Assembly: GCA_052386495.1 (NCBI GenBank)
Contig: JBQTKA010000008.1
Coordinates: 9,918-73,917, forward strand
Source: Hyphomicrobium sp.
GTDB taxonomy: Bacteria; Pseudomonadota; Alphaproteobacteria; Rhizobiales; Hyphomicrobiaceae
Direction: 5' to 3'
DNA length: 64,000 nucleotides
The notes below the pieces were generated by a model that made no database searches, was not told the origin of the DNA, and saw nothing but the letters and a program-made list of their open reading frames with translations. Positions 1-64,000 of this stretch are shown here, piece by piece (position 1 is the first letter of the stretch; the number at the start of each line of letters is the position of its first letter). Position numbers and translations under genes: made by a program.

Positions 1-35
1 TTGAACGGACGGTCGCAACGGGCATTTCGCAATCG

Positions 36-2501
36 GTGCTGTGCTGGCCGGCCCCCAACGCGTCGATCGCCGCCGGATTTGCTTTCGCGGTTCTGGCCAA
101 GTGGCAGGACTGCGGTCAAGACGGCAACAATCATCTCGCGGCGCCACCGCCACTTCGCGCCATCCACTTTCCCTGGTCGCGGCACGTCCGCCAGCCTCTG
201 GCGAACATGTACGTCTGCAAGAGCTACATCCATGCTCTTCACAAGCGCCACCTGCAGCGCTACGGCGAGGGCCGACAGGGCACGGATGGCCTCTATGATT
301 TGCACGTCTCGCTCATCCGCGTGAGCGACTTGAATGGATGGGTGACCGACGGAGAATGTCACCCCGAGTATCAGAATCCCACGTTGCAGGAGCTAATTCC
401 CGGCGGGTCGTGCGATGCCAACGATGCTGCCAACCGGACAGGATTGCTGCATCGGGTTCGCTCGAAGACGCTGCTCAAAAACTTGAGCAGCTCGCGCCAG
501 GCTGAGGATCCGAAGTCAGCCCCGTATTATCTCTATTCGGCCCGTGCGAACGACAGCCCTCGCGTCGCGCTGAGCCGCCTCCCGTCGAAACCGCATGTGC
601 TGCTTCTCGACCTTACCAAAGCGGGAAGGGGCCGCTTTGGCGATGACTGGAGGCTTCCGGTCAAGCAGATGCTGGCGGGGCTACGCACGTATCTGCCAGA
701 CGTACCGGTGCTCGCAGTCACCGATGACCCCTGGGTCCATCGCCAATTGATCTGGAAATTCCTGAAGGAGCACGACAAAGTCAAAGGCGATCGTCCGGCC
801 AAGGAGTCGGCTCTGTTCTTCCGCGATCGCAGCCTCACCTCGCCCGTCGACGCGGGCGTCACCTGCGCCGGCGCAAGTGAGATCAAGACCCGTTCGTTCT
901 CGGGCAAGCTCGATGCCATCCTCAAAACGTTAGGCGAGCTGAAGTCGCGCGCCGCGACGCTCGAAGACCTGGAAGCCGACAAGCAATTGGGCGAGCTCGC
1001 CTTGCTGCTGAAACGATGCGCCAACCTTCCCGGCGGGGTCTCCGACCTCGGAGACTATGTCGCCGCCGAGGCCGGCGATCTGCGGGCCACACACATCATG
1101 TCGGCCTATCAGGTGCCAAGCGTCATTGCGAACATCGACCGCTTGGAAGGCGCTCTCGCTCAATCCCGCAAAGGTCCTCTCGCGGAGCTTTGCCGGAATG
1201 CCCGCGAGGTTTGGAACAATCATTCCGTTACCAGCCCGATGTCCGTGCTGCTTGCGGATGTCCTCAGACAATACGTGCGCAACTCGTCCAAGACCGTAGT
1301 GATCTTCCGGAAACAGATGCTTTGCGACTACGCCGTAACGGCGCTCAGCAGCCATCCCGAAATCGGTGAGGCGGCGGCGAAGCGGATTGAAAACGGTATG
1401 TGGCGGTTCGTCGACGAGGTCGGTTGGCGTGAGACCACGAGCCTGCCCCCGTCCGAACGGCATCAGACCACGACCGTCATCCTCGTCTGCCCAACCCGAT
1501 TGCAACTCCTCGGACACATGACCGATCCTTGGCTGCCGCGCGATGTCGTTGTCCTCGCGGACGCGGCGACACTCGGAGCGATCGCGCGCGATGCGCATCA
1601 GCTCGCTCGATACCCCGCTTTCCGCACATTCGAGCAACGTCTAGGAAAACTTCGCGACAGCTGCGACACCGAAGTGGAAAAGGTCACTGGACACAAAGTG
1701 ATCCTCGACCGCGAAGCGGCCCCGCCGGCTGACGTGGAATTCCCGACGGCCCGCGTGATCGATCTTTCCGGGGGAGCGGCGCGAACCGGCCAGGATACCG
1801 TAATCAAGCTCGAAACCGACGATAGCCAGACCATCCTGGCCCGCCGGAAGACCAAACTCGTCTCTTTCGACGGCACAACCGCCGTGCCCACCTACAAGCC
1901 CTTGCTGGCGCACAACGCCGAGGTCAATGACGATATCTGCGTCATCAGCGACGATTTTGTCGATATGGCAAGGACCAAGCTGGACATCACTCACGTCGCC
2001 TCGGAGGAGATGCGCGACTACCACCAACTGGTAGCCGGACTCTACGCGCGCCGTGCCGGCACATCCGACCGCGAGAAACGCCGCGAACTTGCGGCAGAGA
2101 TCAATCGATTGCGGACGGCAACCGAGGCCGAGGTTTCCGAAGAAACTGTCCGCTATTGGGTTGACCTTGAGAAACAGCTGGCGATGCCGCTGGACGAGGT
2201 CACCCCGCATGCACCAAAGCAGTTCGAGACGTTTCTCAGGTTCATGCGCGCTTTGGGCGTGTCTCAGATCTTAGCCGAGCGCTACTGGCATTGGGCCGTA
2301 ATCCATACCCGGTCGCATAGGCTGAAAGCGGCGCACCAACTGCACGAAGCCTATCTCGGCGTGCTCATCTCGCCTCATGCCGCGGAAGCAGACAATCCCA
2401 AGCGCGTTGCCGACATCCGGGCGTTGAGGGCGTCCGCGCAGAGTTTTGTCTCGAGGATACGCGCCAAATCCCAGGTGGAAAGGGCAAGCCTATGCGCGTG
2501 A
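36..2501 (+). CDS. Hypothetical 821-aa protein; first gene of the DISARM-like defence operon (function unknown)
   Basis: Uninterrupted ORF co-directional with the helicase gene and overlapping it by 10 nt (ATG 2492, TGA 2499-2501). I found no Walker A, DEAD/DEAH, HKD, DPPY/NPPY or FxGxG motif in the translation. Start uncertain (GTG 36; ATG 207 also possible). Confidence 0.6.
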   Translation: MLCWPAPNASIAAGFAFAVLAKWQDCGQDGNNHLAAPPPLRAIHFPWSRHVRQPLANMYVCKSYIHALHKRHLQRYGEGRQGTDGLYDLHVSLIRVSDLNGWVTDGECHPEYQNPTLQELIPGGSCDANDAANRTGLLHRVRSKTLLKNLSSSRQAEDPKSAPYYLYSARANDSPRVALSRLPSKPHVLLLDLTKAGRGRFGDDWRLPVKQMLAGLRTYLPDVPVLAVTDDPWVHRQLIWKFLKEHDKVKGDRPAKESALFFRDRSLTSPVDAGVTCAGASEIKTRSFSGKLDAILKTLGELKSRAATLEDLEADKQLGELALLLKRCANLPGGVSDLGDYVAAEAGDLRATHIMSAYQVPSVIANIDRLEGALAQSRKGPLAELCRNAREVWNNHSVTSPMSVLLADVLRQYVRNSSKTVVIFRKQMLCDYAVTALSSHPEIGEAAAKRIENGMWRFVDEVGWRETTSLPPSERHQTTTVILVCPTRLQLLGHMTDPWLPRDVVVLADAATLGAIARDAHQLARYPAFRTFEQRLGKLRDSCDTEVEKVTGHKVILDREAAPPADVEFPTARVIDLSGGAARTGQDTVIKLETDDSQTILARRKTKLVSFDGTTAVPTYKPLLAHNAEVNDDICVISDDFVDMARTKLDITHVASEEMRDYHQLVAGLYARRAGTSDREKRRELAAEINRLRTATEAEVSEETVRYWVDLEKQLAMPLDEVTPHAPKQFETFLRFMRALGVSQILAERYWHWAVIHTRSHRLKAAHQLHEAYLGVLISPHAAEADNPKRVADIRALRASAQSFVSRIRAKSQVERASLCA

Positions 2502-5500
2502 TTAGCCCCAAATCGCTCGGCGCGGAGTTCCAAGAGCTCAAGGAGGCGGTTTGCGACGCCATCATCAACTTGACCACGGATCGCGTGAGCGGTCGCGGCG
2601 AGACCGGGGCGATTGTTTATGGCCGATCGCCAAAGCGCGCCTTTGTAGCCGGACTTCTCTTGCCACGTTTCGACGAGCGGAATGTGAACGATGAAACGTC
2701 GGATATCCGCATTTCCACGCTCGGCATCGATTTGCTTGTCGGCACGCGTTCTCCCGGACTGGCCGAGCTTCGTCCGCGCTTTGCAACCTACATCAGGGTC
2801 TTTCCGACATGGGCAGAGCTGCAGGATCGACGCTACGGTTTGGATGTCGACTTCGCGCTCGATCCCACCGTGGAACAGACCATCAAAGCCAACATCCGTG
2901 CTGAGCGTGCTCGCGACTTTGCGGCTGAAGACTTGAACCGCCGCGATCCCAAGGACATGCCTGCCGAAGAGAGGCGGCGACGCCAGTCGCGGCGAGCGGA
3001 AATCCGTCGAGAGGTCACACGCCAAGCCTATTCGCAATTCGGCATCGTCCTCAGCGAAGACGATGTCGAGGCCGCTACGATTTCCGGAGTGATCCCGCAA
3101 ACATCACCAAACGCCGCGACCGAAACCCGAGCGGAAGAGGCGGACGAGGGTGCCAATTCGGATACGACGATTCCGTCCGACTTGACTCCCGTCGTGGATA
3201 TCGCGCGGCTGCGCGCGCGGGGGCGTACGGTTCCCCATGGATTGTTGCGGGCCGCGGACATCCCCATCAAGTGGCAGCGGATCGATCTCGATCTTCCGCC
3301 GTTGACCTGGGATTTGGCACTCGGGAACTCTGACATCGTCGCGGACCTCGAAGCCTATAACGCGCGGCTCCGCGCGGCGGCGCTTGCGTCCGTCCAGGCC
3401 TGGCGATCCAGTCCGGAAGGTACACAAAACGCCCTTCGCGATGTGCAGGTCAATCCGGCTGACGTCGAGAACCAGGCGGCCTGGGAGCGATTCCTTGCTC
3501 GCGCCAGAGCGCAGCCTCCGAACTTGGCCTTCTTGATGCCAGCCTTCGACCGGGTGAGGCTCACCGTCGACAAGTTGACCGATTTTGCCGACCCGACGGT
3601 GTCGAGCCTTCGCGTCACCTTGGAAAACGACAACCCCGAATTCTCGAGCCGCCTGAGTAAGCGCCGCATGGACACGTTGTTCCAGGCGTCGCTCACTCTC
3701 TCTATACCTACGGCCGCCCATCGTCCGCTGCGCCTCGACAGGGTCGAGCCCTCGTACCGCTTTCGGCATCACATGGAATACCCCGGGATGGGTCTCAACT
3801 GTGGTGTCTCGTGTGTTCGTTCGGCTGACCGCACGGAACTTGCGTCCACGTGGGCGCCGCGTTTCGTGCAGCCGCGCATTGTGCCTCCGACGTTGTCTGG
3901 TATTCCCTGCTCGTTCGCTGAGCTTGCCGATGACTCTCGCGATTGTTCTACGCTGCAGGCACTTCCTGACGCCTATCGGCGTTGGATATCCGACCACGAA
4001 GCCTCCCTGCGCCGCGAGGTCAGGGAAGGCCTGAGCGCCCAGGACGCCGAGGCCGAGTCGCAACGGCTCGAGAAAGACCTCGCGGCCCAACGCAAGGAGG
4101 CCCGCTACATCGAACGGGGCGTTGAGTTGCTCGTCGCGGCTCAGAAGGCTGCCCGATTGGCGGAACGCGAGACGAAGGCGGACGTCCGCCAGCGATTGAT
4201 CAAGGAAGCTATCCCGTGGCGCGCCTGGGTGCTAACAAACCGCGCGTTCCTGCGCCGCGACAAGAATGATCCCAAGCGCGGCTGGCGTCTGTTCCAAATG
4301 GCTTTTGTGCTTGCCCACATCCCGACATTCGCGTCGCGGATGCCCGAGTACAAGACCTGGCACGACCAAGAACTCGACGAGACCTCGGCGAGCCTGCTGT
4401 ATTTCCCAACCGGCGGCGGCAAGTCCGAGGCGTTTTACGGGTCCTTGTTGTTCGCGATGTTACTCGACCGACTTCGCGGCAAGGATCGCGGCATCACCGC
4501 AATGATCCGGTATCCGCTGCGACTTCTAACGCTGCAACAAGCCCAACGCCTGTTGCGATTGCTGGTTCATGCCGAGCTGGTTCGCAAGCAAGACGCGATC
4601 GGCACATGGCCATTCGAAATCGGCTTTTGGGTCGGCAAGACCAACACGCCCAACCGTTATCGGGAAGTTTCAGCGAAGATTCCGGCCGACGACGATGCTG
4701 ACTATCCGAATGACGCCAACTTAGTGCCGGTGCCGAGCAGCGGCGACGAAGACCACCTGGAACTTGCAAGGACCTATGAGGAAAATCTTCTTGCCTATAA
4801 CAAAATACCCACGTGCCCGGTCTGCGGCGAAGCCACCGGGCTCAGGCGTGTCCTTTCGCAAGGCGATACCGCCAAGCGGCTGGCCATCTTCTGCTTCAAC
4901 GCGTCGTGCCACTGGAACACCGCGCATACGAGTCGAAGTCCTCTTCCTTTTATCCTGACCGATGACGCTGTCTATGAGCGCGCTCCCTCGGTGGTCCTCG
5001 GCACCGTCGACAAGATGGCGATGCTCGGCCAGAACACCGACACCATTTCCCATCTTCTCGGCATGTTCGGACTGTCCCGTTGGATCGGGCCTCGCGGCAA
5101 CTTGCTCTCGCCGCGCGACGACGACCGGCTCCGCCAGGGTCCGGCTGCGTCCGGCTACGCTGCGGCTTTCCCCGCCTACAAAAATGGCACCAAGGTTTTC
5201 CATGATCCGTTCCCGTCCTTGATCATCCAGGACGAGGCGCATCTCCTCGAAGAAAGCCTCGGCACCTTCAGCGGCCTTTTTGAGTCGCTTTTCGAGGAAG
5301 TCATGGCGCGCATCACGGCCATTGCCGGAAACGAGCTTGAAGTCGCGCGGGCTTGGCACAACGGCGCTTGGGCGGCTCATCGTACGCCGAAGATCATCGC
5401 GGCCACCGCCACGGTCTCAGATCCCGAACGGCAGCTCGAAGTCCTCTATCAACGTAAGCCACTTCGATTCCCTTGCCCCGGGCCAGACATCTATCATTCG

Positions 5501-6907
5501 TTCTTCGCCGAGCCGGCTCCCGTGCCGCCTACGAATGCCGACCGACTCGCACTCGCCCTTTCCTTATCGACCGCGGATGCGCCAGAGGCGACAGCGCCAT
5601 GGATGCGCCTCTACGTCTCGCTGATGACCAATGGCTCGACCCACACCATGACCGCGGTCTCGGTTCTGTCGGCATTCCACGTCATCATCACCGACATTTG
5701 GCGTCGGCTCAATGACCCGGCGCTTCTTGCGTCCGGGTTGGCGTTGCTGCGCGGCGCGATATCGCCGGGCCAGAGTGGCGATTGGCGGCGGCGCGCCTTC
5801 GATGCCGCGGTGGCCGCCGGCCAGCAGAACGTCGTGCTCGCCCTGGTCGATCTGCATCGCATTGGCTTGACCTACGTCACCAATAAGAAGGGCGGCGACC
5901 AAATCATGGACGCGCTGGACCTTCAGGTTCGGCGTGATCATCAGGCGGTCAGCCAGCCAATCGATGCGTTTGATTGTCGGTTGATTTCCGGCGGCATCGA
6001 CATGCGTACCATCCAGGAGGTGATGGGAGACGCTGAACGTGAGTTTTCGGCCGGATCGGTTTACCCGGACATCAACACGCAGATGCGCAACGTGGTTGCG
6101 ACGTCGGCCATCTCGCACGGCGTCGACGTCGACCGGTTCAACAGCATGTTATTTGCCGGACTTCCTTCCGACATCGCCGAGTACATCCAGGCTTCAAGCC
6201 GTGTTGGCCGCACCCATGTGGGCTTCGTCATGCTGATCCCCACGCCGCAGAGCCGGCGGGATCGCTACGTCGTCGAGACCCACGACATCTTCCATCGTTT
6301 CCTGGAGCGCATGATCGCGCCGCCAGCGGCGCAACGCTGGGCCGAAAACGCCCTCAAGCGTGTGACCGCCTCGGTCGTTCAGGCCTGGGCGATGCTCAGA
6401 GAAGCCGAGGACTTCAAGGCAAAGAAAGACGCCGAGAAGGAAAGGACGCGGTCCTATGATGTGATGCGGCGCTTGAACAGCATCGCGTCCGCAGACCGGC
6501 TAGCGATGCGAACCGAGCTTGCCGACTTCATGTTGCGCGGCGTCGGTTTCCCCGGCCGCGGAGCCGCCAAGATCGGCAGCCCGGTATCGGAAGAGGTCTA
6601 CCGCAACCTGGTCGACGCCGGGATGAAGGACCTGGTGAGCAATATCGCGAGCTTCAATTCGCTAATCCGTCTCGGAGAGTTCTGGCACCAGAACAGTGGC
6701 GTGCAGCCGCCGATGACATCGCTGCGCGACGTCGATGAAGCTGGAATCATCATTCCCAGCGGTTTTGACCCGAGGGGGTCTGGAGGCCGACGCTACATCA
6801 AGAAGGAATCTTTTGTCGGCGTGATGAAGGCCATCCGCTCGCAGCGCGGCTCTGGTGCCGAGACCGACCGCGATGGCGAACCCCCGGATGAAAATCAGGC
6901 CGCATGA
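2492..6907 (+). CDS. Large SF2 DEAH-box helicase, 1471 aa (DISARM DrmA-like)
   Basis: Motif I PTGGGKSE (nt 4406-4429), DEAH in IIQDEAHLLEE (nt 5231-5242), motif III-like AATATVS, motif VI QASSRVGRTHVG. About 630 N-terminal residues have no motif I recognise. A zinc-ribbon-like insert lies at nt 4814-4912. The stop overlaps the next start (ATGA, 6904-6907). Confidence 0.85.
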   Translation: MRVISPKSLGAEFQELKEAVCDAIINLTTDRVSGRGETGAIVYGRSPKRAFVAGLLLPRFDERNVNDETSDIRISTLGIDLLVGTRSPGLAELRPRFATYIRVFPTWAELQDRRYGLDVDFALDPTVEQTIKANIRAERARDFAAEDLNRRDPKDMPAEERRRRQSRRAEIRREVTRQAYSQFGIVLSEDDVEAATISGVIPQTSPNAATETRAEEADEGANSDTTIPSDLTPVVDIARLRARGRTVPHGLLRAADIPIKWQRIDLDLPPLTWDLALGNSDIVADLEAYNARLRAAALASVQAWRSSPEGTQNALRDVQVNPADVENQAAWERFLARARAQPPNLAFLMPAFDRVRLTVDKLTDFADPTVSSLRVTLENDNPEFSSRLSKRRMDTLFQASLTLSIPTAAHRPLRLDRVEPSYRFRHHMEYPGMGLNCGVSCVRSADRTELASTWAPRFVQPRIVPPTLSGIPCSFAELADDSRDCSTLQALPDAYRRWISDHEASLRREVREGLSAQDAEAESQRLEKDLAAQRKEARYIERGVELLVAAQKAARLAERETKADVRQRLIKEAIPWRAWVLTNRAFLRRDKNDPKRGWRLFQMAFVLAHIPTFASRMPEYKTWHDQELDETSASLLYFPTGGGKSEAFYGSLLFAMLLDRLRGKDRGITAMIRYPLRLLTLQQAQRLLRLLVHAELVRKQDAIGTWPFEIGFWVGKTNTPNRYREVSAKIPADDDADYPNDANLVPVPSSGDEDHLELARTYEENLLAYNKIPTCPVCGEATGLRRVLSQGDTAKRLAIFCFNASCHWNTAHTSRSPLPFILTDDAVYERAPSVVLGTVDKMAMLGQNTDTISHLLGMFGLSRWIGPRGNLLSPRDDDRLRQGPAASGYAAAFPAYKNGTKVFHDPFPSLIIQDEAHLLEESLGTFSGLFESLFEEVMARITAIAGNELEVARAWHNGAWAAHRTPKIIAATATVSDPERQLEVLYQRKPLRFPCPGPDIYHSFFAEPAPVPPTNADRLALALSLSTADAPEATAPWMRLYVSLMTNGSTHTMTAVSVLSAFHVIITDIWRRLNDPALLASGLALLRGAISPGQSGDWRRRAFDAAVAAGQQNVVLALVDLHRIGLTYVTNKKGGDQIMDALDLQVRRDHQAVSQPIDAFDCRLISGGIDMRTIQEVMGDAEREFSAGSVYPDINTQMRNVVATSAISHGVDVDRFNSMLFAGLPSDIAEYIQASSRVGRTHVGFVMLIPTPQSRRDRYVVETHDIFHRFLERMIAPPAAQRWAENALKRVTASVVQAWAMLREAEDFKAKKDAEKERTRSYDVMRRLNSIASADRLAMRTELADFMLRGVGFPGRGAAKIGSPVSEEVYRNLVDAGMKDLVSNIASFNSLIRLGEFWHQNSGVQPPMTSLRDVDEAGIIIPSGFDPRGSGGRRYIKKESFVGVMKAIRSQRGSGAETDRDGEPPDENQAA

Positions 6908-9141
6908 GCAGGGCACCAAAACCGCCAGCTACCCGAGCCGACTGGCGCACCGCGCGACCCATGCCGTCTCAACAGCAGCGTGGGCAGCCGAAAACTGAAG
7001 ATGCTCCAAGTATGTCGCGGTCGCGCGTTCAGCTCGCCACCGCCTATGCGCCCGACATCCTATTCACTTGGGAAGGCGCCAAAGGTATTTGCCGCGCGGT
7101 TCCGGTCGACCGGCCCGCCGACGTCAAGCCGGCGACGCGACTGATGATCTTCCAGGGTATCCAGGAAGCGGCCAAGAATTGGCTGGAGCGCGCCATTTCG
7201 GTCACCAATGATCCGAACACTTACCCGCTATCGCTCATCCTCGAAGATGCTCTAATCGACGAACGCACCCGCTCAGTGGCCATTGACGAGGCCAGGAACT
7301 TCAAGCTGACACGACCAGACCGCATTGGCTACGTTCCATTCCCGCTTCTGTTCCGCTGCGGCACCTGCGGGCGCCTGCGCGAATACGACAATGTCGAAGA
7401 CCAGGCGGCGAACCCGCTGCCGCGTAAGTGTTCCGGTCATACCGCCCGGTGGACGCAAGTCGACGTCGTTTATGTCCACTGGTCCGGCGGCCTCGAGCCG
7501 CTCAGTCCATTCCGCTATCAGCATGACGCCGCCACCAACGAGGTCAATCGCATTGAGAAATGCGAGTGCGGCTCGTCGGAGTTTCGCCTCGAGAACGAAG
7601 CGCCGGTATTCTCCGAATGGAAATTCATCTGTCTTGGCTGCGCGCAGCCGCGCGATCTCAAGCAGCCGGATGAGCGCGCGCTTCGGCAGCTCAAGCCGCG
7701 GATGGACCGCGGCCTCGATCACGAGTGGATCGAGATCAACATGCTGCCCGTCTCCTATCGGGCCAATTCCGCCTATTACGTGCAGAAGGGCTACTTCATC
7801 GACTTCGAGGACCGCCGTGTCGTCGACCTGATGATGCCGGACCGCCGCGAGGAGCTTTTGAGAGCGCTCGCGTCGCTGCACGGCTTCGCGTACGACGAAC
7901 CGCCCGAGGGCGACGTCAAGAGCGCGCTTCTGGCCGCCGGCAAACCAAATGAATACGCGGCATGGGAACTGCTCAGGGAAATGAGTGGCAAGTTCCGCAG
8001 TCTCAACGACACCATCAAGGCCGACGCCCTCGCGCGCGACGCGGAGCAACACCGCGAGTCGTGGTTTTCCGGGGGCCTGGTGGAACGCGGTGGCGTGCAG
8101 AGCCGGGCCCTTGTGTCAGCCGTTTCCGACAGGTCAAACTGGGCTCGCCGGTACGACCCGCTTCGCCTCACCATCGAGCACGACGTCTTCGTCCGCGAAC
8201 ACATCGCGCAACGCATGACGACGCGCGGCGCCGTCGACGTGCTGGAGCCGGACCGCTTGATCTGCGATGCCGTCGGAGATCCCACCAGGCTCGATGCTTA
8301 CCGCGCCACGACGCAGCAGCTGATGGATCGCATTGGCGTCGACCGCGCGGTGCTCATCCGCACATTGCCAATCTGGGAATACAGCTTTGGCTATTCGCGC
8401 ATCTCGTCAGGGCCCATCTATCCCCGTGAGCACGGCAATCGAACCGTGGACATGCCGGTGCGCCTCAACACGTTCCCGATCCTGCCGGAGTCCACGCACC
8501 ATCCTGTCTATGTCCTCGATCAGAAGAACGAGGCTCTTTATTTCCGGCTCAGCGAACCCCGGGTGCGCGCCTGGCTCGCCGCCAATCGCGTCACACCCGC
8601 ACCGTATACCGCTAAGCCGGGATTGGCCGGAACCTACCTGGAGCAATACCAGGACTTCACCCCGTATCTCGACCAGTTCAAAAGCAGAGTGGGTCGCGCC
8701 GGTGCCGCGCGGGAATTCTGCCCCTACGTCTACCTGCTGCTGCACAGTCTTTGCCACCAGGTCATCCACTCGCTGGCCGAGACCTCTGGTCTCGACCGTG
8801 ACGGGATTGGCGAGCACATCTTTCCGGCCGATCTCGCCTTTGTGGTCTATCGCAAAGGCATGACCCCCGATCTCGGCAACATCTCCGCGATGTGGCGCAA
8901 CCACAGCGAAGCGTTCCTAGCGCGGATTCTTGAGCCTCGGCTGTTGCGCTGCGGCTCGGGCAGCCTCTGCGACTCGCGGGGAGGGGCCTGTCCGGCGTGC
9001 ATCATGCTGCCCGACATCTCCTGCATCGCGAGCAACCAGCTACTGTCGCGCGCGGCGCTCAAGGGCGGGCCACCTCCGACCTGGGAAGATCGCTCGAACC
9101 CGCTGCTGGTCGGATATTTCGACCCAGCACTTCGGCCATGA
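6904..9141 (+). CDS. DUF1998 (MrfA-type Zn-binding) domain protein, 745 aa (DISARM DrmB-like)
   Basis: C-terminal LLHSLCHQVIHSL ... RCGSGSLCDSRGGACPACIMLPDISC cysteine cluster (nt 8950-9024) is typical of DUF1998. Extra CxxC pairs at nt 7357-7641. ATGA start/stop overlaps at both ends. Confidence 0.8.
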   Translation: MSRAPKPPATRADWRTARPMPSQQQRGQPKTEDAPSMSRSRVQLATAYAPDILFTWEGAKGICRAVPVDRPADVKPATRLMIFQGIQEAAKNWLERAISVTNDPNTYPLSLILEDALIDERTRSVAIDEARNFKLTRPDRIGYVPFPLLFRCGTCGRLREYDNVEDQAANPLPRKCSGHTARWTQVDVVYVHWSGGLEPLSPFRYQHDAATNEVNRIEKCECGSSEFRLENEAPVFSEWKFICLGCAQPRDLKQPDERALRQLKPRMDRGLDHEWIEINMLPVSYRANSAYYVQKGYFIDFEDRRVVDLMMPDRREELLRALASLHGFAYDEPPEGDVKSALLAAGKPNEYAAWELLREMSGKFRSLNDTIKADALARDAEQHRESWFSGGLVERGGVQSRALVSAVSDRSNWARRYDPLRLTIEHDVFVREHIAQRMTTRGAVDVLEPDRLICDAVGDPTRLDAYRATTQQLMDRIGVDRAVLIRTLPIWEYSFGYSRISSGPIYPREHGNRTVDMPVRLNTFPILPESTHHPVYVLDQKNEALYFRLSEPRVRAWLAANRVTPAPYTAKPGLAGTYLEQYQDFTPYLDQFKSRVGRAGAAREFCPYVYLLLHSLCHQVIHSLAETSGLDRDGIGEHIFPADLAFVVYRKGMTPDLGNISAMWRNHSEAFLARILEPRLLRCGSGSLCDSRGGACPACIMLPDISCIASNQLLSRAALKGGPPPTWEDRSNPLLVGYFDPALRP

Positions 9142-9719
9142 GCGTCGCCAAGCCGCCGATCTCTGCACCACCCGCCCGCGCGCGGTTTGTCGTCACCTTG
9201 CCGATGCGGCCGAACGTGCTTGAACCCGCTCTGCTTAAAGTCTGCCCAGAAGGGGCGTCGGCGCTCACGGCAACACAAGAGGCTTTCACGCATCTTGCGA
9301 GGCGCAGCAAACAACGGCTCGTTTTGATTACTCCCTTCATTGACCTGGCAGGCATCGAATGGGCGACCACGCTGTTCAAAGCGTCGCCGGCGCCGGAACG
9401 CATTCTCATCTTGCGCGAAACGCGCCGGCTCGATGACTTCGGCTCGGCCGCCGTCGAATTGAAGTCGCTTGTTACGGAGCTGCTCGAATACCGCGTGGTC
9501 CACGCATCCGGCGACAGAGCCCTACCTATCGAGACATTCCACGCCAAGATTGCCTTGGCGGACGGTTCGGCCGCCTATGTCGGTTCCGCCAATATGTTGC
9601 AGTCATCCCTGGAAGTCGCCCTCGAGTGCGGTTTTTTCATTGAAGGGCCGGCGGTCGCGCAGGTTTCGGATTTGGTGTCTGCGATCTTGCTCGTGACTCG
9701 ATCACCCATCGAAAGCTAG
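9138..9719 (+). CDS. Single-HKD phospholipase-D-family nuclease, 193 aa (DISARM DrmC-like)
   Basis: HAKIALADGSAAYVGSAN = HxK(x4)D(x6)GSxN (nt 9540-9593). ORF-track entry 8997-9719 is the same frame. ATG 9138 is preferred because it forms an ATGA overlap with the upstream stop. Confidence 0.85.
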   Translation: MSVAKPPISAPPARARFVVTLPMRPNVLEPALLKVCPEGASALTATQEAFTHLARRSKQRLVLITPFIDLAGIEWATTLFKASPAPERILILRETRRLDDFGSAAVELKSLVTELLEYRVVHASGDRALPIETFHAKIALADGSAAYVGSANMLQSSLEVALECGFFIEGPAVAQVSDLVSAILLVTRSPIES

Positions 9720-9903
9720 ACCGGCTCACCCGTTCGCGTTTCAGCGATTCGCATAATCGGGCTTATGTTCAACTAAACGAAGACCTAGTTGCCGATCAGC
9801 GTTCCGACTCCGACCGCCAGTAGCGAATCTACAATTCAATTCCGATCAACATGTCAGACTTACAGTGGCTCAACGCTCGTGGTCGCTGAACTTCAATCGC
9901 GTG

Positions 9904-11268
9904 CTAGTCTGCGGGTCGGGCTGTCGTCATCACGCTCGGCAACTCCAGGGTCGCCAATAGCCCGCCGAGTTCCGACGTCGCTAGCGTCGCATCGCCGCCG
10001 TAGAGCCTTGCGAGTTCTCGTACGATCGCGAGTCCTAGTCCGGACCCCGGCAACTGCGTGTCCCATCGCTCGCCAACCTTAAATACAACCTCGCGCGCCT
10101 CAGGCGGCAAGCCGATGCCATCATCTTCAATAAATATCAGGACCGCCGGTTCTTTGCTGCGTTTAGTGGATATCCGCACGCTGCGAGCGGCGTGTTTGCA
10201 GGCGTTGTCGACTAGGTTGGCCAGCATCTCATTGAGGTCCTGAGCATCGCAGGCAACTTGGAGATCATTTTCGACTGCATTCTCAATTGTGACGCCGCGA
10301 TCAATATGCAAACGCTGTAGTGCGCTTGTCACTTCGCTGGCAGCCTTGTTCACCGAAGCGACGGTCCCTGGCGTGGATCGCAAGGCGACGGCGCGGGCGC
10401 GCGCAAGCTGGTAGTCAATCTGCGTTTGCATTTTTTGGCATTCACCGAGGATCGTCTTAGAAGCATCGGATAGACCTCTGCCCTCAATCCGATAAGCTTC
10501 ATCCGTCAAGATCGCGAGGGGCGTCTTTAGGCCATGCGCGAGATTTCCGGCTTGCGTGCGCGCTCTCTGAATTAGTTCAGCTGTCGAGGACAGCAGTGTG
10601 TTGAGGTCATCGACCAACGGCTGAACCTCGGTTGGGAAGTGACTGGGAAGTCCTTTGCTGTCGCCCGACCGGACTGACGCCAGTGACGTGCGAAGTTGCT
10701 CAAACGGGCGCATCGCGAAGAGTATCAAAAGGGTCGCGGCCACCACCATAGAAACGCCGAACCCGGCAAGCGACCACGAAAGGGTTTGATTGAAACTTTT
10801 CAGGACTTCATCAAGGTGGCGCTCATCAGTGCCGATAATGTATTGAACCGGCGACGCTTCCTGAGGTTTAGCGAATGTCTTCTCAGCAACGAGGAGCGCG
10901 CCCGTCGGGCCTTCGATCGTATGAGTATGAACATCTGTGCCATCTGTTCCATCGGAAGGCATTTTGAGTGCCTGACCTTGCAGCGATGGTGATCGAGCAA
11001 GTATCGCTCCCGATTGTTGGATTTCCCAGTAGAAGCCAGACAATGCCACTTCGTATCGCGGATCGCTTAAATTGCGCTGCAGATGCGCGCCCTTGTCGTC
11101 CGTTTCCGTCAGACGTTGCAGCTCATCAAGATGCACATAGAGTTCATCCCAGAACTGCTCGGTGACGTGCTTCTTGAAGATGGCAGACAGCACGAAACCG
11201 GCGGCGATCATGCCAATAGCGATCCAGATCGTGGCAGCGCCAATCAGCCGGTTTTTGAGGCTACGCAT
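9904..11268 (-). CDS. Sensor histidine kinase (PhoQ/EnvZ-type; N-terminal TM, periplasmic domain, second TM, HAMP, HisKA, HATPase)
   Basis: H-box NLAHGLKTPLAIL, N-box LANLVDNACKHA, G-boxes EDDGIGLP and GSGLGLAIVRELARLYGG. Lies 11 nt downstream of the response-regulator gene. Confidence 0.9.
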   Translation of the reverse strand: MRSLKNRLIGAATIWIAIGMIAAGFVLSAIFKKHVTEQFWDELYVHLDELQRLTETDDKGAHLQRNLSDPRYEVALSGFYWEIQQSGAILARSPSLQGQALKMPSDGTDGTDVHTHTIEGPTGALLVAEKTFAKPQEASPVQYIIGTDERHLDEVLKSFNQTLSWSLAGFGVSMVVAATLLILFAMRPFEQLRTSLASVRSGDSKGLPSHFPTEVQPLVDDLNTLLSSTAELIQRARTQAGNLAHGLKTPLAILTDEAYRIEGRGLSDASKTILGECQKMQTQIDYQLARARAVALRSTPGTVASVNKAASEVTSALQRLHIDRGVTIENAVENDLQVACDAQDLNEMLANLVDNACKHAARSVRISTKRSKEPAVLIFIEDDGIGLPPEAREVVFKVGERWDTQLPGSGLGLAIVRELARLYGGDATLATSELGGLLATLELPSVMTTARPAD

Positions 11269-11279
11269 TCGCTGCTCCG

Positions 11280-11933
11280 CTATTCGATCCGGTATCCAAG
11301 ACCGCGAATGGTCTTGATGAAATCGGCGCCGAACTTTCGCCTAAGGCGGCTGACGTAAACCTCAATGGTGTTGGATTCTCTGCTCTCTTCGAGCGCATAG
11401 AGATGCTCAGTCAATTCCGCTTGCGACACGATGCGGCCAATCCGGTGCATGAAATAATTGAGCATGCGCATTTCTCGCGCCGTCAGCTCAATGGACTTGC
11501 CATCAAGGGTTACGCGTCCTGACCCGGTGTCGAGCGTCACATTGCGATGCGTGAGCTGTGGGCTTGCCAGTCCGGACGATCGGCGGATGAGCGCCTGCAA
11601 CCGTGCGGCCACTTCGGGAATATGGAAAGGCTTGGTAATGTAGTCGTCGGCGCCGGCGTTGAGGCCGTCGACTTTTTCCGACCAGCTTCCACGCGCGGTC
11701 AAAACGAGTACGGGCACCATGCGCGCCTCCGCACGCCAGCGCTTCAGCACATCAATTCCCTGCATCTGAGGGAGGCCAAGATCGAGAATGGCTGCGTCAT
11801 AGGTGTCATCGATACCCATCGCATAGCCATCGGCGCCATTATCTGCCCGGTCCACAGTGAAGCCAGCCGGGGTAAGCCCCGACACAAGCCGCTCTGCGAT
11901 GTCGTCGTCGTCTTCGACCAGAAGAATACGAAT
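11280..11933 (-). CDS. OmpR/PhoB-family response regulator with probable ATT start codon
   Basis: Receiver domain (IRILLVEDDDD ... AAILDLGLP ... DDYITKPF) plus winged-helix C-terminus (IEVYVSRLRRKFG ... IRGLGYRI). The ORF track starts at GTG 11885, which would delete strand beta-1 and the acidic pocket. The frame is open to a TAA 7 codons upstream of ATT 11933 with no ATG/GTG/TTG in between. AGGAGG sits 5 nt upstream of the ATT. Confidence 0.85.
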   Translation of the reverse strand: MRILLVEDDDDIAERLVSGLTPAGFTVDRADNGADGYAMGIDDTYDAAILDLGLPQMQGIDVLKRWRAEARMVPVLVLTARGSWSEKVDGLNAGADDYITKPFHIPEVAARLQALIRRSSGLASPQLTHRNVTLDTGSGRVTLDGKSIELTAREMRMLNYFMHRIGRIVSQAELTEHLYALEESRESNTIEVYVSRLRRKFGADFIKTIRGLGYRIE

Positions 11934-12022
11934 GGCTACCTCCTCTCCTTAATCCCCAAACGCCATACCACGGACAAGCTGAAACGAAGCTGAAAAGCCG
12001 TTCAGCCGACAAGAGATTTCAG

Positions 12023-12040
12023 TTCAGGTCCGTTTCAGGT
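12023..12040 (+). promoter_or_regulatory. Candidate response-regulator box TTCAGGTCCGTTTCAGGT (direct TTCAGG repeats, 11-bp spacing), copy 1
   Basis: 18/18 identical to nt 19096-19113. Lies in the divergent intergenic region between the regulator gene and the RND operon, 57 nt before ATG 12098. A third TTTCAG lies just upstream (12017-12022). Confidence 0.45.
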
Positions 12041-12097
12041 CGCGGTTGCAAGAAGCGCGCATCGCCTTTTCGCGTTTGCACATCAGGAGACCGCTAC

Positions 12098-13153
12098 ATG
12101 CACTCGACCAGCCACGTGAGCCGATTGGTTTTGCCCTTGGCGCTGATTGCCAGCACGGCCGCTCAGGCGAAAGACCTTGCCGTCTCGCCTGCGCAAGTGG
12201 AGCGTTTGGAGATTAAGGTTGAAGATGTCAGGCGCGCTGAGACTGAAGCCGTGGCCTTGCTGCCCGGCACCGTAACACCAGCGATGAACGCGCGAATCAT
12301 AGCAGCGGCGCCCTTCGCGGGAACGCTTGTTCAGCTGCATGCGCTTCCAGGTCAGAAGATTTCAAAGGGTGCGCCGCTCGCGACTATTTCAAGCCGCGAA
12401 TTGCTCGAAGCCATGAGCCAACTCGCGCAGTCGGAAGCGGAACTGCAGATGGCAGAGGCCGTGGCGCGACGCAAGCGCACGCTGGTCGATAAAAACTTCC
12501 AAGCGCCTGCCGTTGCCGAAGAAGCGGAGGCGCAAGTCGCAAAGATCAAGGCCGTCATCGACCAGAACAAACGGACGGCATCGCTCGGTGGCATAACGGT
12601 CGGACAGGGCGGCCAATACACGCTGCCGGCACCGGCCGATGGCACGATCGTCGAAGCGCGCGCGATGCTCGGGGACAAGCTCGATGCGATGGCGCCGGTC
12701 GTTGCCGTCGATGCGAGCCCGGAGCTATCGATCGAGGTTCAGGTCCCTGCCGATTTGGTCACGCAAATTCATGCAGGCGATAAGGTTCAAGTCATCGATG
12801 GGCCTGAAGGAACAGTCATTGCGGTCGGCGGGTCACTCGATCGCATGACCCGATCCGCCATGCTCCTTGCATCTGTGCCTTCTAGCTCCGGTTTGATGCC
12901 GGGGCAGATGGTGACGCTGAGTATTCAGCGGCCCGCCGTAGCGAACGCGATTGCCGTGCCAGCAACATCTGTGGCGCGTATCGATGGCCGCGACAGCGTT
13001 TTTGTTCGCACCGATGACGGTTTCAAACTAGTCCCCATAGTCCTTCGGGGGCGGTCACCCTTGGGCGCAACCGTCTCAGGAGATATCGCCCCGAACGCCA
13101 AAGTCGCCGCAAGCAGCCTTCCGCAACTCGAACAGATGCTGGCGGGGGAGTAG
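12098..13153 (+). CDS. RND efflux periplasmic adaptor (CzcB/CusB/HlyD family)
   Basis: Signal-like N-terminus, coiled-coil hairpin region (ELLEAMSQLAQSEAELQMAEAVARRKRTLVDK), beta-barrel C-terminal part. AGGAG precedes the ATG. The stop is 3 nt before the RND pump gene. Confidence 0.9.
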   Translation: MHSTSHVSRLVLPLALIASTAAQAKDLAVSPAQVERLEIKVEDVRRAETEAVALLPGTVTPAMNARIIAAAPFAGTLVQLHALPGQKISKGAPLATISSRELLEAMSQLAQSEAELQMAEAVARRKRTLVDKNFQAPAVAEEAEAQVAKIKAVIDQNKRTASLGGITVGQGGQYTLPAPADGTIVEARAMLGDKLDAMAPVVAVDASPELSIEVQVPADLVTQIHAGDKVQVIDGPEGTVIAVGGSLDRMTRSAMLLASVPSSSGLMPGQMVTLSIQRPAVANAIAVPATSVARIDGRDSVFVRTDDGFKLVPIVLRGRSPLGATVSGDIAPNAKVAASSLPQLEQMLAGE

Positions 13154-13156
13154 GCC

Positions 13157-16100
13157 ATGCTGCGCCGCCTGATCGAATTTTCACTGACGCAGCGCGCCTT
13201 CATGCTGCTTATGTCAGTGCTGGTCGCTGGCCTCGGGGGCTACGCTTTCAAGACCATTGCGATCGACGCATTTCCGAATATCTCGCCCGTCCAGGTGAAG
13301 ATGATTCTCAAGGCGCCCGGCATGACGCCGGAGGAAGTTGAAACGCGCGTCATCACGCCGATCGAGATGGAGCTTCTCGGAATTCCGCGCCAGACGATTC
13401 TCCGCTCAGCCGCCAAGTATGCTGTCGCCGACATCACGCTCGATTTCGAAGATGGCACAGACATCTACTGGGCCCGCCAACAGGTTGCCGAACGCCTTGC
13501 AGGCGTGCGCGGCGACCTCCCAGCGAGCGTCACAGGCGGCCTTGCGCCTGTATCGACGCCGCTCTCGGACGTGTTCATGTTCACGATCGAAGGCGGCAAG
13601 CTGTCGCTCGAAGAGCGCCGCAGTCTTCTTGATTGGACCATTCGACCGGCGCTCAGAACCATTCCCGGCGTCGCCGATGTCAACGCACTTGGCGGCATGG
13701 TGCGAACCTTCGAAGTCACACCGAACAATGCAGCGTTGGCGGCTGCGGGGCTTGGTGTTTCGGATCTTCTTAAGTCGATTGAAGACGGTAACCGCAACGA
13801 TGGCGCCGGCCGATTGAGCGAAGGGGAAAAAGCGCTCGTTGTGCGCGCTGAAGGCGCCATTCGGACGCCGCAAGATTTGGAGCAGATCGTCCTAAAAATG
13901 GAGGGCAGTCGTGTCCTTCGGCTCCGGGACGTTGCCAGTGTGCGCATCGGCAGTCTGACGCGCTATGGCGCGGTGACGAAGGATGGCGCCGGAGAAGCGG
14001 TTCAAGGTCTCGTGCTGTCGATGCGTGGCGCCGACGCCAGCGCGATTGTCAAGTCCGTGCGCGCGCGGCTCGATGAATTGAAGCCGTCGCTGCCTGAAGG
14101 TGTGACGCTCGAAGTCTTCTACGACCGGTCGGATCTGATTCAGCGTGCTGTGGGTACAGTCACTAAGGCGCTGACGGAAGCGACCGTCCTGGTCATCATT
14201 TTATTGCTGGCCTTCCTCGGCAACTTGCGCGCCGCGCTCGTCGTAGCCGTAACCTTGCCGTTCGCAGCCCTCGTGACGTTCGTCATGATGCAGATGTTCG
14301 GCATGACTGCGAACTTGATGAGCCTCGGCGGCCTAGCGATCGCCATCGGCCTCATCGTAGATGCCGCGGTCGTCGTTGTGGAGAACACGGTCGAGCGGCT
14401 TCAGCACGAGGGCGATGATAACCGGGTTCCGATGCTGCACCGGATCTATCAGTCCGCGAGCGAAGTCGCGATGCCAGTCGCCTCCGGCATCCTGATTATC
14501 TGCCTCGTGTTCCTGCCGTTGCTGTCTCTACAGGGACTTGAAGGAAAGCTTTTCAGCCCGGTGGCGCTGACGATCATCTTTGCGCTCAGCGCCTCGCTGA
14601 TTATTTCACTGACGCTGATTCCTGTTCTGTCGTCTTTTCTGCTCAAGTCCGGGCATCACGCTGAGCCGTTGCTGATGCGGCTGCTGACGCGCGGCTATCG
14701 CCCATTTCTGAAGGGTTGCCTCCGCTTCCCGCTTCCGGTCTATGCACTTGCCGCGGCCAGCATCGGCCTCGTCGTGGTCGCCTATGGCGCGATCGGCAAG
14801 TCGTTCATGCCAACCATGGACGAGGGGTCGGTGATCATGCAGATCACCAAGCTGCCCTCGATCAGCTTGAAAGCTAGCATCGACGGCGACCTCCTCATCC
14901 AGAAAACACTCAAAGAGAAAGTCCCCGAAGTCGAACGCATCGTCGCACGCGTAGGGTCCGACGAGCTTGGCCTCGATCCGATGGGCCCTAACGAGACCGA
15001 TACCTTTCTCGTTCTGAAGCCCAAGGATCAATGGCGCGTCCCGGACAAAGCCTGGCTCGTCGAACAGCTACGCGAAGCGATGTCCGACCTTCCAGGCGTT
15101 GAGTTCGCGTTCACTCAGCCGATCGAAATGAGAACGGCGGAGATGCTGACCGGCGCCCGTGGCGATCTCGCCATCAAGGTCTTCGGTCCAGATCTCAAGA
15201 CCCTTTCTGAATTGTCAGGGCAGATTCAATCGGTATTGAGCAAGGTGCCTGGCGCTTCAGAAGTCTCGACCGTCGCTAACGACAGCGTTGACTACCTGCA
15301 GATCAACGTCGATCGGCTTTCAAGCGGCCGCACAGGTCTCTCTGTCAGCGTGCTTCAAGACCAGCTGCGCTCGGTGATCGAAGGAGCGCCTGCGGGATTG
15401 GTCTCCGAGCCAGGCCGCCGCACAAATGTTGTCGTGCGCGGCTCGGAGTCGGTACGTGAATCGCCTGAGTTGTTTTCGCAAACCCAGCTGGCGGCCGGCG
15501 ATGGCGGGCTGGTTCGGGTCGGCGATATTGCGAAACTTGAGCGCGTCGCCGGTCCGGTCAAGATCGACCGCGAGAACGCGTCACGCTTCGCAATCATTCA
15601 GGCCTATGTGACGGGTCGCGATCTCGTCGGCTTTGTCGAAGACGCGCAAAAGGCCGTCGCTGAAAAGGTCCCTCTGCCGCAAGGCTATCGCTTAGTCTGG
15701 GGCGGACAGTTCGAAAACCAGCGGCGTGCAGCAACACGTCTAGCGATCGTCGTTCCAATTGCTCTCGGACTGATCTTCGGCGTTCTGTTCGCCACGCTGC
15801 GCTCGATGCGCCAAGCCTTGTTAATTTTGGCGAACGTGCCGTTCGCACTGGTCGGTGGTGTCCTCGCACTGTGGCTGACCGGTGAATATCTCTCGGTTCC
15901 CGCGTCTGTGGGCTTCATCGCGCTGCTCGGCATCGCAGTGCTCAACGGCCTCGTTCTCGTAAGTCATTTCAATGAGTTGATCGCAGGCGGATCGAGCGTT
16001 GCCGACGCGGTTTTTGAAGGCTCCGTTCGCCGGCTTCGCCCGGTGATGATGACGGCAAGCATCGCTGCGTTCGGGTTGGTGCCGCTGCTGTTCGCCAATG

Positions 16101-16321
16101 GGCCCGGTTCCGAAATCCAAAAGCCGCTCGCCATTGTCGTGATCGGCGGCCTGATCACCTCAACAGCCCTCACACTCATCCTTCTTCCCATTCTGTTCCG
16201 GCGCTTTGGCGTGGCGTCAGCAGCATCGGAAATCGAACCTCGGAGACTCCTATGGACCAGTCCCTTTGCAAACTCACACTCGTCTTTCCACCAAGTGCAA
16301 GCGACCGAATCATCGAACTGA
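13157..16321 (+). CDS. Heavy-metal RND efflux pump, CzcA/CusA family (1054 aa)
   Basis: Typical N-terminus MLRRLIEFSLTQRAFMLL...AIDAFPNISPVQV, 12-TM architecture, [21 protein letters not shown] motif. Confidence 0.95.
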   Translation: MLRRLIEFSLTQRAFMLLMSVLVAGLGGYAFKTIAIDAFPNISPVQVKMILKAPGMTPEEVETRVITPIEMELLGIPRQTILRSAAKYAVADITLDFEDGTDIYWARQQVAERLAGVRGDLPASVTGGLAPVSTPLSDVFMFTIEGGKLSLEERRSLLDWTIRPALRTIPGVADVNALGGMVRTFEVTPNNAALAAAGLGVSDLLKSIEDGNRNDGAGRLSEGEKALVVRAEGAIRTPQDLEQIVLKMEGSRVLRLRDVASVRIGSLTRYGAVTKDGAGEAVQGLVLSMRGADASAIVKSVRARLDELKPSLPEGVTLEVFYDRSDLIQRAVGTVTKALTEATVLVIILLLAFLGNLRAALVVAVTLPFAALVTFVMMQMFGMTANLMSLGGLAIAIGLIVDAAVVVVENTVERLQHEGDDNRVPMLHRIYQSASEVAMPVASGILIICLVFLPLLSLQGLEGKLFSPVALTIIFALSASLIISLTLIPVLSSFLLKSGHHAEPLLMRLLTRGYRPFLKGCLRFPLPVYALAAASIGLVVVAYGAIGKSFMPTMDEGSVIMQITKLPSISLKASIDGDLLIQKTLKEKVPEVERIVARVGSDELGLDPMGPNETDTFLVLKPKDQWRVPDKAWLVEQLREAMSDLPGVEFAFTQPIEMRTAEMLTGARGDLAIKVFGPDLKTLSELSGQIQSVLSKVPGASEVSTVANDSVDYLQINVDRLSSGRTGLSVSVLQDQLRSVIEGAPAGLVSEPGRRTNVVVRGSESVRESPELFSQTQLAAGDGGLVRVGDIAKLERVAGPVKIDRENASRFAIIQAYVTGRDLVGFVEDAQKAVAEKVPLPQGYRLVWGGQFENQRRAATRLAIVVPIALGLIFGVLFATLRSMRQALLILANVPFALVGGVLALWLTGEYLSVPASVGFIALLGIAVLNGLVLVSHFNELIAGGSSVADAVFEGSVRRLRPVMMTASIAAFGLVPLLFANGPGSEIQKPLAIVVIGGLITSTALTLILLPILFRRFGVASAASEIEPRRLLWTSPFANSHSSFHQVQATESSN

Positions 16322-16632
16322 TGCTGCGCCGTGATCCACCAAGCTCTGGGTTTACGACCTGGATCGCCGAAGGTCATGGACTTGGCTTTGCAAATGCCTC
16401 GATCAGCGAGCGCGTGAGGGGGCGCGTCAAGCGCGCTGTTCTGATTGCAGTGCTTCGTCGTGATGAGCTCGATCATCTCGTGAGTGAGATCGCGGAGGCG
16501 GCGCCAATTCCGCATGTCACGTACTGGATCGAACCTGTGGAAGCCTTTGGCCACCTCGCTCCAGCAAACGTACGGCACGGCGTCGCGCAATCTCGGACAA
16601 CATCCCATGCTGACCTGGAAGGCACGTCATGA
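16252..16632 (+). CDS. DUF3240-like small cytoplasmic protein commonly found after CzcA genes
   Basis: N-terminus CKLTLVFPPSASDRIIELML...GFTTWIAEGHG resembles the DUF3240 family. It overlaps the czcA 3' end by 70 nt out of frame. An alternative ATG 16321 (TGATG overlap) would remove the conserved first strand. Confidence 0.6.
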   Translation: MDQSLCKLTLVFPPSASDRIIELMLRRDPPSSGFTTWIAEGHGLGFANASISERVRGRVKRAVLIAVLRRDELDHLVSEIAEAAPIPHVTYWIEPVEAFGHLAPANVRHGVAQSRTTSHADLEGTS

Positions 16633-16811
16633 GCTTCGCCGGCGTCATGCAATTTCTTTGGCCCGTGCTCGTCTCGGCCACCGCTTGGGGCATCGCAATT
16701 TGGGCATTGCGCGAGCCCGACGTCCACTCGGACATTGTCAAACGGTTGATCGGCGAAAAGCCTGAACGGCCAACGATCAGGCTCGTGAATCAGCAAGAAA
16801 AACAACCATAG
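16629..16811 (+). CDS. Small single-TM protein (60 aa), hypothetical
   Basis: ATGA overlap with the preceding stop (16629-16632). One hydrophobic helix (FLWPVLVSATAWGIAIWAL). Confidence 0.5.
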   Translation: MSFAGVMQFLWPVLVSATAWGIAIWALREPDVHSDIVKRLIGEKPERPTIRLVNQQEKQP

Positions 16812-16835
16812 CAGCAACGCCAGGAGCCAATCACA

Positions 16836-17087
16836 ATGTCAACTCTAATGAAAGCAAGTGCCGCAGCGGCACTCGTTCTAGCGGCCTCGTCAGCAATTGC
16901 TTCTGGGCACGACATTCCTTGGCGAGACGGCGCGTCGCGCACTGTCGGCTTCGGGCACTGTGCGAAGGGTCCGTGCATGAAGCGCTACTCGTTTGCGCCG
17001 AGCGTTCCGCATCGTCACATCGCGAATGGAAGTTGCGAAGGCAAAGGCCCCGCCGGCTATCGCTTTGGAATCCGGTTTCAATGCTGA
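16836..17087 (+). CDS. Small secreted Cys/His protein (83 aa), paralogue of 23404-23649
   Basis: Signal peptide, then H-D-I-PWR ... GFGHCAKGPCMKRY ... PHRH. The 14-aa block is identical to the paralogue while the DNA differs only at synonymous third positions. Confidence 0.65.
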   Translation: MSTLMKASAAAALVLAASSAIASGHDIPWRDGASRTVGFGHCAKGPCMKRYSFAPSVPHRHIANGSCEGKGPAGYRFGIRFQC

Positions 17088-17140
17088 ACAGTGCTTATCG
17101 AAAAGCGGTACGACTGAACTTTGATCTAGAAAGCGAGTAA

Positions 17141-17719
17141 GTGATGACCGACAAAGAGACGTCAGACCAACACACTAGGTATCTGACCGTGTGGGACCCG
17201 CTGGTGCGCATTTTCCATTGGAGCTTAGTTGTTGGGTTTGCGGTCGCGTACTTGACGGGCGACGAATGGGATTTCGCCCACGAGATCGTTGGCTACGTCG
17301 TAACAACGCTCATTGTCATTCGCGTGCTCTGGGGCTTCTTCGGAACGCGGCATGCCCGCTTCAAAGACTTTGTTTATCGGCCCGCCACAGTCTTGGCCTT
17401 CATTCGCGACAGCCTCCGCTTCAGAGCCAAGCGCTATCTCGGACACAATCCTGCAGGCGGCGCGATGGTCGTCGCGTTGATTACTGTAATCATCGGGCTT
17501 TGCGTCACTGGCATTTTATTGGTGATTGGCGACTACCGAGATGCGAAATGGCTCGAAGAAATGCATGAGGTCCTGGCCAATGGCGCACTCGTCCTGATCG
17601 GCTTGCACGTTGTCGGCGTGGCGCTGGCCAGTTTCGAACATCGCGAGAACCTTGTGAAGGCCATGGTTACTGGCCAAAAACGTGAATTAGGCTCGGACGC
17701 CAAGCCGCCTCAGTCATAA
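17141..17719 (+). CDS. Cytochrome b561 / Ni-Fe-hydrogenase b-type cytochrome family membrane protein
   Basis: VWDPLVRIFHWSLVVGFAVAYLTGDE N-terminus with conserved His, four predicted TM helices, second His pair (EMHEVLANGALVLIGLHV). Confidence 0.8.
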   Translation: MMTDKETSDQHTRYLTVWDPLVRIFHWSLVVGFAVAYLTGDEWDFAHEIVGYVVTTLIVIRVLWGFFGTRHARFKDFVYRPATVLAFIRDSLRFRAKRYLGHNPAGGAMVVALITVIIGLCVTGILLVIGDYRDAKWLEEMHEVLANGALVLIGLHVVGVALASFEHRENLVKAMVTGQKRELGSDAKPPQS

Positions 17720-17755
17720 TCAATCTAGTCCTGGCGGCTCAACGCTGGAGGCGAC

Positions 17756-18685
17756 ATGCCGATCTCTCGTCGGACGCTATTGGTTGGCAGCCCAGCCGCA
17801 ATATTTGGTCTCACGTCAATTGCTGCAGCAACGACCCAGTCTGCAACTTCTCTTAATTTTCTTGCTGTGGGAGATTGGGGGAAATCGGCTGATCCGCGCC
17901 AGCGAGAAGTCGCCATGTCTATGGGAAGAGCGGCGCGGGAGTTTGACTGCCGATTTGTCATTTCCACTGGCGATAACTTCTACGCACGTGGCGTCTCCAG
18001 TATCGCCGACCCTCTGTGGGAAACTGCCTACGAGCACGTTTACACTGACGATGCGCTCCTTTGCCCCTGGTATCCCGTCCTTGGAAATCATGATCACAAG
18101 GGAAATACGCAAGCGCAGATCGACTATTCTAGGATTAGTTCTCGCTGGACAATGCCAGCCAACTACTATCGACGAACCGAGGTCGTTGATGGCTATCCGC
18201 TCGTAGAGATTTTCTTTCTCGACACCACGCCGTTAGCCGATGGCGCGACCACATCTTGGATCAAGGAGGCCTTGGCGGGCGGCAGTGTCGATGATCAATA
18301 TCAGTGGCTCGAAGTTGGCCTCCGAACTAGCCGCGCAAAATGGAAGATCGTGGTGGGCCATCACCCTATCTACTCCGGTGGCCCTCATCACATATCGCAT
18401 CAGCTAGTGCAGCGGTTGAAACCTTTGCTAAGCACGTACGGGGTTATCGCCTATTTGAACGGCCACGACCACAATCTCCAACACATCATCGCTGATCACA
18501 GACATTTTTTGACATGCGGCTCGGGCTCACAAACGACCCAGCCTAGCACCGTCGAAGGTTCCCGATTTGCGGCGGCGGCTTTTGGTTTTATGCGGTGCGA
18601 ATTAACACCTTCACGGCTTGACATAGAATTCATAGGTGCGGACGGCCGAACTTTGTACCAGGCCGAATTAGGCTCTATTGAATAG
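17756..18685 (+). CDS. Secreted metallophosphoesterase, purple/tartrate-resistant acid phosphatase type-5-like
   Basis: Tat-like signal (SRRTLLVG). Metallophosphoesterase motifs GDWG, GDNFY, GNHD, VVGHHPIYS, GHDHNLQH. Confidence 0.85.
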   Translation: MPISRRTLLVGSPAAIFGLTSIAAATTQSATSLNFLAVGDWGKSADPRQREVAMSMGRAAREFDCRFVISTGDNFYARGVSSIADPLWETAYEHVYTDDALLCPWYPVLGNHDHKGNTQAQIDYSRISSRWTMPANYYRRTEVVDGYPLVEIFFLDTTPLADGATTSWIKEALAGGSVDDQYQWLEVGLRTSRAKWKIVVGHHPIYSGGPHHISHQLVQRLKPLLSTYGVIAYLNGHDHNLQHIIADHRHFLTCGSGSQTTQPSTVEGSRFAAAAFGFMRCELTPSRLDIEFIGADGRTLYQAELGSIE

Positions 18686-18936
18686 CTAAACTAGGGAACT
18701 GTTTCGATCAGCACGTTCATCGCCGCATCGGATAGTTCCACACATCGGATCCGACCTCAGAGTGCCGGCGATTCAACACCCATTGACGGTGCTTGAGACC
18801 GTCTTGTTATAAGAGAGACACAGGGTAGTTTGCGACGCAAACGGCGTCCTAGTACATTTAACATTCATCCCCCCTTTCAGCTTGATCTGTCAGACGGTAT
18901 TGCTGATCTTTGCCAACCCCGCATTGGCAAGATCGG

Positions 18937-18985
18937 CCCCCGGGCGCACGTGGCAAACTGCTGCCCTTACGGTGCCCGGGGTTTT
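18937..18985 (+). terminator. Terminator-like GC-rich stem-loop followed by TTTT
   Basis: CCCCGGGCGCAC (18938-18949) pairs with GTGCCCGGGG (18972-18981), then TTTT (18982-18985). It is preceded by a second hairpin, GATCTTTGCCAA/TTGGCAAGATC (18905-18934). Confidence 0.4.
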
Positions 18986-19095
18986 GCTTCGCGCCTGACT
19001 AACGCTACTAACGCGCCACGCTCGCCATTTCGCGCAGTCTATTTTGTTTTGAGACCTAGCGGCGCCGCGACAGGCGCCACTCCCTGATCACAGCA

Positions 19096-19113
19096 TTCAG
19101 GTCCGTTTCAGGT
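19096..19113 (+). promoter_or_regulatory. Candidate response-regulator box TTCAGGTCCGTTTCAGGT, copy 2 (upstream of eptA)
   Basis: Identical 18-mer to 12023-12040, lying 78 nt before ATG 19192. Confidence 0.45.
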
Positions 19114-19191
19114 TGCGCGCCTAGCACAGCGCGACGCCGGTCATCGTGACCGGCAGCGGCTGAGCCGCAGCACTGATTCTGAGATCACGCA

Positions 19192-20865
19192 ATGGCCCCG
19201 ACTATTGAGACAACGCCCCATCGCTTGATCGTTATCGCGTCCGTATTTTTGGTCGCGTTTCTAAACACGCCGTTTTGGCGGGATCTATTCATCGCCGTTG
19301 ATCCATCGAGCGTCTATGAGTGGCTGTTTAGTGCCGCCGTCTTTGTTGTTCTTATTGCTGGTTATGCACTGGCCCTGACATTGTTTTCGTTGCCTTACAT
19401 TTTGAAGCCGGTGATTGCCGCCTTCATCATTGCAACGGCCGTGATCCACTACTTCGCGGTTGAATATGGCACAGTCATCGACGCCAGCATGATCCGAAAT
19501 GTGCTGGAGACGAACCAGGCTGAAGCCACAGATCTTGTGACGGCCAGGCTTCTTCTGTTTGTGGCGGTGGCCGGTCTGCTACCGACGTTGTTGATCTGGC
19601 GCACGCGACTGGCATGGCCACCGTTTTCGTCGCTGGTGCTCAGCAATCTAAAATTTGCTGGCATTACGTCTGTCATCGGCATCGGTGCAGTCGCTGGTTT
19701 CTTCATGGACTTTACGTCAGTGACGCGTGAATATCGCGCCTTATTGCTAAAACTGGCGCCCGCCAATGCCGTTAGCGCCGTCATACGCGTCGCCCGTTCA
19801 GAAAGTAAATCTAAGCCTGCAACGCTTTCTGTGTTCGGCGCCGACGCCCGAAAGGGTGCCAGCTGGCTCAAACGTAATCGGCCAGTGATCACTGTGCTTG
19901 TTCTTGGCGAAACGGCGCGCGCGGACCACTTCTCACTGAACGGGTACGCCAGAAACACGAATCCGCGGCTGGCAACGCTGCCGGATATCATAACTTTTAG
20001 GCAGGTCACCTCCTGCGGAACCGACACCGCGCAATCAGTACCATGCATATTCTCGGGAATGGGTCGTTCAAAATTCAGCCGCGACCAAGCGTTCACTCAG
20101 GAAGGCTTGCTCGATATCGTCCAGCGCGCTGGACTGTCCGTTTTGTGGCGCGAAAACCAGTCTGGATGCAAAGGAGTTTGCGATCGCGTTCCGAGCGAAA
20201 TCCTAACGACGGCCAGGCTCGATGCCTATTGCCGCGATGGGGAATGCCATGACGAAATCTTACTGCATGACTTGCGGGCGAAGATGGAGGCCATGCGCAA
20301 TGGTGGACTGATCGTACTTCATATGATGGGCAGTCACGGACCGGCGTATTACAAGCGTGTGCCATCCGGATTTCGACCTTTTCAGCCGACCTGCGATGAA
20401 AGTCAGTTCAGCCGCTGCACCACTGAACAGTTGGTCAACAGCTTCGACACTACGATTGCCTACACCGATCTGGTGCTTGCCAAGTTAGTGGATCTGTTAG
20501 CAGAGGCAGCCAATGCCGATGTCGACACAGCTATGCTCTATGTTTCTGATCATGGTGAGTCGCTCGGAGAAAAAGGGCTTTATCTTCATGGTATGCCCTT
20601 CGCAATCGCGCCGAAGGAGCAGACACACGTGCCGATGATGGCATGGGTCTCGCCAAGCTATGCCGATTCATACAGGCTCAGCACTGACTGCTTAGCAAGT
20701 TTTGCAAACGCCCCGCTGTCGCACGACAATGTCTTCCATACGATACTCGGACTTCTGGATATCGATACCAAGGTCTACGACGCCAACTTTGACCTTTTGG
20801 CTTCCTGCCACACAAAAACAGCGGACGTTCAATTCGATCAGTCGAAGCGGATAGAGCCCAAATGA
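19192..20865 (+). CDS. eptA: Phosphoethanolamine--lipid A transferase (EptA/MCR family)
   Basis: Five N-terminal TM helices plus a sulfatase-fold domain with VLGETARADHFSLNGYARNTNPRL (catalytic Thr motif), MGSHGPAYYKR, SDHGESLGE. Confidence 0.9.
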   Translation: MAPTIETTPHRLIVIASVFLVAFLNTPFWRDLFIAVDPSSVYEWLFSAAVFVVLIAGYALALTLFSLPYILKPVIAAFIIATAVIHYFAVEYGTVIDASMIRNVLETNQAEATDLVTARLLLFVAVAGLLPTLLIWRTRLAWPPFSSLVLSNLKFAGITSVIGIGAVAGFFMDFTSVTREYRALLLKLAPANAVSAVIRVARSESKSKPATLSVFGADARKGASWLKRNRPVITVLVLGETARADHFSLNGYARNTNPRLATLPDIITFRQVTSCGTDTAQSVPCIFSGMGRSKFSRDQAFTQEGLLDIVQRAGLSVLWRENQSGCKGVCDRVPSEILTTARLDAYCRDGECHDEILLHDLRAKMEAMRNGGLIVLHMMGSHGPAYYKRVPSGFRPFQPTCDESQFSRCTTEQLVNSFDTTIAYTDLVLAKLVDLLAEAANADVDTAMLYVSDHGESLGEKGLYLHGMPFAIAPKEQTHVPMMAWVSPSYADSYRLSTDCLASFANAPLSHDNVFHTILGLLDIDTKVYDANFDLLASCHTKTADVQFDQSKRIEPK

Positions 20866-21564
20866 GTCGATTGCCATCCCACAACGAAGGCCACCTCATT
20901 GATCGCATCGGTTGGCTGAGAGCTGCAGTCCTTGGCGCCAACGACGGCATTGTATTCGACCGCCAGTTTGATTATCGGTGTTGCCTCCGCTTCAGCGAAA
21001 CCTATTGATGTTGTGATCGCGGGTCTTGCGGGTTTGGTGGCCGGCGCGATGTCGATGGCGGCAGGAGAATACGTGTCTGTCAGTTCGCAAACGGACACGG
21101 AAGAGGCCGATCTCGCTCGCGAACGTCAGGAACTTCAGGACAATGTTGCGTTCGAGCGAGAGGAACTGGCAGAAATTTACGTGACCCGCGGGCTCACACC
21201 GGAGCTAGCCCGTGAGGTTGCGCTTCAATTGATGACGAAAGATGCTCTTGGAGCGCATGCACGTGACGAACTCGGCATTTCCGAGGTCACGGTGACACGC
21301 CCAATCCAAGCCGCTTTGACCTCAGCCGCAACATTTGCGGCAGGAGCGGCGCTTCCGCTCATAGTGGCTGTCGTTTCGCCGACGACTTGGACTGTTTCCT
21401 TAGTTTCTGCCGCCTCACTAGCGTGCCTTGCGTTGTTGGGTGCGCTCGGCGCTAAGGCGGGCGGAGCAAATGTCGTGCGTCCGGCTATACGTGTGACCTT
21501 TTGGGGGGCACTGGCGATGGCTATGACAGCCAGCGTCGGCCACTTCGCGGGAGCGATTATCTAA
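20862..21564 (+). pseudogene. VIT1/CCC1-family iron/manganese transporter, disrupted by a +1 frameshift near 20955
   Basis: ATG 20862 (ATGA overlap with the eptA stop) gives MSRLPSHNEGHLIDRIGWLRAAVLGANDGIV and then goes out of frame, stopping about 21007. The next frame continues STASLIIGVASA...MAAGEYVSVSSQ...WGALAMAMTA. Removing one T of the TT at 20955-20956 restores the canonical GANDGIVSTASL. Confidence 0.6.
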
Positions 21565-21672
21565 TGGAGCAGCGGCCTTGAGACGGGTCACGCGCCCCGG
21601 CGACGTGTCGGCAAAACCATCTCCATGCGAAGTCGCGCTCTGCAGATTTTCGTGAGGCATGGCGCTATGGGC

Positions 21673-22413
21673 TCAAAGAATCCAGGCCCGGGGCAGCCTG
21701 TCAACCAGCATCACGACGCCTAGCCCAAAGACAGCCACTGCCCCTGCGAGCTCTAGCCAAAACCCAACCCGCGCTCTCATTTTTTCGGTTCGAGCCAACG
21801 TGCCGAGAAATCGCTCGCGAGCAATAACAGCTGCGACCGCAAAGCTGACGAGGGTTACGATAATGCCGCCCAGCATAGCGATCACTGCTGCGAGGCCAAC
21901 GGCCAGCTTGTTTTGAGCCAGCGCGAAGGTCAGCAGGAAGGTCGTAAGCGGGCAGGGAATCAAACCGGTCGCAACGGCCAGCGATTTCCCATCACTGGCG
22001 TGGGTATGCGGGCGCGGCCAGAGGGTCCGAACCAAAAGGTATGCACCGATTAAGCTAATAAGCGCCGCGCTCAATGCCTCGAATGCCGGCGCACGGCCGC
22101 CCGCGGCGAGTGATCGGCTAATGACGGCGACACCGGCCAAGACAAATATGACGGCGATCCCGACGTGCGTTGCGGCAAGGAGAGTTCCCGTCGCAACTCC
22201 TTCAATGAGTCGACTGGCGCGACCGACGTGATAGGAAACCAGCACGCTCTTGCCGTGCCCGGGCATCAGCGCGTGAACAATGCCAAATAAAAAGGCTGCG
22301 CTCATTAGCGCCGCGAGGCCAGAGACATCGTCCGCCGACCGGATGCTGTCAGACATGCCGCCATAAAGCCAACGCTGAATCTTGATGAACCATTGCATTA
22401 TCGTTCTTACCAA
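21673..22413 (-). CDS. NicO/RcnA-family nickel/cobalt-type transporter (246 aa)
   Basis: HALMPGHGK motif, six predicted TM helices, GLIPCP motif. Start uncertain (ATG 22398 also possible). Confidence 0.7.
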   Translation of the reverse strand: MVRTIMQWFIKIQRWLYGGMSDSIRSADDVSGLAALMSAAFLFGIVHALMPGHGKSVLVSYHVGRASRLIEGVATGTLLAATHVGIAVIFVLAGVAVISRSLAAGGRAPAFEALSAALISLIGAYLLVRTLWPRPHTHASDGKSLAVATGLIPCPLTTFLLTFALAQNKLAVGLAAVIAMLGGIIVTLVSFAVAAVIARERFLGTLARTEKMRARVGFWLELAGAVAVFGLGVVMLVDRLPRAWIL

Positions 22414-22553
22414 TATCCAACTCAGGGGTTGGGGATCGCGTACAGCATATTAGAGTCTGTCAGCCATATTCACGCATCTGCGGAGCGCCGACGGTCACCA
22501 GCGTTCAATTGACGGCATGATCGAGGCTGGCAACAATGCCGAGATCGACCCGA

Positions 22554-23351
22554 CTAGGCACTCAATATCCCCGAAATTCCCTGCGCGACAAACAATCCTC
22601 CGACACCCATGACGATAATGGCGGATACGTAGGGTGCGGCTGATAGAACGCCTAAAAACCTTCCGCCTGATTCCGCAAGGCGGTCGACGCCCCATGCCGC
22701 GATAACGCCAATCGCAACGAGCGTCATGGCAAGGCCGAGGCTGAATGCGGCGACCATCGCGATGCCGAGAGTGAACTCTTTAAGTTGAAGGCAAACCAGA
22801 AGAACGGCGAAGGCCGCCGGGCATGGCAGAAGACCCGCGGTAAAGCCAAACCAAAGGATTTCCGATGTCGTTACCTGACGCCCTGCGTAGCGGGCTGCGA
22901 TGTCCGAGCCGTTAGCGCGGGCATGCGCATCGGCATAATATCCATGAACATCGGCGTGATCACGAGGCTGGTCATGATCATGATTCCCGTGGTGGCTCGA
23001 GCCATGATTAGCCGCGCGCACACTCACGAGAATGCGCAAAGCGATAACAAGGATCAAGATACCACTGATCAGCATCAGCCAAGGCTCGGCTTTATCCAGA
23101 ATGAGTCTATCGCCAAGCCAAAGACCAGCCATTGCCAGTCCCCATATCACAATCGTATGTCCGACGGCGGCCGCCGTTCCGAGAGCAACAGCCTGCCAGG
23201 GTGTGCCGCGAACCGCGATGATGAAGGCTGCCATCATCGACTTCGCGTGCCCCGGCTCTAGCGCATGGAGCGCGCCGAGCATAACGGCGACTGGCAGATA
23301 AAGCCAAGGTGTGGACGATCCCGATTGGATGAGGTCGGAGATATCTGGCAT
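22554..23351 (-). CDS. RcnA-like nickel/cobalt efflux protein with His-rich loop
   Basis: LHALEPGHAKSMM motif, central loop ANHGSSHHGNHDHDQPRDHADVHGYYADAHA, GLLPCPAA motif. ATG 23351 is chosen over 23426 to avoid overlap with the upstream gene. Confidence 0.8.
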   Translation of the reverse strand: MPDISDLIQSGSSTPWLYLPVAVMLGALHALEPGHAKSMMAAFIIAVRGTPWQAVALGTAAAVGHTIVIWGLAMAGLWLGDRLILDKAEPWLMLISGILILVIALRILVSVRAANHGSSHHGNHDHDQPRDHADVHGYYADAHARANGSDIAARYAGRQVTTSEILWFGFTAGLLPCPAAFAVLLVCLQLKEFTLGIAMVAAFSLGLAMTLVAIGVIAAWGVDRLAESGGRFLGVLSAAPYVSAIIVMGVGGLFVAQGISGILSA

Positions 23352-23403
23352 CGGCGCTGCTACTGCCTCACAAGCACGACGAGGACGTTGAAATGGCGCA
23401 AGC

Positions 23404-23649
23404 CTACCAGTACTTGGTGAAATCATAACCCGGTGCGATGCGATCGAAGACGATCCTGCCGCCCACGTGCCGGTGCGGTTTGCTGGCGCTAAAGTCGTAG
23501 CGCTTCATGCAGGGGCCCTTGGCGCAATGCCCAAAGCCTTTCATCCTCGATTCACCCTTACGCCATGGCAGAATATGTGCGGCTGCCACAGAGGTGAACG
23601 CGACGCTGATGATCGCGGCCAAAAACAAGGTGATGACGGAATCTTTCAT
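23404..23649 (-). CDS. Small secreted Cys/His protein (81 aa), paralogue of 16836-17087
   Basis: Signal peptide, then H-I-L-PWR ... GFGHCAKGPCMKRY ... PHRH. Confidence 0.65.
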   Translation of the reverse strand: MKDSVITLFLAAIISVAFTSVAAAHILPWRKGESRMKGFGHCAKGPCMKRYDFSASKPHRHVGGRIVFDRIAPGYDFTKYW

Positions 23650-23669
23650 CAGGATGTTCCTCTACCCGT

Positions 23670-24290
23670 TCATGTTCCCAAGGGCCGAATACTGCCGTGG
23701 ATCATGCGCAGCGTGATTGTGCCGCGCAGGCGGTCGTTGATGAGCGATGCTTTGACAGGAGGCTGTGCGCCACGTCCGATCCAGTACCGATCGGTGTGCT
23801 GATCGGGCGTGTCGATTTCCTCAGCAATCTCGACCCCAAAAGTCTTGGCCACGAGCGCCTTCGCAGCGTCATGTTGCGTTTGGGAGGTCAGTTTTGCGGT
23901 GGCCGAGCAAACGTAGCCCTTCAAGGGCGGCTGCAGGGCCGATTGCATGACGGCAATTGCGCCATAGGTGGTCTCAACGGTCCAACCGCCCACCATGATG
24001 GAGTGTTGCGTGGCATGCTTGGCAAGTTCGTTTGACCCAACAGCATTCCAATGCTGATCCGCAGCCCACAGGCGAAGGCTTTCGGGCGCAGCGCCGCGTT
24101 CGAAGCACGCCTCTTGCGCCATCGAAACGAACTGCGTCACGGCATCTGGGGCCGGGCGGGCTTCCACGCCCGCGCCATGATGCGCCTTGATCATCATGCC
24201 GGCGCGTTGTTCTGCGCCGCCAACCGAATGGCTTGCGTTCGCCGTCAAGACCACACACACGGCCAGAACGCGTATGGGCATTGTCGTCAT
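23670..24290 (-). CDS. Hypothetical secreted protein (206 aa)
   Basis: Signal-like N-terminus. Tightly packed in the minus-strand metal operon, 17 nt after the upstream gene and 20 nt before the downstream gene. Confidence 0.5.
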   Translation of the reverse strand: MTTMPIRVLAVCVVLTANASHSVGGAEQRAGMMIKAHHGAGVEARPAPDAVTQFVSMAQEACFERGAAPESLRLWAADQHWNAVGSNELAKHATQHSIMVGGWTVETTYGAIAVMQSALQPPLKGYVCSATAKLTSQTQHDAAKALVAKTFGVEIAEEIDTPDQHTDRYWIGRGAQPPVKASLINDRLRGTITLRMIHGSIRPLGT

Positions 24291-24307
24291 GGCGGGCTCC
24301 GTTCCGA

Positions 24308-24691
24308 TCAGTCGAGCTTGATGCGTGACTGTTCAGGCTTGTGCCCCGGCATGGTCAGCGTGACGACGATTGTCGTGCCCTTACCGGCTTTGAACGAGCC
24401 GCTGCCTTTAAGAAAGTTGCCCGGATCGGGAACAAGAATAACGTCTTCCTTTTTGCCGTCGGACAGAACAGCTGCTGTCGCCCTGGCGTCCTTTATGTCC
24501 TCGGGCTTGCCGTCCTCATCATTGACGTGAATTTCCAAGACGCCATCCTTTGCAACAATCTCAACATGATGGTGTCCGCTCTCAACGAGCTTGCCTCCAT
24601 GCCTTCCAGCGTGGCTGTGCTTGTCGGCAGCGTGGACCGGAGTGGCGAGTGCGAGAGCGATGCCCAGTAGAATTACGATTGGCTTGGTCAC
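24308..24691 (-). CDS. His-rich periplasmic protein (127 aa), probable metal-binding accessory of the RND pump
   Basis: Signal peptide ...ATPVHA, then ADKHSHAGRHGGKLVESGHHHVE. Lies 29 nt downstream of czcA-2. Confidence 0.65.
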   Translation of the reverse strand: MTKPIVILLGIALALATPVHAADKHSHAGRHGGKLVESGHHHVEIVAKDGVLEIHVNDEDGKPEDIKDARATAAVLSDGKKEDVILVPDPGNFLKGSGSFKAGKGTTIVVTLTMPGHKPEQSRIKLD

Positions 24692-24720
24692 GGTTGTCTC
24701 CTTGGTCTTGGGTTGAACGG

Positions 24721-27700
24721 TTAGAAGGCTTCGGCGTGGGCTTTTTCGCCTTCCGCCGAGGTGAGCTTTTCAAGCGGCTTGCGGCCAAGCAGCAGGAACA
24801 GAACAGGAGTCAGGAACGCGTCGAGCAATGTTGCCGAAATGAGCCCGCCGAAGATCGTCACGGCGACGGGGTTCAAGATTTCCTTGCCCGGCTCGTCGGC
24901 GCCGATCAGCAGCGGTACGAGCGCGATGCCCGCCGCGAGCGCCGTCATCAGAACCGGCGTCAGGCGCTCGAGCGTCCCGCGCAGAATCAACTTGCGGCCA
25001 AAGGTCTCGCCCTCGAACAGAACGAGGTTGATGTAGTGGCTGATTTTCAGAATGCCGTTGCGGGTGGCGATGCCGGCAAGCGTGATAAATCCGATGGCGC
25101 TTGCCACCGAAAACGACTGTCCCGCGAGCCAGAGCGCAACGACGCTTCCAATGAGCGCCAGCGGTACATTGCCCATAATAATCAGCGCAAGCACCGCGGA
25201 TTGGTAGCGGGAATACAGCACCACGAAAATCAAACCCAAAGACACGAGCGAGAGAGCGGCGATGAGCTGAGATGCTTCCTCTTGGGCCTGAAACTGTCCC
25301 TCTAGACTTGTGAAGTATCCTTGCGGGAACTGCGCGGTCGCGATCTCACGCCGGATGTCTTCGACGATGCGTGCAAGGTCCGATCCGTCGGTATTGGCGA
25401 GCACGGCAATGCGGCGGCGGCTGTTTTCGCGAAGAATCTGGTTCGGCCCATCCGTCTCAACGACTTCAGCGACCGATTTCAGCGGAATGCGCCCGGCCGG
25501 GCTCTCGATCAGCATCTCGGCGAGCGCTGAGGTGCTGCGATCCTGGTCGCTAAGGCGCAGAACCACGTCGAAGCGCTTGGATTGGTCGACAATCTGCGAG
25601 ACCACGCGCCCGTTGGATAAGGTCTCCAGTGCTTGGGTGATATCGTTGGGATTGAGGCCGTAGCGCTTGGCTTTGTCGTAATCGACGCGCACTTGGAGTT
25701 GCGGGATGCGAACCTGCTTTTCCGTCTGAAGATCGGTAATGCCGCGTACGCCCTTGAGGCGGGTTTCAAGATCGGCCGCAAGACTGCGCAGCGTGTCGTA
25801 GTCGTCGCCGTAGATCTTGAGAGCGATCTGCGCGCGCACGCCGGAGAGCATGTGATCGAGCCTGTGCGCGATCGGCTGGCCTACGGCGATGCTGGCAGGC
25901 AGCACGGACAGCCGATCGCGGATGTCCGCAAGCACAAACTCGCGGCTGCGTTCGGATTTTTCCAGGTCGATATCGAGTTCGCTGTTGTGAACGCCCTCCG
26001 CATGCTCATCGAGTTCGGCGCGCCCTGTGCGGCGGCCGACCGTCTTCACCTCCGGCACCTCGGCCACGATCTGCTCGGCCAGACGCCCGATGCGGTCGGA
26101 TTCGGCCAGACTGATGCCAGGCTGAAGAATAACGCTGACCAGCACCGTGCCCTCGTTGAAGCTCGGCAGAAATGCACGCGGCAGCAAAGTTCCCGCCGCG
26201 ACAGCTGCCACGACCGCCAGTGCCGGAAGGCCGATGACAAATGCCGGACGATCAAAGCACCATTCGAGGCCGCGCTTCTGACAAGCCTTGAGCGTGCGCA
26301 CGAGCCACGTCTCATGCTCGGCCAGATGCTTCATGCGCGGCAACAGCCAATAGGCCAGCACCGGCGTAACCGTCATCGATACGACAAGGCTCGCCAGGAT
26401 CGACACGATGAACGCGATGCCGAGCGGAGTGAACAGGCGTCCTTCAATGCCGGACAAGGCGAAGAGCGGCAGAAAGACAAGAACGATAATTGCAGTGGCG
26501 TAGAGAATGCCCGAGCGGACCTCGATTGAGGCATCGGCAACTACCGTCTCGATGTTGCGCCGGTCGCGCCCGCCGGACGCGCGGTGCAGCCCCAATCGGC
26601 GATAGATGTTCTCGACATCGACGACTGCGTCATCGACAAGGGCTCCGATGGCGATCGCAAGGCCGCCGAGCGTCATGGTGTTGATGGAAAGGCCCATCGC
26701 CTGAAACACGATGACCGTTGTTAGGACCGAGAGCGGGATAGCAACGAGCGAAACGAACGTCGTCTGCCAGTTCAGCAGAAACGCGAACAAAACGATCGCC
26801 ACGACGATCAGCGCTTCGACCAATACCCGCTGGACGTTGGCGATCGATGTTTCGATGAACGTCGCCTGACGGAACTGGATATCGGTGACGCGCACCCCGT
26901 CAGGCATCACGCGCTGAAGTTCCGGCAACATGCGCTCGATGTGCTTGGTGATCGCCACCGTGTCGGCATTGGGCTGCTTTTGCACGGCGAGGATGACGGC
27001 AGGCTTCGCGTTGAACCCGGCCTCGCCGCGCTTGGTGCGCGCGGCGTAGGACACGTCAGCCACCTGACTTAACGAGATCGACTGACCATCGCGGTAAGCG
27101 ACGACGAGGTTATCGAGGTCCTCGATCTTTGTGGTGCGCGCGATATTGCGGATCAGATACTCGCGCGCCTTTAGATCGACAAAGCCGCCGCCCGTGTTGG
27201 ACCCGAACTGCTGAATGGCCCGCTCAATGGCGTCGAATCCGATATCGAGGCCAGCCATCCGGCGCGGATCTGGAATCACCCGGTATTGCCGCACCTCGCC
27301 GCCAATCGGAATGATTTGCGAGACGCCGGCGACGGTCAGAAGTTGTGGTCTCACGGTGAAGTCGGCGATTTCTCGCAATGTCATGGGATCGGCTGTTTCG
27401 CTCGACATCGCGATCAGCATGATCTCGCCCATGATCGAGGAGATCGGTCCCATCTGCGGGGAGACGTTTCGTGGCAATTGCTCACGCACTAATTGCAGGC
27501 GTTCAGCCACTTGCTGGCGGGCGCGGTAGATTTCTGTCGACCAGTCGAACTCGATGTAGACGATTGAAAGCCCAACGCCCGAAACGGAGCGGACGCGGGT
27601 GACGCCCGGCATTCCGTTCATGGCGGTTTCGACCGGGAACGTGACGAGCAACTCGACCTCTTCCGGCGCCAACCCTTCTGCCTCTGTGATCAGAGTGACG

Positions 27701-27837
27701 GTTGGCCGGTTGAGATCTGGAAACACGTCGACCGGGAGTGCGCGCAGCGTCATCAGTCCGTAAATCATGATGGCGATGCCGCCAATCAGAACGAACAGGC
27801 GGTTGGCAAGGCTGGCGCGGACGATGGCATTGAACAT
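24721..27837 (-). CDS. Heavy-metal RND efflux pump, CzcA/CusA family (1038 aa), second copy
   Basis: [20 protein letters not shown]...[14 protein letters not shown]-terminus, [21 protein letters not shown] motif, 12-TM layout. Confidence 0.95.
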
Positions 27838-27849
27838 CTGCGCGCCTGC

Positions 27850-29580
27850 CTATCTGATCTGGTTGATGAGTTCGGCCGCGCCGATCACAACGCGGTTGCC
27901 GGGTGCGACGCCTGCGACGACGAGCGTTCGCCCACCATCGAGCGGCATTGTCCGCACTTCGACCGGACGGAATCGCTCCGGACTTTGCTTCACCCAGACC
28001 TGAGGCAGACCGTTTGTGCCACGCACAACAGCCGACTCAAGAACCGCGATCCCTTTGGCGGATTGCGGGGTTTGCACGAGGACTTTGAGCGGCGCGCCAA
28101 TTGGCAAATCCTGGTGGGCGTCAACAAGACGGAACAGGGATGGCCTGGCCTGCTGACGCAACGCTGGCGAGCGGCCGACATAGGTCAACTTAAATATATG
28201 TCCCTCCGAATCGCGCGCCTCGGCGGAATCAATTTCGCCCTCTCCGTGCGTATCGCTGCCGATGGCCTCGACCCAGAGCTTCTCAGGATCGACGATCTCA
28301 AATAGCGTGTCGCGGGCATTGACCACTTGCCCTGCGCGCACATTGGCGACTGAAATGACGCCGCTGACCGGCGCTTTGAGCGCGACCTTTTCCGTATCCT
28401 TTGGGGCGAGGACGCGCTTTTGTTCGCGCAGTGCGGCAAGCTCGGCTTTGGTGTCATCGATCTGGCTTCTTGCGACGACGCTGGCGATTTGACTTAACCG
28501 GTTCAACTTCTGCTCGGCTATGATCAGCTTTCCCTCAACTTCGGCGCGGAGCTGCTGCATCGTGCCGAGGTCGGCAACTGGAATTGAGGGAGCCAGCAGC
28601 GCCAGCACCTCGCCGGCTTCGACCTTTTGTCCGGCGTAGGAAATACCGCGCTCGCTCACCTCGATCTGGCCATCCATCGGCGCCTGGACTTGCCCGAATG
28701 ATGAGGGGTCGGGCACCACCGTGCCGATCAGCTCGCGAACGCGCGATGTCGTTGTCTCAGTGGCAGGCTCAGTCCGCACTTGCAGCAGACGTTGCGTCGG
28801 CTTTGGCACGTAGACGCTGCCATCGGGCAGTTTTCGCGGCGTTTTTCCCGAAGCTGCAGTGGGCGCCGCCTTATGCCCGCCGTCTCCATGATCGTGTCCG
28901 GGCCCTGCCATACCAGGCGCCGTGATCGCGGCGCTGAGGATCAGCGCAAGCAAGATCATCTCGGCCGCTGCGCGGAATGGCCGGGCTCGAGGGCGAGGCA
29001 ATTCGGATTGCTCCACCGATGGGGCATCGTCTTCCATTGGATGACGTCGTCTGCGAATCGCCAATGCCAAAAAGAAACCGAGCGCCAGACCGCCAACAAT
29101 CAGACCCCACACGTCGCGGCGCGCTAAAATGTCAACCAGCGCGACTGGCTGAATCGGCGTGTTCGCTTCAGGTGACGCGACCGCCCAAGTGCCGTTGAGG
29201 AGATCGGCGTCTTTCCCGGCCGTCACCGTGAAGATGAGGGCATACGTTCCTGGCGTATCGACCCACTCCGCTTCCAGCTCGTACGTACCAGGAGCACTCT
29301 GCTTTGTTTCGATTGTTTGGATGCCATCGCCGGAAACCTCGATCAGTGCCCGATCGATTGGTTCGTTCGTGGCTGTGCGATCGAGGTAGAGGACAAGCTT
29401 GTGCCCCTCCGACGTTGCGACCAGCTCCATGTCAGAACCGACGCTCTCGAGACGGGGAGTTGAGGTCGACGCGGTCGCCGGGCCGGCATCGTGGTCGTGA
29501 CCGCCGTCATGGCCGGGACCTGCCAAAGCCGCGCCGGCGAGCAGCAGCGCCATTAAGTATGCAGTGAGGATGCGAACCAT
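27850..29580 (-). CDS. RND periplasmic adaptor (CzcB/CusB family) with long His-rich N-terminal extension
   Basis: The C-terminal ~330 aa are HlyD-like (coiled coil QQLRAEVEGKLIIAEQKLNRL, beta-barrel). The N-terminal ~240 aa carry a signal peptide, GPGHDGGHDHD, an Ig-like stretch, a TM helix, a second hydrophobic segment and GPGHDHGDGGH. Start taken at ATG 29580 (MVRILTAYLMALLLAG). Confidence 0.85.
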   Translation of the reverse strand: MVRILTAYLMALLLAGAALAGPGHDGGHDHDAGPATASTSTPRLESVGSDMELVATSEGHKLVLYLDRTATNEPIDRALIEVSGDGIQTIETKQSAPGTYELEAEWVDTPGTYALIFTVTAGKDADLLNGTWAVASPEANTPIQPVALVDILARRDVWGLIVGGLALGFFLALAIRRRRHPMEDDAPSVEQSELPRPRARPFRAAAEMILLALILSAAITAPGMAGPGHDHGDGGHKAAPTAASGKTPRKLPDGSVYVPKPTQRLLQVRTEPATETTTSRVRELIGTVVPDPSSFGQVQAPMDGQIEVSERGISYAGQKVEAGEVLALLAPSIPVADLGTMQQLRAEVEGKLIIAEQKLNRLSQIASVVARSQIDDTKAELAALREQKRVLAPKDTEKVALKAPVSGVISVANVRAGQVVNARDTLFEIVDPEKLWVEAIGSDTHGEGEIDSAEARDSEGHIFKLTYVGRSPALRQQARPSLFRLVDAHQDLPIGAPLKVLVQTPQSAKGIAVLESAVVRGTNGLPQVWVKQSPERFRPVEVRTMPLDGGRTLVVAGVAPGNRVVIGAAELINQIR

Positions 29581-29760
29581 GTGTCGAGCCAATCCGCTTG
29601 AGAAAATCTCTGGCTCGGACGAATGGATTGTCGCGCTTATCGGATCACCGTCGATGGCGCACGCCGACGGGCGTGCAGATCGACAATTGATGGCGCGAAA
29701 AATCCTGCCGAAGACCAGCAATACGGAGCGCAAACCCGGTCAGGGCGCTCCCATGGTCTC

Positions 29761-30198
29761 TCAGGCGGCAGAACGGGGCGGACGCAACAACGGATAAAGC
29801 ATCGATCCGGTGCGTACAGCCGACGATAGTACCGGCTGGTCGAGCAGACCTACGGAAAGTAATTTCGGTGCAGCGTCAGCGGGCGCAACAGCCGCAAACG
29901 AGCCGCAGCACTGGACATGAAAATGAATTTCTTCGCCGTCAGCATGGTTACTTGAATCGCAATCAGATGCACCACACGTGCTCGCGGCATCGCCTGAAAT
30001 CAAAGCGGTTGCATCTTCCGCGTGGTCATCGTGGTCGTGCGCATGACCATGCTGTTGCTGACTGGCGAGCATCGCGACTTCCATGCCGAATCCATCGTAT
30101 GCGTCATGCGCATGAACAACGACGGTCTGCGCAAGGCCGTGGCCCAAGAGGGCTACGGACGCAAAAACTGCGACCATGAATCGTGCGAGTCGGCTCAT
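29761..30198 (-). CDS. His/Asp/Cys-rich secreted protein (145 aa), possible CzcI/DUF2946-like metal-operon leader protein
   Basis: Signal peptide, HAHDAYDG, HGHAHDHDDHAED, CGASDCDSSNH, C-terminal LLRPPR. First gene of the minus-strand metal operon. Confidence 0.55.
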   Translation of the reverse strand: MSRLARFMVAVFASVALLGHGLAQTVVVHAHDAYDGFGMEVAMLASQQQHGHAHDHDDHAEDATALISGDAASTCGASDCDSSNHADGEEIHFHVQCCGSFAAVAPADAAPKLLSVGLLDQPVLSSAVRTGSMLYPLLRPPRSAA

Positions 30199-30508
30199 AG
30201 ATATCCATTAACTCGTATCGCTGCGCTGCGCAACGGCGGAACCTGACGATGGTCCGGGTCAACATGTTGCCACCATTGCATCGAAGTAATCCGGCCACAT
30301 AATTGATGCAACCGAACCGGCAGCTTTCCTAACTAAATTGGCAGATTTCCATCGCGCTCGACTCATTCTTGGCTACTCAGCGGCCAACTCTAGCTCTGGA
30401 GCATCGATCTGCCCAAGCGTGACTCTTCGCGGATTTTGGTTGCGTACGCCACAGCGCGATGGGCAGACCAGCTAAACTTTTACCATAGCAGTTCCATACG
30501 CCGCACGC

Positions 30509-30736
30509 TTAGCGGCGGCCGGAACCCTTCACATCATCGAACAGCGCACCCGCCGGCACCTTCAGCGCCTTGGCGATCTTGTCGAGAATAACCACCGTCG
30601 GATTTCGCACGCCGCGCTCGATGCCGCTGATGTAGGTCCGGTGCAGGCCGCAGTGGTCGGCAAAGGTCTCCTGCGAGAAGCCTTGATCCTCCCGCAGCTT
30701 CTTCAAGTTCAGCCCTAACCGGCGGCGCACGTCCAT
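30509..30736 (-). CDS. XRE-family helix-turn-helix transcriptional regulator (75 aa)
   Basis: LKKLREDQGFSQETFADHCGLHRTYISGIERGVRNPTV is a canonical HTH_XRE. Confidence 0.85.
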   Translation of the reverse strand: MDVRRRLGLNLKKLREDQGFSQETFADHCGLHRTYISGIERGVRNPTVVILDKIAKALKVPAGALFDDVKGSGRR

Positions 30737-30763
30737 CGGCTAAGGGTTTGGACACCTTAGCCG
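30737..30763. promoter_or_regulatory. Perfect 9-bp inverted repeat CGGCTAAGG-N9-CCTTAGCCG abutting the XRE start codon
   Basis: Arms at 30737-30745 and 30755-30763. It lies in the 121-bp divergent region between the XRE and Mrr-like genes. Confidence 0.4.
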
Positions 30764-30857
30764 ATTGATCTACAGACGATGAGTATCATTTTGCTGGACT
30801 TCATAGCCAATCGAAGCGATTTGGCAGTCCCGCAAGTGATACTTATGAGTCTCAGTC

Positions 30858-31796
30858 ATGGTTCCAACATCCCCAATCGCCCCCGCCACCGTCCGCTACA
30901 TCAAGCTCGGGGCCGGTGGCGTCTTCGCCCCGGCCTGTCTTGAGCGCGATGAAATTCATCTGAGCTACAAGGAATTGCCACACGAGCTGTGTGTTGCAGG
31001 CGACTGGGATCGCGTCGTGGATTGGTTTGTGCAGAGGGGCCGCAAACTGGGCAAGGCACGGGACGCAACGCGTGAAATCCGCGACTTCTACACGCTGGGC
31101 TCAGACTGCCTTTGGATCACCTTCTCGGACGGCTATCTGTGGTGGGCCTTCGCCGAGGATGAGGTCACCTGGCGAGGCACAGACGATCCGATGCTCGGTC
31201 CAAGATCACGGTCCACGATCGGTGCGTGGCGGAATACGTCAATCGGCGGCCGCCCGCTTCGTACGCAAAGCCTAACCAGCAAACTGACACAGGTTGGCAA
31301 CTATCGGCAGACCATCTGTCAGGTCGGCCATGACGCCTATCTACTTCGGAAGATCAACGACACGTCTGAACCAATTGTCGCCGAAGCCGAGGCGGCGCGG
31401 AAGATGCTGATTGACGTCGCGACCCGCATGATTGGGGAACTGCACTGGGCCGATTTCGAAGTGCTCGCAGACTTGATCCTCGCAAGGGGTGGCTGGCAGC
31501 GCGTCTCGGTTCTTGGCGAGACGATGGCTGATATCGACATGCTCATTGAGCAGCCAACCTTGGGCGAACGCGCCACGGTTCAGGTGAAGTCTCGCGCCAA
31601 TCAAAGCGTTCTCGACGAACACATTCGCCACTTCCAGCGATCGGGCGAGACGCGAACGTTCTTCATCTGTCATTCGCCAGACGGCAAATTGTCAATGAAC
31701 GCAACAGCAGGCGTGCATGTATGGGCGGGATCAGAGCTCGCAGCTGTCGCCGTCAAATCAGGGCTATTCGAGTGGCTGATGGATCGCGTGGGGTAA
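30858..31796 (+). CDS. Mrr-like (PD-(D/E)xK) restriction endonuclease domain protein with uncharacterised N-terminal domain
   Basis: C-terminal WADFEVLADLILARGGWQRV...DIDMLIEQP...ATVQVKSRAN matches the Mrr catalytic-domain pattern (D ... QxK). I do not recognise the N-terminal ~190 aa. Confidence 0.7.
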   Translation: MVPTSPIAPATVRYIKLGAGGVFAPACLERDEIHLSYKELPHELCVAGDWDRVVDWFVQRGRKLGKARDATREIRDFYTLGSDCLWITFSDGYLWWAFAEDEVTWRGTDDPMLGPRSRSTIGAWRNTSIGGRPLRTQSLTSKLTQVGNYRQTICQVGHDAYLLRKINDTSEPIVAEAEAARKMLIDVATRMIGELHWADFEVLADLILARGGWQRVSVLGETMADIDMLIEQPTLGERATVQVKSRANQSVLDEHIRHFQRSGETRTFFICHSPDGKLSMNATAGVHVWAGSELAAVAVKSGLFEWLMDRVG

Positions 31797-31938
31797 CGTG
31801 CAGCCTTGAGCGCGAACCGCAATACGATCAGCACTGTGCTCGATTTGTGCGATCAGATTTCGTCTCAGACTGGCGTTATCAGCGTCATCGCAAGCGATCG
31901 CAGTTGAAGCGTTATCGAGCCGTGGCGCCAAACACGCG

Positions 31939-32361
31939 CTAATAATCATCATCAAGCTGGCCCGGCGGATCATCCTTCGGCGAATACCGCGCTTCCCACT
32001 CCTCTCGGGTCAAAGCCTCTGGAATGACGATGTAGCAGATCGGCTGATCTGGAGCCTGCTGGGTACCGTGGCGCGCGAAGCATTTCATGTAAAGCGTCGT
32101 CGCAGCAGCGTGCCCGCTCGCTGTGAGTTGCTTGAGCGTCATGATGATGACCTCAAGCGTCGTGTAGCGAACGCGGACGCCCTTCGGCTGCCCTGACAGC
32201 CGCTGCATCTCGCCAAGCACCCGGGCTGCGATGGACCGTTGTCCGGCCGTCTTCGGCGGTCGTCCACCCGGATTGCCCGACTGACCCTTCTTGAACTGCG
32301 ATGCTTTGGGCGGCTGGCGATAGCCGACCGCTTCGTCATCATTTCTGTTTTTTTCGTCCAC
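31939..32361 (-). CDS. DUF5681-like phage/plasmid-associated protein
   Basis: KKGQSGNPGGRPPK motif. Start taken at GTG 32361 (VDEKNRND...). The longer ORF-track version overlaps the upstream gene extensively. Confidence 0.55.
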   Translation of the reverse strand: MDEKNRNDDEAVGYRQPPKASQFKKGQSGNPGGRPPKTAGQRSIAARVLGEMQRLSGQPKGVRVRYTTLEVIIMTLKQLTASGHAAATTLYMKCFARHGTQQAPDQPICYIVIPEALTREEWEARYSPKDDPPGQLDDDY

Positions 32362-32824
32362 TGAAGCACTCCAAAAATCGTTCAAAGCTGACAACCGAAA
32401 GCACGTACCACCAGATCGACGACATCGACGTTTTCTGTCCGGAACCGTAATCCGGGTCGTCGAAGATCTTTCGCTGGAGGTCTTCGGGCAGCTCCTTCGG
32501 CACAACAAAAATGCCGCCCACCGCTTTCTTAGGCGGCTCTTTGATGAGCTTGTGCCTCTCGGCTTCGTCGAGCACCCGTTTCATCGAGGTGACGCATTTG
32601 CCGACCAGTGACTTGCGCACATTCTGGCGCAGCATCGCTTCATACGGATCGACGGACGTGATGCCGCCGTCGCGCTTGATGCGAACGGGGCCTTCCAACG
32701 CCGCGCGAATGTCGATCTGATGGTCCGCTTTGGCCTTCGGCTTTTTCTTCGACGCGCGTCGACCATCGACGTCCTTCGCTGCGCCGTCATTGATCGGTCT
32801 GGATCCCTTTTTTTCGTTGCTCAT
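32339..32824 (-). CDS. Hypothetical basic protein (161 aa), phage-like module
   Basis: ATGA-type overlap with the methyltransferase stop (32821-32824). Lys/Arg-rich N-terminus. Confidence 0.5.
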   Translation of the reverse strand: MSNEKKGSRPINDGAAKDVDGRRASKKKPKAKADHQIDIRAALEGPVRIKRDGGITSVDPYEAMLRQNVRKSLVGKCVTSMKRVLDEAERHKLIKEPPKKAVGGIFVVPKELPEDLQRKIFDDPDYGSGQKTSMSSIWWYVLSVVSFERFLECFSGRKKQK

Positions 32825-34188
32825 TCGGCGGCCTCCGCTGCTGCGGGCTGGGCGTCCTGAGCCTCGCCATGGTCGACGTCCCCTGCGTCACCGCGCTCGG
32901 CGGCGACGGCCGCAAACGGTTGGCCCGTTGTGACGAGAATGGCGTCAAGCTTGGCGATGCTAGCCAAGCGGCGAAGAATGACATCGCAGTAGAGCGGGTC
33001 GAGTTCGATGCCGTAGCCGTGTCGGCCGGTCTTGTGCGCCGCTACCAGCGTCGTGCCAGAACCCGCGAAGGCATCCAGCACAATGCCCTTGCGCTTCGAG
33101 CAATCGAGGATCGCGTCGATAACGAGCGCGACCGGTTTGACGGTCGGATGTGCTGCAAGGTCGTCATCGCGGGTCGCGCTGAACGCGTTGGCGCCGGCGT
33201 ACCGCCAGACGTTCGTGCGGTAGCGGCCGTGCTTGCCGAGCTCGACGTTATTGATGTGCGGCGCGGTTCCCGCCTTAAACACGAAGAAAAGCTCGTGCTG
33301 GGACCGGTACAGCGAGCCCATGCCGCCGTTGGTCTTCGACCAGACGCAGAGGTTCTTGAACGCAGCATAGGTGCCGTCCGCGGCCGTCATGACCTCGGCG
33401 ATGTGGCGCCAGTCCATCGCGACGAAATGAATCGAGCCGTCGACTGAGGCTCCGACCAGGTTCGCAAAGACGAGTTTCAAAAAGCCGGCGAACTCGGCCT
33501 CGGTCATTTCGCCGGAGGCCATCGCGAACTCGCGATGCTTGACCTTGCCGAGGCCGCTGACGTGGCCATCGATGCGCACGTTGTAAGGCGGGTCGGTAAA
33601 GACCATCTGCGCGGCCTCGCCATTGAGCAGCTGCGCATAGGTCTCCGGCTTGGTCGAGTCACCGCAGATCAAACGATGCGGACCGATCTGCCAGATGTCG
33701 CCCAACCGCGTGACGGCCGGGCCGGTGACGTCAGGAACCGCATCAGCCGGATCGGCTTTCTCCGGCTTCTCGTCGATGCCGGCGATCAACACGTCGATCT
33801 CGGGCATCTCAAAGCCGGTGGCCGAGATGTCGAAGTCGAGTTCGAACTCCATCAAGTTCTGCAACTCGATGGCGAGGATCTCGCGATCCCAGCCGGCCTT
33901 CTCGGCAAGCTTGTTGTCGGCAAGAACGTAAGCGCGCTTCTGCGCGTCCGAGAGATGCTCGAGCCGGATTGTCGGCACAGTTGCAAGGCCGAGCAGTTTC
34001 GCCGCTTCGACGCGACCGTGGCCGGCGACGATGCCGTTGTCCTTATCAATCAGGACCGGATTGTTGAATCCGAACGCCTTGATGCTCGACGCGATCTCGG
34101 CGATCTGCTTTGGGCTGTGGGTGCGCGCGTTGCGGGAGTAGGGCACTAGCTCGCTAGTCGTTTTCGGAATGATCTGAAGGTCAGCCAT
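32821..34188 (-). CDS. ParB-like N-terminal domain fused to a beta-class N6/N4 DNA methyltransferase
   Basis: ParB/Srx-like N-terminus (LVPYSRNARTHSPKQIAEIASSIKAFGFNNPVLID...GHGR). Motif IV FTDPPYN precedes motif I LDAFAGSGTT. Start taken at ATG 34188 (MADLQIIPK). Confidence 0.9.
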   Translation of the reverse strand: MADLQIIPKTTSELVPYSRNARTHSPKQIAEIASSIKAFGFNNPVLIDKDNGIVAGHGRVEAAKLLGLATVPTIRLEHLSDAQKRAYVLADNKLAEKAGWDREILAIELQNLMEFELDFDISATGFEMPEIDVLIAGIDEKPEKADPADAVPDVTGPAVTRLGDIWQIGPHRLICGDSTKPETYAQLLNGEAAQMVFTDPPYNVRIDGHVSGLGKVKHREFAMASGEMTEAEFAGFLKLVFANLVGASVDGSIHFVAMDWRHIAEVMTAADGTYAAFKNLCVWSKTNGGMGSLYRSQHELFFVFKAGTAPHINNVELGKHGRYRTNVWRYAGANAFSATRDDDLAAHPTVKPVALVIDAILDCSKRKGIVLDAFAGSGTTLVAAHKTGRHGYGIELDPLYCDVILRRLASIAKLDAILVTTGQPFAAVAAERGDAGDVDHGEAQDAQPAAAEAAE

Positions 34189-34532
34189 GACAGGCTCCGT
34201 ATGATAGGGAGCCCGCACAAAAAAATTGGCGCGACTCCTCGATGAACCTTCGAAGCCTGCGCACATGCGCCAACTTCGAACCCATCGGGCGTCACGCCCT
34301 CACTTTGGAGCTACTTCGCCGACTGACGCACATGCGGCCGGGCCTTCGACAACGTCCACATGGACGCTCTCCGGTCCCACCTTCGCCTCGCTCCAGGCAA
34401 AAAGAACATAGGCGGAACCGGCCTCGAAGGCAAGGCCAGAACCCGTAAAAAGGCTGGTTTATTAATGAGTTGCCTTTTGCTTCCAAGGACCATGGGGGAG
34501 CGATCACTGCAGGAAACGTCAGGCGCGTGGGT

Positions 34533-34703
34533 CCCTGTTATTCTCGTAGCGACCTCTGATTTGACCGCAAAGCACCCTGATACGCCCGCAAAATTCCCTG
34601 TTATTTCCGCTGGCAATTCGCGCTGTAAGTCGCTGATATTACGCATACAATTGGCTTTTTTGGGCCAATTTCAAGCCCAGAAACCGCAAAAATACCCTGT
34701 TAT
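34533..34703 (+). repeat. Three direct copies of CCCTGTTAT in a non-coding region
   Basis: Copies at 34533-34541, 34596-34604 and 34695-34703. Copies 2 and 3 sit in longer units CGCAAAATTCCCTGTTAT / CGCAAAAATACCCTGTTAT. Confidence 0.45.
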
Positions 34704-34951
34704 CGAGACTCGTTCGCGCAAGACTGCCAGCACAGCCAGCTAACTCGTTGAAATCGATGCGTTTTTTAGTTTTCCGTGTGCGCCAGAATTTCTCGGACAT
34801 GTCCGCGGCTTAGCGCGCCCAACATCGCATCATAGCCGATGAGAGACGACGGTCGCGGCCGTTTCGCGAGGCTTCTGGGCATACGTCTCAAATGGCGGCT
34901 GCGGGGGCGGGCGGATCCGGAACTCTTCGCGAACTTTCGGGACCGATCGCG

Positions 34952-35721
34952 TCAGTTCATGCCCAGAAAGGCGCGTTGACTGCCCCAATCGAGCGGCAGA
35001 CTTTGTGACGTGCGCACAAGCCGCTTCACACTGAGTTCAGGCGGCTGACGTCCTGCGAGGATGTCGTTGACAATATCGGGCGCAAGATAGGACACGCGAA
35101 TGAGCGCCGTCATTCGTCCTTTGCTCTTCGTCGTTCTCGCCGTGATCTCGTTCAGCGTCTCACTCGTGTCCGCCAAGACTTTCTGCCGAGTGGCAAACGC
35201 TTCCTTCAGGAAGTCAACCAAGCTTGCATCACTCGTGTCCTGGTAAGACGTGCCGATGACAAGGCGCTTGCCTTGGCCAGCCCGGCGCAACGCGGCAGCA
35301 ATCGACAAAATGATTGTGGGCTCCGCCTCGTCACCAAGTTTGACGATCAAGCCAAGTGCATGAGCGAGCTGCTTTACTCCAATCGTGATCTCGATCTGAT
35401 CAACTGCAAGCGCCACACGGGCGACGACGCTGCGGGTCAAAGCGCGTAGCTCTTCTGGTGGCATGGTAAGCCACTGCTTGCCGAGCGAGTTGGCACGCGC
35501 CAGTGCAGCATCAAGCTCACGCGCTTCAAGGTCTAGCGATGCGAACGTGGCCGCAATTTCCTCGCGCGATGCCATCAGCCTCCGTAAGCGATCGAGGACG
35601 AGACCATCAACCTCACTTGCCGGCACGCGCATCTTGTTCGATCCAGACTTTGTGCGGTCGAGAATCGATGAGGAGATATAATAGCGGTACCTGCGTCCGC
35701 GCTTGTTGGCGTGGGTCGGCG
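34952..35721 (-). pseudogene. C-terminal fragment of a large serine recombinase, truncated by the IS3-family element
   Basis: TPTHANKRGRRYRYYISS... aligns with residues ...TPTHAVKKGRRYRYYVST... to the C-terminus (..LPLDWGSQRAFLG vs ..LPHDWPLQRGFLG) of the intact recombinase at 39358-41055. The resolvase catalytic domain is absent, and the fragment ends exactly at the IS inverted repeat. Confidence 0.75.
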
Positions 35722-35747
35722 TGACCCTCACCCCATCCGGTACTCAT

Positions 35748-36569
35748 TCATAAGTAGAGTCCGTTCTGGTTATGGTCCTCCTTGGACCGGCTTGCAAACT
35801 CGTTCGGCGTGAGCCCGTTGAGGCTCGTGTGTGGGCGAAGGCGATTGTAGTCGTCGCGCCATTCGGCGATCAGCTCTCGGGCGTGAGCCAGCGAGCGGAA
35901 CACCGTCTCGTTGAGGCACTCGTCCCTGAGCCGGCCATTGAACGACTCGACGAACGCGTTCTGGATCGGCTTGCCTGGCTGGATGTAATGCCAGGCGACG
36001 CCCGTCTCCTGTTGCCAGCGCAGCACGGCAAGCGACGTCAGCTCCGTGCCGTTGTCGCTAACGATCGTCTTCGGCATTCCGCGTATGGCGATGATCGCAT
36101 CTAGCTCGCGGGTGACGCGAACGCCCGATAGCGACGTATCCGCGATCAAAGCCAGACATTCCCGCGTGAAGTCGTCGACGATGGCCAGCACGCGGAAGCG
36201 GCGGCCATCTGCCAACGCGTCCGACACGAAGTCGAGGCTCCAGCGTTCGTTGATGGCCGCTGGCATCGCGATCGGCGCCCTGACCCCATACGCGCGCTTG
36301 CGACCGCCGCGTTTGCGAACCACCAGCTTTTCCTCGCGGTAGATGCGGTAGAGCTTCTTGTGATTCACGCTGAACCCCTCGCGCCTCAGCAACAGATGTA
36401 ACCGGCGATAGCCGAACCGGCGGCGATGAGCCGCCAAGGCCAACAAGCGCGTGCGAAGCACTCCGTCGTCTCCTCTCCGCGTTCGATGGCGGTAGACCTT
36501 CGGCGCAAGCCCGATCAGCCGGCACGCACGGCGCTGCGAATACTCCTTCGTTTCGATCGCCCAGCTCAC
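35748..36569 (-). CDS. IS3-family transposase OrfB (DDE/rve integrase core)
   Basis: WSLDFVSD...DNGTELTS...RPHTSLNG with D, D, E spacing typical of the rve domain. Probably expressed as an OrfAB fusion by -1 frameshift. Confidence 0.9.
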
Positions 36570-36592
36570 GGCCGTTCTCCTTGCTCTGGGCG

Positions 36593-36859
36593 TTAGAAGT
36601 TTTTTGTCAGCATCTCTTTCAAGGTCGCGTTGTCCATGACCTCTTCCGCCAGACGCTTCTTCAGACGGCGGTTCTCGTCCTCCAGCGCTTTCAAACGCTT
36701 GGCCTCAGATACCTGAAGCCCGCCGTACTTCGACTTCCAATTGTAGAAGGTCGCGTCGCTAATCCCGTGCTTGCGGCAGACTTCAGCCGTCGGCCGGCCA
36801 GCCTCCTGCTCCCGCAATATCGCGATGATCTGTTCGTCCGAAAACCGGCGCTTACGCAT
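36593..36859 (-). CDS. IS3-family transposase OrfA (HTH)
   Basis: [47 protein letters not shown] plus a leucine zipper. Slippery A AAA AAC lies at 36599-36605 just before the stop. Confidence 0.9.
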
Positions 36860-36928
36860 GACGTCCGTCTCCTCGTAGGGTTTGACGGACTCTACTTCAA
36901 ATCGGGTACCCGCTAGGGGTGAGGGTCA

Positions 36929-37937
36929 GTTTGAGCGCGTCGTTGAAGCCTGCATCGACGCAGGTCTGGTAGGCGGAACTGGTTTCGCAGTCGATGCGAG
37001 CCTGATCGCGGCGGACGCCAACAAGTGCCGCTCGATGCCGGGCGAAGAATGGAGCCGTGACATCGATCCAGCGACCGTCGAGCGCGCCGTTCAGGACTAC
37101 CTCGCCAATCTCGACAACCCAGCCTGGGGCGCCGCCAGCGACGTCGTGCCGAAGTTCGTTGCGCCTGCAGATCCGGCCGCGCAGTGGACCGGCGCACTCA
37201 GGAACGCCGCGTTCTTCGCCTACGCCGACAACTATCTCATCGATGTGAAGTTTGGGATCATTATGGATGTCGAGGCGTCGCGGGCAATTCGGCAAGCAGA
37301 AGTCGGTGCTTCGCAGACGATGATCGAGCGCATCGAGGCGACGTTCGGCATCAAGCCGGAATGGCTTGCCGCCGACACCGCCTATGGCTCGGCACCCAAC
37401 CTGCACTTCCTGGTCGACGAGAAGCACATTGCGCCGCACATCCCGGTGATCGACAAATCCGGGCGCGACGACGGCACGTTCAGCCGCCACGACTTCACTT
37501 TCGACGCGGCACGCGATCGTTATGTGTGCCTCAACGGCAAGATCCTGCCACGCTCAAGCGGTTCACGCGGACCACGTGGTGACGACACCATCTCCTACTT
37601 TGCCCGCGTTGCCGACTGCCGCGATTGCCCGTTCAAGCCGCAGTGCTGCCCAAAGTCGCCTAGTCGGAAGATCACACGCCACGTGCATGAGGCAGCGCGC
37701 GATGTCGCCCGTGCCATCGCTAAGACCGCCGCCTATGAGCAGACGCGGCGCGATCGCAAGAAGGTCGAAATGTTGTTCGCGCACTTGAAGCGGATACTTC
37801 GGATGGGACGGCTGAGGCTTCGCGGACCGGCCGGCGCGCAGTTCGAGTTCACACTTGCCGCCATCGCCCAAAACCTGCGCCGTCTCGCCAAGCTGGCGGT
37901 TCACCCGCCGGACACTGCTGCCCCGCGTGTTGCGTAG
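36929..37937 (+). pseudogene. N-terminally truncated IS1182/IS5-family DDE transposase
   Basis: From the IS3 right end onward: FAVDASLIAADAN..., YADNYLIDVKFGIIMDVEA, LAADTAYGS, CxxCPFKPQCC, RKKVEMLFAHLKRILRMGRLRLRG. The N-terminal part is missing. The ORF-track start 36882 lies inside the IS3 inverted repeat. Confidence 0.7.
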
Positions 37938-38348
37938 CGTCTCGTTGCGTAAGTCGCGTCAAGCGTCGGTGCCGATGCGACGCCACCGCCAAAAGCGGGC
38001 AGGCGCTAGCAGCGAACGAGCCAAGATTTTTCAGAAAATCAGCCCCCGCTGACGCCGTCGATCCAGCAGACTTCTGCAACAACATCGGTCAAAATCGACA
38101 TCCCACGGTTGCGGATAATTTGTCCGCTCGTCAGCAGATAACGGGCATAGATTTTCTTAACTGAGGCTCGGAATTCTTGCATTTGCAGCCAAAACTGGCC
38201 TCGACTTCTTCCGCAAAGGACGCATTTGTGGTGTGACAGGCGCCGGTCAGCCGTGTCGCCGAAATTTAAGGGCTCGCCTCGCGGAACGCGGGGCTTTGGG
38301 TGGTGGGAGCGCCGAGGTGGCGCAACCCTAAAACCCCTGGAGCCCACC

Positions 38349-38711
38349 ATGACCACCATTGACTCGCGCACATCAACGCACGCCAAGAAATCCACACCGC
38401 CCGCGCCCGCCAAATCCGCCAAGTTCAAGTCGAGCGCCAAGTCTCGGCCGGTGTCAGCCGAAAATCGCACTGCTTCACGCGACGAACAGCATACCGAGCG
38501 CGTGACGAAGCATGATCGCGTCCTGGAGCTCTTGAGCCAGCGCAACGGCGCCAGCATTCCGGAAATGATGGAAGCAACCGGCTGGCAGCAACACAGCGTG
38601 CGTGGGTTCCTGGCCGGCACCGTCAAGAAGAAGCTCGGCTTCCCGCTCAGCTCGTCGAAGGCCGAGGGCGAGCTGCGGCGCTACCGCATCGACACCAAGC
38701 GCGGTCGCTGA
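38349..38711 (+). CDS. DUF3489-domain protein
   Basis: RVLELLSQRNGASIPEMMEATGWQQHSVRGFLAGTVKKKLGFPL is the conserved DUF3489 core. Start at ATG 38349. Confidence 0.8.
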   Translation: MTTIDSRTSTHAKKSTPPAPAKSAKFKSSAKSRPVSAENRTASRDEQHTERVTKHDRVLELLSQRNGASIPEMMEATGWQQHSVRGFLAGTVKKKLGFPLSSSKAEGELRRYRIDTKRGR

Positions 38712-38712
38712 C

Positions 38713-39171
38713 ATGACGCGAGCCTTGATCGATATCGCGGCCGAGTTGCTGCGGCTCGAAGCCTTGACCAACTTCGAGCTACGGGGGGAGTGGCGGCGGC
38801 TGCATCACCTGCAGCCGCCGAAGAGTCTGTCCCGCGATCTCCTGCTCCGCGGCATCACCTACAAGATCCAGGAGAGGGCGTTCAGCGGCCTCTCCAAGTC
38901 GATTCTGCGAAAGCTGACCGGCACGAAGCCGGAAGCATTATCGCCCGACAACCGTAGAGCTGCGCCACGCACCGTGATCAAACCGGGGACGCGGCTCGTT
39001 CGCGAATGGAATGGAGACACGCACACTGTCGTTGTCCACGCAGACGACGTCGAGTGGCGCGGCACGCGCTACCGGTCGCTCTCGGTCGTCGCACGGGAAA
39101 TCACTGGCGCTCACTGGTCCGGCCCGCGGTTCTTCGGCCTGACTTCGAAGAAGGGGAAGAACGATGGCTGA
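38713..39171 (+). CDS. DUF2924-domain protein
   Basis: ELRGEWRRLHHLQPPKSLSRDLLLRGITYKIQERAFSGL and WNGDTHTVVVHADDVEWRGTRYRSLSVVAREITGAHWSGPRFFGL. ATG 38713 is 1 nt after the preceding stop. Confidence 0.8.
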   Translation: MTRALIDIAAELLRLEALTNFELRGEWRRLHHLQPPKSLSRDLLLRGITYKIQERAFSGLSKSILRKLTGTKPEALSPDNRRAAPRTVIKPGTRLVREWNGDTHTVVVHADDVEWRGTRYRSLSVVAREITGAHWSGPRFFGLTSKKGKNDG

Positions 39172-39361
39172 GGTCGATCTCGATTCCATCCGACGAGCGT
39201 TTGCTGATCTGACCGGCCTGTTCGAGGATGCGGCGCACATCGCGTCGGAGGCGCAAGGCGCCGAGACCATCGAAGGTGGGCGCTGTCAATTCCGGCGCAT
39301 CTCGAAAGCGATGGACCGCATCCGGAGGCGTCTCATCAACCTGGAAGGGCGCCTCAGATGA
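39164..39361 (+). CDS. Small hypothetical protein (65 aa)
   Basis: Overlaps the preceding stop and the following start (ATGA at 39358-39361), so its position suggests translational coupling. No motif recognised. Confidence 0.4.
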   Translation: MAEVDLDSIRRAFADLTGLFEDAAHIASEAQGAETIEGGRCQFRRISKAMDRIRRRLINLEGRLR

Positions 39362-41055
39362 GACGATTGAACTGCGCCATCTACACGCGCAAGTCTTCTG
39401 ACGAAGGGCTCGAGAAGGAGTTCAACTCACTCGACGCGCAGCGGGAGGCTTGCGCTGCCTACATCCTTAGCCAGAAACATGCCGGCTGGGTGGCACTTCC
39501 GGATCTCTACGACGATGGTGGGCTGTCGGGCGGAACCATGGAGCGTCCTGCGCTTCGACGGCTGCTCGGCGACATCACGTCCGGCAAGGTTCAGATCGTG
39601 GTCGTCTACAAGGTTGACCGGTTGACGCGGTCGCTCGCTGATTTTGCGAAGATCGTCGACGTTCTGGATTCTCATGGCGCCTCGTTCGTCTCGGTGACGC
39701 AGTCGTTCAACACGACAACGTCCATGGGCCGCCTCACGCTCAACATGCTACTCTCGTTCGCCCAGTTCGAGCGCGAGATCGCGAGCGAGCGCATTCGCGA
39801 CAAGATCGCCGCCTCGAAGGCCAAGGGCATGTGGATGGGCGGCAACGTTCCGCTCGGATACGACGTCAAAGAGCGCAAGCTGATCGTCAATGACTCCGAA
39901 GCCGAGACGGTGCGTATGATCTTCCGGCGCTACTCGGAACTCGGCTCGGTCCGGATTCTCGCGGAGGAACTTGCCAGTCTTGGTATTGTAAGTAAGCGTC
40001 GGCAAGGCGCTGGCGGCGTCCTGGCGGGCGGTAACCGTTTTTCTCGCGGGGCGCTCTACACTTTGCTGCAAAATCCGATCTACCGCGGCGAGATTGGACA
40101 TCAGGGGAAGGTCTACCCCGGTCAACACGAAGCGATCGTTGAAGCCGAGCACTGGAAACTTGTCCAACAGAAGCTGGCCGGCAATCGACAGGCCCGAGCG
40201 ATTGGCGCGACCGCGGACGAGCCGAGCTTGCTTGCCGGATTGATCGTGGACGGCGACGGCCAACGCATGACGCCGACCCATGCGGTCAAGAAGGGCCGGC
40301 GTTACCGGTACTATGTGTCGACGGCTTTGATAACGGGCGCTCGCTCTCATCATGAGAAGGGTTTGCGCTTACCGGCAGGCGACGTCGAGTCGCTTGTCCT
40401 CGAACGGATAAGGGCGTTTTTTGCATCGGAACAGGATGTCGGAGAGGCGTTGTCGCAATTCAATCTCGATGCCGCCACGCTTCGCTCATCACTCAAGAAG
40501 GCCGACGAACTCACGCACGGCTGGGCGGGATTGCCGTCGATCAAGATCCGCGAGCTCGTACGGTCCATCGTCGAGCGCGTGTGCGTACGTATTGATGACG
40601 TCGTCGTCAGTCTCAATAGAAAAGGGATTGCAAAGTTCCTCGTGGGTGACGCATCTCGAGAGCTGTCGGGTGAACATCTCGACACAATTGAACTCGATGC
40701 CGAAGCCAGACTGCGCCGCGCAGGCAAAGGCATTCGACTGATTGTCGGAGGCGGCCGTGCTGCCAAGCCTGATGGCCAGATGATTGCTCTGCTCCGAAAT
40801 GCGCATGCGACCCGCGATGCCTTGATGTCGGGACGCGATGCAACCATCGACGCGCTCGCGCAGCGGCTTGGCGTCAAGCGCGACTATCTTTCGGCGCACA
40901 TGCGCCTCTCGTATCTGGCACCGGCCATCGTTAGAGACCTCTTTGAAGGGAGCCAGCCTGAGGACCTCACCCCGGCACGCCTCGTCTCACTCTGCAAAGA
41001 TCTGCCGCACGACTGGCCGCTGCAGCGGGGCTTCCTCGGATTTGAGACGCGATAG
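39358..41055 (+). CDS. Large serine recombinase (resolvase/invertase N-terminal domain + recombinase + zinc-ribbon-type C-terminal region)
   Basis: CAIYTRKSSDEGLEKEFNSLDAQREA (catalytic Ser), VYKVDRLTRS, FAQFEREIASERIRDK, then the large C-terminal extension. Confidence 0.9.
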   Translation: MRRLNCAIYTRKSSDEGLEKEFNSLDAQREACAAYILSQKHAGWVALPDLYDDGGLSGGTMERPALRRLLGDITSGKVQIVVVYKVDRLTRSLADFAKIVDVLDSHGASFVSVTQSFNTTTSMGRLTLNMLLSFAQFEREIASERIRDKIAASKAKGMWMGGNVPLGYDVKERKLIVNDSEAETVRMIFRRYSELGSVRILAEELASLGIVSKRRQGAGGVLAGGNRFSRGALYTLLQNPIYRGEIGHQGKVYPGQHEAIVEAEHWKLVQQKLAGNRQARAIGATADEPSLLAGLIVDGDGQRMTPTHAVKKGRRYRYYVSTALITGARSHHEKGLRLPAGDVESLVLERIRAFFASEQDVGEALSQFNLDAATLRSSLKKADELTHGWAGLPSIKIRELVRSIVERVCVRIDDVVVSLNRKGIAKFLVGDASRELSGEHLDTIELDAEARLRRAGKGIRLIVGGGRAAKPDGQMIALLRNAHATRDALMSGRDATIDALAQRLGVKRDYLSAHMRLSYLAPAIVRDLFEGSQPEDLTPARLVSLCKDLPHDWPLQRGFLGFETR

Positions 41056-41261
41056 CGCGTCAATACTGCCCGAAAACGATGCGAGTCTGACCGGCCGAAA
41101 AAGTCCGACAGAGATAAAACGGCCTAAGCGCTGAGGAATGTCCGCAGAGACGCCGGTGCCAGTTCAGAAGCCAAAAAACCTCTCGCCAAGGCCCGGAAAA
41201 GACGCTAGATTTCCGCCTACGAAAATGGCATAATATGCAGCAATAACAATGTGTTATGAGG

Positions 41262-41335
41262 TGGCTGGGGGACTAGGATTCGAACCTAGACAGGCAGAGT
41301 CAGAGTCTGCAGTCCTACCATTAGACGATCCCCCA
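41262..41335 (-). tRNA. tRNA-Gln (anticodon CUG), 74 nt including encoded CCA
   Basis: Reverse complement folds as a cloverleaf: acceptor TGGGGGA/TCCCCCA, anticodon stem GCAGA/TCTGC with loop CTCTGAC, T-arm CTAGG-TTCGAAT-CCTAG, 3' GCCA. Confidence 0.9.
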
Positions 41336-41460
41336 AAGCCGCGGCCGTCGGCCGGTCTTTGGAGCGGGCGCACCCGCTTCTCGGCGCGTGATATCAGGTG
41401 CGCCCCGCATCGGCAAGCAATGCCGCGCGCGACGCCGAAGACGGCCTTGTATCGCGGCCG

Positions 41461-42321
41461 TTACTGCGCCGTGGCCGCCTTACGCTGCGAAATCAGCTCC
41501 GGCCGATACTCGAAATGCATGGTGTCGTAATGCCGCCAGCGTCCGCCCCAGATAAAGCCGTGCTTCTCGAAGATCGCGACGATCTCGCTTGAAATTGCGT
41601 TGCGGAAGGCGGGCGTTTCGCGCCCTCCGCGCGCGTCCCATCGCCAATAGTTGGCGCGCGTCACGGCGATATCGACGGCGATGCCGTATCCGTGCGCCGA
41701 CGGCGTAGCCGTCCCAGCGATCGATCGGCAAACGTAGGCGCCCGCCGATGGCTTGAGCTCGATGAGGAGCGGCGGCGGCAATTGCGCAAGTTCGGCGGTC
41801 ACCGCCTTGAACTTCTCGGCGACGCCGTTGCGCGACGTCACCTTGATGGTCTGCGTCGACCGTCCAGGCAGCCACGCGATCTCGACAAGATGCCTGTCCG
41901 TCTCGCCCTTGCGGCAATCGCCGTAGATTTTTTGGAAGAAGGCCGCATTGCGCGCCCGCCCGGGGTCGGCAACCGGCGGCTTGGCAACCGCGCCGGCGGG
42001 ATAGGCAAAGCGGAACATATCTTCGATGTCTGGCGTCGCAAGCCAAGCGTCGAGCGGCTTGTCGCCGAGGCCGTCGTCGATCGGAAGGCGCGTTCCGTCG
42101 CGAAAGACAAGGTCGTCGCCGTCGCCGCCTGCGACATCGTCAGGATAGGCGGCCGCGAGGCGCGCTGCGATTTCGGGCTTCGTCAGCGATTGCGTCTGCG
42201 CGACGGATGGTGCGATTGCGACGACCAGGAGCGCCCCGAAGGCCGTCGCAACTGCGGCCAACGCTCGTGTGCGGCGGCCCGGATTCCGTCGTAATTGCCG
42301 GCCGTTTACGGAAAAGCGCAT
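41461..42321 (-). CDS. Secreted M15-family (VanY/D-Ala-D-Ala carboxypeptidase-like) peptidase
   Basis: Signal peptide. SAHGYGIAVDI and GFIWGGRWRHYDTMHFEY Zn-ligand motifs. Confidence 0.75.
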   Translation of the reverse strand: MRFSVNGRQLRRNPGRRTRALAAVATAFGALLVVAIAPSVAQTQSLTKPEIAARLAAAYPDDVAGGDGDDLVFRDGTRLPIDDGLGDKPLDAWLATPDIEDMFRFAYPAGAVAKPPVADPGRARNAAFFQKIYGDCRKGETDRHLVEIAWLPGRSTQTIKVTSRNGVAEKFKAVTAELAQLPPPLLIELKPSAGAYVCRSIAGTATPSAHGYGIAVDIAVTRANYWRWDARGGRETPAFRNAISSEIVAIFEKHGFIWGGRWRHYDTMHFEYRPELISQRKAATAQ

Positions 42322-42410
42322 AACCTTATTGTCCGCGTACAGAGCGCCGCCGCTTTACGCCCGCGCCCGACCTGTTAAACTCAGGCGCAAGATAGGTCCA
42401 GATCAACGGC

Positions 42411-43664
42411 TTGATGAGGACGGCTGCGCAGCGTTATGCGCAGGTGGTCGTGCCAAGCCCTGGAGACTTTGGCTTGAAGCCCGACCCCAAAGGCCCAAAC
42501 GCGCCTCACGGCGCACCTGGGCAACCGAATTCGGATCTTGGACGCCCGCCCGCGCAAGGCTCTGGCGCTCGATCCGGGCATCAGGGGGCATTCTCCGGAC
42601 AGGACGCGGCGACGGGGCCGATCTACGGCGCGCTCGACCTCGGCACTAACAATTGCCGTCTTCTCCTCGCGCGTCCATCGCGACGCGGCTTTCGCGTGAT
42701 TGACGCGTTTTCACGCATCATCCGGCTCGGCGAAGGCGTGAGCCAGAGCGGGCGGCTGTCCGACCACGCGATGCAGCGCACCTTCGATGCGCTGAAAGTC
42801 TGCGCCGGCAAGATCGAGCGCCACCATGTCGCGCGGCTGCGCATGGTCGCGACGCAGGCCTGCCGGGTCGCCGCCAACGGTCCCGACTTTATCGAGCAGG
42901 TCAAGGAGCGTTTCGCGCTCGATATCGAAGTTCTGACGCCGGAGACGGAGGCGCGGCTTGCCGTCGCCGGCTGTTCCTCCCTGATCGATCCGGCCGCCGA
43001 CTACGTGCTCGTCTTCGATATCGGCGGCGGATCGTCCGAAATCATCTGGCTCGATCTGACCCGACTTGGCGCGCGTCGCATGGGGCACGGACGCGTCGAC
43101 GTCAACGAAGCGGTGGTTGCCTGGACGTCGTTGCCGGTCGGCGTTGTGACGCTGGCCGAACGGTTTGACGGGCGCACGGTCACCCCCGAAAGCTTCGCCG
43201 CAATGTCGGACGTCGTCGCCGAGATGCTGGCGCCGTTCGAAGCCGAGCATCGCTTCGGCGACAGGCTCTCCGGCCGCAAGGCGCATCTGCTCGGCACCTC
43301 GGGAACGGTGACGACGATTGCCGGCATCATGCTCGATCTGCCGCGCTACGACCGCAACAGGGTCGACGGCATCTGGATGCAAACGCGCGACGTTTGCGCC
43401 ATCTCAGAAAAACTGCTCGGCAAGTCCTATGAAGAACGCATCGCCGAACCCTGCATCGGGCGCGAACGCGCCGATCTCGTTCTCGCGGGGTGCGCCATTC
43501 TCGACGCCATTCTCAAGCTCTGGCCGGCGGAACGGCTTCGTGTGGCGGACCGCGGCCTGCGTGAAGGAATCTTGACCACTTTGATGATTGAAGACGGGGT
43601 TTGGCGATCAGGGCGCCGCCGTCGCGGCGGCGCCCGGCGCGACGAACGAGGGCGCGGCCCATGA
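42411..43664 (+). CDS. Ppx/GppA-family phosphatase (exopolyphosphatase/pppGpp phosphohydrolase)
   Basis: YGALDLGTNNCRLLLA, FDIGGGSSE, GTSGTVTT actin-like ATPase motifs. Start uncertain. The stop overlaps the rlmE start (ATGA). Confidence 0.85.
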   Translation: MMRTAAQRYAQVVVPSPGDFGLKPDPKGPNAPHGAPGQPNSDLGRPPAQGSGARSGHQGAFSGQDAATGPIYGALDLGTNNCRLLLARPSRRGFRVIDAFSRIIRLGEGVSQSGRLSDHAMQRTFDALKVCAGKIERHHVARLRMVATQACRVAANGPDFIEQVKERFALDIEVLTPETEARLAVAGCSSLIDPAADYVLVFDIGGGSSEIIWLDLTRLGARRMGHGRVDVNEAVVAWTSLPVGVVTLAERFDGRTVTPESFAAMSDVVAEMLAPFEAEHRFGDRLSGRKAHLLGTSGTVTTIAGIMLDLPRYDRNRVDGIWMQTRDVCAISEKLLGKSYEERIAEPCIGRERADLVLAGCAILDAILKLWPAERLRVADRGLREGILTTLMIEDGVWRSGRRRRGGARRDERGRGP

Positions 43665-44416
43665 CCAATCACAAAGGCGGATCGGGTGGAAAGTCTGGCA
43701 AAAGCAGCCTAAGCGGCGGCCAGAGGCAACTGCGGGTCAACGTCAAGACGGCGCGAAAGCGGTCGTCGTCATCGGCGCGCTGGTTGGATCGCCAGTTGAA
43801 CGACCCTTACGTCGCGGCGTCCAAGCGTGACGGATATCGCTCGCGCGCCGCCTACAAACTGAAAGAGATCGACGCGCGCTATCACATCTTGAAACCGGGG
43901 CAACGCGTCGTCGATCTCGGTGCGGCGCCGGGCGGGTGGTCGCAGGTCGCGGCCAACGTCGTCAAGTCGCTTGAAGGCAAGGGGCAGGTCGTCGCCATCG
44001 ACTATCTGGGCGTTGAGCCGATTGCGGGCGTTGAGATCCTAGAACTCGATTTCACCGACGAGGCGGCGGATGACATGTTGAAGTCCCGCCTGCGCGATCG
44101 CGGCGCCGATGTCGTGCTCTCCGATATGGCGGCGCCGACGACCGGGCACACGAAGACCGATCACATCCGCATCATGGGACTTGCCGAGATGGCGGCGGCC
44201 TTCGCCGCCGACGTGCTTTCGCCGGGCGGGACGTTTCTGTGCAAAGTGCTGCAGGGCGGCGCTGAACGGACGTTGCTCGATGGCCTCAAGCGCGACTTCG
44301 CTGTGGTCCGCCACGTCAAGCCGCCGGCAAGCCGATCCGATTCCGCTGAACTCTACGTGTTGGCGACGGGCTTTCGCGGCAAACGATCGGCGGCGGTCGA
44401 GCGTCTCAGCGACTGA
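43661..44416 (+). CDS. rlmE: 23S rRNA (uridine-2'-O)-methyltransferase RlmE (FtsJ/RrmJ)
   Basis: SSARWLDRQLNDPYV...GYRSRAAYKLKEID...VVDLGAAPGGWSQV...VLSDMAAPTTGH...FLCKVLQG. Confidence 0.9.
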   Translation: MTNHKGGSGGKSGKSSLSGGQRQLRVNVKTARKRSSSSARWLDRQLNDPYVAASKRDGYRSRAAYKLKEIDARYHILKPGQRVVDLGAAPGGWSQVAANVVKSLEGKGQVVAIDYLGVEPIAGVEILELDFTDEAADDMLKSRLRDRGADVVLSDMAAPTTGHTKTDHIRIMGLAEMAAAFAADVLSPGGTFLCKVLQGGAERTLLDGLKRDFAVVRHVKPPASRSDSAELYVLATGFRGKRSAAVERLSD

Positions 44417-44780
44417 AGGCGATTGCTGCGCCGCTGCCGTCGTTCGGCGCGTCGCCCGCGCTGTTCGCAGGCGCGGCGGACTGGCCGGACAGTTCCAGCG
44501 CGCGAGCGCAGGTCACAATGCGTCCGTCTCGCGCCATGAGGGACTCGAATTCGCCGGAGATCCGCAGCAGATCGTCGCTCATCAATCGCGGAGCGGACGG
44601 CGCAAATCGGACATCGACGCCGCAGCGTGCGCCAGCCCAGGCCAGCGCGCCAGACGCCACGACGGACGGCGGCGCGATCTCGGCGAACGCGTTTGCCTCT
44701 GCGCGCGGATACAGCGCCGCCCCCACAGCGATCGCCGCAACCAGCGCGATCCCAAGCATTGCGGTCCTCAATACCATCAA
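44406..44780 (-). CDS. Hypothetical membrane-anchored protein (124 aa)
   Basis: N-terminal TM helix (AMLGIALVAAIAVGAALY). A plausible composition compared with the overlapping + strand ORF. No motif recognised. Confidence 0.35.
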   Translation of the reverse strand: MMVLRTAMLGIALVAAIAVGAALYPRAEANAFAEIAPPSVVASGALAWAGARCGVDVRFAPSAPRLMSDDLLRISGEFESLMARDGRIVTCARALELSGQSAAPANSAGDAPNDGSGAAIAFSR

Positions 44781-44904
44781 ACGCCGATCCCAATCTCATG
44801 GGAGCCTGAAGGCCCCGTCCGCGTTGGGTGCCAGAGTCTGACGAAGGGCGTGTGACAACAGCGTTTTATTTGGCTCTACAACGGGATGCGCGCTCCCACT
44901 ATGA

Positions 44905-46527
<1,623 letters not shown>

Positions 46528-46549
46528 ACTCCCTAGAAAAGAAAGTCAG

Positions 46550-46966
46550 ATGACCAACATTCTCTATCCCGTTTTCGCCCTCGTGCTGTTGACCTTCGTC
46601 ATGATCGGCTGGATGGCCAAAGAGCGCTTCACCGCCATGAGCAGCGGCGCCGTCCGATCGGATGATCCGGGCATTCGCCCGCAATGGCCCGGCCGCGCCG
46701 GGCAGGTGTCCAATGCCTATCACAACCTGCTCGAACTGCCGGTGCTGTTCTACGCGGTCGTCGCGTTCGCGATGGCGACGAATGGCGACGACGCCGTCAT
46801 GATCCTGCTCGCCTGGATATTCGTCGCCTTCCGTATTGCGCAGGCTGTCATCCACAGCACCTACAACAAAATCCTGCATCGGTTTCTGATGTTTCTTGGA
46901 AGCGTGATCACGCTTGGCGTGATGTGGGTGCTTTTGTTTGCGCACGTCTCAAGCGCATCGGTCTAG
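46550..46966 (+). CDS. MAPEG-family membrane protein
   Basis: Four TM helices, NAYHNLLELPVLFY and FRIAQAVIHS motifs. Start at ATG 46550. Confidence 0.7.
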   Translation: MTNILYPVFALVLLTFVMIGWMAKERFTAMSSGAVRSDDPGIRPQWPGRAGQVSNAYHNLLELPVLFYAVVAFAMATNGDDAVMILLAWIFVAFRIAQAVIHSTYNKILHRFLMFLGSVITLGVMWVLLFAHVSSASV

Positions 46967-46968
46967 GC

Positions 46969-48261
46969 ATGCGGCCCGGCGCGCGCATCACGGCCGCGAT
47001 CGAAGTTCTCGATGAAGTGCTCAATCGGCATCAACCGGTTGCGATGGCTCTGCAAAGTTGGGGCAAAGCGCATCGCTTCGCCGGCTCCGGCGACCGCAAT
47101 GCGATTGGCCACATGGTCTACGATGGCCTGCGCCGCAAGTCGTCGGCCGCACACCTCATGGCGGCCGATACGCCGCGCGCGATCGTGATTGGCACGCTCG
47201 CGGAGCAGGGCGCATCCGTCTCCGAACTTGCCGCAATGTGCACCGGCGCGGACCACACGCCCGAAGCGCTGAGCGCGGACGAGTTGAAGCGCCTCGAATC
47301 CGTTTCGCGCTCCGATGCGCCGCCGTGGGTCGCAGGCGATTATCCGGAATGGCTGCACGCATCGTTCGAGCGGACCTTCGGCGCGAACGCGGCGATTGAG
47401 GGCGCCGCGCTCTCACAGCGCGCGCCGGCCGACATTCGCGTCAATACATTGAAGGCGACACGCGAGAAGGCCTTGAAGGCGCTCGCAAGCTTTGGCGCAG
47501 AGGAGACGCCCTACGCACCGAACGGCATCCGCATCGCGCCGCCGGTTGGTTTCGCACGCACGCCGAACCTTCAGGCCGAGGCTGCCTTTCAGGCCGGCTG
47601 GTGCGAAATACAGGATGAAGGCAGTCAGATCGCCGCCGCGCTGACCGGCGCGGGCCCGCGCATGCAGGTGCTGGACATCTGCGCCGGGGCCGGCGGCAAG
47701 ACGCTGGCGCTGGCGGCCGCCATGCAGAACACGGGACAGATCTATGCCTACGATTCCGACAAGATGCGGCTGAAGCCCATCTTCGATCGCGTGCGCCGCA
47801 ACGGCGTCCGCAACGTCCAAATTCTGCGCGCCGGAGATGCGGCGGCGCTCGATGCGCTGGGCGCCAAGTTCGATCGCGTGCTCGTCGATGCGCCATGCAC
47901 GGGAACAGGCACATGGCGGCGGCGTCCCGACGCCAAATGGCGGCTGAAGCCCGAAGCGCTGGCGGCGCGGCTTGGCGAGCAGAAAATCGTGCTCGCCAAT
48001 GCGGCGCGGTTCGTGAAGCCGGGCGGGCGGCTGGTCTATGTCACCTGCTCCATCCTCATCGAAGAGAACGGCGATCAAGTCGCAGCGTTTTTCGACGCGC
48101 GGAATGACTTCCACTTATTGCCTTATGCCGATGTTTGGCGGGAAACCTTGGCCGGTGAACCTCCGCCCTCGGCCGATGGGCGATCTGACGCTTTGCTGCT
48201 GACTCCTGCGCGGCACGGAACCGACGGGTTCTTCATTGCGATAATGGAGCGCAGGACATGA
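46969..48261 (+). CDS. RsmB/NOP2/Sun-family SAM-dependent RNA (cytosine-C5) methyltransferase
   Basis: EIQDEGSQ, LDICAGAGGKT, VLVDAPCTGTGTWRRRPD, LVYVTCS motifs. Start at ATG 46969. Confidence 0.85.
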   Translation: MRPGARITAAIEVLDEVLNRHQPVAMALQSWGKAHRFAGSGDRNAIGHMVYDGLRRKSSAAHLMAADTPRAIVIGTLAEQGASVSELAAMCTGADHTPEALSADELKRLESVSRSDAPPWVAGDYPEWLHASFERTFGANAAIEGAALSQRAPADIRVNTLKATREKALKALASFGAEETPYAPNGIRIAPPVGFARTPNLQAEAAFQAGWCEIQDEGSQIAAALTGAGPRMQVLDICAGAGGKTLALAAAMQNTGQIYAYDSDKMRLKPIFDRVRRNGVRNVQILRAGDAAALDALGAKFDRVLVDAPCTGTGTWRRRPDAKWRLKPEALAARLGEQKIVLANAARFVKPGGRLVYVTCSILIEENGDQVAAFFDARNDFHLLPYADVWRETLAGEPPPSADGRSDALLLTPARHGTDGFFIAIMERRT

Positions 48262-48339
48262 GACCGATCCCGAGAACCGATCGATCGCTCTGCGCGTTTC
48301 GGACTCCGAGTGAATTGAGGCGACTAAGGATCGATCCGC

Positions 48340-48834
48340 ATGACAAACGCCAGTCTTGACGCCCGCAGCGACCGAGAGAGACCAATGGCCTATTACGGAT
48401 CGCTTGTCGTTTTTCTCGCCCTCGTTTTTGCGGCAGCTTCGTCGGGCGCCATCTTTCAGCCCGGCGCCTGGTATGATGCGCTGAACAAGCCGACATGGAC
48501 GCCGCCGGACTGGGCGTTCCCGGTCGCTTGGACCATTCTCTACATTATGATTGCGGTTGCAGGGTGGTTCGCCTGGCGCGCCGGCGGCTGGTCAACGGCC
48601 ATGGCGATCTGGGGCGTCGGCCTCGTTCTCAACGCGCTCTGGTCTTACTTCATGTTCGGTCGGCAAGACATCACGCTGGCGCTGGCGGACGTTATCGGAT
48701 TGTGGATCGCTACCGCGGCTTTCATCGTCGCCGCGTGGGGCCTCGATACGCGCGCGGCTTATCTGTTCATGCCGTATCTCGTCTGGGTCAGCTTCGCCGG
48801 CGCGCTCAATTTCGTCGTCTGGCGAATGAACTGA
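48340..48834 (+). CDS. tspO: TspO/MBR-family tryptophan-rich sensory protein
   Basis: [33 protein letters not shown] and five TM helices. Start may be ATG 48385. Confidence 0.85.
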
Positions 48835-48934
48835 TCGTCGCGGTGGATGGGTCGCCCCGCGGCGTTTCCCGGCGTTGCGGGCGGCGGCAGGATCGCGTAA
48901 CGCAGGGCTCTATTTTGGGCTCCGGAAACCAGTC

Positions 48935-50482
48935 TTGAGCGATAGCGTCCTTATCATCGACTTCGGCAGTCAGGTTACGCAGCTGATCGCTCGGCGCGTG
49001 CGCGAAGCGGGCGTCTATTGCGAAATCCATCCCTTCCAGAGCGCTGACGCGGCGTTCGCGAAGCTGAAGCCGAAGGCCCTAATTCTTTCCGGAGGGCCGG
49101 CGTCCGTGACCGAAGCCGGCAGCCCCCGCGCGCCTGAAGCTGCGCTCCAAGCCGGCATCCCCGTGTTCGGAATTTGTTATGGCCAGCAGACGATGGCCGA
49201 GCAACTCGGCGGCAAGGTCGAGAGCGGCCATCACCGCGAATTCGGCCGGGCCATGATCGCCGTCGAGAAGCCAAGCGCGCTGTTCGACGGCGTGTGGCGC
49301 CCGGGCGAGAAACATCAAGTCTGGATGAGCCACGGCGATCGCGTCACGCGCTTGCCGGACGGATTCGAGGTGATCGCGAGCAGCGAGAACGCGCCCTTCG
49401 CCGCCGTCGCCGATGAATCGCGCCGCTTCTACGCGGTGCAGTTTCATCCCGAAGTCGTGCACACCCCCGACGGCGCCAAGCTGATCTCCAACTTCGTTCA
49501 CAAGATCGCCGGCCTCAAATCCGATTGGACGATGGCCGCCTACCGCCGCGAGATGATCGCGAAAATACAAAAGCAGGTCGGCAAGGGTCGCGTGATCTGC
49601 GGCCTCTCAGGCGGCGTCGACAGCGCCGTCGCCGCAGTGCTGATCCATGAGGCGATCGGCGAGCAGCTGACGTGCGTGTTCGTCGATCACGGGCTGATGC
49701 GTATGAGTGAAGCCGAGCAGGTCGTGACGCTGTTCCGCGATTCCTACAACATCCCGCTCGTGCACGTTGACGCCTCCGAGCAGTTCTTGGGCGCGCTTCA
49801 CGGCGTCAGCGATCCCGAACACAAGCGCAAGACGATCGGCAAGCTGTTCATCGACGTGTTCGACGGCGAAGCCAAGAAGATCGGCGGCGCCGAGTTTCTG
49901 GCGCAAGGCACCCTCTACCCGGACGTGATCGAGAGCGTCTCGTTCACCGGCGGCCCATCCGTGACAATCAAGTCGCATCACAACGTCGGCGGACTGCCGG
50001 AGCGCATGAACATGAAGCTCGTCGAACCGTTGCGCGAACTGTTCAAGGACGAAGTGCGCGCGCTCGGCCGCGAACTCGGCTTGCCGGAGGCGTTTGTCAC
50101 GCGGCACCCCTTTCCAGGCCCCGGCCTCGCCATCCGCATCCCCGGCGAGATCACCGTCGAAAAGCTCGACATCCTGCGCAAAGCCGACGCGATCTATCTG
50201 GAGGAAATCCGCAACGCCGGTCTTTACGACGCGATCTGGCAGGCGTTCGCCGTGCTGCTGCCGGTGCGCACCGTCGGCGTCATGGGCGATGGGCGAACCT
50301 ACGATCACGTCTTGGGACTTCGCGCCGTCACGTCCGTCGACGGCATGACGGCGGACTTCTTTCCCTTCGACATGGCGTTTCTCGGGCGGGTTGCGACGCG
50401 GATCATCAACGAAGTGCGCGGCGTCAACCGCGTCGTCTACGACGTGACGTCGAAGCCGCCCGGCACCATCGAGTGGGAATAG
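48935..50482 (+). CDS. guaA: GMP synthase (glutamine-hydrolysing)
   Basis: [27 protein letters not shown] (catalytic Cys), [15 protein letters not shown]-loop, C-terminal [12 protein letters not shown] 48935 gives the canonical N-terminus. Confidence 0.95.
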
Positions 50483-50484
50483 CA

Positions 50485-50513
50485 AAGCCGCCGCGATTGG
50501 ATCGCGACGGCTT
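50485..50513. terminator. Stem-loop between convergent guaA and the Tyr-rich protein gene
   Basis: AAGCCGCCGCGAT-TGG-ATCGCGACGGCTT, 12 of 13 positions pair. No U-run. Confidence 0.4.
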
Positions 50514-50536
50514 GATGCAACATCGATAGTGGGCCG

Positions 50537-50986
50537 TCAGTGGCGCGCCCGCTGGACGTGGCGGCCCGCACGGTGAGCGCGATGTTTCACGTAGTGATGG
50601 CGTTTGGGCCGGATGATGCGATATCCGCCGGCGTACGCGCGCGGCGCATAATAGCCGTATGAATAGACCGGCGCCGCGTAGTAATACGCGCGACGCGGCG
50701 CATAGTCGTCGTAGTCGTCATAGTCGTCGTAGTCATCAGCGTCGTAGTAAGCGTCGGAATATCTCGACCAGCGCCTGTAGCCGTACCCGTCGTACGGATA
50801 GCCGCCGTAGGCGCCGTAGTACCCGTGGCGGTGGCGACTGGCGATGATGGCGCCGCCGATGACCGCAGACGCGACGCCAAAGGCGAGGGCGCCGCGATAA
50901 CGGCGGGCGTCGGCATGATTGGCCGTCGCAGCGAGCGCGGTCAGCGCGATGAGCGCGGCGGCGATTGGGGTGACAATCCACTTCAT
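50537..50986 (-). CDS. Secreted Tyr/Gly/Asp/Arg-rich low-complexity protein (149 aa)
   Basis: Signal peptide MKWIVTPIAAALIALTALAATANHADA, YYGAYGGYPYDGYGY, DDYDDYDDYDDY, basic His/Arg tail. Confidence 0.5.
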   Translation of the reverse strand: MKWIVTPIAAALIALTALAATANHADARRYRGALAFGVASAVIGGAIIASRHRHGYYGAYGGYPYDGYGYRRWSRYSDAYYDADDYDDYDDYDDYAPRRAYYYAAPVYSYGYYAPRAYAGGYRIIRPKRHHYVKHRAHRAGRHVQRARH

Positions 50987-51143
50987 GGCGAACTCCTGAT
51001 ACGCGTCCGAGAAGCGCATCGGCCGAAGTTCTCGCGGCTCTTTGCGCTCCGAGCTGATCGCAGAGTGCCGCCGCCACGCGACAGGAGCAAGAAATTTGCG
51101 GTCCGTCGTCGCGTTCGACGGCTAGAAGCCTCGGATTGACCGC

Positions 51144-51638
51144 CTATTTGACATACGCCATGAGCCGCCCCGCCGTGATGATGGCGAGCCAGAGCGCAAT
51201 GGATGCGGCGGCGGAAACCTTGGCGCTGATGTGTGGGTCGCCGCGGTCATCGTCGGGTAGCCGCGGGAACAGCCGCGCTTGAAAGGCCAGGGCGTTCAAC
51301 CCGGCCAGCGCGATCAGCGTGAGCTTGATGCGAAACGCCGGATTGATCGCGAACGCGGCGGCGTCTGAAATGAACAGGAGACCGCCGCTTGCCGCGTTGA
51401 GCGCGAACCCCGTCCACGCCCACGGGATGAGCGCGGCGTGCAGGGGCCTCATGTCGAGACCGCGATTGAAGCCGAACACGCGCAAATCGAAGATCAGGAT
51501 CGGGCCAAACACCAGCGCCAACCCGAGGACGTGGAGCGTTTCGAGCGCCGGATAGGCCCAGACGGATTGACCGATGAAGGTTGCAAGCCCGGACTGCGCG
51601 ATCGGGTCCCAGAAGGGATCGGGAAGCGGATCCTCCAT
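51144..51638 (-). CDS. Hypothetical integral membrane protein (164 aa)
   Basis: MEDPLPDPFWDPIAQS... followed by four hydrophobic helices. The longer ORF-track version (to 52073) overlaps the upstream gene in another frame. Confidence 0.55.
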   Translation of the reverse strand: MEDPLPDPFWDPIAQSGLATFIGQSVWAYPALETLHVLGLALVFGPILIFDLRVFGFNRGLDMRPLHAALIPWAWTGFALNAASGGLLFISDAAAFAINPAFRIKLTLIALAGLNALAFQARLFPRLPDDDRGDPHISAKVSAAASIALWLAIITAGRLMAYVK

Positions 51639-51643
51639 CGCCG

Positions 51644-52003
51644 TCAGCGAGCCGTGCCGCGGAGGGTCAAGGTACGACCGCCGATCGTGATGGATTTGAG
51701 TCCGAGTCCCCCGCCGCTTCGCGCCGGCCATCCCATCACGGCCGCCGCCGCGCCGTCCTTCAGGACGTCTTCGGTCAAGCCCGCGCCGCGCGCCACGGAG
51801 ATGCTTTCCGTCTCGATCGTCCACGACCCGCTCGACGTCGTCAGTACAAAAAAGATGTGCGGGTTCTTGTAGCTGACGTCCGACACCGTGCCGGAGAGCC
51901 GGATGATTTTTCCGCCGTCGTACTTCGACACATAAGAATGGTGCGCCGACGCTGGACTGGACAGCGCCAGAGCGACGCACAACACAGCGATACGGCGCGA
52001 CAT
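51644..52003 (-). CDS. Small periplasmic protein, DUF6152-like
   Basis: Signal peptide ending ASA, then HHSYVSKYDGGKIIRLSGTVSDVSYKNPHIFF. Lies 5 nt upstream of the membrane protein gene. Confidence 0.5.
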   Translation of the reverse strand: MSRRIAVLCVALALSSPASAHHSYVSKYDGGKIIRLSGTVSDVSYKNPHIFFVLTTSSGSWTIETESISVARGAGLTEDVLKDGAAAAVMGWPARSGGGLGLKSITIGGRTLTLRGTAR

Positions 52004-52189
52004 GAGCACGGTCCGGCGTCGGGAAGGATACATTTGCGGCGGCGACTATATGAGACGCGTCGCGCCTCGACACAGCGACCTAGTGTCAGCCTAAATGGAA
52101 GCGCCCCCCGGATCGCTTGATCCGAGGGACGCAGGGGCGGGTTGGACGACACGGGGGAGGGGCCCGCCCAAACGCTTGCCAGCCGGGGC

Positions 52190-52444
52190 TCAGTACCAGC
52201 CGCGGCAGTCGTAGTACTCGGACTTCCAGTAGGGGTCGCCCGTCCGCAACCAGCGGCGATAGAGATAGCCGCAGCCGCGACCGCCAATGACGATCCGGTA
52301 GCGTGGGCCATAGTCGAGATAGTGGTGGCCGTGGAAACTGTGGAAGCGAAGATGCTTGCCGCCGGCTTCCGCAGCGCCGACGCCGCCAAACGCAGCGAAC
52401 ACGGTCGCCGCGGCCAAGGCGACGGTCTTCAAGGTCCGAGACAT
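52190..52444 (-). CDS. Small secreted Tyr/Arg/Cys-rich protein (84 aa)
   Basis: Signal peptide, then HLRFHSFHGHHYLDYGPRY...GCGYLYRRWLRTGDPYWKSEYYDCRGWY. Confidence 0.5.
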   Translation of the reverse strand: MSRTLKTVALAAATVFAAFGGVGAAEAGGKHLRFHSFHGHHYLDYGPRYRIVIGGRGCGYLYRRWLRTGDPYWKSEYYDCRGWY

Positions 52445-52610
52445 GCTGATGCACTCCTGAATCGTGACGGGGGTGCGCGGCCGCCGCTCGGGGGAGGGCT
52501 GACGGCCGCGCCGATCAGCGGCAGGGGGACCACCGCTATCGTTCGGGCAGGATGCCAGGAGGAACGGATCGCGGCTGTTCCGCGCGGAACACGTCGCGCT
52601 GAGCGCACTC

Positions 52611-53342
52611 TCAGTCGTCGGCGCCGGTCAGCATGGCCGCGACATCGTCGCCACTCACGTCCGCCGCCATGGCGCGGAAGTCGGCATCGGTCTGCAAGGC
52701 GGCGTCGAGCCTGGCCTGGAACGTCGTGCGATCCAGTTCTACGGTGCCGAACTGGCGCAGATGTTCGGTCACGAACTGCGTATCGAGCAGACGAAAACCG
52801 CCGTACTTGAGGCGCGCAACGAGGTGCGCCAATGCAATCTTCGAGGCGTCGCGCTCATAGGAGAACATGCTCTCGCCGAAGAAGGCGCCCTTGAGCGCCA
52901 CGCCGTAGAGCCCGCCGACCATTCGGCCGCCGTTCCACACCTCGACGGTGTGGCAGGCGCCGATGTCAAAGAGATCGCGGTAGAGGGCGCGGATGCGCCG
53001 GTTGATCCAGGTCGAAGCCCGTCCGGGCCGCGGCGCCGAGCAGCCGTCGATCACGGCCTCATAGTCGGTGTCGATCTTGATTTTCAGCGGCGTCGTGCGG
53101 ATCGTCCGCAAAAGCCGTCGCGGAAACCGGGGGGCGTCGAGCGGAAGAACGCCGCGCTGCTGCGGTTCAATCCAATAGAGCGCCGGGTCGTCGGCGCTTT
53201 CGGCCATAGGAAAGATGCCGCAGCTGTACGCCTTCAGCAGCACCTGCGGCGTAATCTCGAACATCGGGTCGTCGCGCGACGCCATATCGTTACGTGCCAT
53301 TCGGACCCGGGGTCGCGCGCGAAAAAGATCGCGCAAGGGCAC
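52611..53342 (-). CDS. aat: Leucyl/phenylalanyl-tRNA--protein transferase
   Basis: [54 protein letters not shown]. Start uncertain (internal Met codons at 53300, 53285 and 53264). Confidence 0.85.
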
Positions 53343-53345
53343 CAG

Positions 53346-54686
53346 CTATTTCATCCCGAGATGTTTTTCGAGCCAATGAATATCATAAAGCCCGTCGACG
53401 ATGTCGGGCTGTTTGACCAAATCCTGGAACAAGGGGATCGTCGTTTCAATCCCGTCAATGACGAATTCGTTCAGCGCGCGGCGCAGGCGCATCAGGCAGT
53501 CATTGCGGGTTCTGCCCGTCACGATCAATTTACCGATAAGGCTGTCGTAGAACGGGGGGATGCGATAGCCCTGGTAAATGCCGCTGTCGACGCGCACGCC
53601 GAGCCCGCCCGGCGGGTGCCAATAAGTGATCTGGCCGGGCGAAGGGCGGAACGTCACCGGGTTCTCGGCGCAAATGCGGCACTCGATCGCGTGACCCTGC
53701 AGCGTAATTTCATCTTGCGTGAAGCTGAGCGGCGCGCCTGAGGCGACGCGGATCTGTTCGAGCACGAGATCGATGCCGGTCACCGCCTCAGTCACCGGGT
53801 GCTCGACCTGCAGACGGGTATTCATTTCGATGAAGTAGAATTCGCCGTCCTCATAGAGGAACTCAACCGTTCCCGCACCGCGATACTTGATCTTGCGCAT
53901 GGCGGTCGCCACCGTCTCGCCGATCTTGGCGCGCTGGGCCGCGTTCAGGGCGGGCGACGGGCTCTCCTCCAGCACCTTCTGATGCCGGCGCTGCAGCGAG
54001 CAGTCGCGCTCTCCAAGATGGACGGCGTTGCCTTTGCCGTCTCCGAACACTTGGATTTCGATGTGACGGGGTTTCTGAAGATATTTTTCGATGTAGACCG
54101 CGTCGTCGTTGAACGCGGCCTTGGCTTCAGATCGCGCCGTCGCCAGCGCGATGCCAAGATCGGCGGCGCTGTTCGCAACCTTCATGCCCCGCCCACCGCC
54201 GCCGGCCGCGGCCTTGATCAGCACAGGGAAGCCCATCTCCTTGGCGACCTTCATCGCCTCGGTTTCGCTGGTGACTGCGCCGGCGGAACCCGGCACGCAC
54301 GGGATGCCGAGCTTGCGCGCGGTTTCCTTCGCCTCGATCTTGTCGCCCATGATCCGGATGTGTTCGGACGTTGGGCCGATGAACGTGATCTTGTGCTCTT
54401 CGAGGATTTCGGCGAAGCGGGCGTTTTCCGAAAGGAACCCGTAGCCGGGATGCACGGCGTCGGCGCCGGTAATCTCGCAAGCCGTCACCAGCGCCGGAAT
54501 GTTCAAATAACTCTCGCGCGCGGGCGGCGGTCCGATGCAGACGCTTTCGTCCGCCAGACGCACGTGCATGGCGTCGGCGTCGGCGGTGGAGTGCACGGCG
54601 ACTGTGGCGATGCCGAGCTCACGGCACGCGCGCTGGACGCGCAGCGCGATCTCTCCCCGGTTGGCGATCAGGATTTTATCGAACAT
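53346..54686 (-). CDS. accC: Acetyl-CoA carboxylase, biotin carboxylase subunit
   Basis: MFDKILIANRGEIALRV, GYGFLSEN, ATP-grasp GGGGRGM, EMNTRLQVEHPVTE. Confidence 0.95.
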   Translation of the reverse strand: MFDKILIANRGEIALRVQRACRELGIATVAVHSTADADAMHVRLADESVCIGPPPARESYLNIPALVTACEITGADAVHPGYGFLSENARFAEILEEHKITFIGPTSEHIRIMGDKIEAKETARKLGIPCVPGSAGAVTSETEAMKVAKEMGFPVLIKAAAGGGGRGMKVANSAADLGIALATARSEAKAAFNDDAVYIEKYLQKPRHIEIQVFGDGKGNAVHLGERDCSLQRRHQKVLEESPSPALNAAQRAKIGETVATAMRKIKYRGAGTVEFLYEDGEFYFIEMNTRLQVEHPVTEAVTGIDLVLEQIRVASGAPLSFTQDEITLQGHAIECRICAENPVTFRPSPGQITYWHPPGGLGVRVDSGIYQGYRIPPFYDSLIGKLIVTGRTRNDCLMRLRRALNEFVIDGIETTIPLFQDLVKQPDIVDGLYDIHWLEKHLGMK

Positions 54687-54741
54687 CGGCTCTAGGCTCT
54701 CCAGACTTCTCGCGATGGCGGCGGTGCGGGCTTGACGCCGG

Positions 54742-55227
54742 TCACTCGATCACGATCAGCGGTTCGCCGTATTCGACCGGTTGCGCGTTCTCGAACAGGA
54801 TAGCCGTCACCGTGCCTGAGCGCGGCGCAGGGATCTGGTTCATCGTTTTCATGGCTTCGATGATGAGCACGGTATCGCCCTGGTTCACCTTGCTGCCGAT
54901 TTCGCAGAACGTCGCCGCGCCGGGCTCCGGCGACCTGTAGGCGGTGCCGACCATCGGCGACTTGACGGCGCCGGGGTGTTTCGCCGGATCGCCGCTGCTG
55001 GTCTGCGTCGGAGCCGCCGCGGCGGACGCCGGCGCTGCTGGCGCCGGCGCATGAACCGGCGCCGCGATGGCTGCTGCGACAGCGACGGTCTTGGCGACGC
55101 GGATTTTCAGGCCGCTCTTTTCGATCTCGATTTCCGAGAGTCCGGTGTCGTTCAGCAGGTCCGCCAATTCGCGGATCAGCTGACCTTCGCTCGTCGCCGG
55201 CTTCGCCCCTTGATCTTTTGCCGTCAT
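54742..55227 (-). CDS. accB: Acetyl-CoA carboxylase, biotin carboxyl carrier protein
   Basis: Ala/Pro linker and C-terminal biotinyl domain with the EAMKTMNQI motif. Confidence 0.9.
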
Positions 55228-55309
55228 CAGTCGCGTGTCCCTTGATGGTTCGCATTGCGGCGAGGTTCGACGTGAGGAAATTGCGTGCCCGAAGCGCGCG
55301 CGGCCCCCG

Positions 55310-55753
55310 TCACGTCTTTTTCACCAATTCAGCCATGGCTTCGAGCGCCAGATCGTAGCCCTTCGCCCCGAGGCCGCATATCACGCCCGTCGCCGCGAGC
55401 GACACGTAGGAATGCTGGCGAAAATCGTCGCGGCGGAAGATGTTCGACAGGTGCACCTCGATGATCGGCCGCTCGGCCGCCTGCAGCGCGTCCAGAATAG
55501 CGATCGAGGTGTGCGTGTAGGCGCCGGCATTGACGATCAGCCCCGCCGCGGCCGTTCGCGCTTCCTGGATCCAGGTGACGAGTTCGCCCTCGATGTTCGA
55601 CTGGCGGAACTCGACTGTAAGGCCAAGTTTGGCCGCTGTGGCGTCGCACCGTGTTTTGATGTCGGCCAGCGTATCGCGGCCGTAGACCGCCGGCTCGCGC
55701 ACGCCGAGCAGGTTCAGGTTCGGACCGTTGAGAACGTAAATCAGCTGTGACAT
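55310..55753 (-). CDS. aroQ: Type II 3-dehydroquinate dehydratase
   Basis: [48 protein letters not shown]. Confidence 0.95.
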
Positions 55754-55921
55754 CGGGATCGGGTTTGGCCGGGCGGGACGCGCCCGCGCCCGGTTCGAAG
55801 GGCCATCCGATCTACCAGCTTTCGCCTAGCGCGCAAAGGCTGTGAACGTCGCTCTCCGCAACCCGTCCTGAGCCGCGCGCGGAAATGGCGAGCCACGATC
55901 TAATACATTGATTTTTCGTAC

Positions 55922-56779
55922 TTAACAGTAGGCGCAGCCGGACTTTCTGAACTCGGTCACAAGCGCCTCGAGTTGGTCGTGGAGGTCTTCGGGCGCGCCG
56001 GGGATCGACTTGTCGCCGACAAGGAAGTGCGGCGTGCCGTTGATGCCCATTTTTTTGGCGAGGTCCTTGTCGGCGGCGAGTTCGTCCTCAATCTCCTTGC
56101 TGGCCATGTCGGTCTTCAGCTTGGCGATGTCGAGGCCGAGCGCTTCGGCAGCCTTGAGCGACGACGCTTCGTTGGCCTGTCCCTTCGTCGAAAGCATCGC
56201 CTGGTGGAATTCCCAGTACTTGCCCTGCTTCTTGGCGGCCAAGGCGATCTTCGCCGCTTCCTCTGAACCCTTGGACAAGATCGGCAGCTCTTTGAAAACG
56301 AAGCGGACCTTCTTGTCCGATTGGATCAGCTTCTGCACCTCCGTCAACCCGCGTTTGCAGTAGCCGCAGTTGTAATCGAAGAACTCGACCACGGTGATGT
56401 CGCCGTTGGGATCGCCGGCGACGGGGCTCTCAGGATTGCGATAGATGTCCTTGGCGTTGGACGCCATGAACGACTTCAACTTTTCGGCCTGCTCCTTTTC
56501 GAGTTTGGCTTCGAGTGCGGTCTGCACATCGACCATGATCTCGGGGTTCGCGAGCAGATACTCTTTCACGATCTCGCCAATCGCTTTTTTCTGGTCATCG
56601 GTGAACGCGCCGGCGCCGGCCGGTTTCGCAGCGTCTTCGGCGCGCGCCGCCGAGGAAACCACTCCCTCGCCCCACGGACCGGCGGCGTAGATCGCAGCGG
56701 ATGAGATCGCTATGACCGCCGCAAGACAGGCGAACCCCCGGCTGAGGCTGAATTTCGGGCGGTCGAACGGAGCGGGCAT
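55922..56779 (-). CDS. DsbA-family thiol:disulfide oxidoreductase
   Basis: VVEFFDYNCGYCKR CxxC active site in a thioredoxin fold. N-terminal membrane anchor. Confidence 0.85.
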   Translation of the reverse strand: MPAPFDRPKFSLSRGFACLAAVIAISSAAIYAAGPWGEGVVSSAARAEDAAKPAGAGAFTDDQKKAIGEIVKEYLLANPEIMVDVQTALEAKLEKEQAEKLKSFMASNAKDIYRNPESPVAGDPNGDITVVEFFDYNCGYCKRGLTEVQKLIQSDKKVRFVFKELPILSKGSEEAAKIALAAKKQGKYWEFHQAMLSTKGQANEASSLKAAEALGLDIAKLKTDMASKEIEDELAADKDLAKKMGINGTPHFLVGDKSIPGAPEDLHDQLEALVTEFRKSGCAYC

Positions 56780-56846
56780 GTGATCTCTCTTTCTCAATTC
56801 CCAAGCGTGGTGGATTTCGGATGGGGCGCAATCGGCGTTACACCGA

Positions 56847-58265
56847 CTACGTTTGCGGGCGGAAGGTGATGATGTCTTCGTTCTTGATGGCTTCTGGCGA
56901 TCCAGCGCGCAGTTTGGGGCGCGCCCGGTTGGCGAACAGCTGCGCCTGCTTGACGTTGCCTTCCAGGAAATAGGCCTGCGCCGTCATGGCGTCGGCCTCC
57001 GGACCTTTGCCCTGCTTGTAGTAGGCGTTGGCCAGCATGCGGTACGCGCGCGGGTTTTCATCCTCGACGATTGCCTTACGGAGCAATTCGACGGCTTCTG
57101 GCACGCCCGCGGCGCTATCGCCCTGCAGGAGCGCCGTCGCGAGCTGCACGCGCATCAGCGGGCTATCGGGGGCCAATTTCAGCGCCTGGCGCATCTGTGG
57201 GGCCGCTTCGGCCATGCGGCCGGAGCGCATCAGTAGTTCGCCCTTTAATTCGTAGAAATAGGCATACGACGGATTTTCGCGGATCAGCCCGTCGATTTCG
57301 GCGACGGCGGCTTCAAGCGCGCCCGAACCGCCCTTGAAGAAGAGGGCGATCGCGCGGGCATAGCGCGCAGGCAACGTTTTGTCGGCGGCGGCATAGCGAT
57401 TGAAGACGACGCTCGGACTTTCGAGGAACCCCGAAAGTTTCGCCTTCATCATGTCGTGGCGCAGTTGCAGCGCCTCGGGGTCCTTGACGCCGGCATAGGG
57501 GCTCGAGCCGACGAGATTGCGCAGTTTCGCAAGCCGGTCCGTCGCCACCGGATGGCTGCGTACGAACGGATCCTTGTATTGGTCGGATACGTATTCCTGT
57601 TGCTGGAACCGCTCGAAGGTCGCCAGCATGCCCTGGCCGGACTGCTTGGTCGCGTTGAGGTAGGTCAGGCCGGCCTGATCGGCGGCCGATTCTTGCGAAC
57701 GGCGCTCGGACAACAGCCCGCGCATGATGACTTCATTGCCGCCCTGCATGACGGCCTGGCCGCCTTGCATGCCTTCCTGGCTGCCAGTGACGCCGCCCGC
57801 AACCATTGCGCCGATGCCGATCAGCTGAGTCAACAGCGCGCGGGTCTGATCCTTGGCGATGCGAATGCGCAGCGCCGCCATATGGCCGCCGGCGATGTGT
57901 CCGGCTTCATGCGCGATGACGCCGATGACCTCGTTTGGCGTGGCGGCCTGAAGCAGCGTGCCGGTGTGCATGAACACGTTCTTGCCGTCGAGCACGAAAG
58001 CGTTGAACGCTTCGTTGCGCACGATGCGCACCGTGACGCGGCCTGAGCCCAGACCCGCCGCACGGAAAATGGGCTTGGCGTAGTCGCTGAGGACGTTCTC
58101 GATCTCGCTGTCGCGGATCAGCGGCAAGGATTGCGCGTGGGCGGGATCGACGACGGCGTCGAGCCCCGTCACGCCGAACGCCAGCGCCAGCGCCGCGCTC
58201 CGCCGTCGAATCCTGGTCGGCGTTCTGGCGCCGGAGTAGGCCATAGGCTCCGCCTCGAAACTCAT
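56847..58265 (-). CDS. M48-family Zn metalloprotease with TPR repeats
   Basis: HEAGHIAGGH (HExxH), signal peptide, C-terminal TPR-like repeats. Confidence 0.85.
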   Translation of the reverse strand: MSFEAEPMAYSGARTPTRIRRRSAALALAFGVTGLDAVVDPAHAQSLPLIRDSEIENVLSDYAKPIFRAAGLGSGRVTVRIVRNEAFNAFVLDGKNVFMHTGTLLQAATPNEVIGVIAHEAGHIAGGHMAALRIRIAKDQTRALLTQLIGIGAMVAGGVTGSQEGMQGGQAVMQGGNEVIMRGLLSERRSQESAADQAGLTYLNATKQSGQGMLATFERFQQQEYVSDQYKDPFVRSHPVATDRLAKLRNLVGSSPYAGVKDPEALQLRHDMMKAKLSGFLESPSVVFNRYAAADKTLPARYARAIALFFKGGSGALEAAVAEIDGLIRENPSYAYFYELKGELLMRSGRMAEAAPQMRQALKLAPDSPLMRVQLATALLQGDSAAGVPEAVELLRKAIVEDENPRAYRMLANAYYKQGKGPEADAMTAQAYFLEGNVKQAQLFANRARPKLRAGSPEAIKNEDIITFRPQT

Positions 58266-58535
58266 GCTCTAACGAAAACGCCGGACGCGGCGAACCTACG
58301 GGGGAAGCGGAAACCGGTCAAACCACGCCCATCCGATCCGTTCGCCGACGCTCAGAAATCGTGGACAATGGGGCGTCAGGAAGGCGCTTCGATGACGTCT
58401 TCGTCATCCGTTTTTGCCCGACCGCGCAGTCGGGCTGAGAACCGGTAAACGCCGCGGTCCGGTAGCGGCGCGATCAGGCGTCGAAAAAAGTGAGCCGGAC
58501 GTTCAAGTCCGGCCCCTCGATCGCTTCGGCGTCGA

Positions 58536-61460
58536 TCAATCAGACCCGAAGCGGCGTTGCCACCAGCCCTTGCGCTGCGGCGCAGCCGGAGCGTCGTCGC
58601 CGCCATCGCCCATTTGATCCGGGGCGACGACGACTCGTTCAATGCGCGGCTCGCTGGAGCCGATCTCGTGGCGCCGAGTCGGCGCCGGAGGCGGCGGTTC
58701 GTTGACGCGCGCTTCGCTTCGTTCGGCGTCGCTGTTCGCTGCGACCGCGGGCGCATCCCAGATGCGTTCGGAGCGCGCGCGCTCCGGTCGTGCGCGCTCG
58801 TTTGGCGGCTGAGGCGACTCTACGCCGGCGCCGTTGACCGCCGCTGGTTCACCGTCGTCGTCATCCTGTGCGTCGTGCGCGCCCCTTGGTTGATCCGTCG
58901 AGCCGTCTGGACCGGCCGTGCGATCGGCGCCGTCGCGATCGCGACCTCGGCGTCCGCCGCGCCGACCGCGTCGGCGCCGGCGCCCAGGTCTGTCGCCGCG
59001 ATTTTCACCGTCCGCAGCTGAAGCCTCGCCGTCGGAGCGTTCGCTTGCGTCGAGCGCAACGTCTTGGTCCGCGCCTTCGAAATCGTCATTGCCCGCGTCC
59101 GGAGCGGATCGCGCGATCTCGGCGTCAGGGCGGCCCGGACCGGCGCCGGTTCCGTACGGCCGTGGACCGCCGCGGTCGTCGCTAAACTCGGATCGGCGGC
59201 TGTCGTCGCGCCGGTTGTCGTCGCCCCGGCCCCCGCGTCCACGTCCGCGGCGACGGCCGCGCCGGGGTCCGCGCTGTCCAAACTCGCCGTCTCCGTCGCG
59301 GTCGCGCGCCTCGGCGCCGCCGCCTCCCGCGCGATCGTCGTTGTCGCCGACAATTTCGATTTCGGCGCCCTCGAAGCTCGGCGCTTCTTCTTCGCCTTCG
59401 CCCTCGCCCTCGAAGCCCCAGTTCATGTTGACGGCGGCGCGCTCGGGCCGGCGTTGCGCCGTCGCGGAAGCAACGCCGCGTTCAACGGTGAAGTTCGCGC
59501 CCTGCACGCGGTCGCTGCCGAGGATCGTGATCGATTGACCGTGCCGCGTCTCCATGTCGGTGACGTAGGCGCGTTTGCTGTTGAGAATGTAGAGCGCGAC
59601 GGCGGACGTCGTCGTCGCGATCAGCGGCGCGTTGGCGCCGGCGGTGATGGCGTCTTCGAGCCCGCGCAGCACGGCGAGCGCAATGCTCTCCGTCGAACGA
59701 ATGATGCCGGTGCCTTGGCAATGCGGACACTGCGACGTCGAGCCTTCCAGTACGCCCGTTCGCAATCTCTGGCGCGACATCTCCATCAGCCCGAAATGCG
59801 AAATGCGCCCAAGCTGGATGCGCGCGCGATCAAAGCGGAGCGCGTCCTTCAGCCGCCGTTCGACGGCGCGGTTGTTGCGCTTCTCCTCCATGTCGATGAA
59901 GTCGATGACGATGAGGCCGGCGAGGTCGCGCAGCTTCAGCTGGCGCGCGATTTCGTCGGAGGCTTCAAGGTTCGTCGCCAGCGCCGTCTCCTCGATCGAG
60001 AATTCGCGCGTCGACTTGCCGGAGTTGACGTCGATGGCGACGAGGGCTTCCGTCTGATTGATGACGATGTAGCCGCCCGACCGCAGAGTCACCTGCGGCA
60101 GGAACATCGCGTTCAGCTGCCGCTCCACGCCGTACTTCGTGAACAGCGGGGTCGGTTCCTTGTAGTCGATGACGTTCTTGGCGTGGCTCGGCATTAGCAT
60201 GTGCATGAAGTCGGCCGCTTCCTGGTAGCCGGCGCCGCCTGCGACCACCACTTCCTCGACGTCCTTGTTATAGAGGTCGCGAATGGACCGCTTGATGAGG
60301 TCGCCTTCCTCGTAGACGAGGCTCGGCGCCGTCGACTGCAGGGTGAGTTCGCGCACGCTTTCCCAGAGCCGCAGCAGATATTCGAAGTCGCGCTTGATCT
60401 CCTGTTTCGTCCGCGCCGCGCCGGCGGTGCGGATGATGAGGCCCATGCCTTCCGGCACCTCGAGATCCTGGGCAATCGCCTTCAGGCGCTTGCGATCCTG
60501 GGGGTTCGTGATCTTGCGGGAAATGCCGCCGCCTCGCGCCGTATTGGGCATCAGCACGGTGTAGCGGCCGGCGAGCGACAGATACGTCGTCAGCGCCGCG
60601 CCTTTGTTGCCGCGCTCTTCCTTGACGACCTGAACGAGGATGATCTGCCGGCGTTTGATGACCTCCTGAATCTTGTAACTGCGCGGGCGACGGCGGGCGC
60701 GCACGGGCGCGTCTTCGGCCATTTCGCCGCCGGCCGGTTCGTGGCCGTCGTCGTGGTGCGGCTCGCCGAGTGCGTCGACCGGTTGCTCGGCGTCAGCTGG
60801 ACTTTCGTCCTCGGCGGACTCGTCGTCTTCGGCTTCGTGATGGCGGGCGTGCGGCTCATCGGCCGGCTCTCCGCTCGCGTCGATGTCGGCTGCGGGCTGC
60901 TCGGAAACAACGTCGTCCAATTCAGTGGAAACGGCCGCGGCGATCGTCGCCGGGGACGGCTCGCCGGCGTCGCCGCCGACTTCCTCGATGTGTTCGTCTT
61001 CCTCGACGTCGACGATGTTCGGCGCGTCGCCGTCGCTACGAGCGGGATCGCCATCTTGGTCGTCGTCGGAAACGTCAGCGGCGGCGTCGTCGGACGTCTG
61101 GGGACGCACGCCGCTGCGACGCGCCAGCGCTTCGGCCCGCCGATCGGCCGCGGCCTCGAGTTCGGCTTCCGCGGCCGCTTCCTCGTCGATCAGCGCCTGA
61201 CGATCGGCGACCGGGATCTGATAATAATCGGGGTGGATTTCGTTGAAGGCGAGAAACCCGTGACGGTTGCCGCCGTAGTCGACGAACGCCGCCTGAAGCG
61301 ACGGTTCGACCCGCGTGACCTTGGCCAGATAAATGTTGCCGCGGAGCAGTTTTCGCGCAGCGCTCTCGAAGTCGAACTCCTCTACCCGGCCGTTGCGCTG
61401 AACGACGACCCGGGTCTCCTCGGGATGCGTCGCATCGATGAGCATTTTTGTGTTGGACAT
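58536..61460 (-). CDS. rne: Ribonuclease E
   Basis: MSNTKMLIDATHPEETRVVV, S1 domain (NIYLAKVTRVEPSLQAAFVDYGG), catalytic core (AIDVNSGK, CPHCQGTG Zn-link), Arg/Asp/Gly-rich scaffold C-terminus and an acidic insert. Start at ATG 61460 rather than 61583. Confidence 0.9.
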   Translation of the reverse strand: MSNTKMLIDATHPEETRVVVQRNGRVEEFDFESAARKLLRGNIYLAKVTRVEPSLQAAFVDYGGNRHGFLAFNEIHPDYYQIPVADRQALIDEEAAAEAELEAAADRRAEALARRSGVRPQTSDDAAADVSDDDQDGDPARSDGDAPNIVDVEEDEHIEEVGGDAGEPSPATIAAAVSTELDDVVSEQPAADIDASGEPADEPHARHHEAEDDESAEDESPADAEQPVDALGEPHHDDGHEPAGGEMAEDAPVRARRRPRSYKIQEVIKRRQIILVQVVKEERGNKGAALTTYLSLAGRYTVLMPNTARGGGISRKITNPQDRKRLKAIAQDLEVPEGMGLIIRTAGAARTKQEIKRDFEYLLRLWESVRELTLQSTAPSLVYEEGDLIKRSIRDLYNKDVEEVVVAGGAGYQEAADFMHMLMPSHAKNVIDYKEPTPLFTKYGVERQLNAMFLPQVTLRSGGYIVINQTEALVAIDVNSGKSTREFSIEETALATNLEASDEIARQLKLRDLAGLIVIDFIDMEEKRNNRAVERRLKDALRFDRARIQLGRISHFGLMEMSRQRLRTGVLEGSTSQCPHCQGTGIIRSTESIALAVLRGLEDAITAGANAPLIATTTSAVALYILNSKRAYVTDMETRHGQSITILGSDRVQGANFTVERGVASATAQRRPERAAVNMNWGFEGEGEGEEEAPSFEGAEIEIVGDNDDRAGGGGAEARDRDGDGEFGQRGPRRGRRRGRGRGGRGDDNRRDDSRRSEFSDDRGGPRPYGTGAGPGRPDAEIARSAPDAGNDDFEGADQDVALDASERSDGEASAADGENRGDRPGRRRRRGRRGGRRGRDRDGADRTAGPDGSTDQPRGAHDAQDDDDGEPAAVNGAGVESPQPPNERARPERARSERIWDAPAVAANSDAERSEARVNEPPPPAPTRRHEIGSSEPRIERVVVAPDQMGDGGDDAPAAPQRKGWWQRRFGSD

Positions 61461-62287
61461 TGCCTGTGTTCCTTGGCGCGCCACAGTGGCGGCCCGCCCA
61501 GTCGGCCGGCGTCGGCCAGGCTGAAGGCGGGTAATGCGCGGCGGCGCGATTTTGCGAGTAATGGGAAGGGGGTGGAAAGACATCGCAACGCGCCGTGCAA
61601 CAGTCTGGACCGCGCGGCGCGGGGCGCGCCGGAGCGGGCGAAACCGGCCGCCGACCGGAAGCGGTCGGGCGTCGCGATGTCAGGACTGTAGCAAGCTCTC
61701 GCCATGTCTTTTCGAAGTATGGCCGGCGCGCCGTATGCGGTTGGCAGCGGCGAATCCGGGAGAATGCAAGGGCGACGTCGCGGGCGACGCCGGGGCGATT
61801 TTGCTGGCCTTGGCTCGCCGAAACGCCCTTTCTGCGGGACGACGACTTAGGCCGGCACGTGGAAATTGCGGCGTCGCTCGGGCGACCGGCGGGCGCTTTT
61901 CACAAGCCGCGCATTTACAGGTTGCCGCGAGGTCGACTGATACGCGCCCTCTGCGGTGGCCGACTGGCCGTCCAGGCGGGCCTAATTACCTGTGAAAGCA
62001 GGGTTTTTCTATATTCCTGCAGCAGGCCGATCAGGCTCGCGCGCGTCCTTGGAAGCGCCTTTGAATGGCGATGTCCGCAGCTGCGCCGGATACGTCATTA
62101 AGTGTACGTGGTCGTCCGCTGCGTCGCAAGTGCTATAAGAATTCGTCATGCGGCGCGAGTCATAGACCGTGGGCGGATTATAGTTAGCTGGCTATAACAT
62201 GGGGTTAACGGCCGTACTGTTGCTGGGCGGCCGCCGGGCGACGGCCCTTGGCAGGCCGGCTCGAGCGCGCAGGGGGATGAGGTAACG

Positions 62288-63541
62288 GTGCGCGGACGGC
62301 ATGGGCATGTGCAGCGCTCGGCGGATTCGATCCGCCGAGCGGCAGCGCATCTTCTGATTGCAATGACGACGCTGGCGTGCGCCAGCCAGTCCTGCGCTGC
62401 GGGCGTCAAGGCGACCGCCGCATCCTTGGCGGGCGACGCCAAAGCGACGACCTTTGAACTTGCGCTGAGCGAGGGCGTCGTGGCCGAGGTCTTCACGCTC
62501 GCCAATCCCTACCGCGTCATCGTCGACCTGCCCGACGTGGGCTTCGCACTACCCGACGGCGCCGGCCGCTCGGGTCAAGGTCTGGTTTCCGCCTATCGCT
62601 ATGGCCTGTTCGCCGAGCGCAAGGCGCGCGTTGTCATCGATACGACGGGCCCCGTGCGCATTGCAGGCGCAGACATGAGGCGGCCGGAAACTGGCGGCGG
62701 CGTGGTGCTCGCGATCCGGTTGGAGATGATCGATGCGGCGACGTTCGGCGAAGGCACGGGCGCCACGCGCAATGCCGCCGCCAAGCCCGCCGCCGCGCCC
62801 GATCCGGCGGCCGCGAAGCCCAAACCGAAGTCCAAGCCCGTCGTCGTCATTGATCCGGGCCACGGCGGCATCGATCCGGGCGCGACGGGGGGCGGCGTTG
62901 TTGCTGAAAAGACCGTCGTTCTGGCGGTCGCCAAGGCCTTGAAGGAGGCCCTGTCCAAGCCAGCGCTTTACGACGTGCGCATGACGCGATCGAGCGACGT
63001 TTTCGTCTCACTCGACCGGCGCCTCAAGATGTCGGAAGAAGCGGGAGCCGACCTGTTCATCTCGCTTCACGCCGATGCGATCGCCGAGATGAATTTCGCC
63101 CAAAACATTCGCGGCGCGACGATTTACACGCTGTCGGAGCGAGCCTCCGACGAACAGGCCCGCCGGATTGCCGAAAAGGAAAATGCGTCCGATCTGATCG
63201 CCGGCCTCGAGTCCACGCAGGCTGACGGCTTCGACCAGGTGAAAGACATCCTGATCGACCTGCTGAAGCGCGAAACCAAAAACTTTTCCACCGACTTCTC
63301 GAATGTGTTGGCGACCCGGCTCGCCAAAACCATCGCCATGTCGCGCGCCCCCCAGCGGTCGGCGGCGTTCAAGGTTCTCAAACAGACCCACGCCCCCTCG
63401 GTGCTGATCGAACTCGGCTACATGAGCAATGCGCAGGACCAGCAGCAGATGATGACGGCGGAGTGGCAAGCAAAGGTCGCCGCCGCAATCGCTGCTGCGG
63501 TCCAGTCATATTTCAATAAGAGAAATGCCAAAGGCCCTTGA
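62288..63541 (+). CDS. N-acetylmuramoyl-L-alanine amidase (AmiC-type: AMIN-like N-domain + Amidase_3)
   Basis: VVVIDPGHGGIDPGA, LFISLHAD, VLIELGYMSN. RR-containing signal-like N-terminus. Confidence 0.85.
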   Translation: MRGRHGHVQRSADSIRRAAAHLLIAMTTLACASQSCAAGVKATAASLAGDAKATTFELALSEGVVAEVFTLANPYRVIVDLPDVGFALPDGAGRSGQGLVSAYRYGLFAERKARVVIDTTGPVRIAGADMRRPETGGGVVLAIRLEMIDAATFGEGTGATRNAAAKPAAAPDPAAAKPKPKSKPVVVIDPGHGGIDPGATGGGVVAEKTVVLAVAKALKEALSKPALYDVRMTRSSDVFVSLDRRLKMSEEAGADLFISLHADAIAEMNFAQNIRGATIYTLSERASDEQARRIAEKENASDLIAGLESTQADGFDQVKDILIDLLKRETKNFSTDFSNVLATRLAKTIAMSRAPQRSAAFKVLKQTHAPSVLIELGYMSNAQDQQQMMTAEWQAKVAAAIAAAVQSYFNKRNAKGP

Positions 63542-63668
63542 ATATGAGGGTCATGGGCGACTGCTTGACGCCACATTTCGTGCTACAGTGCGGCGGCGTC
63601 GGGCGGGGTAAAGGCCGACTTGCTGCATTGCGGCAACCGCGATACACACGCGTCCTTTCAACGAGCAC

Positions 63669-64000
63669 ATGGGTCTGATGCGAGCGCCAACGCTACCGCC
63701 GCCGCCGGCGTCGAAACCGAGAAAGAGGCGGCGCAAGAGCTTGCTGTTGAGCCTGCTCGGCTTCGGCTTCGGAAGTTTCGTGCTTGTCTTTCTGGCGGGT
63801 TCGGGGGTTGCGGGTTTCCTGCTCTGGCAGGCCTCGCGGGAGCTGCCCGACTACGAGAGCCTCGCCAAATACGAACCTGACGTCATGACGCGCATCCACG
63901 CCAATGACGGGTCGCTCATCTCGGAATTCGCGCGCGAGCGCCGCATCTTCGTTCCCATCAACACGATTCCAAAGCGCGTCCTGGGCGCGTTCCTGTCGGC
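63669..64000 (+). CDS. mrcA: Penicillin-binding protein 1A, N-terminal part (runs off the window)
   Basis: My own translation, as it is not in the ORF track: MGLMRAPT...KRRRKSLLLSLLGFGFGSFVLVFLAG (TM anchor) ...LPDYESLAKYEPDVMTRIHANDGSLISEFARERRIFVPINTIPKRVLGAFLS, the start of a glycosyltransferase-51 domain. Confidence 0.8.
   Translation, partial: MGLMRAPTLPPPPASKPRKRRRKSLLLSLLGFGFGSFVLVFLAGSGVAGFLLWQASRELPDYESLAKYEPDVMTRIHANDGSLISEFARERRIFVPINTIPKRVLGAFLS

Follow-up and report, generated by a model that had tools for sequence, protein, structure and literature searches.

We find that bases 1-9719 of the window (by which we mean the whole 64,000-nucleotide stretch of Hyphomicrobium sp. DNA that was analysed) probably hold the final four of five genes in a translationally coupled, restriction-modification-like defence operon of the DISARM type, and we are similarly confident of the gene order N6-adenine methylase (just left of the window)-g1-DrmA-DrmB-DrmC. 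Judged from sequence comparison, the locus is a methylase-containing DISARM variant, marked by g1, a conserved helicase-like protein that appears to be ATPase-dead. All five operon genes are encoded on the source contig.

The four same-strand ORFs of a preliminary description of this DNA were present, as were their stop/start overlaps of 10, 4 and 4 nt and a convergent histidine kinase gene 184 nt past the PLD gene (Table 1). The 10-nt and 4-nt overlaps were also found in orthologous loci, and the operon arrangement is therefore not due to chance. No methylase gene follows DrmC ahead of the kinase gene, and neither a terminator-like hairpin nor a promoter consensus was found in the spacer after DrmC.

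Table 1. Features of the operon and its right flank, in nucleotide positions of the window.
Feature	Position	Strand	Remark
g1 (gene 1)	1..2501 (preliminary ORF 36-2501)	+	5' end cut off by window edge
g1, P-loop position expected for an SF2 helicase	51..71	+	after strand SVLCWP; reads APNASIA, no GK[ST]
g1, motif-II-like position	609..617	+	D-L-T after hydrophobic strand (VLLLDLT)
g1/DrmA overlap, 10 nt	2492..2501	+	ATG 2492, TGA 2499-2501
DrmA-like SF2 DEAH helicase, 1471 aa	2492..6907	+	PADLOC, NCBIfam, PDB match, motifs
DrmA Walker A, TGGGKS	4409..4426	+	residues 640-645
DrmA DEAH	5231..5242	+	residues 914-917
DrmA/DrmB overlap	6904..6907	+	ATGA
DrmB-like protein, 745 aa	6904..9141	+	PADLOC, NCBIfam, orthologue profile
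DrmB Cys cluster, C-terminal DUF1998/MZB-type	8950..9024	+	C683/C689/C696/C699/C707
DrmB/DrmC overlap	9138..9141	+	ATGA
DrmC-like single-HKD PLD nuclease, short form, 193 aa	9138..9719	+	Pfam, PADLOC, NCBIfam, motif
DrmC HxKx4D	9540..9563	+	residues 135-142, then GSANM; single HKD
Intergenic spacer, 184 nt, operon end	9720..9903	.	faces convergent histidine kinase gene
Convergent histidine kinase gene	9904-11268		184 nt downstream of DrmC gene
Response regulator of histidine kinase	11280-11885		

Profile and motif matches identify genes 2-4 as homologues, remote but specific, of DrmA, DrmB and DrmC. The window DrmA matches PADLOC DrmA with E 9.1e-96 and NCBIfam DISARM_DrmAS with 398.6 bits (short of the equivalog cut-off of 950), and its sole PDB match is Serratia DrmA (7s9v_A, 3e-46). 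It exceeds the three canonical DrmA used for comparison by approximately 300-400 aa, and its Walker A and DEAH motifs recur without exception in variant and canonical DrmA alike. Remote homology of the third product to DrmB is supported by PADLOC DrmB (E 6.6e-11, residues 475-722) and NCBIfam DrmB_fam (E 1.6e-8, 33.8 bits against a cut-off of 240), with the curated thresholds missed, and by a profile of seven DrmB orthologues, which found only Serratia DrmB in the PDB (7s9v_B, E 1.4e-6), with the Cys cluster aligned; the N-terminus carries CxxC pairs. DrmC exceeds the 27-bit cut-off of Pfam PLDc_2 (35.8 bits, E 8.4e-9) and also matches PADLOC DrmC (E 1.8e-9) and NCBIfam DISARM_DrmC_I (E 2e-10, 41 bits, below the cut-off of 133). 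The DEAH helicase, DUF1998-type Cys cluster and single-HKD PLD motifs described earlier could thus each be located, and the PADLOC, NCBIfam and PDB matches together with the gene overlaps bear out the proposed DrmA/DrmB/DrmC core in one translationally coupled operon. HMM searches upheld the PLD assignment, whereas the Pfam DUF1998 model (PF09369) gave no match to the window DrmB at E<=1 and the DrmB-specific models matched remotely.

The preliminary description had reported no methyltransferase in view, which is true of the operon inside the window, but by accession order a methylase is encoded directly before g1 on the same contig. MGQ0456258.1, a 566-aa HsdM/Eco57I-type N6-adenine methylase, lies outside the window on the same 79,558-bp contig of the Hyphomicrobium sp. 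MAG as g1, and its accession immediately precedes that of g1 (MGQ0456259.1, locus tag ACT4OU_04265). It has the domains PF02384 and PF07669 with intact SAM-binding and NPPY motifs. In the closest relative (L012) the methylase gene and g1 overlap by 4 nt; identity between the two methylases is 62%, and between the two g1 proteins 63%. Consecutive accessions and synteny together indicate that the methylase gene sits just left of base 1, in agreement with an alternative raised earlier, namely that a methylase lay beyond the left edge. The best PADLOC match of MGQ0456258.1 is the type II model PDLC03338 (E 2.2e-93), and its 25 best matches include no DrmMI model; a true DrmMI from Deinococcus (1484 aa), used as a control, scores E=0 on the DrmMI models. 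In its methylase the cassette is not class-2-like, the enzyme being of the N6-adenine HsdM/Eco57I type and not a C5 DrmMII.

A look at the neighbourhoods of g1 homologues, as the preliminary description had proposed, gave the same picture. In 16 of the 16 distinct related loci that reach far enough on both sides, with g1 identity down to 16-20%, the same methylase accompanies g1-DrmA-DrmB; two of these loci have lost DrmC or retain it in decayed form. The methylase lies upstream in 13 (L001/L002, L003, L004/L005, L006, L007, L008, L011, L012, L019-L023, L024) and downstream in 3 (L009, L015, L018), and the order is g1-DrmA-DrmB-DrmC-methylase in L009 and L015 (R. johnstonii pRL10). None of the related cassettes has a C5 methylase, and BrxHII, PglX and queuosine-pathway genes are absent from the related loci. 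The five genes stay together even in very divergent relatives, where plasmids or integrative islands usually carry them, and among their neighbours are integrases, IS66, resolvases, AbiE, a Cap4-like nuclease, HipA, VapBC and type I R-M. In Sinorhizobium americanum an IS66 element sits within DrmB, and L007 has a partial DrmC. Cultured strains of Rhizobium, Polaromonas and Afipia carry the variant on plasmids, among them Rhizobium johnstonii 3841 pRL10, Polaromonas naphthalenivorans CJ2 and Afipia carboxidovorans OM5; none of these is annotated as DISARM, and their genes are currently called merely 'helicase-related' or 'hypothetical'.

The size of 821 aa given earlier for the first gene product is wrong. 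From base 3 onwards the g1 frame is open, no stop being found upstream, and in an alignment with homologues of 892-945 aa the window sequence begins at homologue residue ~86. By this alignment the window edge cuts off ~85 N-terminal residues and leaves the C-terminal ~832 of ~918; homologues span 860-960 aa. Both the GTG at 36 chosen in the preliminary description and the GTG at 342 chosen in GenBank are internal codons of g1. The g1 family is unannotated and comprises 331 clusters at 50% identity. Searches of g1 against Pfam, PADLOC and NCBIfam models gave no match, DrmD and DrmE models included, none of 54 diverse relatives matched any PADLOC or NCBIfam model, and the g1 profile returned only noise from the PDB sequences. 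The earlier description of the first gene as unrecognisable thus holds as far as DrmD and DrmE are concerned. Scans of genome contigs and of metagenome contigs with the g1 alignment returned one locus each, which should not be taken as a sign of rarity, since the scans could use no more than two short peptide patterns. Exact-sequence look-ups with the window DrmA and with the GenBank g1 protein gave no recorded entry.

Structure prediction points to a helicase fold. An AF2 model of the 63%-identical g1 orthologue, built from an 81-sequence alignment, reached a pLDDT of 92.4 and a pTM of 0.86, and replaced an earlier, poor model from 14 sequences (pLDDT 61.6). The PDB matches listed by Foldseek for this model with E <= 0.001 are all SF2 helicases or complexes containing one. 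With the RIG-I/Dicer/FANCM-Hef helicases (Foldseek probability 1.0, E 7e-7 to 1e-4) the g1 model shares two RecA-like lobes and an inserted helical domain, but g1 differs from them in having neither sequence similarity nor ATPase motifs, and in an extra C-terminal beta-barrel and helical domain, where the most conserved residues of the family are found (YH, W, PxAP, F, W, RxxR). A comparison of g1 with the DrmA helicase core by hhalign gave 0.2%, and the SF2 assignment is therefore based on fold only. Column counts over 81 family members showed no conservation of G-K-T/S at the P-loop position. At the motif-II position D-L-T is read, so the catalytic Glu is absent; the D is found in 69/81 members, followed by L or A and then T, and L202/D203/L204 are invariant in the homologue alignment. 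Walker A and DExH-like patterns occur together in 0/81 members, while the control found Walker A in 12/12 DrmA. In terms of the model, g1 is apparently an SF2-helicase-like protein without ATPase motifs that forms a conserved family.

DISARM class 1 is DrmD-DrmMI-DrmA-DrmB-DrmC (Serratia sp. SCBI, structures 7S9V/7S9W), and class 2 is outlined in 10.1101/2021.12.28.474362 as DrmE-DrmA-DrmB-DrmC-DrmMII of Bacillus paralicheniformis (Ofir et al., 2018). With no DrmD or DrmE match, no MmeI-like DrmMI and no C5 methylase, the locus fits neither. The preliminary description would have taken it for a standard DISARM locus had a methylase stood upstream and gene 1 scored as DrmE or DrmD; the methylase is there, but g1 scores as neither, which leaves a locus that has a methylase and yet is not a standard one of class 1 or class 2. 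We tentatively suggest that it may represent a third, undescribed DISARM class, in which a compact HsdM/Eco57I-type m6A methylase is combined with an ATPase-dead SF2 pseudo-helicase, g1, that would replace DrmD/DrmE as the self/non-self licensing subunit, e.g. by clamping duplex DNA and reading methylation for DrmAB. Our literature search found neither a third DISARM class nor a description of the variant. Bell et al. (2025, 10.1101/2025.09.15.676423) mention 'many uncharacterized DISARM-like classes' without describing this one, and the available part of their supplementary tables does not list the pRL10 proteins. The ARMADA types I/II of the same study resemble our locus in that defence is built on a YprA-family helicase, to which an accessory SF2 protein and a methylase acting on adenine are added; in ARMADA, however, the YprA helicase is unsplit and fused to a Vsr nuclease, and it is joined by an active BrxHII-like helicase and a methylase of the PglX-like kind, in contrast to the split DrmA/DrmB and separate PLD nuclease found here. 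The hallmark of ARMADA, Druantia and Dpd is likewise absent: an unsplit YprA to which DUF1998 is fused, accompanied by either a fused nuclease or 7-deazaguanine genes.

A rather unlikely alternative is that g1 is a very diverged DrmE, and the locus a class-2 DISARM whose C5 DrmMII has given way to an N6 methylase. Both systems have the helicase and the DUF1998 protein as two genes followed by the PLD nuclease, one operon methylase, and a large protein with no assigned role directly 5' of drmA, the slot of drmE that g1 occupies; in L009 and L015 the gene order is identical to that of class 2. In addition, the models cover DrmE-position proteins poorly, as an 801-aa Lactiplantibacillus protein between a C5 methylase and DrmA, in a genuine class-2-type locus, is itself without a PADLOC/NCBIfam match. 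(A Bacillus cereus plasmid locus, considered as a class 2 candidate, turned out to be class-1-like.) The operon methylase is N6-adenine (PF02384 + PF07669), in contrast to the C5 enzyme (PF00145) of class 2, and the silence of all models on the 54 diverse g1 members (0/54) extends to the class-2 DrmE-position family: hhalign of g1 against the Lactobacillus DrmE-slot family, a stand-in for the reference B. paralicheniformis DrmE, gave a probability of 0.6%, and the g1 HMM did not match the 801-aa protein. A sequence relation of g1 to the DrmE models or to this DrmE-position family is thus not detectable.

We consider it improbable that g1 is instead a decayed SNF2 helicase, i.e., an inactivated DrmD, in a locus derived from class-1 DISARM with a shortened methylase. 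Class 1 shares adenine methylation with the variant, its Serratia DrmA and DrmB are the sole solved structures that were matched, and the order methylase-g1-DrmA-DrmB-DrmC of most loci, with a methylase and an SF2-fold protein before DrmA, resembles the placing of DrmD and DrmMI. The SNF2 remodellers Chd1, PBAF/SMARCA, Fun30 and SMARCAD1 are also among the Foldseek matches of g1, but the best matches are RIG-I/Dicer/FANCM-type and not SNF2. The cassette has no SNF2 gene and, unlike class 1, no active SNF2 helicase (PF00176), g1 being without Walker A and DExH; no sequence signal links g1 to DrmD models, and its HMM is silent on real DrmD as well. The ~566-aa stand-alone methylase, with its best match to a type II model, differs from the ~1300-1500-aa MmeI/PglX-like DrmMI (PF13659).

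Slightly less credible again is that the 5' end of g1 is damaged in this MAG and that this copy is no longer functional. The GenBank protein (719 aa) starts at window position 342 despite a frame open to base 3, which could reflect a 5' lesion in the MAG rather than a mis-called start, and related copies do decay, as seen for DrmB in S. americanum and DrmC in L007. Yet window residues 1-113 align with conserved family positions (SxxVLCWP, FPW) with no stop or frameshift, and the four in-window genes are intact, with the catalytic motifs of DrmA (ATPase) and DrmC (HKD) present. Lastly, a methylase-independent DISARM variant, the second alternative of the preliminary description, would agree with the lack of a methylase in or beside the operon within the window and with the dispensability of class 1 methylases for defence, where their loss is not toxic (10.1101/2021.12.28.474362), but is contradicted by MGQ0456258.1 and by the methylase in all 16 related loci of sufficient extent, and has hardly any likelihood left.

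Self/non-self discrimination by DISARM and the roles of the accessory DrmD and DrmE are considered open (PMC9142583). Going by earlier DISARM studies (Bravo et al., 2022, PMC9142583; Aparicio-Maldonado et al., 2021, preprint), m6A placed by the methylase at its own recognition motif would mark host DNA, DrmA and DrmB would assemble into a helicase complex, driven by ATP, for loading onto foreign DNA that is incoming or replicating, and the PLD nuclease would contribute to degradation. By our own reasoning, g1 would take the slot of DrmD (class 1) or DrmE (class 2) and act as a nucleotide-independent, DNA-clamping sensor or adaptor, which would couple methylation status, or the methylase itself, to DrmAB licensing. 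The role proposed for g1, suggested by predicted fold, gene position and coupling, is the weakest step of this scheme.

As g1 matches no PADLOC (2023) model, such loci are probably not reported as class 1 or class 2 DISARM. In the variant, the conserved DrmABC core comes with an m6A methylase that is small and conventional and with a single accessory protein, which would have kept the helicase fold and lost the ATPase. It would thus be a simpler system, in which the accessory role may be separable from motor activity, and it is carried on plasmids of cultivable, genetically tractable bacteria.

The operon at the left end of the window had been described as a DISARM-like cassette with no methyltransferase in view; the apparent lack is an artefact of the window edge. 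The homologues retrieved with the product of its first gene (g1) were metagenomic, apart from GenBank MGQ0456259.1 (locus tag ACT4OU_04265), which is 100% identical to it and belongs to a 79,558-bp contig of a Hyphomicrobium sp. MAG. The closest relative, L012, has a g1 of 63% identity whose start is overlapped by 4 nt by the gene of a 568-aa N6_Mtase/Eco57I methylase. A search with this methylase found Hyphomicrobium sp. METHYLTRANSFERASE MGQ0456258.1 (566 aa, 62% identity), annotated as 'HsdM family class I SAM-dependent methyltransferase'. This protein is encoded on the same 79,558-bp contig, its accession number directly precedes that of g1, and its coding sequence is absent throughout the window. 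Neighbouring accession numbers, a common contig and synteny place the operon's methylase directly to the left of window base 1; a methylase beyond the left edge was part of one of two alternatives in the preliminary description. The enzyme carries the motifs DPAAGG and NPPY. PDLC03338, a model for type II methylases, is its best PADLOC match (E 2e-93), and PglX, MAD2 and type I models match weakly; DrmMI models are not among its best 25 PADLOC matches, while a control, the 1484-aa DrmMI of a canonical Deinococcus class-1 locus, gave E=0 on them.

The four forward-strand ORFs and the convergent gene that follows them were recovered as described, and the junctions could be read directly: g1 and gene 2 overlap by 10 nt (ATG at 2492, TGA at 2499-2501), and ATGA overlaps join genes 2 and 3 (6904-6907) and genes 3 and 4 (9138-9141). 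The length of 821 aa previously given for g1 did not hold. Its frame is stop-free from base 3 to the GTG at 36, and translation from base 3 aligns only from about residue 86 of homologues of 892-945 aa, so g1 is evidently cut by the window edge, and from sequence a complete protein of about 918 aa is expected. The GenBank protein has 719 aa and starts at a GTG at window position 342; residues encoded by window 3-341 match conserved family positions in the alignment, and the true start is probably some 600 nt upstream of the deposited one, unless there is a lesion left of the window. Within window 1-11500, G+C is 60-64% in the operon and 55-57% in the adjoining two-component genes (9.5-11.5 kb).

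Features of the operon and of the putative island that may carry it (window coordinates)
Feature	Position	Strand	Remarks
g1 ORF	36-2501	+	coordinates of the preliminary description; frame open from base 3
Gene 2 (DrmA-like)	2492-6907	+	ORF call
Gene 3 (DrmB-like)	6904-9141	+	ORF call
Gene 4 (DrmC-like)	9138-9719	+	ORF call
Histidine kinase	9904-11268	convergent to operon	HATPase_c; next gene after gene 4
Response regulator	11280-11885		partner of histidine kinase; RND efflux pair then follows
Mrr_cat-like restriction endonuclease	30858-31796	+	
N6_N4 DNA methylase	32821-34266	-	
rve-family transposase	35748-36569	-	
DDE transposase	36882-37937	+	
Large serine recombinase	39358-41055	+	
tRNA-Gln	41262-41335	-	directly beside the five preceding genes; all within 30858-41335

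Genes 2-4 had been read as a DrmABC core. Gene 2 is recognised by DrmA models (PADLOC E 9.1e-96), scores 398.6 bits on NCBIfam DISARM_DrmAS, far under the 950-bit equivalog cut-off, and has Serratia DrmA (7s9v_A, 3e-46) as its sole match among solved structures; Walker A (TGGGKS, 640-645), DEAH (914-917) and motif VI show no variation when aligned with canonical DrmA of the class-1 and class-2 types. Residues 475-722 of gene 3 are matched by DrmB models (PADLOC E 6.6e-11; NCBIfam E 1.6e-8, 34 bits against a 240-bit cut-off), and a profile of seven orthologues found only Serratia DrmB in the PDB (7s9v_B, E 1.4e-6), with the Cys cluster inside the alignment. The Pfam DUF1998/MZB model did not match gene 3 even at E<=1; a C-terminal fragment of the Sinorhizobium orthologue carries the RefSeq label DUF1998. 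The sequence supports remote homology of gene 3 to DrmB. The product of gene 4 is a PLD protein with one HKD motif (Pfam PLDc_2 above cut-off), reads HAKIALAD...GSANM there, and matches DrmC models (PADLOC E 1.8e-9). These model matches, structure matches and motifs uphold the predicted DrmABC core, which forms a divergent lineage. In its N-terminal half (residues 152-246, nt ~7357-7641), DrmB has two conserved cysteine pairs-of-pairs, C152/C155...C176 and C220/C222...C243/C246; Serratia DrmB matches this region weakly at 'PFPxxxRCxxCG', which hints at an additional zinc ribbon outside all models. DrmC is short (191-197 aa) in the window and in close relatives of its operon, and long (283-290 aa) in more distant cassettes (L004 19756-20607, L009 18978-19829, L022 13433-14281, L024 12351-13223). 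The four-helix bundle described at the N-terminus of DISARM nucleases (Bell et al. 2025) may be present in the long form, and would then be absent from the window's copy.

The same association recurs elsewhere. In all 16 related loci extending far enough on both sides (near-duplicate contigs counted once), a methylase is found together with g1, which supports a DISARM-like cassette and speaks against the methylase-less reading. Methylase-g1-DrmA-DrmB-DrmC is the order in L001/L002, L003 (Enhydrobacter aerosaccus ATCC 27094), L004/L005, L006, L007, L012 and L024; in L008 and L011, short contigs ending inside drmA, the methylase lies directly upstream of g1. The five-gene order recurs on plasmids from Mesorhizobium sp. 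AR07, Sphingomonas parapaucimobilis, Polaromonas naphthalenivorans CJ2 and Afipia carboxidovorans OM5, and on plasmid A of Sinorhizobium americanum, where DrmB is broken by IS66 (L021 11304-17096) and no DrmC was found at the locus. The methylase comes last in L009, L018 (on the opposite strand) and Rhizobium johnstonii 3841 pRL10. The association persists down to 16-20% g1 identity (P0066, P0144), and the 10-nt g1/DrmA overlap reappears in close relatives. RefSeq gives the DISARM name to none of these loci's cassette genes. Neighbours include integrases, IS66, resolvases, AbiE, a Cap4-like nuclease, HipA, VapBC and type I R-M, a mobile defence-island context. The DrmC region of L007 (19403-19819) gives a partial match only, without a called gene; this copy and that of L021 are in decay. 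An S8-family peptidase gene adjoins the cassette on two unrelated plasmids, pRL10 (L015 2817-3404 and 1-2738) and Afipia pOC167 (L023 15545-17603); on pRL10 it lies beside an ATP-binding protein gene, with a second PLD-family gene nearby, and the set may be another co-travelling defence module.

The preliminary description recognised no motif in g1, and Pfam, PADLOC and NCBIfam give no match to it. An exhaustive profile search yielded 331 clusters (50% identity, E<=1e-3), 114 of them at E<=1e-30, with full-length members of 860-960 aa; 54 diverse members matched no PADLOC model (DrmD and DrmE included) and no relevant NCBIfam model. The first AF2 model of g1 was poor, and an 81-sequence model of a 63%-identical orthologue (P0002) reached pLDDT 92.4 and pTM 0.86. 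All Foldseek matches listed for it at E<=0.001 are SF2 helicases or SF2-containing complexes, headed by Dicer-2, RIG-I, MDA5/LGP2 and FANCM, then Chd1, PBAF and SMARCAD1 (E 7e-7 to 1e-3, mostly probability 1.0; TM-scores are low, as multi-domain proteins would give). The modelled layout is an N-terminal helix, a RecA-like lobe, a helical insertion (~389-509), a second RecA-like lobe (~517-650), a small beta-barrel (~672-732) and a C-terminal helical domain holding most near-invariant residues (Y759-H760, W806, P822-x-A824, F834, W849, R857, R860). Where the P-loop strand-loop-helix is expected the family reads 'VLxWP' and then varies, and at the motif II position hhhhD-[LA]-T. Walker A and a DExH-like pattern occur together in none of 81 members (Walker A in 12/12 DrmA as control). 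From the SF2 matches and this absence we conclude that g1 is a predicted SF2-fold protein that has lost ATPase chemistry, with motif positions placed from topology.

The main rival reading, that g1 is homologous to DrmE, appears unlikely. In the class-2-type locus of Lactiplantibacillus plantarum pMK02, a C5 methylase gene is followed, in order, by genes for a hypothetical protein of 801 aa, for DrmA (DrmAS score 861 bits) and for DrmB (427 bits, exceeding its cut-off), and the protein in the DrmE position (L016 4784-7189; eight homologues, lactobacilli only) also escapes PADLOC and NCBIfam, so a missing HMM match is a weak test of DrmE identity. Profile-profile comparison of the two families gave a probability of 0.6%, and the g1 HMM found no match in the pMK02 protein or in a genuine DrmD. 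Several families, either unrelated or evolving very fast, seem to occupy the 'DrmE' slot.

Bases 1 to ~41,200 may be one integrated island with the DISARM-like operon as cargo. Beyond the tRNA-Gln lie housekeeping genes (Ppx, FtsJ, guaB, rsmB, guaA, RNase E). The putative island also holds two RND efflux systems (HlyD-type adaptor and AcrB-type pump; 12098-16321 and 24721-29733), two NicO-like transporters (21673-23426), an EptA-like phosphoethanolamine transferase (19192-20865), a VIT-family protein and cytochrome b561, which looks like metal or envelope-stress cargo.

The locus resembles the DISARM core at the level of remote homology only. It lacks the class 1 markers, SNF2 DrmD and MmeI-like DrmMI, and its methylase has N6_Mtase/Eco57I-type features, not those of the C5 enzyme that marks class 2; in its methylase the cassette is not class-2-like as had been suggested. 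A standard DISARM locus, pictured as an upstream C5 or N6 methylase with a first gene scoring as DrmE or DrmD, is thus half present: the N6 methylase is there, but g1 matches neither model. Nor is the locus ARMADA, Druantia or Dpd, to which the unsplit YprA helicase belongs. A literature search found no description of this variant; 'many uncharacterized DISARM-like ... classes' are stated to exist in the DISARM-like clade (Bell et al. 2025). In characterised DISARM, DrmAB depends on ATP, stays auto-inhibited until suitable ends of foreign DNA are encountered, and is more active with unmethylated sites (PMC9142583; 10.1101/2021.12.28.474362). By analogy, the methylase would mark host DNA, DrmAB would be a complex with the same ATP dependence, auto-inhibition and enhancement by unmethylated sites, and DrmC would be an accessory nuclease. 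We hold the explanation as a whole, a five-gene DISARM-like operon whose methylase lies just left of the window, to be quite likely, its weakest part being the role proposed for g1: given its motorless helicase-like clamp fold, tight translational coupling to both neighbours and strict co-inheritance, g1 may be a nucleotide-independent DNA-binding sensor or adaptor that would connect DrmAB with methylation status or with the methylase.
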